A stretch of 31,849 nt of DNA. Source: Candidatus Eiseniibacteriota bacterium (GTDB taxonomy: Bacteria > Eisenbacteria > RBG-16-71-46). This document shows positions 1 through 31,849 of this stretch, in pieces (position 1 is the first letter of the stretch; each line of letters begins with the position of its first letter). The notes beneath the pieces are model-generated. The model was not told the DNA's origin. It saw only the letters and a program-made list of their open reading frames with translations, and did not search any database. Both the position numbers and the translations under genes were made by a program. The stretch spans positions 1 to 31,849 of the forward strand of contig JANMQY010000098.1 in assembly GCA_031370785.1 (NCBI GenBank). Reading direction: 5' to 3'.

Positions 1-1
1 A

Positions 2-664
2 ACCACCGGCGTGATCACGAGCCTGCCGTCGGGAACGCCCAACCGGCTCCTGTATGCGCTCATCGCGGGCGGACCGCCTCCTCCTCCGCCGGCTGCGCCG
101 GTTCTGAGCTCGCCGGCGAACGGGGCGACCGGAGTCTCGACGAGTCCGACCCTGAGCTGGAATGCCTCGAGCGGCGCATCTTCATATCGCGTCCAGGTGT
201 CCACCAGCTCGAGCTTCACGACGCTGGCCTACGATCAGTCGGGAATCACCGGAACGTCGGCGAACGTGACCGGACTCGCGGCGAGCACGGCCTACTACTG
301 GCGCGTGAATGCCACCAACGCCGGCGGAACGAGCGCCTACTCCGCGACCTCGAACTTCACGACCGGAGCCGGCAGCCCACCGGCCGCCCCGGCGCTGGTC
401 TCGCCTCCCAACGGCGCGACCCAGGTGTCGACGACCCCGACGCTGTCGTGGAACGCTTCATCCGGCGCCAGTTCGTATCGGGTGCAGGTCTCGACCAGCT
501 CGACGTTCGGGACGACGGTGTTCGATCAGTCGGGAGTCACTTCGACCTCGGTCACGCTGCCGCAGCTCGGCAGCCGGGTGACTTACTACTGGCACGTCAG
601 CGCCACCAGCGCCAACGGCACGAGCGCATATTCGGCGACCTGGAATTTCAGGACGAGGAAGTAG
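2..664 (+). CDS. C-terminal part (5'-truncated by the window) of a probable S8 subtilisin-like protease with a Pro linker and two FN3-like domains
   Basis: Frame is open from position 2. TTGVITSLPSGTPNRLLY resembles the end of aqualysin/proteinase-K-type catalytic domains. It is followed by PPPPPP and two ~95 aa repeats (PTLSWNASSGASSYRVQVSTSS...YYWxVxATxAxGTSAYS). The catalytic triad is outside the window. Confidence 0.7.
   Translation, partial: TTGVITSLPSGTPNRLLYALIAGGPPPPPPAAPVLSSPANGATGVSTSPTLSWNASSGASSYRVQVSTSSSFTTLAYDQSGITGTSANVTGLAASTAYYWRVNATNAGGTSAYSATSNFTTGAGSPPAAPALVSPPNGATQVSTTPTLSWNASSGASSYRVQVSTSSTFGTTVFDQSGVTSTSVTLPQLGSRVTYYWHVSATSANGTSAYSATWNFRTRK
85..655 (+). repeat. Intragenic tandem duplication of two FN3-like domains
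   Basis: Near-identical peptide blocks in the two halves; boundaries approximate. Confidence 0.8.
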
Positions 665-705
665 GCTCGAAGAAGCAATCGCCAGCTGGCTTGGCGAATA
701 GTGCA

Positions 706-742
706 AGGAAGGCGCTCCCTTACGGGGGCGCCTTCCTGCTTT
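706..742. terminator. Hairpin, probable bidirectional terminator between convergent genes
   Basis: AGGAAGGCGCTCCC-TTAC-GGGGGCGCCTTCCT forms a 14 bp stem with one G-U pair, followed by GCTTT. It lies between the stops at 664 (+) and 743 (-). Confidence 0.7.
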
Positions 743-1680
743 CTACAGCAGCACCAATCGCCGCACGAGCGTGTGACTGCCCCCCTGGAAGCGCACGAAG
801 TAGATCCCGGCCGAGATCGCGCGCGTGGCCGAACCATCCCACGTCGCGGTGTGCGCGCCGGCCGCCTGCCGGGCCTCGAATGCCGGACCCACGCGGCGGC
901 CCTGCACGTCGTAGACGTTGATCGAGACGCGCGCGGCCTCGGGTAGCTGGTACTCGATGCGCACCCGGCCCGAGGCGGGATTCGGGGACAGGCGTAGCGC
1001 GAACTCGACGACGGCGGCGGGCAACGGCACGTCGACAAGGTTCGTGGGAATCAGGCATCCGAAGTGCGCCTGCGGCAGGCCGCCGAGCGAGGTGAACGCG
1101 CCCCCGGCGTAGAGCGTGGATCCGTTCAGCGCGAGCGCGTTCACGTTGCCGTCGGGCTCCGGGGCCCAGCTCGAGACCTGGTTCGTGGAGGGGCGCAGCA
1201 GGGCCAGATGGTTTCGCCACTGCCCGCCGATCGCGGTGAACGCGCCGCCGACGTAGAGCTGGGAGCCGGTCGGAACCAGCGAGGACACGAGGCCGTTCGG
1301 CGCCGGCGCCCACGACGCGAGCGTCTGCGTCGAGAGGTCGATCGCCGTGAGCCGCCCGCGTGAGCGGCGGCGATCTGCGTGAACGACCCGGCGATGTAGA
1401 GCACCGAGCCATTGAGCACGAGCAGGTTGACCGGCGCATTCGGGTTCGGATTCCAGGTCGGGCTTGCGGCGCCGCTCGAGTTCGGGTCCCAAGCCGTCGC
1501 AAGCCCCGAAATCCCGTCGAGCGCGGCGATGCGGTTGCGGGGCTGCCCGCCGATCGTGGCGAACAGTCCGCCGGCGTAGACGACTCCACCACTTTCGAGC
1601 AGCGTGAGCACGTTGCCGTCCGCGCCGGGGGCCCACGGCAGCAACTGGCCACGGTTCGCATCGAACGCGGCGAGCGAGGC
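743..1680 (-). pseudogene. Frameshifted, 5'-truncated beta-propeller repeat protein with T9SS-A/FlgD-like C-terminal domain
   Basis: Repeats of WxPxxDGxVxxLxxxGxxLYxGGxFTxIGG are split across two frames (ORFs 1141..1881 and 743..1636), with the switch near 1364-1370. No signal peptide is present. The C-terminus reads SPNPASG...YDVQGRRV...GIYFVRF. A sequencing error could explain the frameshift. Confidence 0.65.
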
Positions 1681-2225
1681 GAGCGCGTCGATCACGGGCA
1701 GCTCGCGCTCGAGAAGCTGCGAGAACAGCGCGTCGCGCGTTTCCTCGTTGACCTGAGCGATCGGTCGCCTGGATTTCGGCAGGGAGGCGGTCCGACGTGA
1801 GGGGTTGGGTTGGGCCACTCTCACCCGACGTGGCTCGCGATCGTGACCAGCCTCAGGCTCCGGGAGCTCCGGGCCGGGCACGCAACCGGGAGCCGCGTGG
1901 GCTCATCCATCCTCCATCCTCCGTGTTCGTATTCGCCGGGATGAACGACACCGTTTCGGGTGGAGGGGAAGGAATTCGGCGTAACTGAGGATTGGTGCCG
2001 GGGATGCCGCCGGGGCGCGGAAAGCGCAGGCCCCACGGCGCCCGGCTCCCCCGGGAATTCACCCCGGCCGCGGAGGAGACTCTCTGGCGAGACGGGACGT
2101 TGCGATTTGCGAATCGATATTCACCCCGTTGCGGTCGGGATAGGGAAATGGACTCGCCGGCGGAGCGCTGGCGACCAGGAGAAGCTGGTTCGAACCACCG
2201 TCACCAGAGGTCCGTCAGCAAGAAA

Positions 2226-2266
2226 GGTCTTGGCAAGACCCGGGGGTTCATATTACAGTGGTGTAA
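2226..2266. promoter_or_regulatory. Two inverted repeats in an AT-richer patch upstream of the sugar transferase
   Basis: GGTCTTG-G-CAAGACC at 2226-2240 and TTACA-GTGG-TGTAA at 2253-2266. Confidence 0.35.
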
Positions 2267-2491
2267 CAATTCAGTTTCAAGTTGGGGATTGGGCCGCCAA
2301 GGGCCGCAGTGGGAATGCCGAACCATCGGCAACGCCCACGCAGCCTCCTCAAGGATGTGTCGCTCGACAATTCTACTCGAGCGAAGGTCCGCAAAGCACC
2401 CCAAGCTCGACATGATTCACTTGTGCCTCCCGTCCCCAAGCATGGGCCGGGGGCATGTGCTTTCACACCCCATACCCGGGACTCTGGCACG

Positions 2492-3202
2492 ATGACGACC
2501 TCAGCTTTTTCATCTCTCACCGGAACTCAGCAAGACCAAAAAGTGGAGCTCGAGTTCCGCACCCCGCGATTCAAACGCGTTCTGGATGTCGCCCTCTCCT
2601 TGCCGGCCCTCATCGCATCCCTGCCGGCATGCGTCCTCATCGCCCTCGCCATCCTCATCGACAGCCGGGGGCCGGTTTTTTACGCCCAGGAGCGCGTCGG
2701 ACTCGATCGCCGCAGGCGCAACTGGATATTCAACGAAGCCGAACGCCGCAAGAAGGTGGGCTACGGTCGCCCCTTCAAGGTCTACAAGTTCCGCAGCATG
2801 ATCATGAATGCGGAAAAGAATGTCGGCCCGGTCTGGGCCCTCCGCAAGGATCCCCGCGCGACGCGGGTGGGTACTTTCCTGCGCCGCACTCACCTTGATG
2901 AGCTGCCGCAATTCTTCAACGTGATGCGCGGCGACATGACGATCGTTGGACCGCGCCCCGAGCGCCCGCAGATGGTTCGCAGCCTGGTGGTCGATCTGCC
3001 GGAATACGCGCTGCGCTCTCGCGTGCTCCCCGGCATCACAGGCCTCGCCCAGATCCGTAACGGCTACGATGACTCCCTGGAGTCGGCGGCCCGCAAGGTC
3101 CAGTACGATCTCTACTACATGCGGAACGCGAGCCTGAGCCTCGATCTCCAGATCATGGCCTCCACCGCGGCGGTACTGGCGTGTGGAAAGGAGAAATCCT
3201 GA
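2492..3202 (+). CDS. Bacterial sugar transferase (priming phosphoglycosyl transferase, short WcaJ/PglC-like)
   Basis: Motifs KRVLD, DSRGPVFYAQERVG, FKVYKFRSM, DPRATRVGTFLRRTHLDELPQ, VGPRPERP, PGITGLAQ, YDLYY. Start taken at ATG 2492 rather than 2282. Confidence 0.93.
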   Translation: MTTSAFSSLTGTQQDQKVELEFRTPRFKRVLDVALSLPALIASLPACVLIALAILIDSRGPVFYAQERVGLDRRRRNWIFNEAERRKKVGYGRPFKVYKFRSMIMNAEKNVGPVWALRKDPRATRVGTFLRRTHLDELPQFFNVMRGDMTIVGPRPERPQMVRSLVVDLPEYALRSRVLPGITGLAQIRNGYDDSLESAARKVQYDLYYMRNASLSLDLQIMASTAAVLACGKEKS

Positions 3203-3212
3203 ATCGGTCCGC

Positions 3213-3232
3213 TCACCTGCCATGGCAGGTGA
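3213..3232. other. Perfect 20 bp palindrome just after the sugar transferase stop (hairpin/terminator or binding site)
   Basis: TCACCTGCCATGGCAGGTGA equals its own reverse complement; no U-tract follows. Confidence 0.5.
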
Positions 3233-3495
3233 AGTGGAGTTGACCCGATTTCGTGGACACCTGACCGTTTGGGACGGAGGGTTCCACGATGCCACAGAAG
3301 CCCGCACCACCACTGCCGCATCCGGATGAGTTCTGCCGCCGCCCGATCGAGCTGGTTCGGGCTGGCGAGAGCCTCCCCCAGCGCTCCGTTCGGGCGATCA
3401 GCGTTCCCTTCCCCGCTCCGCCGGATTTCCGGGCGGCCCCGTCGCTCGCGCGCAACGCGCGGTAAACGGAAACGGAAACGCATAGAGGAGCAGCA

Positions 3496-5688
3496 ATGGT
3501 AACCGCCCGCCACGCCCTGCTTGTCACGCTGCTCGCGCTGCTCGCTCCGGAGGGGGCCCGGGGCCAGACCTGGGTCGACATCAATCCGGGCGCCGGCGGG
3601 GCGTTCACCGGAATCGGCGCGGGCCCCACGGGCACGATCATCTGCGGCAGCGACCTGAGCGGCGCCTATCGAAGCGTGGACCGGGGGATGACCTGGGACG
3701 TGCTCGGCGCCAACCACGGGCTTAACGAGACCCACGTCAGTGCGGTGGCTTTCGACCCGGTTGATCCCAACGTGATTTACCTTGGCACCGGAGCCGGGAT
3801 CTACCGCAGCCTGGACGGCGGCGACACGCTTCGGGAAATGTCCGCTCCCGGCTACATCAGCGTCATCGCCCCGGCCACCGCCAACCCCGCTATCGTCTAC
3901 GCCGGCTGCCATGCGAACTGGGCCTCCAGCATCGGATCCGTATACCGGAGCGATGACCGAGGCTCGACGTGGCGTCCGGTCAGCCTCAATCTCCCTTCCG
4001 GAATCCGCATCCTCAAGCTGCTCGTCGATCCGACCAATCCCCAGATCGTCTACCTGCTCTCCGGCGCCGACCTGTTCGTGCCCAACGCGTCGCCATTCCT
4101 GTTCCGCAGCTCCGATGGCGGGGTGTCCTGGAACCGGATCGGCGAGAGCCTCGGAAGTATCTGGGACGTCGCGATGGATCCCGGCACTCCAACCACGCTC
4201 TACGCGACGATGTATGTGGGCACGCCCGGGGTCAGCTTAACCGGGGCGGTCTACAAGAGTATCGATGGCGGCAACACCTGGATGCAGAAGGCTGCTCACA
4301 CCGGCGCAGTTGTGGTGACGCGGAATCAGCCGCAGGTCGTGCACGTGATCGACGTGGATCGCGGATCCTCGAGTCCCGGGGCTGCCGAGGCGGGGGTGTG
4401 GGAGTCCGTGGACGGCGGAGCTACCTGGAACAAGAAGAGCACCCCGAACGCCTGGGACCCCGGATGGCAGATCCTCACCTGCTTCGCGTACGAGAAATCC
4501 AGCTATGGGGTCGCGCGAACGCTGGGTCAGGATCTCTCCGATCCCAACGTCATCTTCTGGGTTACGAAGCAGTTCGTCTACGGGTCATTCGACGGCGGGG
4601 CGACGTTCCAAAACCTGTTCACGAATCAAGTATCGCCGGGTTGGTGGCGATCGCGGGGAATCGAGAACGTGACCGTGGCCTCCCTCGCCATCAGCGCGGC
4701 CGACCCGTTGCGAATCTTCACCGGGTACCACGACATCGGGCTGTGGCGGAGCCTGGATGGTGGCACGAGCTGGCAGCCGTGCAACAACGCCGCGTTCACG
4801 GGGAACTGGAAGTGGTGCGGCGGCAACACCGCGACCGTCGTGGCGGACCCCATCCGGGCCGACGTGGTGTGGGCCAGCATGGGTGTCACAGCCGATTCCT
4901 CGAGGCTGGTGAAGAGCGCCAGCGCCGGGTCCGCGAGCAGCTGGGTCGGGGTGAGCGGCTTGCCGAGTGGATTCCTCAAGGGGCTGTCCCTCGACCCCAC
5001 CAGCCCCTCCACGCAGCGGAAGCTCTTCGTCACCGCCAACGGCGACGTCTACCGCAGCCTGGACGACGGGGCGACCTGGTCGCTCTGCCTCCCATGCTCC
5101 ACCTGCCACACGACGGCGGTGGATCGATACGACGGGAGCCTGGTCTATGCGGGGGGCGAAGGAGGCCTGTGGCAGTCGACGAGTGGCGGAGCGCCGGGAT
5201 CGTGGATCAGGGTCGGCCCGGCGGAGCTGGCCGGCGGAAACTCGGTACCGCTGAAATATGAGCAGTGGACCGGGGTGCACCAGATCGCCTCCGACCCGCA
5301 GCAATCCGGAACCGTCTACGTGGCAGCGTACGGGAGCGGGAAGGGCCTCTACCGCGGCACGGGTCGGGGAAGCAGCTGGTCCAGACTGCGCGAGGGCACC
5401 TACACCCGGGGCGTGGCCATCGATCCCATCAACCCGAACGTGATCTACGCCACCTCCTCGAGAGCACTCAAGTCGGGCGCCCCAGCCGCTGGCTCGGAGG
5501 GTGTGCTGCGCTCGACCGATGGCGGGTTGACCTGGATCTCACTAAACGACAATCTCGCGTGGCCGTTCGCGGCGCAGATCGTGCTCGATCCGTCGAACCA
5601 GAATCGCCTGATCATTGGATCGCCGGGCACTGGCTTCTTCGCGCGCACCCTCGTCGTGGCCGCGCGCACTCCCAGGGTCGCCAGGTGA
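3496..5688 (+). CDS. Secreted BNR/Asp-box (VPS10/GH74-like) beta-propeller protein
   Basis: RBS GAGGAG, signal peptide ending ARG-Q, and many S-x-D-x-G-x-[TS]-W Asp-boxes. Confidence 0.88.
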   Translation: MVTARHALLVTLLALLAPEGARGQTWVDINPGAGGAFTGIGAGPTGTIICGSDLSGAYRSVDRGMTWDVLGANHGLNETHVSAVAFDPVDPNVIYLGTGAGIYRSLDGGDTLREMSAPGYISVIAPATANPAIVYAGCHANWASSIGSVYRSDDRGSTWRPVSLNLPSGIRILKLLVDPTNPQIVYLLSGADLFVPNASPFLFRSSDGGVSWNRIGESLGSIWDVAMDPGTPTTLYATMYVGTPGVSLTGAVYKSIDGGNTWMQKAAHTGAVVVTRNQPQVVHVIDVDRGSSSPGAAEAGVWESVDGGATWNKKSTPNAWDPGWQILTCFAYEKSSYGVARTLGQDLSDPNVIFWVTKQFVYGSFDGGATFQNLFTNQVSPGWWRSRGIENVTVASLAISAADPLRIFTGYHDIGLWRSLDGGTSWQPCNNAAFTGNWKWCGGNTATVVADPIRADVVWASMGVTADSSRLVKSASAGSASSWVGVSGLPSGFLKGLSLDPTSPSTQRKLFVTANGDVYRSLDDGATWSLCLPCSTCHTTAVDRYDGSLVYAGGEGGLWQSTSGGAPGSWIRVGPAELAGGNSVPLKYEQWTGVHQIASDPQQSGTVYVAAYGSGKGLYRGTGRGSSWSRLREGTYTRGVAIDPINPNVIYATSSRALKSGAPAAGSEGVLRSTDGGLTWISLNDNLAWPFAAQIVLDPSNQNRLIIGSPGTGFFARTLVVAARTPRVAR

Positions 5689-5694
5689 CCCCAC

Positions 5695-7452
5695 CTATGG
5701 CAACACGACCGCGCGTCTGGTCAGCGTTCGCCGGGCCCGCGTGAGCTTGATCCAGTAGATCCCGGGCTTCAGCCGCGCACCCGTCCCGAAGCGCACCACG
5801 CGACGGCCCGCGCCCAACTCCCCGACCGCCATCTCCCGCAGTCGCCGGCCCGAAAGGTCGATGAGCTCCAGGGTGGCAGGCGCCGCATCGGGCAGCGAGA
5901 ACGCCACCTCGAGATCACCTCGCGAGGGATTCGGCCTCGCGCCCTCGAGGGCGAACGCTGTGACGAGACTCCGATCCGCGGGGACATCGACCGCGATGTC
6001 GCCCGCTCCCACGTGCTGGGCATAGATCGTGAAGTCCAGGGAGCCAGTCGGCGTATCGCGCAGATCCTGCCAGGCAAGGACGGCCCCACCCGCCCCATCA
6101 CTCACCAGGGCCGTCTGCTGCTGCTGGCGAGGGTCGCGGCAGGCGGGGACGCGGATCTGGCTCAGCACGCCGAGACCGGTCACATGGTCCACATAGACAT
6201 CGAACTGGAGCCCACCCGAGACGCCCGCATCCTCGACCGCGAGCGTTGCTCCGCCGGCTCCATCGGCGACGACTCCGCGGAGGATACTGCCGTAGGGGGC
6301 GGCGTGACACCACAGCCCCTCGGCAGGCCAATTCGATACCCGCGCGCCCGCGCCGTTGAGGTGCTGGGCGCGCACTTCCATAACGACCGTGAGGCTTGCG
6401 TTGCCGTCGCTCCAGAAGATGAGGGCACCACCACTGCGATCCTGGACGAGGCGAGGACCGTACTGGAGGCCGGGGGATGTGCACACCGGCGCGCCATCCA
6501 CGGGCCAGCCCGGCGCGATCAACCCCGACTGGCCAAGCCGCTGCGCGTAGATGTCGTTCCCCGACCCCGGGCGCCCATCCTGCCATGCGATCACGCCACC
6601 GCCCGAACCATCCGAGATCACCACGGGATTGCCTTGAGCCCCGGTCGCCTTGCAGACCCGCCCACCCCAGGTCGGATCCGGCAATCCCGCAGCCGTCAAG
6701 CGCGCCGCCATGATGTCGGGCGCCCCGGGTCCACCCAGGCCCCAGTCGCTCCATACGACGAGCACGCCGCCCGCGTCGTCCCTGGCGATCTGGGGATCTG
6801 CCTCGTGCCAGGTTCCGTCGCCCAACGCATGACCGCACTCGGACCAGCCGGGTGCGAAGACGCCGGCACCGGTCACCCGCGTGACTGCGACCAGCGCGTT
6901 CGAGCCCCCGCTTCCGCTCTGCAGCGCGATGTAGGCGCCACCCACGCCGTCGGAGCACATCACCGGCGGCCCCTGGTAGAGGGGATCGCGGCAGATCGGC
7001 AGGCCGGCGGCGGGCCATCCCGCGGCGTTGGCTCCATTCGCGGCGATGCGCTGGGCATAGAGATCCGCGCCGCTCACCGCCCCGCCCCGCTTGTCGACCC
7101 ACGCGATGATGGCGCCGCCGGAACCGTCGGATGCGATCGAGGGGTTGTATTGACCGGTGCTCGTCTGCGAGATCGGCCGGCCGTTCGCCGGCCAGCCGGG
7201 CGCGGGCGCGCCGCTGGCGGTCAGGCGAATGGCGTAGATCGCGCTCACGGTATCGCGACGATCAGTCCACGCGATGATGGCGCCACCGGCACCGTCGGCC
7301 GCAGCGACGGGTTCGAGGTGACCACCGGGCGCGACGCAGACCGGAACGCCGTCAGCAACCCAGGGCGCGGCCGACGCGGCCGGAGCAAAGATTGCCAGGG
7401 TGGTATGGAGGAACCCGGCTGCAAGGATGGAAACGCGTGAGCGCAAGGGCAA
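5695..7452 (-). CDS. Secreted repeat (propeller-like) protein with T9SS-A/FlgD-like C-terminal domain
   Basis: Signal peptide, about seven repeats of C...Q..P....DGxGGAxxxWxDxR...YAQR, and C-terminal RPNPSRG...DLSGRRLR...PGIYWIKL. TTG start is uncertain. Confidence 0.82.
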   Translation of the reverse strand: MPLRSRVSILAAGFLHTTLAIFAPAASAAPWVADGVPVCVAPGGHLEPVAAADGAGGAIIAWTDRRDTVSAIYAIRLTASGAPAPGWPANGRPISQTSTGQYNPSIASDGSGGAIIAWVDKRGGAVSGADLYAQRIAANGANAAGWPAAGLPICRDPLYQGPPVMCSDGVGGAYIALQSGSGGSNALVAVTRVTGAGVFAPGWSECGHALGDGTWHEADPQIARDDAGGVLVVWSDWGLGGPGAPDIMAARLTAAGLPDPTWGGRVCKATGAQGNPVVISDGSGGGVIAWQDGRPGSGNDIYAQRLGQSGLIAPGWPVDGAPVCTSPGLQYGPRLVQDRSGGALIFWSDGNASLTVVMEVRAQHLNGAGARVSNWPAEGLWCHAAPYGSILRGVVADGAGGATLAVEDAGVSGGLQFDVYVDHVTGLGVLSQIRVPACRDPRQQQQTALVSDGAGGAVLAWQDLRDTPTGSLDFTIYAQHVGAGDIAVDVPADRSLVTAFALEGARPNPSRGDLEVAFSLPDAAPATLELIDLSGRRLREMAVGELGAGRRVVRFGTGARLKPGIYWIKLTRARRTLTRRAVVLP

Positions 7453-7631
7453 GGTGGCCTCGGGGGCAGCCAGCGGACCATTCAGTCTCGTTTCACGGAC
7501 GATTCCCTGTCAAGGCCCCTATCGCACGAGCGGGGTGAGAAGGGCCAGTACGGCGCGACCGATGCCGGGAATGAATCGGGGCGTGCGCCTGCTGTCGCGG
7601 TGGGTTCGGCGCCTTGCCCCGCTGCACCAGG

Positions 7632-9194
7632 TCAGCGGCCGTGGGCCGTGACAGAGACCTTGGCGACCGCGCTCCTTCCTGATTGAAGCAGGCGTACGAA
7701 ATAAACGCCGGGCGAGCGGAATTCGTCTCTGCGGAACTGCGCAATGCGCCGGCCGGGGCCGGGAGCGCCCAAGTTCCGGCGCAGGACCCGGCGCCCCGCA
7801 GGGTCCAGCAGCTCGAGCGTGGCGGGCTCCCAGCCCTCCAGAGAATAGGACAGGGTCACCTCGCCGGTGGCCGGATTCGGTCCGACGCGATCGAAGCCGA
7901 ACGAGCTGGTCGCCGGACCAGGGACGGACAGCACGGCGGGATCGAAGACGGTAAATGTGTCGATGACGCTTCCCATCGTGCACGTGATGTCGTTCATGTT
8001 GCCCGGGACAAATCCCGCGGGGCCGCACAGGACCTGGCCCTCGATGGCGGTGGGCGTGAAGCGCAGCTTGACGGCGGCGTGGTGCAGGGCGCGATACGCC
8101 GACCAGGTCGGCGGCGGACAACCCCCCTTCCACAGACACGTGGTGTCTCCAGTGCTTTCCATATTGGCTCCACCGACACCGGCCGTGATGTGGGTCACGT
8201 GGGACTGTGGATACGACCGCTCGTAGTTGTGGCTGTGGCCGCAGAGGTCCAGCACGTACTTGCTGTGTGTCGCACCCAGGCCGTTGAGATACGCCCTCAG
8301 GGTCAGATCTCCGGATGAATAGTTGCCCGACGAGTAGGTCGGGCGATGGCCAAACGTCACGATGAACGTGATTGCCGTATCGCTCTGGGCCTGGTTCATG
8401 ATGAGACCGACCTTCGTATTCCAGTCGGCCCACGGCCCGCTGGGGCCGTAGGTATACGGCTCCGGGATGGCGATGAAACGCGTGTTGCCATAGTCGAGCC
8501 AGTACCAGTCCTCGCCGTAGGGCCTCGGGGTGCCTGCAGGGTCGGACGAGTCCGGCGCTGTCGGACTCGTCTGGGCGTGGGGAAGGTCGAAGCGACCCTT
8601 GTAATTTCTCAGATCGTCCGTGGTCTTATCCCACTCGTGGTTACCCCAGGCCGGCATGTATGCAGCGTCCTGCGACCAAACCATGACATCGTTGAAATGA
8701 TTGTCGACGTGGATCTGACCAAAACTGTTTGCATAGGTGATGTCCCCCACGACCAGCACGAACTGGGGTCTTCCGGCAGCGATCATGGATTGGACCACGG
8801 GCATCCGCGCGAAGAGCCCGCCGTCGCCGACGTCGCCTTCGACGTACACCGTGAAGCCCGACGTCCCCCGTGGCGGCGGGGTGTGGAAAGTGTGGTCGGG
8901 ACCGGCACCGATCGAATAGTGGTAAAGCGAGTTCTCCTGAAGCCCAGTGAGCCTCGCCTCCCAGAACGGGCCTGGCGATGAGAACGGAAGCGGGCCCGGG
9001 GTCACGGCGGTCGCGCTCTGCCCGTAACTCGCGGTGAGCCCGTAGGCGATCGTGCTTTCCGGGCCTCGCCAGTCGAACGTCACCGACGCCTGGCCGGTGA
9101 TCGTCCAATGAATTTCATCCGCTGGCAGAGCCTCGCGGGCCAGCCCCAGCGCGCAGAACACGAGCATCCACAAGACCTTGTTCGGTGCCATCAC
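7632..9194 (-). CDS. Secreted purple-acid-phosphatase-like metallophosphoesterase with T9SS-A/FlgD-like C-terminal domain
   Basis: Motifs GDVG, GDITY, GNHE, FGH, GHSHNYER; FN3-like N-domain; signal peptide; RBS AAGGAAGG. Start is GTG 9194 or ATG 9191. Confidence 0.9.
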   Translation of the reverse strand: MMAPNKVLWMLVFCALGLAREALPADEIHWTITGQASVTFDWRGPESTIAYGLTASYGQSATAVTPGPLPFSSPGPFWEARLTGLQENSLYHYSIGAGPDHTFHTPPPRGTSGFTVYVEGDVGDGGLFARMPVVQSMIAAGRPQFVLVVGDITYANSFGQIHVDNHFNDVMVWSQDAAYMPAWGNHEWDKTTDDLRNYKGRFDLPHAQTSPTAPDSSDPAGTPRPYGEDWYWLDYGNTRFIAIPEPYTYGPSGPWADWNTKVGLIMNQAQSDTAITFIVTFGHRPTYSSGNYSSGDLTLRAYLNGLGATHSKYVLDLCGHSHNYERSYPQSHVTHITAGVGGANMESTGDTTCLWKGGCPPPTWSAYRALHHAAVKLRFTPTAIEGQVLCGPAGFVPGNMNDITCTMGSVIDTFTVFDPAVLSVPGPATSSFGFDRVGPNPATGEVTLSYSLEGWEPATLELLDPAGRRVLRRNLGAPGPGRRIAQFRRDEFRSPGVYFVRLLQSGRSAVAKVSVTAHGR

Positions 9195-9515
9195 GACCTT
9201 CCTTGCACTTTGCCTCGCGCCCGAAAGAGTTCTCGGGCCAGACGGCCGCTGCGGGATGTCTTGAACTTGGCGGAACGAAACTGGCGGCCTGGACTGACAT
9301 CACCCACGTTGGGCTGGGGGGACACTCGACATCCTCGACAAAAGCCGTGGGGGCAAGTCCACGCGCTCGACGATCAGGCGGGATCGACAAATGCGCCCGA
9401 CTCGATTCCTCACTGGAGCAGACGAGGACTCATCTGAAGCCGCGTCCATGCGAGGAGCTCAGTGGACAGGATGCCGAGAACTCAATCGGCCAGCGGAGCG
9501 TAGCCTGTACTAAAC

Positions 9516-9533
9516 GGTATCATTATACATACC
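9516..9533 (-). promoter_or_regulatory. Candidate -10 box inside an inverted repeat, upstream of the phosphoesterase
   Basis: Minus-strand TATAAT at 9522-9527, flanked by GGTAT-N8-ATACC, in a locally AT-rich patch. No good -35 seen. Confidence 0.4.
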
Positions 9534-9571
9534 AAATGGCCGAGACCTGGGCCAATCCGGCACTGAGCGCG

Positions 9572-10636
9572 CTACTGCCGCACCCGTAGGTCACTCACCG
9601 GCGCTGGCGGAGTCGTGTCCGACACCGTGGATTGCCTGGCCTGAGCAGAGTTTGGATCGATCATCAGGGAGGATTCGTCCACGGCTTCGAACTGATTCGA
9701 AGGAACCGTAGAAAGCTCCCGAATCATATTCGTGTCCCAGCCCGGGTCGGCAGTCCCCACCAGTTCCCAGTCGAGGCCGACGTCCGCCAGGATCATCCCG
9801 TAGTGCTTGATCGCCAGGAGCACGACCTGCGTGTTCGGGCTGAATCCCGAGATGTCGTAGCTCGCCTTGAGCCGGAAGCGCGCACCCATCGGCGGCGCAT
9901 TGGGGTTGGGCGTTTGTGTGTCATGGCGCGCAGGCCATAGGTGCGCGCCGGTAGTCCCGTTGATGTGTGCCTCGGTCGCCTCGAACCGCAGAGCGTGCCG
10001 GATCGCGCCCGCTTGCACTTCGTCCCAACGCGCGAGCCCGCAGAACATTGCTAGCCCCGCTTCGTCAGCCGAAGAGCGGCCGTCTGCCCTGAGTGTGTTC
10101 GAGCGGAGGTTCCAGATCACCGCCGCGTGCGCCTGAGGAGTTCCGTTGTTCCAGTCGGCCAGATACATTTCGTAGAGCGTGCAGGTCATTGTGTCGATCA
10201 TGAACGCATGCTTGTCGGATGTGGCGATCTCGAGTGGCGTACCGGCGGTGAACGGATATGGGCCGGGCACGTCGCTATCCAACTGGCTCTGCCCGACGAT
10301 CGTGATGGGCACCTTGGGCGTCGAGGTGTCGGTCAACGCGTACTGCATCCCGAACGTATTGGGGTAGAAGCCGATCCACAAGTGGTTGGCGTTCGTCGGC
10401 GGCCCGCTGACCGTCGCCACCCACGTCGCGCTCATCGGGTGGACCGGCACATTTGAGATGTCCGTGTTCCAGATGTTGTCCGACGGAAAGATCGGACAGC
10501 GCGGCGGCGGCGCGGTCCAGTCGGCGGCTGCGGTGATGCTAGAGGCGATCGGCCTGGGATCGCCCGCTGCGAACGCAGGGCTGATCGGGCCCAACGCCAG
10601 AAGCATGACCAGGCTGCCGAATTTGCGCGGTGCCAT
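9572..10636 (-). CDS. Secreted hypothetical protein ending in an orphan FN3 A-strand-like motif
   Basis: ATG 10636 with GAGG RBS, signal peptide ending AFA-A, globular body (FPSDNIWNTDIS, SSADEAGL, IRHALRF, PPMGARFRL, KHYGMILAD), C-terminus DTTPPAPVSDLRVRQ. Confidence 0.85.
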   Translation of the reverse strand: MAPRKFGSLVMLLALGPISPAFAAGDPRPIASSITAAADWTAPPPRCPIFPSDNIWNTDISNVPVHPMSATWVATVSGPPTNANHLWIGFYPNTFGMQYALTDTSTPKVPITIVGQSQLDSDVPGPYPFTAGTPLEIATSDKHAFMIDTMTCTLYEMYLADWNNGTPQAHAAVIWNLRSNTLRADGRSSADEAGLAMFCGLARWDEVQAGAIRHALRFEATEAHINGTTGAHLWPARHDTQTPNPNAPPMGARFRLKASYDISGFSPNTQVVLLAIKHYGMILADVGLDWELVGTADPGWDTNMIRELSTVPSNQFEAVDESSLMIDPNSAQARQSTVSDTTPPAPVSDLRVRQ

Positions 10637-10774
10637 GATACCTCGTTCCTGCCCCGGGATCGGTCGCAGGCCGCAAACCACGGCCTGCCCCGATGGGGCC
10701 CTACCTCTACCAGGGCGGTCGGGGTCCGGAAATACCCATCGGAAATGCCGGATTGCGGAGGGCCCGCGTACCCT

Positions 10775-10790
10775 AGCAGGAGGAATGCCA
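10775..10790 (-). promoter_or_regulatory. Candidate sigma54 -24/-12 promoter
   Basis: Minus strand TGGCATTCCTCCTGCT has GG-N10-GC spacing (consensus TGGCAC-N5-TTGCW), about 140 bp upstream of ATG 10636. Confidence 0.5.
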
Positions 10791-10980
10791 GCCTGACGCT
10801 CATGTGGGCGGAGCCAAGCTGGTGCAGGACGGGCTGTTGCCGTCTGCCACATGGACCGGTAGGGAGGGGGCCTGCTCGACCCACCGTTGGCGCAACGAGG
10901 CGAGCAGTGAAATGCAATGGGCTCAGATGGAAAGCGGATCTACCCCGCCGGGATCGTGCTGGTTGAGATCTCGAATCGGT

Positions 10981-13900
10981 TCATCGAAGTACGACAAACC
11001 GCCCGGTCCTTACGCCCTCCAGCGCATCGATGCGGTAGAAGTAGATCCCCGGGCCCATCGACTCACCGCCGGCATTCGCGGTGATCGTCAGCTGGTGCAC
11101 GCCGGCCGGAGCATCCATCTCGTCTATTAACTGGCGAACGCGTCGCCCCGCCAGATCGACGACATCGACTCGCAGAACCCCTGGTCGCGAGGTTGCGAAG
11201 CGGAGCGTCGCTTCCGAGCGGAACGGGTTCTGAGAAATTCGAGGCTCGAGCGGCCGAAGGGCCAGGATCTCGCTACTCGCTGACGGTGCCGGACCGCTGA
11301 TCGCCGGTGCGGCCGCCCCGGTCACGTTGCGGATCGAGAGGTTGTCCGTGAGGAAGACCTCTCCAGCAATCACCGGGTAGTCCTTGACGTTGAAATCCAG
11401 CGTCGAGTTGGAGGCCAGGGTAACGTAGTCCACCGTGACCATCTGCCAGGTCGGCGACAGCCGCACACCGGTGGAGAGGACCGACCCCAGGAGCGCGCTG
11501 GTGGCGATCGAGTACTCCTTGACCGAAATCTTGGCCGTGCCGGTGCTGCTCGCGGACCTGATCCAAGCGGTGAAGCGGTATCGGGACCCCGCGGCAGGCG
11601 TGGGGCCGACCCAGTCGGAATGGTCGTTGATACCGAAGCTGGAGGTGCTGGTCCCGGTCGCGCTCATCTGCGCCGCGTAGGAGCCGTCGAACCCGCCCGG
11701 GACGCGCGCCAGTACGCACGAGGCAAAGGCGTTCCAGCGAACGAGGTCGGCCTCGAACGATGGATTGCCGACCAAGTTGGCCTGGAGCGGAACCGCGGCC
11801 ACGATGAGCGACACCGAGCTCGAACGCGTCCCGCCATCGTTGTCAGTCACGGTGACTGTCGCGGTCCAATTGCCCGCGGCGTAGGTGTGTGAGGCGGTCG
11901 GCAATGTTTGCGTATTTGGGAGTGTCCCGTCCCCAAAGTCGAACCGATAGGAGACAATGGTGCCGTCGGCATCGCTCGAAGCCGAGGCGTTCGCGGCGAC
12001 AGCGAGCGGCGCATTGCCGGTACTCGGCGTCATCACCAGCGAAGCCGTGGGAAGCTGATTGGAGGCTGTCACGGTGATCCCCGTGTTCGCCGATCCGGAG
12101 AGCGCGTTCGAGGCCGTGAACGTCGCGGTGTAGGAGCCCACCTGGTTGCTGGCAGGCGTCCAGTTCAGCGTCCCGCTGTTGTTCCCCGCGCCCGGAGTGA
12201 AGGTGGCGCCCGCCGGCAGCCCGGCGGCGGTGAGCGACGTGATCGCATTGGAGTCCGGGTCCGCGGCCGTCACGTTCACGACGATCGGGAGTCCCGCTTT
12301 ACCGGCCGCCGTGGCGGGGGCCGAAACAGCGGGCGCGCGGTCCACGTTGGTCACTGTGATCGCCGTCGTCGCCGTGCCCGAAATGACGTTCGAGGCCCTG
12401 AAGGTCACCGTGTAGTTGCCTGCCTGCGTGTAACCCGGCGTCCAGTTGAGCGTCCCGGTGGTGTCCCCCGGACCCGTCGAGAACGTCGCGCCGGGCGGCA
12501 GACCGCTGGCCGTCAGCGAGGTGATCGCATCCCCCTCCGGATCCGTGGCAGTCACGTTCACGGTGAGCGGGCTGTTCTCGGCCACCGTGGCCGTCGCCGG
12601 CGCCGTCACGATCGGCGCACCGTCCGGCTTGGTGACCGTAATCGTCGTGGTGGCGGACGTGCTAAGGGCGTTCGCGGCGGTGAAGGTCACCTGGTATGAG
12701 GAGTCGGCAGCGCTCGCGGCCGGGGTCCAGGTGAGCGTTCCGCTCCTATTGTCGGGGCTTGCCGTGAAGGTCGCTCCCGCCGGAAGCCCGGAGAGATCTG
12801 CCGTAAGGGATGCGATCGACTCTCCGTCCGGGTCGATAGCTGTCACGTTCACCGTCAGCGAGCTCAGGGCCCGCCCACTCACTGTGGGCGGCGCCGTGAC
12901 CACCGGCGGGTGCGGGGCGTCGAAGACTGAGATCACGGTCGGCGCGGAGCCAGAGAGCACATTCGCGGCCGTGAAGGTCACGCTATAAGAGCCCGCCTGG
13001 CCTTCCGCGGGGGCCCAGCTGAGCGTCCCGGTCGTATCCCCCGGATCCGCTGTGAAGGTGGCTCCAGCTGGGAGCACGGCGGCCGTGAACGAGGCGATCC
13101 CTTCCTGGTCCGGATCGGAAGCCTTGACGCTCACGGTCAGGATCTTTCCGATCACTATGCCGGCAGTCGCGGGCGCCGTCACGACGGGCGCGCGGTCCAC
13201 ATTAGTGATGGTGAAGGCGGTGGCCGCGGACGCCGACAGGGCATTCGAGGCCATGAAGGACACCGTGTACGAGCCCGCTTGGTCGTAGCCTGGCGTCCAT
13301 GCAAGCGTCCCGCTGCTGTTCCCCGGACCTGCGGAGAACGTGGCCCCCGACGGCAAACCAGAGGCCGTCAGCGATGTGATCGCTTCTCCGTCCGGATCGG
13401 AGGCCTGCACATTGACCGTCAGCGGGCTGTTCTCGGGCCCGGTGGCGGCCGGAGAGGCAGTGATCACTGGCGCGCGGTCCACGTTGGTCACCGTAATCGC
13501 CGTACTTGACGTGGCCGAGCGCGCGTTCGTGGCCCTGAACGTGACCGTGTACGGGCCGGCTTGGTCGAAACTCGGCGTCCAGCTCATCCGGCCCGTGGTG
13601 TTGCCGGAACCGGGCACGAAGGTCGCGCCCGCCGGTAGCCCCGAAACCGTAAGCGAGTCGATTGCGGGGCTGTCAGGGTCCGAGACCGTCACGTCCACGG
13701 TCAGCAGGTTGTTCTCAGCCACCGTGGCTGTCGCCGGCGCCGTCACGACGGGCGACTGATCGCCGATGATGAGCTGATCCATGACGCTACCCTGACTGCA
13801 GGTCACGTCATTGATGTTGGCCGTGCTGTCGCCCGGCGGCCCACAGAACGCCACGATCTCGATCGAGGAAGACGTGAAGTGTAGCTGGACCGCCACATGA

Positions 13901-16900
13901 TGCATGGCGCGGAACGCTGACCACGCGGGCGGCGGGCACCCCCCCGACCACAGGCAGGAACTACCCGTAGCCTCTTCCAAGTTCGCTCCGCCCGGCCCGA
14001 CCGTGACGTGAACCACGCCGTTCTGGGGATACGAGCGCTCATAGTTATGGCTGTGCCCGTTGAGGTTCAGCTTGTATTTGTCGTGGGTGGCGCCCAGGCT
14101 GTCCATATAGGCGCGCAATTCCGCATTGCCCGGGTGAAATCCGCTGGAGTAGGCCGGACGATGCCCGAAGGTGACGATGAACTTGATGGCCGGATCGAGT
14201 TGCGCCTGGTCCATCAGCACGGCCGCTCGGTCGCGCCAGTCGAGCCAGGCTCCCGTAGACTTCTCAGGGTAGGTGATGAATCTCACGTTGCCGTAGTCGA
14301 ACCAGTACCAGTCCTCGCCGACGGCGATGGGCGGCACCCCGGGTGAGGTCTGCGGATTGGGAAAGTCGAACCGACCCTTGTAGTTCCTGAGGTCATCTCC
14401 CGGGGACTCCCATTCGTGGTTGCCCCACACCGGCATATAGGCAGCGTCCTGCGACCAGGCCATCACGTCGTTGTAGTGCCGATCCACGGCGGTCTGATCC
14501 GAGGTGTTGGCGTAGGTCATGTCACCTGCGACCAGCGTGAATGCCGGCCTTCCCGCCGCGATCATGGACTGGATAGCCCCCATGCGGGGAGCCAGCGTCG
14601 CGTCGCTGACGTCGGCCTCGGTGAAGACGACGAAATCCGAGGATCCGCGTGTGGGCGGAGTGTGGAAGGTGTGGTCCGGCCCTCCGCCGATCGAGTAGTG
14701 GTAAGTCGTGTTCTCAAGCAGCCCGGTGAGCTTCGCCTCCCAGAACGGCCCCGGCGACGAATACGGAATCGGGCTCGGCGTGACTCCCGTTGCGCTCTGG
14801 CCATAGCTGCTGGTCAGACCGTAACGAATCGTGGCGTCGAAGCCGCGCCAATCGAAGGTCACCGAAGTCTGACCGGTGAGCGTCCAGTGGATCTCGTCCG
14901 GCAGCTGCCCGGTCGGGGCTGGCTGGACCGTGATGACCCGCGTGCCGGGCGTCGGGTCTGGCTTCCCAAAGCCATCCGTAACGGTCAGCGAAACGGTGTA
15001 GGTCCCGGGGGTGTTGAAGATCACCGGACCCGGGTCCTCTGCCGTCTGGTTCGCCGCTCCCCCGCCCAGGTTCCACAGGTAGGTAAGCGGACCGCTGGCG
15101 TCGGGATCGATTCCCGTGCCTTCGAAATTGACGGCCTGGCCCGCGGCGATCGTGGTGTTGGCGAGCGGCAGGTCGATCACGCCATTCGGCGCAATGTTGC
15201 CGCCGGACACCGTGATCGGGGCCGAGGCTGTCCCCGTCAGGCCGGTGTTGTCGGTGACGACCACGGTGGCGGTCCAGTTGCCCGAATCGTAGGTATGTGA
15301 GGCCGTCGGCTGCGACTGCGGGCCGACGACAGTCCCGTCACCGAAATCAAACCGGTACGAGGCGATCAGGCCTTCCAGATCGGATGAGCCCGACGCATCC
15401 GCAACTACGGGCAGGGGCGCCTGGCCGGTCGAGGGCGTCAGTGTCAGGACGGCCGTGGGAGGACGATTGTATGCGAATTCGAACGCGCCCAGGTCGGCGT
15501 ATGGCACGGGCCCCCGGCCGGTGTTGGGCGTGGCCGGATCGTCGCCTCGGGCGTGGCCTTCGGCATCGGTCGCCGGCCAGTTGGGCACACCCGAGTCGGC
15601 GGCGTCGATGGCCGGGGAGCCCGCCAGGAGATGGAAGTCCCCCGCCGCCGGGTTCCCGAATCGGGGGTCGGCCTGGATCGAGTTCACATCGTGCCCGGTC
15701 GCCGCGCTGAAGGCCGCGATCGTCGAATAGAGCGTGCTGATGAACTTGATGGGCTTTTGGGTTGTGGAGTTCCAGAAGATGTTGCGATCCGACACGAACC
15801 CCACCGAGGACGAATCGTTCACCCACAGGTTGACCTCGTTAGTCGTCAGCCCGTTGTCGATCGCGATGCAATCGAAGAGGGACCCGTTCGGGGCCTGACC
15901 TTCGATCGAGAACCCGTCCTTGAAGTTGTGGTAGGCGACGTCCCCGACATGCGAGACGCCGGCGGCGTACAGCTGGTCAAAGCCGTGATCACCGTTGTTC
16001 CAGCTCATGTTCTGGATCGAGACGCAGTTGTCCGATCCCTGTTCGATCTGGATCCCCGAGTCCTGGTTGTCGTGAATGCGGTTGCGCTGGATCAAGTTCC
16101 CCGGCGATCCGTAGACGCGAATCCCCACCGCCCTTCGCGAGGGCGGGTAGATGTTGCGCATGGACTCGTTGTCCTGGACCGTGCAGCCCGTCGAGCCGGT
16201 CGAGCTGCTCTTGGTGAGAAAGATGCCGTTGTCCGAGTTGTCGGACGCCACGTTCTTCTCGATCAGGACTCCGGTGCAGCCGGTCACATAAATTCCGTAC
16301 CTATAGTTCCAGGTGCAGGTGTTGTTTCGGATAATGTTGTAGTTACTCGCCGTGTTGAGGTAGATCGCGCGATCCTCGGCGCGCGTCACCGTGAACCCGT
16401 CGATCGTCACGTAGGAGCGTCCACCGAGGTAGATCCCGCGGGTCCGATGCCCCACCATGATCGTGCGCGTGCCGGGATTCGGGCCCCCGATGTTGACGTA
16501 CAGGCCCTGCCCGTTGACCCGGACGAAGGAGTTGACCGGGAGCGATCCCGGCGACGCGGTGGAGGACTTGAGCCGCACTCCATCCACGAACACTTGCATC
16601 GGGCCCCAGCTCACGCTCGAGGCCCGGTACACGTTTCCGGAATAGAGACTCCAGAGCGAGGTGGACGAGAAATCATCCGAGCCGTCTACGATCACCGACC
16701 CGCCCAGCGCCTTGATGGTGTAGGGATTTCCCGCCACACCCGAGGTCGCTACCGTGACCGACTCGCGATAGATGCCCGGCTTCACGTAGACGGTGACGCC
16801 GGGACCTTTGTTCGCGCCGACGGCCGCCGAGATGGTGCAGTAGGGCTGCGCCTCGGTTCCGGGGCCGACGTCAGAGCAGGCCGTGCTCGAGTTATCGACG

Positions 16901-17016
16901 TAGACGATCACCGCCGCGGCATACGCCGCGGGCGCCGCGAGGAGCGGGATGGCAACGGCGACGCCTGTGGACAGGGCCCTCCACAGCGAGCAGTGGAGCG
17001 CCATCATGCGTGACAT
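10981..17016 (-). CDS. Giant secreted multidomain protein: parallel beta-helix, two PKD, PAP-like metallophosphoesterase, six Ig/cadherin-like repeats, PKD, CBM4/9-like domain, T9SS-A/FlgD-like C-terminal domain
   Basis: Signal peptide ending AYA-A; Asn-ladder repeats and GDFHLLAGSPAIDA; PKD motifs YRFDFGDG; GDMTY, GNHE and GHSHNYER; six P.VTAP...DPD...LP.GATF...WTP repeats; NLVGNPSFE; DLAGRRVR...PGIYFYRI. Start uncertain between 17004 and 17061. Confidence 0.88.
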   Translation of the reverse strand: MSRMMALHCSLWRALSTGVAVAIPLLAAPAAYAAAVIVYVDNSSTACSDVGPGTEAQPYCTISAAVGANKGPGVTVYVKPGIYRESVTVATSGVAGNPYTIKALGGSVIVDGSDDFSSTSLWSLYSGNVYRASSVSWGPMQVFVDGVRLKSSTASPGSLPVNSFVRVNGQGLYVNIGGPNPGTRTIMVGHRTRGIYLGGRSYVTIDGFTVTRAEDRAIYLNTASNYNIIRNNTCTWNYRYGIYVTGCTGVLIEKNVASDNSDNGIFLTKSSSTGSTGCTVQDNESMRNIYPPSRRAVGIRVYGSPGNLIQRNRIHDNQDSGIQIEQGSDNCVSIQNMSWNNGDHGFDQLYAAGVSHVGDVAYHNFKDGFSIEGQAPNGSLFDCIAIDNGLTTNEVNLWVNDSSSVGFVSDRNIFWNSTTQKPIKFISTLYSTIAAFSAATGHDVNSIQADPRFGNPAAGDFHLLAGSPAIDAADSGVPNWPATDAEGHARGDDPATPNTGRGPVPYADLGAFEFAYNRPPTAVLTLTPSTGQAPLPVVADASGSSDLEGLIASYRFDFGDGTVVGPQSQPTASHTYDSGNWTATVVVTDNTGLTGTASAPITVSGGNIAPNGVIDLPLANTTIAAGQAVNFEGTGIDPDASGPLTYLWNLGGGAANQTAEDPGPVIFNTPGTYTVSLTVTDGFGKPDPTPGTRVITVQPAPTGQLPDEIHWTLTGQTSVTFDWRGFDATIRYGLTSSYGQSATGVTPSPIPYSSPGPFWEAKLTGLLENTTYHYSIGGGPDHTFHTPPTRGSSDFVVFTEADVSDATLAPRMGAIQSMIAAGRPAFTLVAGDMTYANTSDQTAVDRHYNDVMAWSQDAAYMPVWGNHEWESPGDDLRNYKGRFDFPNPQTSPGVPPIAVGEDWYWFDYGNVRFITYPEKSTGAWLDWRDRAAVLMDQAQLDPAIKFIVTFGHRPAYSSGFHPGNAELRAYMDSLGATHDKYKLNLNGHSHNYERSYPQNGVVHVTVGPGGANLEEATGSSCLWSGGCPPPAWSAFRAMHHVAVQLHFTSSSIEIVAFCGPPGDSTANINDVTCSQGSVMDQLIIGDQSPVVTAPATATVAENNLLTVDVTVSDPDSPAIDSLTVSGLPAGATFVPGSGNTTGRMSWTPSFDQAGPYTVTFRATNARSATSSTAITVTNVDRAPVITASPAATGPENSPLTVNVQASDPDGEAITSLTASGLPSGATFSAGPGNSSGTLAWTPGYDQAGSYTVSFMASNALSASAATAFTITNVDRAPVVTAPATAGIVIGKILTVSVKASDPDQEGIASFTAAVLPAGATFTADPGDTTGTLSWAPAEGQAGSYSVTFTAANVLSGSAPTVISVFDAPHPPVVTAPPTVSGRALSSLTVNVTAIDPDGESIASLTADLSGLPAGATFTASPDNRSGTLTWTPAASAADSSYQVTFTAANALSTSATTTITVTKPDGAPIVTAPATATVAENSPLTVNVTATDPEGDAITSLTASGLPPGATFSTGPGDTTGTLNWTPGYTQAGNYTVTFRASNVISGTATTAITVTNVDRAPAVSAPATAAGKAGLPIVVNVTAADPDSNAITSLTAAGLPAGATFTPGAGNNSGTLNWTPASNQVGSYTATFTASNALSGSANTGITVTASNQLPTASLVMTPSTGNAPLAVAANASASSDADGTIVSYRFDFGDGTLPNTQTLPTASHTYAAGNWTATVTVTDNDGGTRSSSVSLIVAAVPLQANLVGNPSFEADLVRWNAFASCVLARVPGGFDGSYAAQMSATGTSTSSFGINDHSDWVGPTPAAGSRYRFTAWIRSASSTGTAKISVKEYSIATSALLGSVLSTGVRLSPTWQMVTVDYVTLASNSTLDFNVKDYPVIAGEVFLTDNLSIRNVTGAAAPAISGPAPSASSEILALRPLEPRISQNPFRSEATLRFATSRPGVLRVDVVDLAGRRVRQLIDEMDAPAGVHQLTITANAGGESMGPGIYFYRIDALEGVRTGRFVVLR
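12062..13762 (-). repeat. Six tandem ~94 aa Ig/cadherin-like repeats
   Basis: Repeats begin DQSPVV, DRAPVI, DRAPVV, PHPPVV, DGAPIV and DRAPAV; boundaries approximate. Confidence 0.85.
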
Positions 17017-17221
17017 GCGACGAAGCCGACTCACCTTGGTCCTACGGATGTGCACGCACAATGCAGGCCGCGAGGCCTGTCCCTGTTGGCAACGGGTCGC
17101 CGGTTACGGGGTATCCTGGGCGCTGGCGTGAACGGCGATGCGAAGGGGGGTTGCGGCCCGATCAAGCAGATATATCAACTGCGCCTAGGTGCTACGTTCA
17201 TTTCAAACCAACTTCGTTACT

Positions 17222-17251
17222 ATCCTAAACCAATTCAACGCCGGATTTCAA
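17222..17251 (-). promoter_or_regulatory. Candidate sigma70-type promoter for the giant gene
   Basis: Minus strand TTGAAA-N18-TAGGAT in an AT-rich intergenic patch, overlapping the stop codon of the RtcB-like gene. Confidence 0.4.
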
Positions 17252-18654
17252 CCGTTTTTTAAGTTGCCTAGCGGCCGCAGCCTGATCACGGGTCGCATCA
17301 TGCTGTTCCTCATCAGGCATTGCATTACCCGATCGAGCCTTTCCGAGGACCGCAGTTCTATATCGTTACGCGACAATAACCTGGCACCGCGCCCCCGACT
17401 CATCCGGAAGCGTGTGACCTGGCCCTCCGCCCGTGCCAGATGTCCTCGCTTCCTGGAACTCTCGATCAGGTGCCCGGCCCCGTGGTCGTAGGAGCGTAAT
17501 CGGGCATCCACGCCGGGTTCACCGATGCCGAGATAGGATGGGACGTCATACATTCCCGCGACGATCGTGGGCTTGCCGGATTCGAGGCGACACGCATTAT
17601 GCCGGGCCACCCAGGAAGTGCCCGCAGGAGAAACACATTCCTCGATGCCGTTGTGGCTCACATCGCAGAACAGCTCCCATGCGAGGCTGGGAGAAACCGC
17701 GCCGTGCAGGCCATCCACGATCGCACGTACGGTTGCGAGTCGGTACGCATAGCCAAAGTTGATGGCCATCGCGAACGCCTGGCGAAGCAACCGACCCTCC
17801 TCCGACTCGGCGGGCACGGCCGTCCAGCCATTGCGGCGGAAGTGGAGCGCCCATTTCCTCGAGGCGGCGCCCTTTCCCATCCTCTGGAGATAGTGGAACA
17901 GGAGCTTGGATGCGAAGAACAGGGGAACTCGTGCGCGCTGGAGCTTGCTCCTGCGCGAGTAGTGGTTCAGCAGCGTCGCGCTGAAGGGCCCGGGGCCAAG
18001 GTGGTACATGATCACCACCTGCCCGCGCTCGAAACCCCAGTGCGCTGCCACCTCTCGGTCCACGAGCTCTTCGACGACCTGCACCTCGAGAAAATGGTTG
18101 CCGCCGAAGTTGAGTCCCATTTCCGACCGAGTAAACGTCGTGAGGAGCAACTGAAGCGGGACCACGTCCGTCAGGGGCGAGCTCTCGAGGCCGTTCGACG
18201 GCACACGTCCGCCATCCTCCATCCCCTGCAGCACCTTCTCGTCGAGCTCGTATCGCGAGAGCAGCGCCTGCGCTCCCTCGGAGAGAGTCCGCCGCAGCTC
18301 GCTGGCCGAAATGCTGTAACGGTTGGTATCGAAGTGGTTGGTCGCCGAGTTCGCATTGACGCTGGTGAAGAATGCGGCCAGCCGTTCGGGCGACATCTCG
18401 TCGGCCCGCAGGCCGGTCCTCACGATCCCCATGCCGTCGTTCACGTCCATCGAGGTGAACTCCGGAACGATCATGCCCCGGGTGGTGATGGCGATGCTCG
18501 ATGGCACCTCCATGTCCGCTTTCCAATGCACGTCGGGGAGCGCCAGGACGGACTCGACGTAGGGCAACCCCGCAAGTTGCTCCAACGTCCGACGGATCGG
18601 CGCCGGGAGTTCCTCACCGATGGAAAGCAACGTCAGTTTTTCCGAAGAATCCAT
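17248..18654 (-). CDS. Divergent RtcB-family (RNA ligase fold) protein
   Basis: RtcB motifs in canonical order: LPDVH, DVNDG (canonical DIxCG), GGNHFLEVQ, YHLGPG (canonical HSGSRG), DVSHN, HGAG, LRPLGNLK. RBS GGAAGGAG. Confidence 0.85.
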   Translation of the reverse strand: MDSSEKLTLLSIGEELPAPIRRTLEQLAGLPYVESVLALPDVHWKADMEVPSSIAITTRGMIVPEFTSMDVNDGMGIVRTGLRADEMSPERLAAFFTSVNANSATNHFDTNRYSISASELRRTLSEGAQALLSRYELDEKVLQGMEDGGRVPSNGLESSPLTDVVPLQLLLTTFTRSEMGLNFGGNHFLEVQVVEELVDREVAAHWGFERGQVVIMYHLGPGPFSATLLNHYSRRSKLQRARVPLFFASKLLFHYLQRMGKGAASRKWALHFRRNGWTAVPAESEEGRLLRQAFAMAINFGYAYRLATVRAIVDGLHGAVSPSLAWELFCDVSHNGIEECVSPAGTSWVARHNACRLESGKPTIVAGMYDVPSYLGIGEPGVDARLRSYDHGAGHLIESSRKRGHLARAEGQVTRFRMSRGRGARLLSRNDIELRSSERLDRVMQCLMRNSMMRPVIRLRPLGNLKNG

Positions 18655-18773
18655 GATCTCCTTCCGAGCCCGGGTGACGCAGTCTATGCCGCGCGCGTGT
18701 TGCCGCAGCGATCGTACATACTTCTCGAATCTGCCGGTTCACGCCAGCGAACGACCCCAGGGACCGGCCACCG

Positions 18774-20303
18774 TCACGGTCGATTCGCCGTCCGCGTGAG
18801 CCATCCCGATCCCGGCAGCCGGAACGATACGTACACGCCGCGCATGACCCGGAGCTCCTCGCCCGAGAACGCCCTCAGCGACAGCAGGAGCACGACGTAC
18901 ACGATCGCGCCCACCACGGGAAGGAGCAGGAGATTTCCGTGCCTGAGCAGGTACACGACGACACCCATCCCGAGCGAGGCCAGCAGGGGCCTGACCGCTT
19001 CGCGCAGCAGATCCCCTGGCGGAGAATACCGGCCGAGCGCCCGCTGACACACGATGAGCACGGTGAGCTCGCCTCCCAGCACCCCCACGCACGCGCCGAC
19101 GAATCCGAACGCATGGATAAGGGCCGCACCCAGGGCGACGTTGACGATCAGGCCCGCCACGATCGCGCCGAGATACGCCCGCTGCTGATCCAACGCGACA
19201 AGCACATAGCGAGACATGAGATTCAGGAAAAACAGGGCGAGCCCAAGACTGAGGATCATCAGGGCGACGCCGGCCTTCTGGAAGCTGCCGTGGTGCAGAA
19301 GCAGGGGGACCACTCGTTTCGACAGGAGGAATAACCCGACGCTGAGCGGAAGCGCGGCCAGGAATTGGAACTTGATCGCGCTCCGTAGCACGGGGCGCAC
19401 GGCCTCCGGGCCCACACGCGCGCCGCGGGACAGCGATGGAAAGGCCGAGATGCTGAAGGCCGACGAGATGAACCCGAGCGGCTGTGAGAGCATATAGCCG
19501 ATGTTGAAGTAAGCAACGTCGGCATCGCTCGCCAGCCCCTTCAGAAGGAGGACGCCGACGCGCCCGTACATGACGACGGCGAACATCGCAACCCCGAACG
19601 GCAGGCTCTCTCTGATCAGGTTCTTGAGGCGCTGCCAGTTCGGTGCGAACACCGGGCGATAGAGGAGCCGCCTCACGAGCAGGATTCCGATCCCGGCTCG
19701 GAGCAGAAACGCGACGGTGGCGCTGCCGAGAACGAACGCGAGAGGAGCCTTCATCACAACGCACAGCAGGATGCCCGCGAGCCACGCCACCTGGCTCACC
19801 ATGAGCAATAGCGCCTCGAGGTCCTGGCGGTCGTGGGCACGGAAGACCCATACCCCCACATCCTGCCCCAGGTCGATCAGAGCGGTCGCCGTGACCAGCC
19901 AGATCAACAGGGCCTGGGTTCGGTCGAATGCCAGAGGCGCGGTCACGGACACGAGGAGGAGCATGACCAGGGCGACGACGCCTTTGATGAGGAGCGCGTC
20001 ACCCAAGTAGCGCGGGCCGAGCGCGGGGCTGCGGGCGATCTCCTTCGTGATGATCACCCCCACGCCAAGGTCGGCGAGACTGGCGATCAGGGGCACGAGC
20101 GCGTAATAGAAGGCGTACTGGCCGTAGCCGTCGGCGGCGAGGTAGTTCCCTAGCACCACCATGCCCGCGACATTGATGAGCGCGCTCAGCATCTGCGCAG
20201 TCAGGCGGAATGAAAAGCTGCGCCCGATCACGGTGGCAGTCGAATGGACGTCTCGACTGGTGTCCTCTGCCGGCCCGACCGGTTCCGTGCTCGCTTGAGA
20301 CAT
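18774..20303 (-). CDS. wzx: Wzx polysaccharide flippase
   Basis: Many hydrophobic segments, YLAADGYGQY...LADLGV and VAYFNIGY motifs; start overlaps the upstream gene's stop (TGATG). Confidence 0.9.
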   Translation of the reverse strand: MSQASTEPVGPAEDTSRDVHSTATVIGRSFSFRLTAQMLSALINVAGMVVLGNYLAADGYGQYAFYYALVPLIASLADLGVGVIITKEIARSPALGPRYLGDALLIKGVVALVMLLLVSVTAPLAFDRTQALLIWLVTATALIDLGQDVGVWVFRAHDRQDLEALLLMVSQVAWLAGILLCVVMKAPLAFVLGSATVAFLLRAGIGILLVRRLLYRPVFAPNWQRLKNLIRESLPFGVAMFAVVMYGRVGVLLLKGLASDADVAYFNIGYMLSQPLGFISSAFSISAFPSLSRGARVGPEAVRPVLRSAIKFQFLAALPLSVGLFLLSKRVVPLLLHHGSFQKAGVALMILSLGLALFFLNLMSRYVLVALDQQRAYLGAIVAGLIVNVALGAALIHAFGFVGACVGVLGGELTVLIVCQRALGRYSPPGDLLREAVRPLLASLGMGVVVYLLRHGNLLLLPVVGAIVYVVLLLSLRAFSGEELRVMRGVYVSFRLPGSGWLTRTANRP

Positions 20304-21805
20304 CAGGTGACCGCGACCGCGCGTGCGCCAGCCAGGGCGGGAATTTCCCGCGCAGGATCACCCGAGTCTGCCCGATGTTCCTCGCTCGCCATCGACCCGA
20401 GCGCGCACACCATGGCGAGAAAGAGCCAGACGTGCCGGAAATGCAGGGTTTCGATCGTGTTGGCGTTGATCAATGAAGCCACCCACGCTCCAAAGGCCGC
20501 GGCCGCCAGCGGCCCTCCTCGCACCCAACCCGGACGAGTGCCGGCGCGCCTCTTCCACCATCGCGTGATCCGGCCGAAGACCTGGAATTTGAGAACCAGC
20601 ATGAACAACAGCGCCAGGGGGCCGCGCTCGATCAGGTAGGAGACATAGTCGTTGTGGGCCTCTTTCGAAAGGAATGGGTCAGCGCCGGAATCGAAAGTCT
20701 GGGTTGGGGCGACGGTGGAACGCTGCCGCTCCTCGATCGTGAGCACTTGCCAGCGGCTGTTACCCGGTCCGATGCCGAGGGGATTACTCGAGTAGTGGCG
20801 CCAGAGCGATCCCCAGATCTCCACACGACCCTCGGAGCTGTGCGACATCCGCCCGAGGATGCTGTTGGCCTGAAGCTGCTTGATCTGGCCGGAACCCACC
20901 CCCAAGCCGGCGATCAGCCAGACGGCGACCAAGCCCGCGCTGAGCGCGAACAGAGCCCCGCCGACGAGCCCGGTGTATGAGGTGCGCTTCGTCCACGCCC
21001 GCACGAGAGCCCAGGCCAGCAGACCGCCCATCAGGGCCAAGATCCCTCCGTTGGCCTTTGAAGCAACGATCCCGACGCTCATGATCGCGATCGCACTCCA
21101 TCTCACCATGCGGCCGAGCTCCTCGTTGAGGCTCAGGACCATGAAGATGCTCATCACCAGGTAGTCGGCAAGCTCGTCTGGCTGGTCGAAGGTTCCAACA
21201 GCCCTGAAGCCCTTGGGCTTGATCACTTCCAGGAGCGAGGCATTCCCGTGCGTGACGACCTGGACGATTCCGATGATCGCGACCGCACTTGCCGTGAGCA
21301 CCCAGGCCAGGCGCAATCCGCGGAAGTCGCCGCGATTCCTCAGGAGGTTTGCGAGCATCACAAAGTAGACGTAGAGATACGCGTCCTGAACCAGCGTGAG
21401 GAGGGCCGCCCTCGGGTTCGCCGCGTTGAAGGTGGCCAGCACGCTGCCCACGGACATGAAAAGCACGGGGCCGATGAACGGCACCCACACGGGCCGCCGC
21501 GTGGTCAGCCGCAAGCCTGCGAAGACCGCAAGGGCAAGCGCATTCACCGGGTCGACAATCGCCGTCCGCCCCGGGCCAGGCGGCACGAGCAACGGCGCGA
21601 GGCAGACCGCGATCACGAGGTACAGGGCCCAACCGTCCAGCTTGCCTCGACGCGGGTCCATGACTCCCACGAATCCCGCGCTTCCCGGTTGGACCTGCGC
21701 CTCCAGCGTGCGGGGCGATCGGCCGGCGGCGCCATCGCATTCCCGGGGAATGCGCCGCCGATCACCCCGCGACCTTCCCTCCGATGTGGAGATCAGGGAC
21801 GACAT
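20303..21805 (-). CDS. wzy: Wzy polymerase / O-antigen ligase family protein
   Basis: Polytopic membrane protein with RAVGTFDQPD, GRVEIW, PLGIGPG and EAHNDY...ERG motifs. Polymerase versus ligase is inferred from context. Confidence 0.8.
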   Translation of the reverse strand: MSSLISTSEGRSRGDRRRIPRECDGAAGRSPRTLEAQVQPGSAGFVGVMDPRRGKLDGWALYLVIAVCLAPLLVPPGPGRTAIVDPVNALALAVFAGLRLTTRRPVWVPFIGPVLFMSVGSVLATFNAANPRAALLTLVQDAYLYVYFVMLANLLRNRGDFRGLRLAWVLTASAVAIIGIVQVVTHGNASLLEVIKPKGFRAVGTFDQPDELADYLVMSIFMVLSLNEELGRMVRWSAIAIMSVGIVASKANGGILALMGGLLAWALVRAWTKRTSYTGLVGGALFALSAGLVAVWLIAGLGVGSGQIKQLQANSILGRMSHSSEGRVEIWGSLWRHYSSNPLGIGPGNSRWQVLTIEERQRSTVAPTQTFDSGADPFLSKEAHNDYVSYLIERGPLALLFMLVLKFQVFGRITRWWKRRAGTRPGWVRGGPLAAAAFGAWVASLINANTIETLHFRHVWLFLAMVCALGSMASEEHRADSGDPAREIPALAGARAVAVT

Positions 21806-21831
21806 TTGTTCAGTGTGCTCCCCTGCCGATG

Positions 21832-23100
21832 TCAGCCGGTGCTCGCCGGACCCGGCAGAGGTACGGGAGGCCTCACGTCGCCGGCGACGGCAGGATGTGT
21901 ATAGGAGTAGAAATAGTGGAGCCTATCATCCGCGTGCTGGAAGTCGACCTGGTTCAGAACCGTGCCCAGCAGCTGAACGCCGCGGCTCTCGAGACGCTCC
22001 TTGGCGCGACGGATTACCTGAACATCGAACCCGCCGGCCTTGACGACCAAAAGCACGCCGTCGACCATCTGGGCGATCGCCTCCGCCGGGCTCGTGACCG
22101 CCACCGGGGGTGAGTCGACGATCACCACGTCGAACATCCGCGACAGGTTCTCAAGCAGGCGCTTCAGGGGTACCGAGCCCGAACCGGTCATCAAGTCGCT
22201 CTGGGCGACCCCACTGGTCAGGATCCTGAGGCTCCCGACCTCAGTTTCCTTCAGGTAGCTCTCGATCTGCCCGGTCAGGTACGGCCGCTTCGTGAAGTCC
22301 CTCAACTGCTGCCCGAGATGGGCGTCGATGCCCCAGGCATCCGGGTTCAGCCGCTGCCGCCGCATCGGGGCCGCGAGTTCGACCGCCCCCGTGTCAGAGA
22401 ACTCGCACCGGGGGCGACGCATCGCCAAAATACACTGCAATTGCTCGGCGATCTGAGCGCGCCGAACAGCCAGTAGCGCTTTGGGCTCGACGTAGCCCAG
22501 GCGCAGCACGATGTCGCCCAACGGCTCGCGGTTTTCGTCGCAGAGTCGCATGGCGCTGTCGCGCTGCGAAGCGGTGAGCAGGCCGCGACTCGCCAGGGCG
22601 TCCCCGAGCAGCCGGTTTTCCGAACCCTTCTGTTCGACGATGCTGACGATCGCGCCCTTCAGCAACGAGACGACGTAGGCCTGGTCGTTCTCGGCGACCG
22701 CCAGCCGGCCGCTCCGGCCCTGCACCTGGAGCAACTCGATCCAGTCGCCGAATTCGAGCTGGTTCGCATCCGCGCGATTGGGATCCGACTGATAGACGCC
22801 ATTCAGCAACTCGCCGAGTCCGGGCGCATTGTCGACGTTGAACAGACGATGTTGGCTGGGCCTGAACTGGTCGGTGTCCACCAGGACGACCTTGATCCCC
22901 CGGAGGCGTGCCATGACTCTGGAGAGCCCGGCCGCAATCGTGGACTTACCCTCACCAGGTCCGCTGCTCGTGATCAGCAGCGTGCGCTTCCCCTGGGCGA
23001 CGTGGCGCTCGACCTCCGCGCCGAGGGAGACGAAGCAGTCGGCTTCGAAGGCCCGGGTGACCTGAGGCGTATTCCTGCTCATGCGTGGGAATCGCTCCAT
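21832..23100 (-). CDS. CpsD/CapB-type tyrosine kinase (stand-alone Wzc kinase domain) with an internal DUF4388/MshEN-like insertion
   Basis: Walker A GPGEGKS, A' VLVDTD, Walker B VIVDSPP, GTVLNQ and C-terminal HYFYSY, with an extra segment of roughly 175 aa between A' and B. Confidence 0.85.
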   Translation of the reverse strand: MERFPRMSRNTPQVTRAFEADCFVSLGAEVERHVAQGKRTLLITSSGPGEGKSTIAAGLSRVMARLRGIKVVLVDTDQFRPSQHRLFNVDNAPGLGELLNGVYQSDPNRADANQLEFGDWIELLQVQGRSGRLAVAENDQAYVVSLLKGAIVSIVEQKGSENRLLGDALASRGLLTASQRDSAMRLCDENREPLGDIVLRLGYVEPKALLAVRRAQIAEQLQCILAMRRPRCEFSDTGAVELAAPMRRQRLNPDAWGIDAHLGQQLRDFTKRPYLTGQIESYLKETEVGSLRILTSGVAQSDLMTGSGSVPLKRLLENLSRMFDVVIVDSPPVAVTSPAEAIAQMVDGVLLVVKAGGFDVQVIRRAKERLESRGVQLLGTVLNQVDFQHADDRLHYFYSYTHPAVAGDVRPPVPLPGPASTG

Positions 23101-23102
23101 TC

Positions 23103-24527
23103 CTAGTGCCGCTTCGGAATCATCCCGAGCACGGGTAGCTGCAATTGCTCGGCCGCGTCAATCGGCGTTCGGATGGTCTGGCGCAGGTGCTCCTGCAGCA
23201 GGGCCAGCCCCGTCCCGCTTAGCAACCCCACCATGACACCCAGCACCATGTTAAGAACCCAGCGCGGGCGCACCGGCTTCGATCCCACGGTGGCCGATCC
23301 GACGACCTGGACGAGTGGGTACCGAACGGCTCCGCTCGCGTGGTCTTCCTGGACCCTGGTCGACAGCATGTTGTAGTGCTCCCGCGAGCTCTGAAGCTCG
23401 CTCTGGACGGTCGTCTGCTGTGCGAGGAGATCACTGACCCGATGCAGCTTGCCTTCTCGGAGCGCGATGGTCGCTTGGAGGTTCTTTTCGCGCTCGAGGA
23501 GGACCGCATACTCCTGCTCGAGCGCCGAGACGGTCCTGGCGAGTTCTGCGTGGATGTTTTCCCGGATGTTCCGCAGCTCGGAGACCAGCATCATCAGCTT
23601 GGGATGCCCGTCCCGGTAGACCTCCCGCGCGCGCGCCAGATCAGTCTGTCGGGCCAGGAGATCACGCCACAGACCGTCCAGGGTCTCGCTCTGGACCGGA
23701 AGGTCGCTTGGTTCCCTCAGGCTGTCGCGCAGCACCTCCCGCACGCGCGCGAGTCGAGCTCCCGCGGCCAGGCGCTCGGTTTGAATCTTCACATAGGAAT
23801 CGTTGAGGCCACTGATCCCGTCCGTGAGTTGCTTGAACTGCTCCGCCAGGATGACAGGCGCCTCGCTGCTCGAGCCGTTCAAGCTGCTTTCTAGTGTCTT
23901 GATCCGCCTCCTGGTCTCCTCCATTTGCTGCGACATCTCGCCCGCCCGGCTGGAATCGGCGGTGGCGAGCCAGCGCGCCTGGCTGGCGATAAATGCATTG
24001 GCGAGCACGTCGGCTATCGACGTCGCGGTCGCGGGATTCCAGTGCTCGACTTGCACGTTGAAGAGACGGGTGTCACGGACTGGCCTGACCGTCGTGATCT
24101 CGATCAGCCAGTCGATCTCGCGATTCAGTTCGTCGATGAACTCTCTGTCTCCTCCGGCGGGCGCCCCACGACTTCGGCTCAGAAAGGGCAGTCTCGGCCT
24201 GGTGGGCATCTGCAGCAGTCCCCGCTCCTTGAGCTTCAGCGCCACCTCTCGGAGCAGAGTGCGGTTCGTGACCAGCTGCGCGGCGGTAAACACCGCGATA
24301 TTGTCCGACTGCCACTGGTCGCTGGCGATCGCCTCGCCCGTGAGCGACGAGCGATTCGGCTCCTTGCGGACCTCGATGCAGACCGTTGCCACGTAGATCG
24401 GTCGCGTCATCAGATTCACTGCCACCGCCAGCGCGAGGCACGCGCCCGCGGTGGTGAGGATCAGCCGACGCCGGCGGCTCAGGATCGAGCCGAGTTGCTT
24501 GAGATCGATTTCCTGGGGATTGGGCAC
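23103..24527 (-). CDS. Polysaccharide copolymerase (GumC/Wzc N-terminal part)
   Basis: EIDL...RRR plus TM segment, PIYVAT, coiled-coil periplasmic region with YRDGHPKL, PVRPR plus TM segment, LPVLGMIP. GTG start at 24527 inferred. Confidence 0.88.
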   Translation of the reverse strand: MPNPQEIDLKQLGSILSRRRRLILTTAGACLALAVAVNLMTRPIYVATVCIEVRKEPNRSSLTGEAIASDQWQSDNIAVFTAAQLVTNRTLLREVALKLKERGLLQMPTRPRLPFLSRSRGAPAGGDREFIDELNREIDWLIEITTVRPVRDTRLFNVQVEHWNPATATSIADVLANAFIASQARWLATADSSRAGEMSQQMEETRRRIKTLESSLNGSSSEAPVILAEQFKQLTDGISGLNDSYVKIQTERLAAGARLARVREVLRDSLREPSDLPVQSETLDGLWRDLLARQTDLARAREVYRDGHPKLMMLVSELRNIRENIHAELARTVSALEQEYAVLLEREKNLQATIALREGKLHRVSDLLAQQTTVQSELQSSREHYNMLSTRVQEDHASGAVRYPLVQVVGSATVGSKPVRPRWVLNMVLGVMVGLLSGTGLALLQEHLRQTIRTPIDAAEQLQLPVLGMIPKRH

Positions 24528-24562
24528 TGGATCACAACCCTCTCGGCGTTCGTCCCGCCCGG

Positions 24563-25165
24563 TCAGAAGCCACGCCGTGGCACCTCGACGCGGTCCCCTC
24601 TGACTAGGCTCGGGTCCTCGATTTTTCCCTTGCTGACTTTGCCCAGGTCGAAGGTGATCGTCTTGGACTTGCCATCCAGGACACGCGTGACCTTGACCCG
24701 TCGAAGCGAAGCGTACTCCGTGAAGCCTCCCGCCAGGAGGCATGCTCTGAGGGCCGTCAATCCTTCCTGATAGCCATAGGCCCCTGGCTTATTCACGGCG
24801 CCCATCACGAACACCTGACCGGCGTAGTCCTTGACGCTCACGAGTACCTGGGGATTCACGAAGAAATCCTTCGCGAGCATGGCAGTCATGTTCTTCGCGA
24901 CCTCGTACGTCGTCAGACACTCGACCTTCACCTCCCCCAGCAGCGGGATCGTGATCGTGCCCGCCGAGGAGATCGTTCCCGTAAATTCCTCCTGCTTGTC
25001 GCCACCCGCGTAAATCGCGATCAGAAGCACATCGCCCGGTCCGACCTGATAGTTGGCCGATTCCGACGACGCCCGGCTCGCCCCGAGACCCAGTCCGGCG
25101 GTCGCGGCGAGTAGCAACATGACCGTCCAGTTCAGCACCGTGCGAGCCCTCGACCACACCCTCAA
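24563..25165 (-). CDS. Short OPX (Wza-like) polysaccharide export protein with Poly_export and one SLBB domain
   Basis: YQVGPGDVL, GTITIPLLGEV, VFVMGAVNKPG, LAGGFT and GDRVEVP. TTG start at 25165 follows GGGGGA; alternative ATG at 25120. Confidence 0.88.
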   Translation of the reverse strand: MRVWSRARTVLNWTVMLLLAATAGLGLGASRASSESANYQVGPGDVLLIAIYAGGDKQEEFTGTISSAGTITIPLLGEVKVECLTTYEVAKNMTAMLAKDFFVNPQVLVSVKDYAGQVFVMGAVNKPGAYGYQEGLTALRACLLAGGFTEYASLRRVKVTRVLDGKSKTITFDLGKVSKGKIEDPSLVRGDRVEVPRRGF

Positions 25166-25188
25166 GTAGTTATCCCCCGCGCGGCGGA

Positions 25189-26406
25189 TCACTGAAGCGC
25201 CGCGGTCAATGACAACTCCGCCCGACTCCTCCGGGAGTCCTGGGGAGCCGCGGTCCGGGTCTCGGTCTGCCTCGAATAGAGGTAGGTGACCCTGGCCGTC
25301 AACCATGGTTGCAACTGCCTCGAAAGCGAGGCGGAGGCGTTGCGGTCCTCGACACGGAGCGTGTCTCCCACACGGGACCTCGTGCGCGCAAAGCTGCCCT
25401 TCAGTATCGCAACGGTCCGCCCGCCGAGCGTGTCTCGCACCTCGAACCCGACGAGATCGCGGAGGGTCGGCTCATCGAAGAGTCCGCCCTGGGCGTCGAG
25501 CGTTCGTTCCCATCGAGCCGCGAGCCACGTGTTGGCCACCGACCTCCACAGCAGCGCGCTACCGGTGGTCGACATGTCGCGCGCGATCAGCGCTCGCGCA
25601 TCGAACGGCAGCCCCACGGCCCGTCCCACTCCCGAGATTCCGGCGGACACCGCGAGGTCGCGACGCTGAGTGCCGTGTAAGGCGTCCCGGGAATCAGCCA
25701 CACCGATCTCGAACTCGCTCGACAGCACCGGAGAATGGTCCCTGCGGTAGCCGGCCGTCGCCACCGCGACCCGGAGGGCTTGGCTATGGTTCAGCCGCCA
25801 TTCCTTCTGTTTCCAGCGCACGAGCAGGCGGGAGTGTTCAATAGTCATCGGGAAGACGGCCGCGGACCACGCCTGATAGAAACCGTCGGGCTTGTCCGCA
25901 ACCTTATAGTTCGTAGCCCGGATCTGATAGGTCGCCTCTTCGCGTGAAGATAGCGCCCGGACCGAACCGGAGCAAAGCTCCGTCTGACCGGAGGGCAGCG
26001 GTGTCCCGGGAGCCAGGTAAAACAGGTCCTGCGAACGGAGGTAAGCTCCGTCGAGGGTCAACTCCGAACGCTTGGTCGGCGCGCTCGAGGCCCGAATGGA
26101 GGCAAGATCCGTGGCAGGCCTGGTAGCAGAAGAGGAGAAGTAAGACTCGTAGGAGCGAAGCGCGCTGATTTCCCAGCTGGTGACCGGCCCAGGGCGGCCG
26201 ATCGTGAGCTGAGGGGCGACCGAGGCAACCCACTGACCCCCGTTCACAGCCGAGGTCGATCGCTTTTCGACGCGCGATCCAATGGTCATCCCTGGGGAAA
26301 AACCTCCGGCCAGCGCCCGCGACCCACCGTCCAGATTCAACCACGTCAAGAAGAGGCCAGTCGTCGTCCACGCTATCCGCGAGCGCATGGAAGCCTGCCT
26401 CATCAT
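25189..26406 (-). CDS. Probable outer-membrane beta-barrel of the EPS export system
   Basis: Signal peptide ending ALA-G, alternating amphipathic strands (ASASLSRQLQPWLTARVTYLYS, RAELSLTA), located directly upstream of the OPX gene. Start uncertain (26388-26406). Confidence 0.65.
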   Translation of the reverse strand: MMRQASMRSRIAWTTTGLFLTWLNLDGGSRALAGGFSPGMTIGSRVEKRSTSAVNGGQWVASVAPQLTIGRPGPVTSWEISALRSYESYFSSSATRPATDLASIRASSAPTKRSELTLDGAYLRSQDLFYLAPGTPLPSGQTELCSGSVRALSSREEATYQIRATNYKVADKPDGFYQAWSAAVFPMTIEHSRLLVRWKQKEWRLNHSQALRVAVATAGYRRDHSPVLSSEFEIGVADSRDALHGTQRRDLAVSAGISGVGRAVGLPFDARALIARDMSTTGSALLWRSVANTWLAARWERTLDAQGGLFDEPTLRDLVGFEVRDTLGGRTVAILKGSFARTRSRVGDTLRVEDRNASASLSRQLQPWLTARVTYLYSRQTETRTAAPQDSRRSRAELSLTAALQ

Positions 26407-27066
26407 GCCTTGCCCGTCGCCCATCGCTCCAATCGCCCTCCCGACCGGGGAAGGCGCAACCAGCTCGAGCTGGCTGGGGATGCCCGATTGCCCTCCGAGC
26501 TGCCCTTCCCCCAACACCTGTCCGAGAGCCCTGACAGGAAGGACGTCGAGGCTTTCTTTGCTCGACGCGTCCGCGAGTGGGAACTCAAGCCCATGAGTGG
26601 ATGGAAAATGACCCAAGAGGACCGAATTCACTGTCCGCAGATACCCGCCCTTCACGATGTAAGAGGAAGCGCAGAACACGTCACGACCCGCACGGGTTCT
26701 AGGGCGAAACCGTACCGGCTTTCTTCGCGCGCCCCTTAGAGTAACGGCACACGGCGCAGGCGGGAAAAACGGTTCTTCATCCCCCAGATGGCGACCCAGT
26801 CTAAGTCACGCGAACCGGACGCGTCAATCGCCGCTCCCAAAGTACCCAGCAAGGTTCGTGCACGGAACGACTGCGACAAGCCGATCGGGCCCGCAACTCG
26901 TCCCTTCGATCCGGAAGCGCCCGACCTCCCGCGACCGGATGCCCAGTGGGCGTTGAAGGAAAATCGGAGGGCGACTGAAAGCGATGCATGCGGTGCAGCG
27001 ACCCCGAAGTCGCACGACTGACCCCGAGTATGTCAATATGGAAGGAACGCGGTTCGCCGGGAGAGG

Positions 27067-27984
27067 ATGCACGCACCTATTATGATGATACGTTCATCGG
27101 TTCCGGACATTACGACGCTGAGGGCTATCTGCCATACGGGCAAGCTCTCCAAGGACGGTCGTCTCTGGTACGCGTTGTCTCGAAGGATCTCGATCTACAT
27201 CACCTGGATCCTTCTTCATACCCGGGTTCGGCCGAACCAGGTGACCATGGCCACCGTGGCCTGTGCATTCCTGGGCACGTGCCTGCTCGCGGCACACCCG
27301 GCGTCGGTCGCCCTGTGGGGCGCGACCGCACTGGTGGCCCACCACCTTCTGGACAAGGTCGACGGGGACATCGCCCGGTTCCGCAAGATCTACTCGGTGG
27401 CGGGCGTTTACCTGGACGATCTGGGTCATTCGATCACATATGGCGGCATTTTCGTGGGGCTAGGCCTGCATCTCGCCCGCCACGCACAGAACGCGGACTC
27501 CATCATCGCGGTGTTGGGGACGGCTGCCGTGGGCGCCCTTTCCATGGTGATCGGGAACCAGAACAAGAACGTGGGTTTCCTCTTGTTCGCTCGGAGCGTT
27601 CTGACGCAGCCGGAACTGCTCCCTACCCAGCACCGCAATCATGGACTGCACGTGCTCTCACGCCAGGCCACTCACCGGAGCCGGGAAGCTCATGCCCAGG
27701 CTTCCGACAGCCTGGTCGAATGGCTCATCGGCCGGCTGCGGGACATGGTCCTCCTGATCTCGGACTATTCCGTCATGTTGCCGCTCGTCACCGCCGGGCT
27801 CGTCGTCGAAGCGGTCACGGGCAACCTCCGGTTCCTCACCGGCGTTTTCTTCTTCGAAGCGCTCTTGCAGGCATCCGTGCTGTTGGGGCTGATCTGGATC
27901 AACTACACCGTGAATGTCGAGTCGGAATGCCTGCGCCTGGAAGCCCTCCTCCAGAGACGAGATGACGCCCCCCCCCGCGACTGA
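27067..27984 (+). CDS. CDP-alcohol phosphotransferase family protein
   Basis: PNQVT and the signature DKVDGDIAR...GVYLDDLGH; several TM segments. Confidence 0.88.
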   Translation: MHAPIMMIRSSVPDITTLRAICHTGKLSKDGRLWYALSRRISIYITWILLHTRVRPNQVTMATVACAFLGTCLLAAHPASVALWGATALVAHHLLDKVDGDIARFRKIYSVAGVYLDDLGHSITYGGIFVGLGLHLARHAQNADSIIAVLGTAAVGALSMVIGNQNKNVGFLLFARSVLTQPELLPTQHRNHGLHVLSRQATHRSREAHAQASDSLVEWLIGRLRDMVLLISDYSVMLPLVTAGLVVEAVTGNLRFLTGVFFFEALLQASVLLGLIWINYTVNVESECLRLEALLQRRDDAPPRD

Positions 27985-28023
27985 GCCTCAGGCTCGTTAC
28001 GCCCGCCACCCTGAGGGCTCGCG

Positions 28024-29163
28024 ATGAGGATCCTTCACGTGTCACGGTCAGCCGAGACGATTCGCGCGTTCCTGATCCCCACCATGAATGCTCAGAAACA
28101 GCTCGGCCACCAGGTATTCATCTGTGCGGCGGAGTCTCCACAGGCCGAGCAGCTTCGTAGCGCCGGCTTCGATGTGTTCACCCATCGCATGCCGCGCAGC
28201 CTGAACCCGTTGCGGGCGTTCCAGGCGATTTGGACCGTCCGGCGCGTGCTGGCCGATCAACGGATCGATGCCATCATTTGTCACACGTCGCTCGGTGCCG
28301 TCGTGGGAAGGCTCGCCGCCTGGATGGCACACACGCCGCGGGTCGTCTATTTCGTCCACGGACTGGCCTGCGGACCGGCGCAGGGATCGCTGTCGTGGCA
28401 GGTCCGTTACCAGGTTGAGAAGGCCCTGGGCTCTTTGACCGACGCAGTGGTCGTCATGAACGACTACGACGAGCGTCTCTCGAGGCGCGCTCCACTCGCC
28501 AAGAGCGCGGATGGCGTGTACCGGATCTCCAGCATGGGCGTCGACCTGCGCCGGTTCCCGACCGGTGGGTCCCGTCAGATCCGAGACCGAATCGGCCGCG
28601 AGCTGGGGATCGGGCAGAATCAGAAGCTCGTGCTGTGCACAGCCCGGCTCATTCCCGAGAAGGGCGTGGTCGAATTCATCGACGCCGCGAAACAGATCGC
28701 AAGTAGCCGGAGCGATGCCTTTTTCGCACTTGCCGGCACCGGTCCACTGTTCGAGAAGCTGAAACGCTCGGTGGAACGCGCCGGCATGGATGATCGTATC
28801 AAGGTGCTGGGATGGCGCAATGATGTGCCGGACCTGATGCAGTCGGCGGATATCTTCGTTCTGCCTTCCTACTTCATGGAGGGCCTGCCGGTGTCGATCA
28901 TCGAGGCCATGGCGTGTGGCAAGCCGGTGGTGAGCACGCACCACAAGGGCTGCGAGGACGCCGTCGTGGACCAGCAGACAGGCTTTCTCGTTCCCGTCAA
29001 GAACGTCCGGCCGCTCGTGGATCGGACCGTCCAGTTGCTCGACGATGAGACGCTGCGGGCGCAATTTGGGCAGGCCGGCCGGCGCAGAGCGGAGGAGCAC
29101 TTCGAGTTCGAGGCGTGCACGCGGCAGATCGTCGCGCTACTCGAAGAAACGATGCGCCGTTGA
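28024..29163 (+). CDS. Glycosyltransferase family 4
   Basis: MRILHV, ARLIPEKG, GWRNDVPDLMQSADIFVLPS, and EGLPVSIIEAMACG (E-x7-E). Confidence 0.93.
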   Translation: MRILHVSRSAETIRAFLIPTMNAQKQLGHQVFICAAESPQAEQLRSAGFDVFTHRMPRSLNPLRAFQAIWTVRRVLADQRIDAIICHTSLGAVVGRLAAWMAHTPRVVYFVHGLACGPAQGSLSWQVRYQVEKALGSLTDAVVVMNDYDERLSRRAPLAKSADGVYRISSMGVDLRRFPTGGSRQIRDRIGRELGIGQNQKLVLCTARLIPEKGVVEFIDAAKQIASSRSDAFFALAGTGPLFEKLKRSVERAGMDDRIKVLGWRNDVPDLMQSADIFVLPSYFMEGLPVSIIEAMACGKPVVSTHHKGCEDAVVDQQTGFLVPVKNVRPLVDRTVQLLDDETLRAQFGQAGRRRAEEHFEFEACTRQIVALLEETMRR

Positions 29164-29219
29164 CCGATGCAGGCCTGATCCCGCACGGGCCGGAAACCGA
29201 CACGTCGAAGGCCGCCTTG

Positions 29220-30047
29220 CTAGCGTCGCACTGTGAGATCCCGGATTGCCGCTGGCGGGATGACGTCGAGGGTCGGTGCGCTCACGACAATCGAGAGCAC
29301 CGAGACGTTGCCGGAGGCGTCGGTCGTCTTCATGGCGGCGTAGTAGGTCACGCTTCCCTGGAGGCCCGTGATCGTGAAAGTCTGGGTAGTTCCCGCGATC
29401 GCCGGCATGGGCTCGCCCGACACCGCCGTCGCCAGGGCCCAGTTCGCATCCGCGATCGGTATCGTCGAGTAGCGAATGTCGTAGCTCGCCGCGGTGCCGG
29501 TCGCGCCATCGTTGCCCGGCGCGGTCCAGCGCAGGGTGATGGACGTGCCGGTGGTCCCGGTGACGGCGAGGTCCGCGATTCTGCCCGGCGGCGCTGTGTC
29601 ACCGGACGTGGTCATGCTCCCGAAGTTGGAGTAGCCGGACCAGTTCGGCACTTCGTCGGCGATGCGCAGGATGAAGTAGTACGTCGTCAGGGGCGCGAGC
29701 CCGCGCACGCGAACCGAGTCCGTCGAGCCAACCGGCCGGGGCGCTGGAAGCCCGCTCACTCTGGTCGCGGCGTTCCACCAGGTGAGTGTGTCGGTTCCGA
29801 CGACGGACGTCGTCCGATACCGAAGATCGTACGTGCTCGCTGTGCCCATTGTACCGTCGTCACCAGAAGTGGTCCACGAGACCGTCAGGCTCGAGTCGGC
29901 AGCCGTCTGGGCGTCTGCACCGCGGGCCAGGAACAGCCCGATCACAACCGCGCCGAAGACGGCTCGGCTCAGGCCCGTTGGAACGAGGCGCTCGAAAGCG
30001 CGGGATCGGATGCGGAGCGTGCGCATGATGCAGTTCGTTGGAGTCAT
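29220..30047 (-). CDS. Secreted two-FN3-domain protein with permuted A strand
   Basis: ATG 30047 with AGGGGA RBS, signal peptide ending ADA-Q, two W.x.xG.DG..GTA..YD.RY...GL....TYY repeats, C-terminus DVIPPAAIRDLTVRR. Confidence 0.87.
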   Translation of the reverse strand: MTPTNCIMRTLRIRSRAFERLVPTGLSRAVFGAVVIGLFLARGADAQTAADSSLTVSWTTSGDDGTMGTASTYDLRYRTTSVVGTDTLTWWNAATRVSGLPAPRPVGSTDSVRVRGLAPLTTYYFILRIADEVPNWSGYSNFGSMTTSGDTAPPGRIADLAVTGTTGTSITLRWTAPGNDGATGTAASYDIRYSTIPIADANWALATAVSGEPMPAIAGTTQTFTITGLQGSVTYYAAMKTTDASGNVSVLSIVVSAPTLDVIPPAAIRDLTVRR

Positions 30048-30105
30048 ATTCGATCCCCTGTGAGATGAGACGCGAGGTGTGGTGGGCAAAGACCGCGAGC
30101 GCAAG

Positions 30106-30121
30106 GGCAGCTTCGGTGCCA
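30106..30121 (-). promoter_or_regulatory. Candidate sigma54 -24/-12 promoter
   Basis: Minus strand TGGCACCGAAGCTGCC has GG-N10-GC spacing, about 60 bp upstream of ATG 30047. Confidence 0.5.
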
Positions 30122-30494
30122 TATACGCCTTGCAGAATGCGGCGACATCTCGCGATGGGCGCCAACAAGCTGGCTGGCGCGAGATGCAGGCTGGGTCGCG
30201 CCGTGCGCATCGCACGGCCCGAAATGCACGGCCCCGAGGCTCAAGATGCACGGCGCTTGGAGGGTCCCAGCGGTACCGGAGCCCAAGTGTGGCTCGTACG
30301 CGACCGTAACGCATGACTCGGAGGTCGGAAGAAGTGGCGCGGGGCACGGTGAGTGTCCTCAGGCCGGACGCCCCGTGTCGCAACATTCGTGCCGGGGCAG
30401 GAGATTGCAGCTTATGCCGCTGGTTGGACTATGCTTGCACGACTTGTGACGCGTGGTTCGACGCGTTCGTGATGCCGGCCACTCGGAGGTCCCC

Positions 30495-31403
30495 ATGTCC
30501 GTTGGTGTTGAAGACCTCTCCTCCGCCCGGGCCGCACGACCCCCCGGAGAGCCCGCCCTGGCCATGAGCGTGGACGTGGAGGAATACTTCCAGGTGCAGG
30601 CCTTCGCAGGGCGCGTTTCCAGAGCGGACTGGGACCGCTGGCCAAGCCGTGTCGAAGCGAACACGGAGCGCTTGCTCGACCTGCTGGACGTGGCTGGTGC
30701 GCGGGGGACCTTCTTCGTGCTGGGCTGCGTGGCGGAAAAACACCCCGGCATCGTGCGCCGGATCGCCGCCGCCGGGCACGAGATTGGGTCTCACGGGATG
30801 TCCCACAGGATGCTTACCGAACTCTCACCGGACGAGATGAGGGAAGAAGCACGTGATTCGCGCCGGCTGCTCGAGGACCTCTCAGGGAGCCGAGTCGAAG
30901 GCTACCGGGCTCCCAGTTACACGATCAGCCCTCACACGCGCTGGGCCCTGGACATCCTGGTCGAGACCGGCTACACGTATGATTCCAGCATTTTCCCCAT
31001 CCGCGGGCGACGCTACGGCTATCCGAACGGCCCGACCCGGCCCAGCCGTCTCCCGACGGCCGCGTCAGCGATCGCAGAGTTTCCGATGACCACCATTGGA
31101 GCAGGCCCAGTTCGGATCCCCCTTCTGGCGGGATCGTATCTGCGCCTCCTTCCCTCCTGGGTATCTGAGGCCGCAGTGCGCTATCAGGTCCTCCGGAATG
31201 TTCCGCTGGTCGTGAACGTCCACACTTGGGAGATCGACCCCGGCCAGCCGACGATAGGGCCTTCGCGGGGCCGCGCCTGGACGCATTATGCGCGGCTCGG
31301 CGCCACCGCCGGCATTTTGATGCGGGTGCTGGGTCTGGGGCGCTTCGCGAGCATCGGCGACCGGCTCAGGGAGTTGGGCCTGCTGGGGTCGACTCCCCCT
31401 TAG
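30495..31403 (+). CDS. Polysaccharide deacetylase (CE4, PEP-CTERM/XrtA-locus subfamily, DUF3473-like C-terminus)
   Basis: SVDVEEYFQV, TFFVLG, GHEIGSHGMSH, GYRAPSY, YDSSIFP and HTWEIDP. ATG 30495 follows GGAGGT. Confidence 0.9.
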   Translation: MSVGVEDLSSARAARPPGEPALAMSVDVEEYFQVQAFAGRVSRADWDRWPSRVEANTERLLDLLDVAGARGTFFVLGCVAEKHPGIVRRIAAAGHEIGSHGMSHRMLTELSPDEMREEARDSRRLLEDLSGSRVEGYRAPSYTISPHTRWALDILVETGYTYDSSIFPIRGRRYGYPNGPTRPSRLPTAASAIAEFPMTTIGAGPVRIPLLAGSYLRLLPSWVSEAAVRYQVLRNVPLVVNVHTWEIDPGQPTIGPSRGRAWTHYARLGATAGILMRVLGLGRFASIGDRLRELGLLGSTPP

Positions 31404-31699
31404 CAACACCCGGTCCGGGCGGGGAATTGATTCTCGATGCCCAGAATGCACACGCATGGGTCGACCCGCTCGTCGAACGCAACCGGCCTGCTGGCGCCCA
31501 TTTAGGACTGGCGCCAGCCAGTTGCGACCGGTTGTCGGATTTCCATCAAGATGCGCCTCGAGCCTGCCGAAACAAGAGGTGGGCGGCCTTCATCGCGCTC
31601 TCCCCGTGCGGGAAGCGAATCCCCTGCTCCAGTCCATCACGCCTGCGGAAAAGCACCTTCAGAACGTCCCATCAGTGCTGGGAAAAGGAGACTGAGGCC

Positions 31700-31849
31700 A
31701 TGACGTTTAAGCACGAGCTGTCTCGCCGGCTGGATTTGCTGAAATATGGCGGCATCCTCACGGTGACCCTCGGCCTGATCGCGCTCGCTTCCTGCGCGAA
31801 GTCCCCCGGCCACGGCACTCCGGTCGGACCCACGCCGGTGGCTTCTGTG
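31700..31849 (+). CDS. 5' part of a predicted lipoprotein (runs off the window; not in the ORF track)
   Basis: RBS AGGAG then ATG 31700: MTFKHELSRRLDLLKYGGILTVTLGLIALASC-AKSPGHGTPVGPTPVASV, with lipobox LASC. Confidence 0.7.
   Translation, partial: MTFKHELSRRLDLLKYGGILTVTLGLIALASCAKSPGHGTPVGPTPVASV

What the first reader, a model, noticed from the sequence alone, without database searches (positions are those of the whole stretch)
9572..9619. Same orphan A-strand tag at the C-terminus of an unrelated secreted protein: a docking or sorting signal
Seen: the 9572..10636 protein has no FN3 domain, yet it ends in DTTPPAPVSDLRVRQ*. This aligns without gaps to DVIPPAAIRDLTVRR* of the FN3 protein, with the same length up to the stop (D-x-x-P-P-A-x-[VI]-x-D-L-x-V-R-x). 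Inference: the tag lets cargo proteins plug into the A-strand-less FN3 domain as a tip, cap or displayed enzyme. That would be a modular strand-based display system distinct from PEP-CTERM and T9SS C-terminal domains.
Basis: partly seen in the sequence, partly recalled or inferred. Interest (0 to 1): 0.85.

Follow-up and report, generated by a model that had tools for sequence, protein, structure and literature searches.

The report
Split-FN3 plug tag on secreted proteins
This likely secreted protein, like many unrelated ones in these uncultured bacteria, ends in a short conserved peptide matching the one strand missing from a fibronectin-type domain on partner proteins, so it likely plugs into them and would be held at the cell envelope, although binding has only been modelled, weakly.

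Summary
Confirmed: 9572-9619 (-) encodes DTTPPAPVSDLRVRQ*, strand A of the FN3 subfamily in the 29220-30047 protein. In this Ca. Eisenbacteria genome 4 of 6 strict matches lie within 4 residues of a stop (background 1.6%); the other two start complete FN3 domains. All 5 N-terminal FN3 domains lack this strand; all 5 internal ones have it. Three strand-less domains head proteins ending in a T9SS-like CTD, one in a conserved extender-adaptor-PorV operon. In a neighbouring phosphoesterase family 59 of 120 homologues end in a CTD, 45 in the tag, none has both, with at least 9 switches. A 12-genome family whose one named member is Ca. Kerfeldbacteria has no PorV hit, yet has tags (17 of 25 matches terminal) and strand-less FN3 proteins, so the tag is probably not a T9SS signal. 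Co-folding gave only weak support (0.60, best control 0.00). Best reading: donor-strand docking of cargo onto FN3 sockets. EPS linkage is not general; one genome has a tag but no detected socket. This scan noted the same system before on other DNA and on this window; ten literature searches listed no description.

The parts
9572..9619 (-). Orphan FN3 strand-A tag, D340-Q354 plus stop (DTTPPAPVSDLRVRQ*)
   Evidence: D340 and P344 invariant, position 347 V or I in 19 of 19, D/N349 in 19 of 19 and L350 in 18 of 19 tagged homologues, while residues 336-339 vary. pLDDT 31-45 in the single-chain model.
9572..10636 (-). Cargo gene: signal-peptide-like N-terminus (about residues 1-23, by eye), about 290-aa core of no named family, linker, tag
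   Evidence: 5,555 relatives at E<=0.001; core pLDDT mostly above 90; no Foldseek or PDB sequence hit; only weak MltA/expansin-type fold matches, Z<=3.8, rmsd 6.1 over 179 residues.
29220..30047 (-). Extender gene: signal peptide, strand-less FN3, complete FN3, terminal tag
   Evidence: Among 120 homologues 118 lack strand A in the first domain and 112 carry a tag within 45 residues of the end.
29604..29909 (-). FN3 domain 1 without strand A (predicted socket); begins at Q47, three positions after the tag's conserved Leu in register
   Evidence: Model has no strand before E6-13, whereas domain 2 has E115-119; register counts; co-fold. Cleavage site before Q47 judged by eye.
29568..29600 (-). 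Internal strand A of FN3 domain 2 (DTAPPGRIADL), the template that identifies the tag
29220..29267 (-). Terminal tag of the extender (DVIPPAAIRDLTVRR*)
   Evidence: pLDDT about 90 but no strand assigned in the monomer model.
7632..9194 (-). Next gene downstream of the cargo: metallophosphoesterase ending in a T9SS type A CTD; its homologues carry either the CTD or the tag
   Evidence: (TIGR04183, 22.9 bits against cut-off 23).

Best explanation
The 15-residue tail is a detached strand A of an FN3 domain that likely inserts into the groove of a strand-less FN3 domain on a partner protein, and so would tether the cargo at the cell envelope. Shown from sequence: the tag, its terminal position, the complementary split point, the three protein classes (cargo: tag only; extender: socket...tag; adaptor: socket...CTD), the operon with a PorV-family gene, and the exchange of tag for CTD or lipobox within cargo families. 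Predicted, weakly: binding. Inferred: all classes cross the inner membrane by Sec; cargo docks directly on a CTD-bearing adaptor or through one or more extenders; the adaptor is handled by the T9SS-like machinery (SprA, PorV, PorU present) and gives the cargo its export route or anchor; in the Ca. Kerfeldbacteria-like genomes a socket with an N-terminal hydrophobic segment takes the adaptor's place. Whether docking happens before or after outer-membrane passage, and how long the chains get, is open.
For: Terminal enrichment: own genome 4 of 6; same family 18 of 66 DNA-pattern matches within 10 residues of a stop, in 13 of 15 genomes, plus 8 at 11-26 residues and 22 followed by an FN3-like strand (six-frame background 13.3%, p 0.002; kin are not independent). 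Complementary split: 118 of 120 first domains lack the strand, 142 of 150 later domains have it; own genome 5 of 5 and 5 of 5; internal Leu-to-Trp spacing 13 in 78 of 79, sockets mostly start 11 before Trp, 65 cargo tags end 1-4 residues after Leu. Adaptor full length in 23 of 24 family genomes; extender, adaptor and PorV motif in that order in 18 of 24 loci; PorV family over cut-off next to the own adaptor; SprA, PorU and 9 PorV-family genes in the genome. Swaps: phosphoesterases 59 CTD, 45 tag, 16 neither, 0 both of 120; 9 changes on a 117-row tree. Cargo family top 57: 19 tagged (1 with lipobox), 38 untagged (28 with lipobox). Second lineage: FN3 hit in 12 of 12 genomes, strand-less in the 11 displayed, 17 of 25 matches terminal in 9 genomes, PorV 0 of 12. 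Co-fold: 0.60, best of 3 controls 0.00, verdict weak support; the mark was reached by 116 of 157 solved complexes and 2 of 215 mismatched pairs, but at 0.60 or under by only 18 of the 157 and by both mismatches; runs agree in at least 91% of contacts; partner pLDDT at least 58; own alignments used; completing an FN3 fold can pass from memory.
Against: No measurement of binding, location or expression. The co-fold pass is in the range called more often wrong than right unless likely beforehand, and gave no interface. G086 (93% complete) has a terminal tag on a contig-end fragment but no socket by single-domain or alignment search. Exclusivity of tag and CTD is partly built in, as both sit at the end. 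Tag and lipobox occur together in P0033 and probably L178 and L183; P0006 and P0039 look complete with neither. Much of the tag (DxxPPxx[VI]xD) is not assigned as strand even inside domain 2, so the pairing surface is small. How a CTD-less cargo or extender crosses the outer membrane is unexplained. Signal peptides and lipoboxes were judged by eye or regex.
Confidence: 0.72

Rival explanations
1. The tag is a linear sorting or processing signal read by some other machine (a peptidase or transporter), derived from an FN3 strand but not binding FN3 sockets.
For: It replaces the T9SS CTD within one family at least 9 times, as a targeting signal would; G086 has a tag without a detected socket; it ends close to the stop.
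Against: The same tag occurs in 9 of 12 genomes of a family with no PorV hit, where the shared partner found is again a strand-less FN3 protein; the tag stops where the socket starts; it lacks the CTD fold described in PMC10994853 and PMC11969387 (passages). No candidate reader was searched for.
Confidence: 0.13
2. The extender polymerises head to tail into a long pilus-like FN3 fibre, tagged proteins are only tips, and the CTD adaptors are terminators at the base. This shares the docking step with the best explanation but differs in scale.
For: The extender has socket and donor at opposite ends, conserved in 112-118 of 120 homologues; its free tag is modelled at pLDDT about 90; the layout matches tip, stalk and anchor of type V pili in reverse polarity (PMC13655056 introduction).
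Against: Cargo genes are many and scattered; many extenders carry 17-25 more residues after the tag that could hinder chains; the 12-genome family shows one or two FN3 hits per genome and no two-domain extender; no chaperone or protease step was seen. A homo-oligomer was not modelled.
Confidence: 0.1
3. The tag is a functionless remnant of a lost C-terminal FN3 domain, and N-terminal FN3 domains simply tolerate loss of strand A.
For: The motif is the normal start of FN3 domains in these genomes (22 of 66 matches); several tags directly follow a complete FN3 (C37 type).
Against: Same break point on unrelated folds (GHL15, beta-helix, phosphoesterase, phytase) in two distant lineages; invariant D and P beside a variable linker; no FN3 remnant downstream in 35 of 44 tagged frames, the 9 hits being the next adaptor gene.
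Confidence: 0.04

Closest known systems
PilC/PilY1 C-terminal strand complementing PilK-family minor pilins (PMC12918778; abstract and discussion read)
   Same: A short C-terminal peptide on a large functional protein completes a partner's beta-sheet and holds it in place.
   Different: Acceptor there is a type IV minor pilin and the donor one adhesin family; here the acceptor is an FN3 domain and the tag is on many unrelated proteins.
Type V pili, FimA/Mfa1 (PMC13655056 abstract and introduction; PMC4789730 passages)
   Same: C-terminal donor strands; anchor, stalk and accessory classes; no usher reported.
   Different: Lipoprotein precursors, transthyretin-like double sandwich, self-complemented form and protease cleavage; tip pilins lack donor strands. 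Here FN3 fold, no lipobox on cargo or extender, the groove is open by gene design, and the distal cargo is the donor.
T9SS CTD with PorV/PorU (PMC10994853 and PMC11969387, passages)
   Same: C-terminal signal on Sec-exported cargo; same cargo families; adaptors carry such a CTD and lie beside a PorV-family gene.
   Different: CTDs are folded domains of 43 residues or more that bind PorV; the tag is 12-15 residues and also occurs where no PorV was found.
Chaperone-usher pili and Pam pili of CPR bacteria (PMC13278184 passages; chaperone-usher features as summarised in PMC4789730)
   Same: Incomplete Ig-like fold completed by a strand from another subunit.
   Different: Those use chaperones and N-terminal or linker donor strands; no such chaperone was seen beside these genes (not searched genome-wide).
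Cellulosome cohesin-dockerin and engineered SpyTag/SpyCatcher (recalled, no call)
   Same: Portable module that clips diverse enzymes onto a scaffold; tag completes a split domain.
   Different: Dockerins are folded Ca-binding domains; SpyTag is artificial and covalent. Neither family was hit.

Membership tests
FN3 strand A (of the WTAPGDDG subfamily) | Same motif precedes strand B at fixed spacing in complete domains | tested here: met
   142 of 150 later domains; spacing 13 in 78 of 79; Pfam fn3 and Foldseek FN3 hits for the extender.
Donor-strand complementation system | An acceptor domain lacking exactly that strand exists in the same genomes | tested here: met
   exception G086.
Donor-strand complementation system | The strand binds in the acceptor groove in trans | tested here: inconclusive
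   Weak support, 0.60 against 0.00, no interface given.
T9SS type A CTD | Folded C-terminal beta-sandwich matching TIGR04183, PF18962 or PF13860 | tested here: not met
   No hit for the cargo or extender; own CTD profile finds none in 57 cargo-family proteins. Met by the adaptors.
PEP-CTERM / exosortase substrate | PEP motif, transmembrane helix and basic cluster at the C-terminus (definition recalled) | tested here: not met
   Sequence ends in a polar proline-rich tail with no hydrophobic helix; no NCBIfam hit.
Type V pilus | Lipoprotein precursor with lipidated Cys | tested here: not met
   No lipobox in the cargo (regex) or by eye in extenders.
Type V pilus | Transthyretin-like two-domain pilin fold | tested here: not met
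   Top Foldseek matches of the extender are tandem FN3 structures.
Type V pilus | Protease-triggered strand exchange | not testable with these tools
   No proteomics; the socket lacks an own anchor strand to be displaced.
Chaperone-usher pilus | Linked chaperone and usher genes | tested here: inconclusive
   None recognised beside extender or adaptor genes; no genome-wide search was run.
PilC/PilY1-PilK tip complex | Acceptor is a PilK-family minor pilin | tested here: not met
   Predicted acceptor is an FN3 domain; binding to pilins was not tested.
MltA/expansin-type double-psi barrel (cargo core) | Fold match | tested here: inconclusive
   Best Z 3.8, rmsd 6.1, 179 aligned; none at Z>=5.

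The most novel reading that the evidence does not exclude
A general, undescribed protein display system: a portable 12-15 residue FN3 strand-A tag clips unrelated enzymes onto strand-less FN3 sockets, lets CTD-less cargo borrow the T9SS route of an adaptor in Eisenbacteria, and works without T9SS in a CPR family; a natural tag-and-catcher shared across distant phyla.
Probability: 0.55. Interest if true: 0.88.

Novelty: new variant of a known kind. Interest (0 to 1): 0.76.

Why it matters
If true, a 12-15 residue peptide is an alternative to the T9SS CTD and to lipid anchors for placing enzymes at the envelope. That would explain many CTD-less secreted proteins in T9SS-bearing uncultured phyla, show cargo borrowing an export or anchor signal in trans, give CPR bacteria a way to display enzymes, and offer a small natural tag-catcher pair for engineering. 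It can be tested cheaply with one peptide and one 100-residue domain.

Tried and rejected
EPS linkage as a rule: the window holds a Wzx/Wzy/Wzc/Wza cluster and the extender sits in it, but the tagged genes on C11, C37, C43 and C84 have no evident EPS neighbours (called ORFs read by eye; that output was cut for loci L119-L123 only). Frameshifted or decayed FN3 after the tag: none. A looser motif PxxPxxL without the Asp: 24 hits, 0 terminal. Function of the cargo core: Pfam, NCBIfam, PDB sequences, Foldseek and ESM Atlas named nothing; absence of a fold match does not show a new fold. My interim idea that G086 is a clean 'no tag, no socket' control was wrong. The collection-wide tag-plus-stop pattern gave only 14 loci, several in short or unlikely frames, so it gives no range estimate. 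Longer forms of the cargo (over 620 aa) were not searched. A homo-oligomer of the extender was not modelled (single job used). Reads and expression were not examined. Paper searches (listings only, except the six papers cited) showed no description of this system; the library lacks most subscription papers and no supplements were opened.

Full report
Observation. The minus-strand frame 9572-10636 gives a 354-aa protein that ends DTTPPAPVSDLRVRQ*. The FN3 protein at 29220-30047 ends DVIPPAAIRDLTVRR*. They align without gaps, with 8 of 15 identities and the same distance to the stop. The first protein has no Pfam or NCBIfam match; the second has two FN3 stretches. BLASTP between them is not significant (best E 0.19). 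Eisenbacteria.

Is it chance? In 29,400 six-frame ORFs the strict motif D..PP..[VI].DL occurs 6 times; 4 are within 4 residues of a stop and the other 2 begin complete FN3 domains. Against 2,748 crudely called genes the terminal background is 1.6% (p 9.5e-7; shuffles give 0.1 hits); a wider motif gives 5 of 10. A DNA pattern over 25 genomes gave 95 matches against 12 for the reversed control (hand sums). I fetched all 89 non-own matches. In the own family 18 of 66 lie within 10 residues of a stop (13 of 15 genomes), 8 at 11-26, 22 are followed by an FN3-like strand and 18 are other; in the two other families only 2 of 23 are within 10, one of them in a short unlikely frame. Against the harshest six-frame background (13.3%) p is 0.002; kin are not independent.

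What the tag is. In the extender the same motif starts domain 2 (DTAPPGRIADL), while domain 1 starts at QTAADSSLTVSW right after the apparent signal peptide. Among 120 homologues, 118 first domains lack the motif in register and 142 of 150 later domains have it. The internal Leu-to-Trp spacing is 13 in 78 of 79 cases, the mature Gln lies 11 before Trp in 79 of 97 counted, and 65 cargo tags end 1-4 residues after the Leu. Tag and socket therefore meet at one split point with 0-2 residues of overlap. AlphaFold2 gives the extender two FN3 domains (pLDDT 90.9, pTM 0.65), a strand at 115-119 in domain 2 with no counterpart in domain 1, and a tail at about 90 with no strand assigned (FN3 fold). The cargo tail is at 31-45. 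D340 and P344 are invariant in 19 tagged homologues while the linker varies (these 19 were chosen for having the tag).

The partners. The own genome has 10 FN3 bodies of this subfamily: 5 directly after a signal-like segment, all without strand A, and 5 internal, all preceded by a strand-A-like motif. The five sockets are two extenders (C95, C84) and three proteins ending in a FlgD_ig/T9SS-like CTD (C84:25582-26607, C124:60443-61573, C124:98094-98792). On C84 the order is extender, adaptor, PorV-family gene (108.8 bits, cut-off 90). The full-length adaptor is in 23 of 24 family genomes and in none of 16 others in that sample; the three-gene order appears in 18 of 24 loci by motif. SprA, PorU and 9 PorV-family genes pass their cut-offs. 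Outside the family, G027 (one tagged protein) and G025 have large proteins that start with a socket and end in a CTD, and G153 has extender, adaptors and three terminal tags. G086 is the exception: a terminal tag on a contig-end fragment, no socket found, 93% complete.

The cargo. Tagged proteins include GHL15/CBM proteins, beta-helix proteins, metallophosphoesterases, a phytase and proteins of no family (23 scanned, a few of them adaptors). Of the 43 tagged frames, those with intact starts mostly begin with a hydrophobic segment (by eye; no predictor was run). The gene just downstream of the cargo (7632-9194) is a phosphoesterase with a CTD. Of its best 120 homologues (960 found), 59 end in a CTD, 36 in the tag by a strict rule and 45 by a relaxed one, 16 in neither, none in both, and no CTD form has an internal tag. 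On a FastTree tree of 117 catalytic domains (3 rows left out) the label changes 9 times (shuffled mean 33), with mixed clades at local support 0.998 and 1.0; direction was not determined. In the cargo's own family the top 57 split into 19 tagged (1 with lipobox) and 38 untagged (28 with lipobox, 10 with neither, most of them fragments); none of the 63 more distant hits is tagged, and none of the 120 lists fn3 (lengths 194-620 only). The core's function is unknown; weak fold matches to MltA and expansins (Z<=3.8) and its neighbours hint at a glycan-acting protein, an inference of low confidence.

A second lineage. A collection scan returned a tag in a record titled Ca. Kerfeldbacteria (L047). 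All 12 genomes of that family hit the FN3 profile; the 11 displayed have an N-terminal hydrophobic segment followed by an FN3 without the motif, then FG-GAP repeats in the one scanned. 17 of 25 pattern matches end within 10 residues of a stop, in 9 genomes, and 2 more within 24. PorV was found in 0 of 12 (small genomes, completeness not given). Tag and strand-less FN3 thus travel together without a detected T9SS, which favours docking over a T9SS signal.

Co-folding. Domain 1 (47-148) with cargo residues 323-354 scored 0.60, best of 3 controls 0.00: weak support. The mark was reached by 116 of 157 solved complexes and 2 of 215 mismatched pairs, but at 0.60 or under by only 18 of the 157 and by both mismatches. 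Runs agree in at least 91% of contacts, partner pLDDT is at least 58, my own alignments were used, and completing an FN3 fold can pass from memory. It adds little.

Mechanism. Most likely (0.72) the tag completes a socket in trans. Cargo (tag only) would dock on an adaptor (socket...CTD), directly or through extenders (socket...tag), and so gain the adaptor's export route or anchor. Sequence anatomy and swaps are shown; binding is weakly predicted; location, order of events and chain length are inferred. Rivals: a linear signal for another reader (0.13), long fibres with tips (0.10), remnant (0.04).

Comparison. It works like the PilC/PilY1 C-terminal strand that completes PilK (PMC12918778, abstract and discussion) and like type V pilus donor strands (PMC13655056, abstract and introduction; PMC4789730, passages), but fails their membership tests. 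It is not a CTD (PMC10994853, PMC11969387, passages) and not PEP-CTERM (definition recalled). Pam pili of CPR bacteria are a different system (PMC13278184, passages). Ten searches listed no paper on it; no supplements were read. Earlier unchecked notes of this scan report the same tag-and-socket idea in several other genomes and for the FN3 gene of this window; they are not independent support. My three-class reading was noted before I saw them; I borrow their word 'socket'.

Verdict. Real, conserved, not in the literature searched, binding unproven. New variant of donor-strand complementation; interest 0.76.

Noticed in passing
L033:1426-2817 (G015): The motif sits directly after the apparent signal peptide, at the N-terminus of a 463-aa protein with no Pfam hit; possibly an N-terminal donor.
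   Followed up: no
L115:9837-10601 (own C84) and L132-L155: C84-type extenders carry a further 20-25 residues after the tag with a conserved aromatic stretch (for example AVSFIWFGW); C95-type ones often carry an acidic tail instead.
   Followed up: no
window 17248-18654 (-): An RtcB-family protein (154.9 bits) lies directly after the Wzx flippase gene at the end of the EPS cluster.
   Followed up: no
window 21832-23100 (-): The Wzc-kinase-like ATPase carries a DUF4388 insert and is split from its Wzz/GNVR partner at 23103-24743.
   Followed up: no
window 25189-26679 (-): Frame of 496 aa beside the Wza gene with no Pfam or NCBIfam hit; sequence looks like an outer-membrane barrel (by eye).
   Followed up: partly
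window 10981-17061 (-): 2026-aa protein (beta-helix, PKD, phosphoesterase, He_PIG repeats, CBM, CTD) whose phosphoesterase module resembles the 7632-9194 gene; similar genes flank cargo homologues in L178, L181, L183, L190.
   Followed up: partly
L115:11605-13392 (own C84): The PorV-family gene after the adaptor has a C-terminal LysM-like stretch (weak MltD and YneA hits).
   Followed up: no
L054 / G164: Record titled Gammaproteobacteria but 0.9 Mb, with the same socket protein beside uvrB as the Ca. Kerfeldbacteria genome G165 and a terminal tag; the label may be off.
   Followed up: partly
P0132-P0215 (three-domain forms): Three-FN3 extenders named Zixibacteria keep a short LxV/LxA remnant before strand B, and P0142 ends in a CTD-like domain.
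   Followed up: no
L303 (G027:C91) and L304 (G025:C5): Proteins in frames of 1,794 and 1,487 codons start with a strand-less FN3 and end in a CTD: large scaffolds as sockets.
   Followed up: partly

What the first reader, a model, noticed from the sequence alone, without database searches (positions are those of the whole stretch)
29220..30047. FN3 protein built for donor-strand complementation: candidate new polymerising surface fibre subunit
Seen: domain 2 begins DTAPPGRIADLAVTGTTGTSITLRW (A strand, then B strand). Domain 1 begins directly after the signal peptide at QTAADSSLTVSW, so it has no A strand. The protein ends with a spare A strand, DVIPPAAIRDLTVRR (29220-29267), with no domain after it. 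Known: incomplete beta-sandwiches completed by a neighbour's terminal strand drive assembly of chaperone-usher and type V pili. Inference: in an end-to-end two-domain rod the C-terminal strand is far from domain 1, so it would complete domain 1 of the next subunit and build a head-to-tail filament associated with the EPS. I do not know of such an FN3 system being described.
Basis: partly seen in the sequence, partly recalled or inferred. Interest (0 to 1): 0.9.

Follow-up and report, generated by a model that had tools for sequence, protein, structure and literature searches.

The report
FN3 subunit with spare donor strand
A secreted two-domain protein whose first domain lacks one beta-strand and whose tail carries exactly that strand; it belongs to a conserved tag-and-socket set of proteins that probably click together head-to-tail on the surface of uncultured sediment bacteria.

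Summary
The gene (29220-30047, minus strand) encodes a signal peptide, two FN3 domains and a 15-residue tail. Domain 1 starts at strand B. The tail is a spare strand A that ends where domain 1 begins. 113 of 119 homologues share this shift, three-domain forms included, so it is not a truncation. A three-copy model places one copy's tail on strand B of the next copy's domain 1 (ipSAE 0.50, best control 0.00).

New here: the spare strand is a portable C-terminal tag. Five secreted proteins in this genome end with it, against 0.23 expected from shuffles. One lies in this window (9575-10636). All five FN3 domains that directly follow a signal peptide lack strand A, and three of those proteins carry T9SS-type sorting tails. 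In 18 of 20 related loci, such an anchor gene directly follows the two-FN3 gene.

Best reading (about 0.55): a split-FN3 strand-complementation system in which this protein is the bivalent extender. A homopolymeric fibre is possible but not shown. All evidence is computational.

No publication turned up in five searches. The scan noted the same idea earlier on other DNA (e1-4487805).

The parts
29220..30047 (-). Gene for the 275-aa two-FN3 protein (P0001), stop codon included
   Evidence: ORF and translation. Pfam fn3 x2. 957 homologues of 151-482 aa.
29910..30047 (-). Signal peptide, residues 1-46: Arg-rich n-region, h-region AVFGAVVIGLFLA, A-D-A then Gln
   Evidence: Read from the sequence. 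The Gln after the AxA site is invariant in 86 of 86 aligned sequences. The cleavage site is inferred; no predictor was run.
29601..29909 (-). FN3 domain 1 (mature residues 1-103), starts at strand B and has no strand A: the 'socket'
   Evidence: AF2 strands at 6-13, 26-32, 63-71, 76-84 and 97-100. In the 3-copy model, residues 8-20, 24, 77, 79-87, 89-99 and 101-102 contact the neighbour's tail.
29268..29600 (-). FN3 domain 2 (mature residues 104-214), complete with its own strand A (DTAPPGRIADLAV)
   Evidence: AF2. VIA-align: model 105-216 on single FN3 domains, for example 2xyc Z 12.5, rmsd 2.0, 96 aligned.
29223..29267 (-). Spare strand A, the 'tag' DVIPPAAIRDLTVRR (mature residues 215-229), followed directly by the stop
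   Evidence: As conserved as the internal strand A. Contacts strand B of the next copy in the complex model: 229-8, 227-10, 225-12, 224-13.
9575..10636 (-). Second tag-bearing gene in the window: signal peptide, about 300-aa domain with no Pfam family, C-terminal tag DTTPPAPVSDLRVRQ (9575-9619)
   Evidence: Genome scan. No Pfam hit. 19 of 120 listed homologues carry the appended tag and the others end without it.
30453..31403 (+). XrtA-system polysaccharide deacetylase, transcribed divergently from the FN3 gene
   Evidence: TIGR03006 278.4 bits, cut-off 276.2. The same gene lies beside the FN3/anchor genes in 8 of 20 related loci.
28024..29163 (+). GT4 glycosyltransferase, convergent with the FN3 gene
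   Evidence: Glycos_transf_1 141.6 bits. A GT4 also adjoins the short-tag orthologue in L035.
30048..30452 (.). 405-nt divergent intergenic region; no known RNA family found
   Evidence: Rfam at gathering threshold and at E<=1: 0 matches. No sigma-70-like site falls in this region.

Best explanation
The protein is the bivalent 'extender' of a split-FN3 strand-complementation system.

After Sec export and signal-peptide cleavage (inferred), domain 1 is an FN3 sandwich with the strand-A position empty: a socket. The last 15 residues are a free strand A: a tag. Because the two domains lie end to end, the tag cannot reach its own socket. It inserts antiparallel to strand B of the domain 1 of another molecule and completes that fold (modelled, not measured).

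The acceptor can be another copy, which gives head-to-tail chains. It can also be one of the strand-A-less FN3 domains at the N-terminus of proteins that carry a T9SS-type C-terminal sorting domain, which would tie the chain to the cell surface. Secreted proteins that carry only the tag (beta-helix, Kelch, CBM-containing and unknown folds) would plug the free distal socket.

All pieces share one polarity: anchor(CTD)-socket <- tag-(D2-D1)n <- tag-enzyme.

The genes sit in, or next to, exosortase/XrtA-type exopolysaccharide loci, so the assembly probably organises or remodels the slime layer (inferred from context).
For: 1. The shift is conserved. 113 of 119 homologues have both an A-less first domain and a spare A after the last domain, including 28 three-domain forms. 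The core-facing Leu of the tail is 0.98 conserved.

2. Complex model: ipSAE 0.50, 0.50 and 0.49, best of 3 controls 0.00. The mark was reached by 20 of 30 proteins solved as pairs of one chain and by 1 of 23 solved as single chains. Those counts hold only roughly here, because my own alignment and three copies were used. The runs agree in at least 95% of contacts and the partner's pLDDT is at least 82. The interface is copy 2 residues 214-229 against domain 1 of copy 3 only. Copy 3's own tail is not in confident contact, so the chain is open.

3. The monomer model aligns on extended FN3 tandems (7zcb_B Z 11.5, rmsd 5.2, 180 aligned). It has no strand in the tail.

4. Own genome: the motif lies 1-4 aa from the stop in 5 ORFs, against a mean of 0.23 and a maximum of 2 in 30 shuffles. 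The five are two beta-helix proteins, one CBM_4_9 protein, one protein of unknown fold, and this protein.

5. All 5 FN3 domains of this subtype that directly follow a signal peptide lack strand A, and all 3 internal ones have it. Three of the five are socket-only proteins with FlgD_ig or Por_Secre_tail ends.

6. The tag is modular. 19 of 120 listed homologues of the window's 9575-10636 protein carry it; the others end at the domain.

7. Synteny in 20 loci that I picked: an anchor gene directly follows the two-FN3 gene in 18, a PorV-like gene lies within 8 kb in 18, an XrtA deacetylase in 8, and an exosortase-EpsI in 6. Six further tag-only ORFs (Kelch x3, beta-helix, PcRGLX-like, unknown) lie in three of the loci.
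Against: - Nothing is experimental.
- The structure model may simply be completing an FN3 fold from memory of intact domains, so a pass shows complementarity, not binding.
- AF2 folds domain 1 confidently without the strand (pLDDT 83-94), so it may be stable alone.
- Tail pLDDT is about 91 in the full chain but 73-80 when domain 1 is removed. I cannot explain this, and it could hint at a cis contact.
- This gene's subtype (tag 4 aa from the stop) has no adjacent anchor gene, here or in L030 and L035.
- A close relative's contig lacks the gene at this site, and the same-genus genome G087 gave no hit. The gene is therefore dispensable for the EPS locus.
- Extenders and tag-only proteins lack any recognisable signal for crossing the outer membrane.
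- 63 of 86 two-domain homologues carry 20-30 more residues after the tag, whose role is unknown.
Confidence: 0.55

Rival explanations
1. The C-terminal motif is a sorting or processing signal read by a machine, such as the PorV-like/T9SS-like module or the exosortase. It is not a structural strand. The A-less first domains are simply stable six-strand variants.
For: The motif always ends 1-4 residues before the stop, often with a basic residue. It co-localises with PorV-like genes in 18 of 20 loci and with exosortase in 6 of 20. Tag-only proteins lack any other signal for crossing the outer membrane.
Against: The motif has the same sequence as the internal strand A of tandem FN3 domains in the same proteins. 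This rival does not explain why every FN3 placed right after a signal peptide lacks exactly that strand (5 of 5 in this genome; 116 of 119 in the family). Known exosortase signals have a transmembrane helix (recalled), and these tails have none.
Confidence: 0.15
2. The tail completes domain 1 within a closed unit: either by folding back in the same chain, or reciprocally in an antiparallel dimer like RbmA. This gives a compact EPS-binding matrix protein and no polymer.
For: Tail pLDDT falls from about 91 to 73-80 when domain 1 is removed. RbmA, a two-FnIII matrix protein that binds Vibrio polysaccharide, forms an antiparallel dimer (PMC5605196, passages read).
Against: No strand is assigned in the tail of the monomer model. 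That model aligns on end-to-end tandems. With three copies, the model chose an open trans chain. Tag-only and socket-only proteins cannot close on themselves.
Confidence: 0.1
3. The shift is an evolutionary relic. An out-of-phase two-repeat excerpt of a giant tandem-FN3 protein acquired a signal peptide. The spare strand only caps domain 2 or is inert.
For: The FN3 subtype is abundant as tandem repeats in giant proteins. The best 150 of 12,149 representative hits are 506-6,858 aa with 4-35 matched stretches. The gene is an indel among close relatives.
Against: Strand positions beyond any capping role are conserved: V222 0.93, D224 0.91, L225 0.98. The same strand is appended to unrelated folds at their very C-terminus. 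Five terminal motifs were observed against 0.23 expected.
Confidence: 0.08

Closest known systems
Type V pili of Bacteroidota (FimA/Mfa1 shafts, FimB/Mfa2 anchors)
   Same: A C-terminal donor strand of one subunit fills the groove left by a missing N-terminal strand of another. The shaft gene is followed by an anchor gene, and accessory proteins sit at the tip (PMC8512630, passages read). Record titles name the relatives Candidatus Eisenbacteria. That this phylum belongs to the FCB group is recalled.
   Different: Type V pilins are lipoprotein precursors whose groove is opened by gingipain cleavage, and their fold is not FN3. Their anchors keep the N-terminus and use their C-terminus, so they act as donors. 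Here the socket is open straight after signal-peptide removal. The subunits are FN3. The anchors are socket-only with a T9SS-type tail, so polarity is reversed. The tag also sits on enzymes.
Chaperone-usher pili (Pap/Fim, Caf1) and other donor-strand fibres (TasA, archaeal threads, bundling pili, cannulae)
   Same: An incomplete beta-sandwich is completed in trans by a neighbour's terminal strand. The principle is recalled; citations were seen in PMC13278184.
   Different: In chaperone-usher pili the missing strand is the C-terminal G strand and the donor is an N-terminal extension, and assembly needs a PapD-type chaperone and an usher. Pfam scans of 20 window ORFs gave no such hit. The folds differ.
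RbmA of Vibrio cholerae
   Same: A small secreted protein of two tandem FnIII domains, encoded with exopolysaccharide genes. It binds the polysaccharide and builds higher-order matrix structures (PMC5605196, abstract and passages).
   Different: RbmA dimerises through domain faces, with a loop switch. No missing or spare strand is described in the passages read. No sequence comparison with RbmA was run here.
Cohesin-dockerin scaffolds (cellulosomes) and the engineered SpyTag/SpyCatcher pair (both recalled, not searched)
   Same: A short portable C-terminal module docks diverse enzymes onto a cell-anchored, repeat-built scaffold. SpyTag is likewise a strand split off an Ig-like domain.
   Different: Dockerin is a folded calcium-binding domain, not a strand. 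SpyTag/SpyCatcher is man-made and forms an isopeptide bond.
Pam pili of CPR bacteria
   Same: A newly described donor-strand pilus that includes an RbmA-like two-FnIII protein (PamR). Its extra N-terminal strand is predicted to insert into a pilin (PMC13278184, preprint, passages read).
   Different: The shaft pilins there are Ig-like and chaperone-assisted. The FnIII protein is a terminator with a transmembrane helix, and the donor strand is N-terminal.

Membership tests
Pfam fn3 (PF00041) domain family | Match to the family profile above the curated cut-off | tested here: met
   50.2 bits against a cut-off of 25, two stretches. Single-domain structural matches at Z about 12, rmsd about 2 A.
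Pfam fn3 (PF00041) domain family | Complete seven-strand sandwich (A-G) in each domain | tested here: not met
   Domain 2 has strand A. Domain 1 begins at strand B, 5 residues after the inferred cleavage site.
Chaperone-usher pilus subunit | PapD-like chaperone and usher genes in the locus | tested here: not met
   Pfam scans of 20 window ORFs gave no chaperone or usher family.
Chaperone-usher pilus subunit | Ig-like pilin lacking the C-terminal G strand, with an N-terminal donor extension | tested here: not met
   The missing strand is the N-terminal A and the donor is C-terminal.
Type V pilin (FimA/Mfa1) | Lipoprotein precursor with a lipobox Cys and a protease-removed N-terminal pro-strand | tested here: not met
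   There is no Cys at or near the cleavage region (ARGADA|QTAAD). The socket is open straight after the signal peptide.
Type V pilin (FimA/Mfa1) | C-terminal strand of one subunit fills the N-terminal groove of the next | tested here: inconclusive
   Predicted in the 3-copy model (ipSAE 0.50, best control 0.00). There is no experiment.
Type V pilin (FimA/Mfa1) | FimA/Mfa-type pilin fold or family match | tested here: not met
   Pfam and NCBIfam gave only FN3-type hits.
PEP-CTERM / exosortase substrate | C-terminal PEP motif, transmembrane helix and basic cluster | tested here: not met
   There is no PF07589 hit, and the protein ends ...IRDLTVRR with no hydrophobic helix. A true PEP-CTERM protein in L002 scores 24.0 bits against a cut-off of 20.7.
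T9SS cargo | C-terminal sorting domain (Por_Secre_tail or FlgD_ig-like) | tested here: not met
   This protein has none. The socket-only partners do: TIGR04183 29 bits (cut-off 23) for L018:2444-3541, and FlgD_ig 36.1 bits (cut-off 27) for the C84 gene 2.
RbmA-like matrix protein | Two FnIII domains, secreted, encoded with EPS genes | tested here: met
   This is an analogy of architecture and context only.
RbmA-like matrix protein | Sequence or specific structural homology to RbmA, and polysaccharide binding | not tested
   No comparison with RbmA was run. RbmA did not appear among the listed Foldseek or VIA rows, which does not exclude it. Binding cannot be tested with these tools.

The most novel reading that the evidence does not exclude
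A natural tag-and-catcher system built on a split FN3 fold. T9SS-anchored proteins present an open socket. Two- or three-FN3 extenders polymerise onto it by donating their C-terminal strand. Polysaccharide-active enzymes that carry only the 12-15-residue tag cap the distal end. The result would be a cellulosome-like, length-adjustable surface scaffold held together purely by donor-strand complementation. The same docking could also let tag-bearing proteins that lack a sorting domain ride to the surface with a CTD-bearing carrier.
Probability: 0.3. Interest if true: 0.9.

Novelty: new variant of a known kind. Interest (0 to 1): 0.8.

Why it matters
If true, this would be the first FN3-based donor-strand assembly. 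It would also be the first in which the donor strand is a short portable tag shared by fibre subunits and unrelated enzymes, paired with sockets on T9SS-anchored proteins. Three topics usually studied apart would then be linked: exosortase/EPS loci, T9SS-type surface anchoring, and donor-strand polymerisation.

It would explain a gene set found in 100 of 201 sampled genomes of an uncultured phylum. It would also offer a natural, genetically encodable, non-covalent tag/socket pair for protein display. The hypothesis can be tested directly with recombinant proteins, without culturing the organism.

Tried and rejected
- **c-di-GMP riboswitch.** An earlier scan note (e1-4487805) suggested one upstream. 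Rfam found nothing in the window at gathering threshold, and nothing in 29900-30600 at E<=1.
- **Promoter/terminator scan.** One promoter-like site, inside the coding region, and no terminator. Not informative.
- **Representative-library search.** The best 150 hits are all giant multi-FN3 proteins. Useless for the small family.
- **Genome-contig scan with the single protein.** Only 3 loci.
- **Foldseek against PDB.** Generic tandem FN3 only.
- **AF2 of domain 2 plus tail alone, as a cis-versus-trans test.** Tail pLDDT fell to 73-80, but there is no strand in either model. Inconclusive.
- **Expression.** RNA-library contigs (X10, X11, X14) cover the GT4 and deacetylase genes but not the FN3 gene. 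Contigs cannot show absence of expression, so no conclusion.
- **Sample descriptions of the runs.** Not used to infer habitat beyond what is listed.
- **Literature.** Five searches found no FN3-based donor-strand system. The search 'Eisenbacteria' with 'exosortase' returned 0 papers.
- **Rejected: simple truncation.** Three-domain homologues keep the shift.
- **Rejected: assembly error at the stop.** A second sample's contigs agree.

Full report
**1. The observation**

The minus-strand ORF 29220-30047 translates to a 275-aa protein. Its N-terminus has a long Arg-rich n-region, the hydrophobic stretch AVFGAVVIGLFLA, and the sequence ARGADA followed by Gln. I read this as a Sec signal peptide cleaved after ADA. 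That is an inference, because no predictor was available.

Pfam finds two FN3 domains: fn3 at 50.2 bits (cut-off 25) and Pur_ac_phosph_N at 39.8 bits (cut-off 30).

In an 86-sequence alignment (A1), the tail (mature residues 215-229, DVIPPAAIRDLTVRR) aligns with domain-2 positions 104-118 (DTAPPGRIADLAVTG). The mature N-terminus aligns with position 117. The two chain ends are therefore an almost exact circular permutation of one A-B strand pair.

AF2 on the mature chain (pLDDT 91.3, pTM 0.66) gives domain 1 its first strand at residues 6-13 (strand B). Domain 2 has an extra strand at 115-119 before its B strand. No strand is assigned in the tail.

Contigs from another sample (X2) cover the gene and its stop with no differences, so the stop is not an assembly artefact.

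**2. Conservation**

A search among proteins of 151-482 aa gave 957 hits, of which 120 were listed. Of the 119 listed homologues other than the window's own entry:
- 116 have no strand-A motif before the first B strand;
- 114 have a spare strand-A motif after the last domain;
- 113 have both.

This includes 28 three-domain proteins, so the 'simple truncation' refutation does not apply. The exceptions are fragments, a probable gene-call fusion, a lipoprotein form that does have strand A, and a three-FN3 protein with a T9SS tail.

The tail is as conserved as the internal strand A: D215 1.00, P219 1.00, A220 0.99, V222 0.93, D224 0.91, L225 0.98. The internal values are D104, P108 and L114 at 1.00. 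Conservation ends two residues after the Leu.

The mature N-terminus (Q1, D5, S6) is invariant. I have no explanation for that.

86 two-domain homologues carry the spare strand. In 23 of them, this one included, it lies within 6 residues of the stop. The other 63 carry 20-30 further residues.

The FN3 subtype itself is common in giant tandem-repeat proteins.

**3. Structure models**

A three-copy model (ESMFold2 with my alignment) scored ipSAE 0.50, 0.50 and 0.49, against 0.00 for the best of three controls. In the tool's calibration, the mark was reached by 20 of 30 proteins solved as pairs of one chain and by 1 of 23 solved as single chains. Those counts hold only roughly here, because my own alignment and three copies were used. 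The runs agree in at least 95% of contacts, and the partner's pLDDT is at least 82.

The confident interface is residues 214-229 of copy 2 against residues 8-20, 24, 77, 79-87, 89-99 and 101-102 of copy 3. All of these lie in domain 1. The pairs 229-8, 227-10, 225-12 and 224-13 run antiparallel to strand B, which is the canonical A-B pairing made in trans. Copy 3's own tail is not in confident contact, so the model is an open chain rather than a ring.

Intact FN3 domains abound in solved structures. The model may therefore be completing the fold from memory. This shows complementarity, not binding.

The monomer model aligns over both domains on extended tandem FN3 pairs: 7zcb_B at Z 11.5, rmsd 5.2 A, 180 residues aligned, and 5i99 at Z 11.6, rmsd 5.4 A, 169 aligned. 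That is consistent with an end-to-end rod whose tail is far from domain 1.

One result remains unexplained. Tail pLDDT is about 91 in the full chain but 73-80 when domain 2 plus tail is folded alone.

**4. The strand is a portable tag, and the sockets are on anchors**

I scanned all stop-to-stop frames of at least 100 aa in the laid genome for the strand-A motif.
- One search found 29 hits in 16,657 frames. One search counted closed frames only: 27 hits in 16,372.
- Five lie 1-4 residues from the stop. Thirty shuffles gave a mean of 0.23 and a maximum of 2.

The five proteins all have signal-peptide-like N-termini:
- a beta-helix protein on C43, ending ...DVIPPAAIIDLR;
- a beta-helix plus FN3 protein on C37;
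- a CBM_4_9 protein on C11;
- a protein of unknown fold inside this window (9575-10636, ending ...DTTPPAPVSDLRVRQ);
- the protein under study.

A sixth, gene 1 on C84, has the tag followed by a 22-residue tail.

The tag is modular. Among 120 listed homologues of the window's 9575-10636 protein, 19 carry it appended after the same domain end. Twelve were found by my pattern and seven more by eye, where Arg-Pro replaces Pro-Pro. The rest end at the domain or continue differently.

The sockets show the converse pattern. All 5 FN3 domains of this subtype that directly follow a signal peptide lack strand A: this protein, C84 genes 1 and 2, and two proteins on C124. All 3 internal domains (C37, C142, C147) have it.

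The three socket-only proteins end in T9SS-type sorting domains: FlgD_ig at 36.1 bits (cut-off 27), TIGR04183 at 29 bits (cut-off 23), and Por_Secre_tail just below its cut-off. A PorV/PorQ-family gene follows the C84 pair (108.4 bits, cut-off 90).

**5. Relatives**

The family is found in 100 of 201 sampled genomes of the phylum, and in 41 of 82 genera, at E<=1e-40. Record titles name Candidatus Eisenbacteria.

I picked 20 loci from 19 genomes, favouring long contigs and varied genera, so they are not a random sample. Within 8 kb on each side:

| Feature | Loci |
|---|---|
| A-less-FN3 plus CTD anchor gene directly following or overlapping the two-FN3 gene | 18 of 20 |
| PorV-like gene | 18 of 20 |
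| XrtA-type deacetylase | 8 of 20 |
| Exosortase-EpsI | 6 of 20 |

Six further ORFs ending three residues after the motif lie in three of these loci: three Kelch propellers, one beta-helix, one PcRGLX-like and one of unknown fold.

The two loci without an anchor (L030, L035) carry the same short-tag subtype as this window. In L035 a GT4 gene is adjacent, as it is here.

In this genome the exosortase is on another contig. The window itself is an XrtA-type EPS locus. It holds a deacetylase (TIGR03006, 278.4 bits, cut-off 276.2) together with GT4, Wzz, tyrosine kinase, Wzy, Wzx, Poly_export and Bac_transf genes.

A 20.6-kb contig of a close relative joins the GT4 and deacetylase genes with only about 366 nt between them, against 1,172 nt here. 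The same-genus genome G087 gave no hit. The gene is therefore an accessory insertion in this locus.

**6. Mechanism**

What is shown:
- the register shift and its conservation;
- the tag on unrelated proteins;
- the sockets on CTD proteins;
- the gene linkage.

What is modelled: trans docking of the tag on strand B of domain 1.

What is inferred:
- Sec export and cleavage;
- surface anchoring of the socket proteins by a T9SS-like route;
- chains of the form anchor-socket <- tag-(D2-D1)n <- tag-enzyme;
- a role in organising the exopolysaccharide layer.

All parts share a single polarity. That is what a working system requires, and the rival readings do not predict it. Whether this particular protein forms long homopolymers or acts as a one-step adaptor is open. 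So is the route by which CTD-less components cross the outer membrane.

**7. Comparison with known systems**

The closest mechanism is the type V pilus. There, a C-terminal donor strand fills an N-terminal groove, and the anchor gene lies downstream of the shaft gene (PMC8512630, passages read). This protein nevertheless fails the type V defining features: it is not a lipoprotein precursor, has no protease-opened groove, and does not have the pilin fold. Its anchors are sockets rather than donors.

Chaperone-usher features are absent.

RbmA is the closest in architecture and context. It is a two-FnIII, VPS-binding protein that forms an antiparallel dimer (PMC5605196, abstract and passages). 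No split strand is described in the passages I read.

A CPR pilus preprint predicts an RbmA-like protein that donates an N-terminal strand to Ig-like pilins (PMC13278184, passages).

Cohesin-dockerin and SpyTag/SpyCatcher are functional analogies that I recall; I did not search for them.

Five full-text searches found no description of an FN3-based donor-strand system.

Two earlier notes of this scan, on other genomes, reached a similar idea. They count as leads, not as independent support.

**8. Verdict**

- Novelty: a new variant of donor-strand complementation.
- Interest 0.8. Confidence in trans strand complementation as the function is about 0.55, and in a true homopolymeric fibre lower, about 0.35.

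Noticed in passing
window 9575-10636 (-): A secreted protein of about 330 aa with no Pfam family. It belongs to a very large family (5,558 hits at E<=0.001) found also in Actinomycetota and Acidobacteriota records. Here it carries the FN3 strand-A tag, and it lies just downstream of a 2,026-aa beta-helix/PKD/CTD protein.
   Followed up: partly
window 29164-30335, versus a 20,598-nt contig in runs X10/X11: A relative about 93-95% alike has the GT4 and deacetylase genes separated by about 366 nt instead of 1,172 nt. A 78-nt piece (30180-30257) is inverted. The FN3 gene is absent at that site: an indel polymorphism.
   Followed up: partly
L013 (G000:C84) 4603-8392: An operon-like set: a two-FN3 extender with the tag plus a tail ...DLAVSFIWFGWH..., an overlapping A-less-FN3 + FN3 + FlgD_ig anchor gene, then a PorV/PorQ-family gene fused to a LysM-like end. 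The same trio recurs in 10 of the 20 related loci.
   Followed up: partly
homologues P0027-P0121; loci L031-L049: Most two-FN3 homologues have 20-30 residues after the tag, in two styles. One is acidic (...EVEIAYAR, ...AERHDS) and occurs in exosortase loci. The other is aromatic (...SFVWFGWH...) and occurs in PorV loci. The aromatic style resembles a second, B-like strand. Function unknown.
   Followed up: no
mature residues 1-6 (window 29892-29909): The mature N-terminus Q-T-x-A-D-S is invariant or nearly so in 86 sequences, although AF2 gives residues 1-4 a pLDDT below 50. It may close over the incoming strand, or be needed for cleavage.
   Followed up: no
window 21832-23100 (-): The tyrosine autokinase has an inserted DUF4388 domain (35 bits, cut-off 25) and a sub-threshold MshE-like c-di-GMP-binding motif (27.6 bits, cut-off 38). 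This hints at c-di-GMP control of the EPS machinery at the protein level.
   Followed up: no
window 10981-17061, 7632-9194, 5695-7452 (all -): Three large secreted proteins end in T9SS-type sorting tails: beta-helix/Metallophos/He_PIG/PKD/CBM, Metallophos, and one of unknown type. The EPS locus is thus flanked by T9SS-type cargo genes.
   Followed up: no
window 17248-18654 (-): An RtcB RNA ligase gene (154.9 bits) sits between the surface-protein genes and the Wzx flippase.
   Followed up: no
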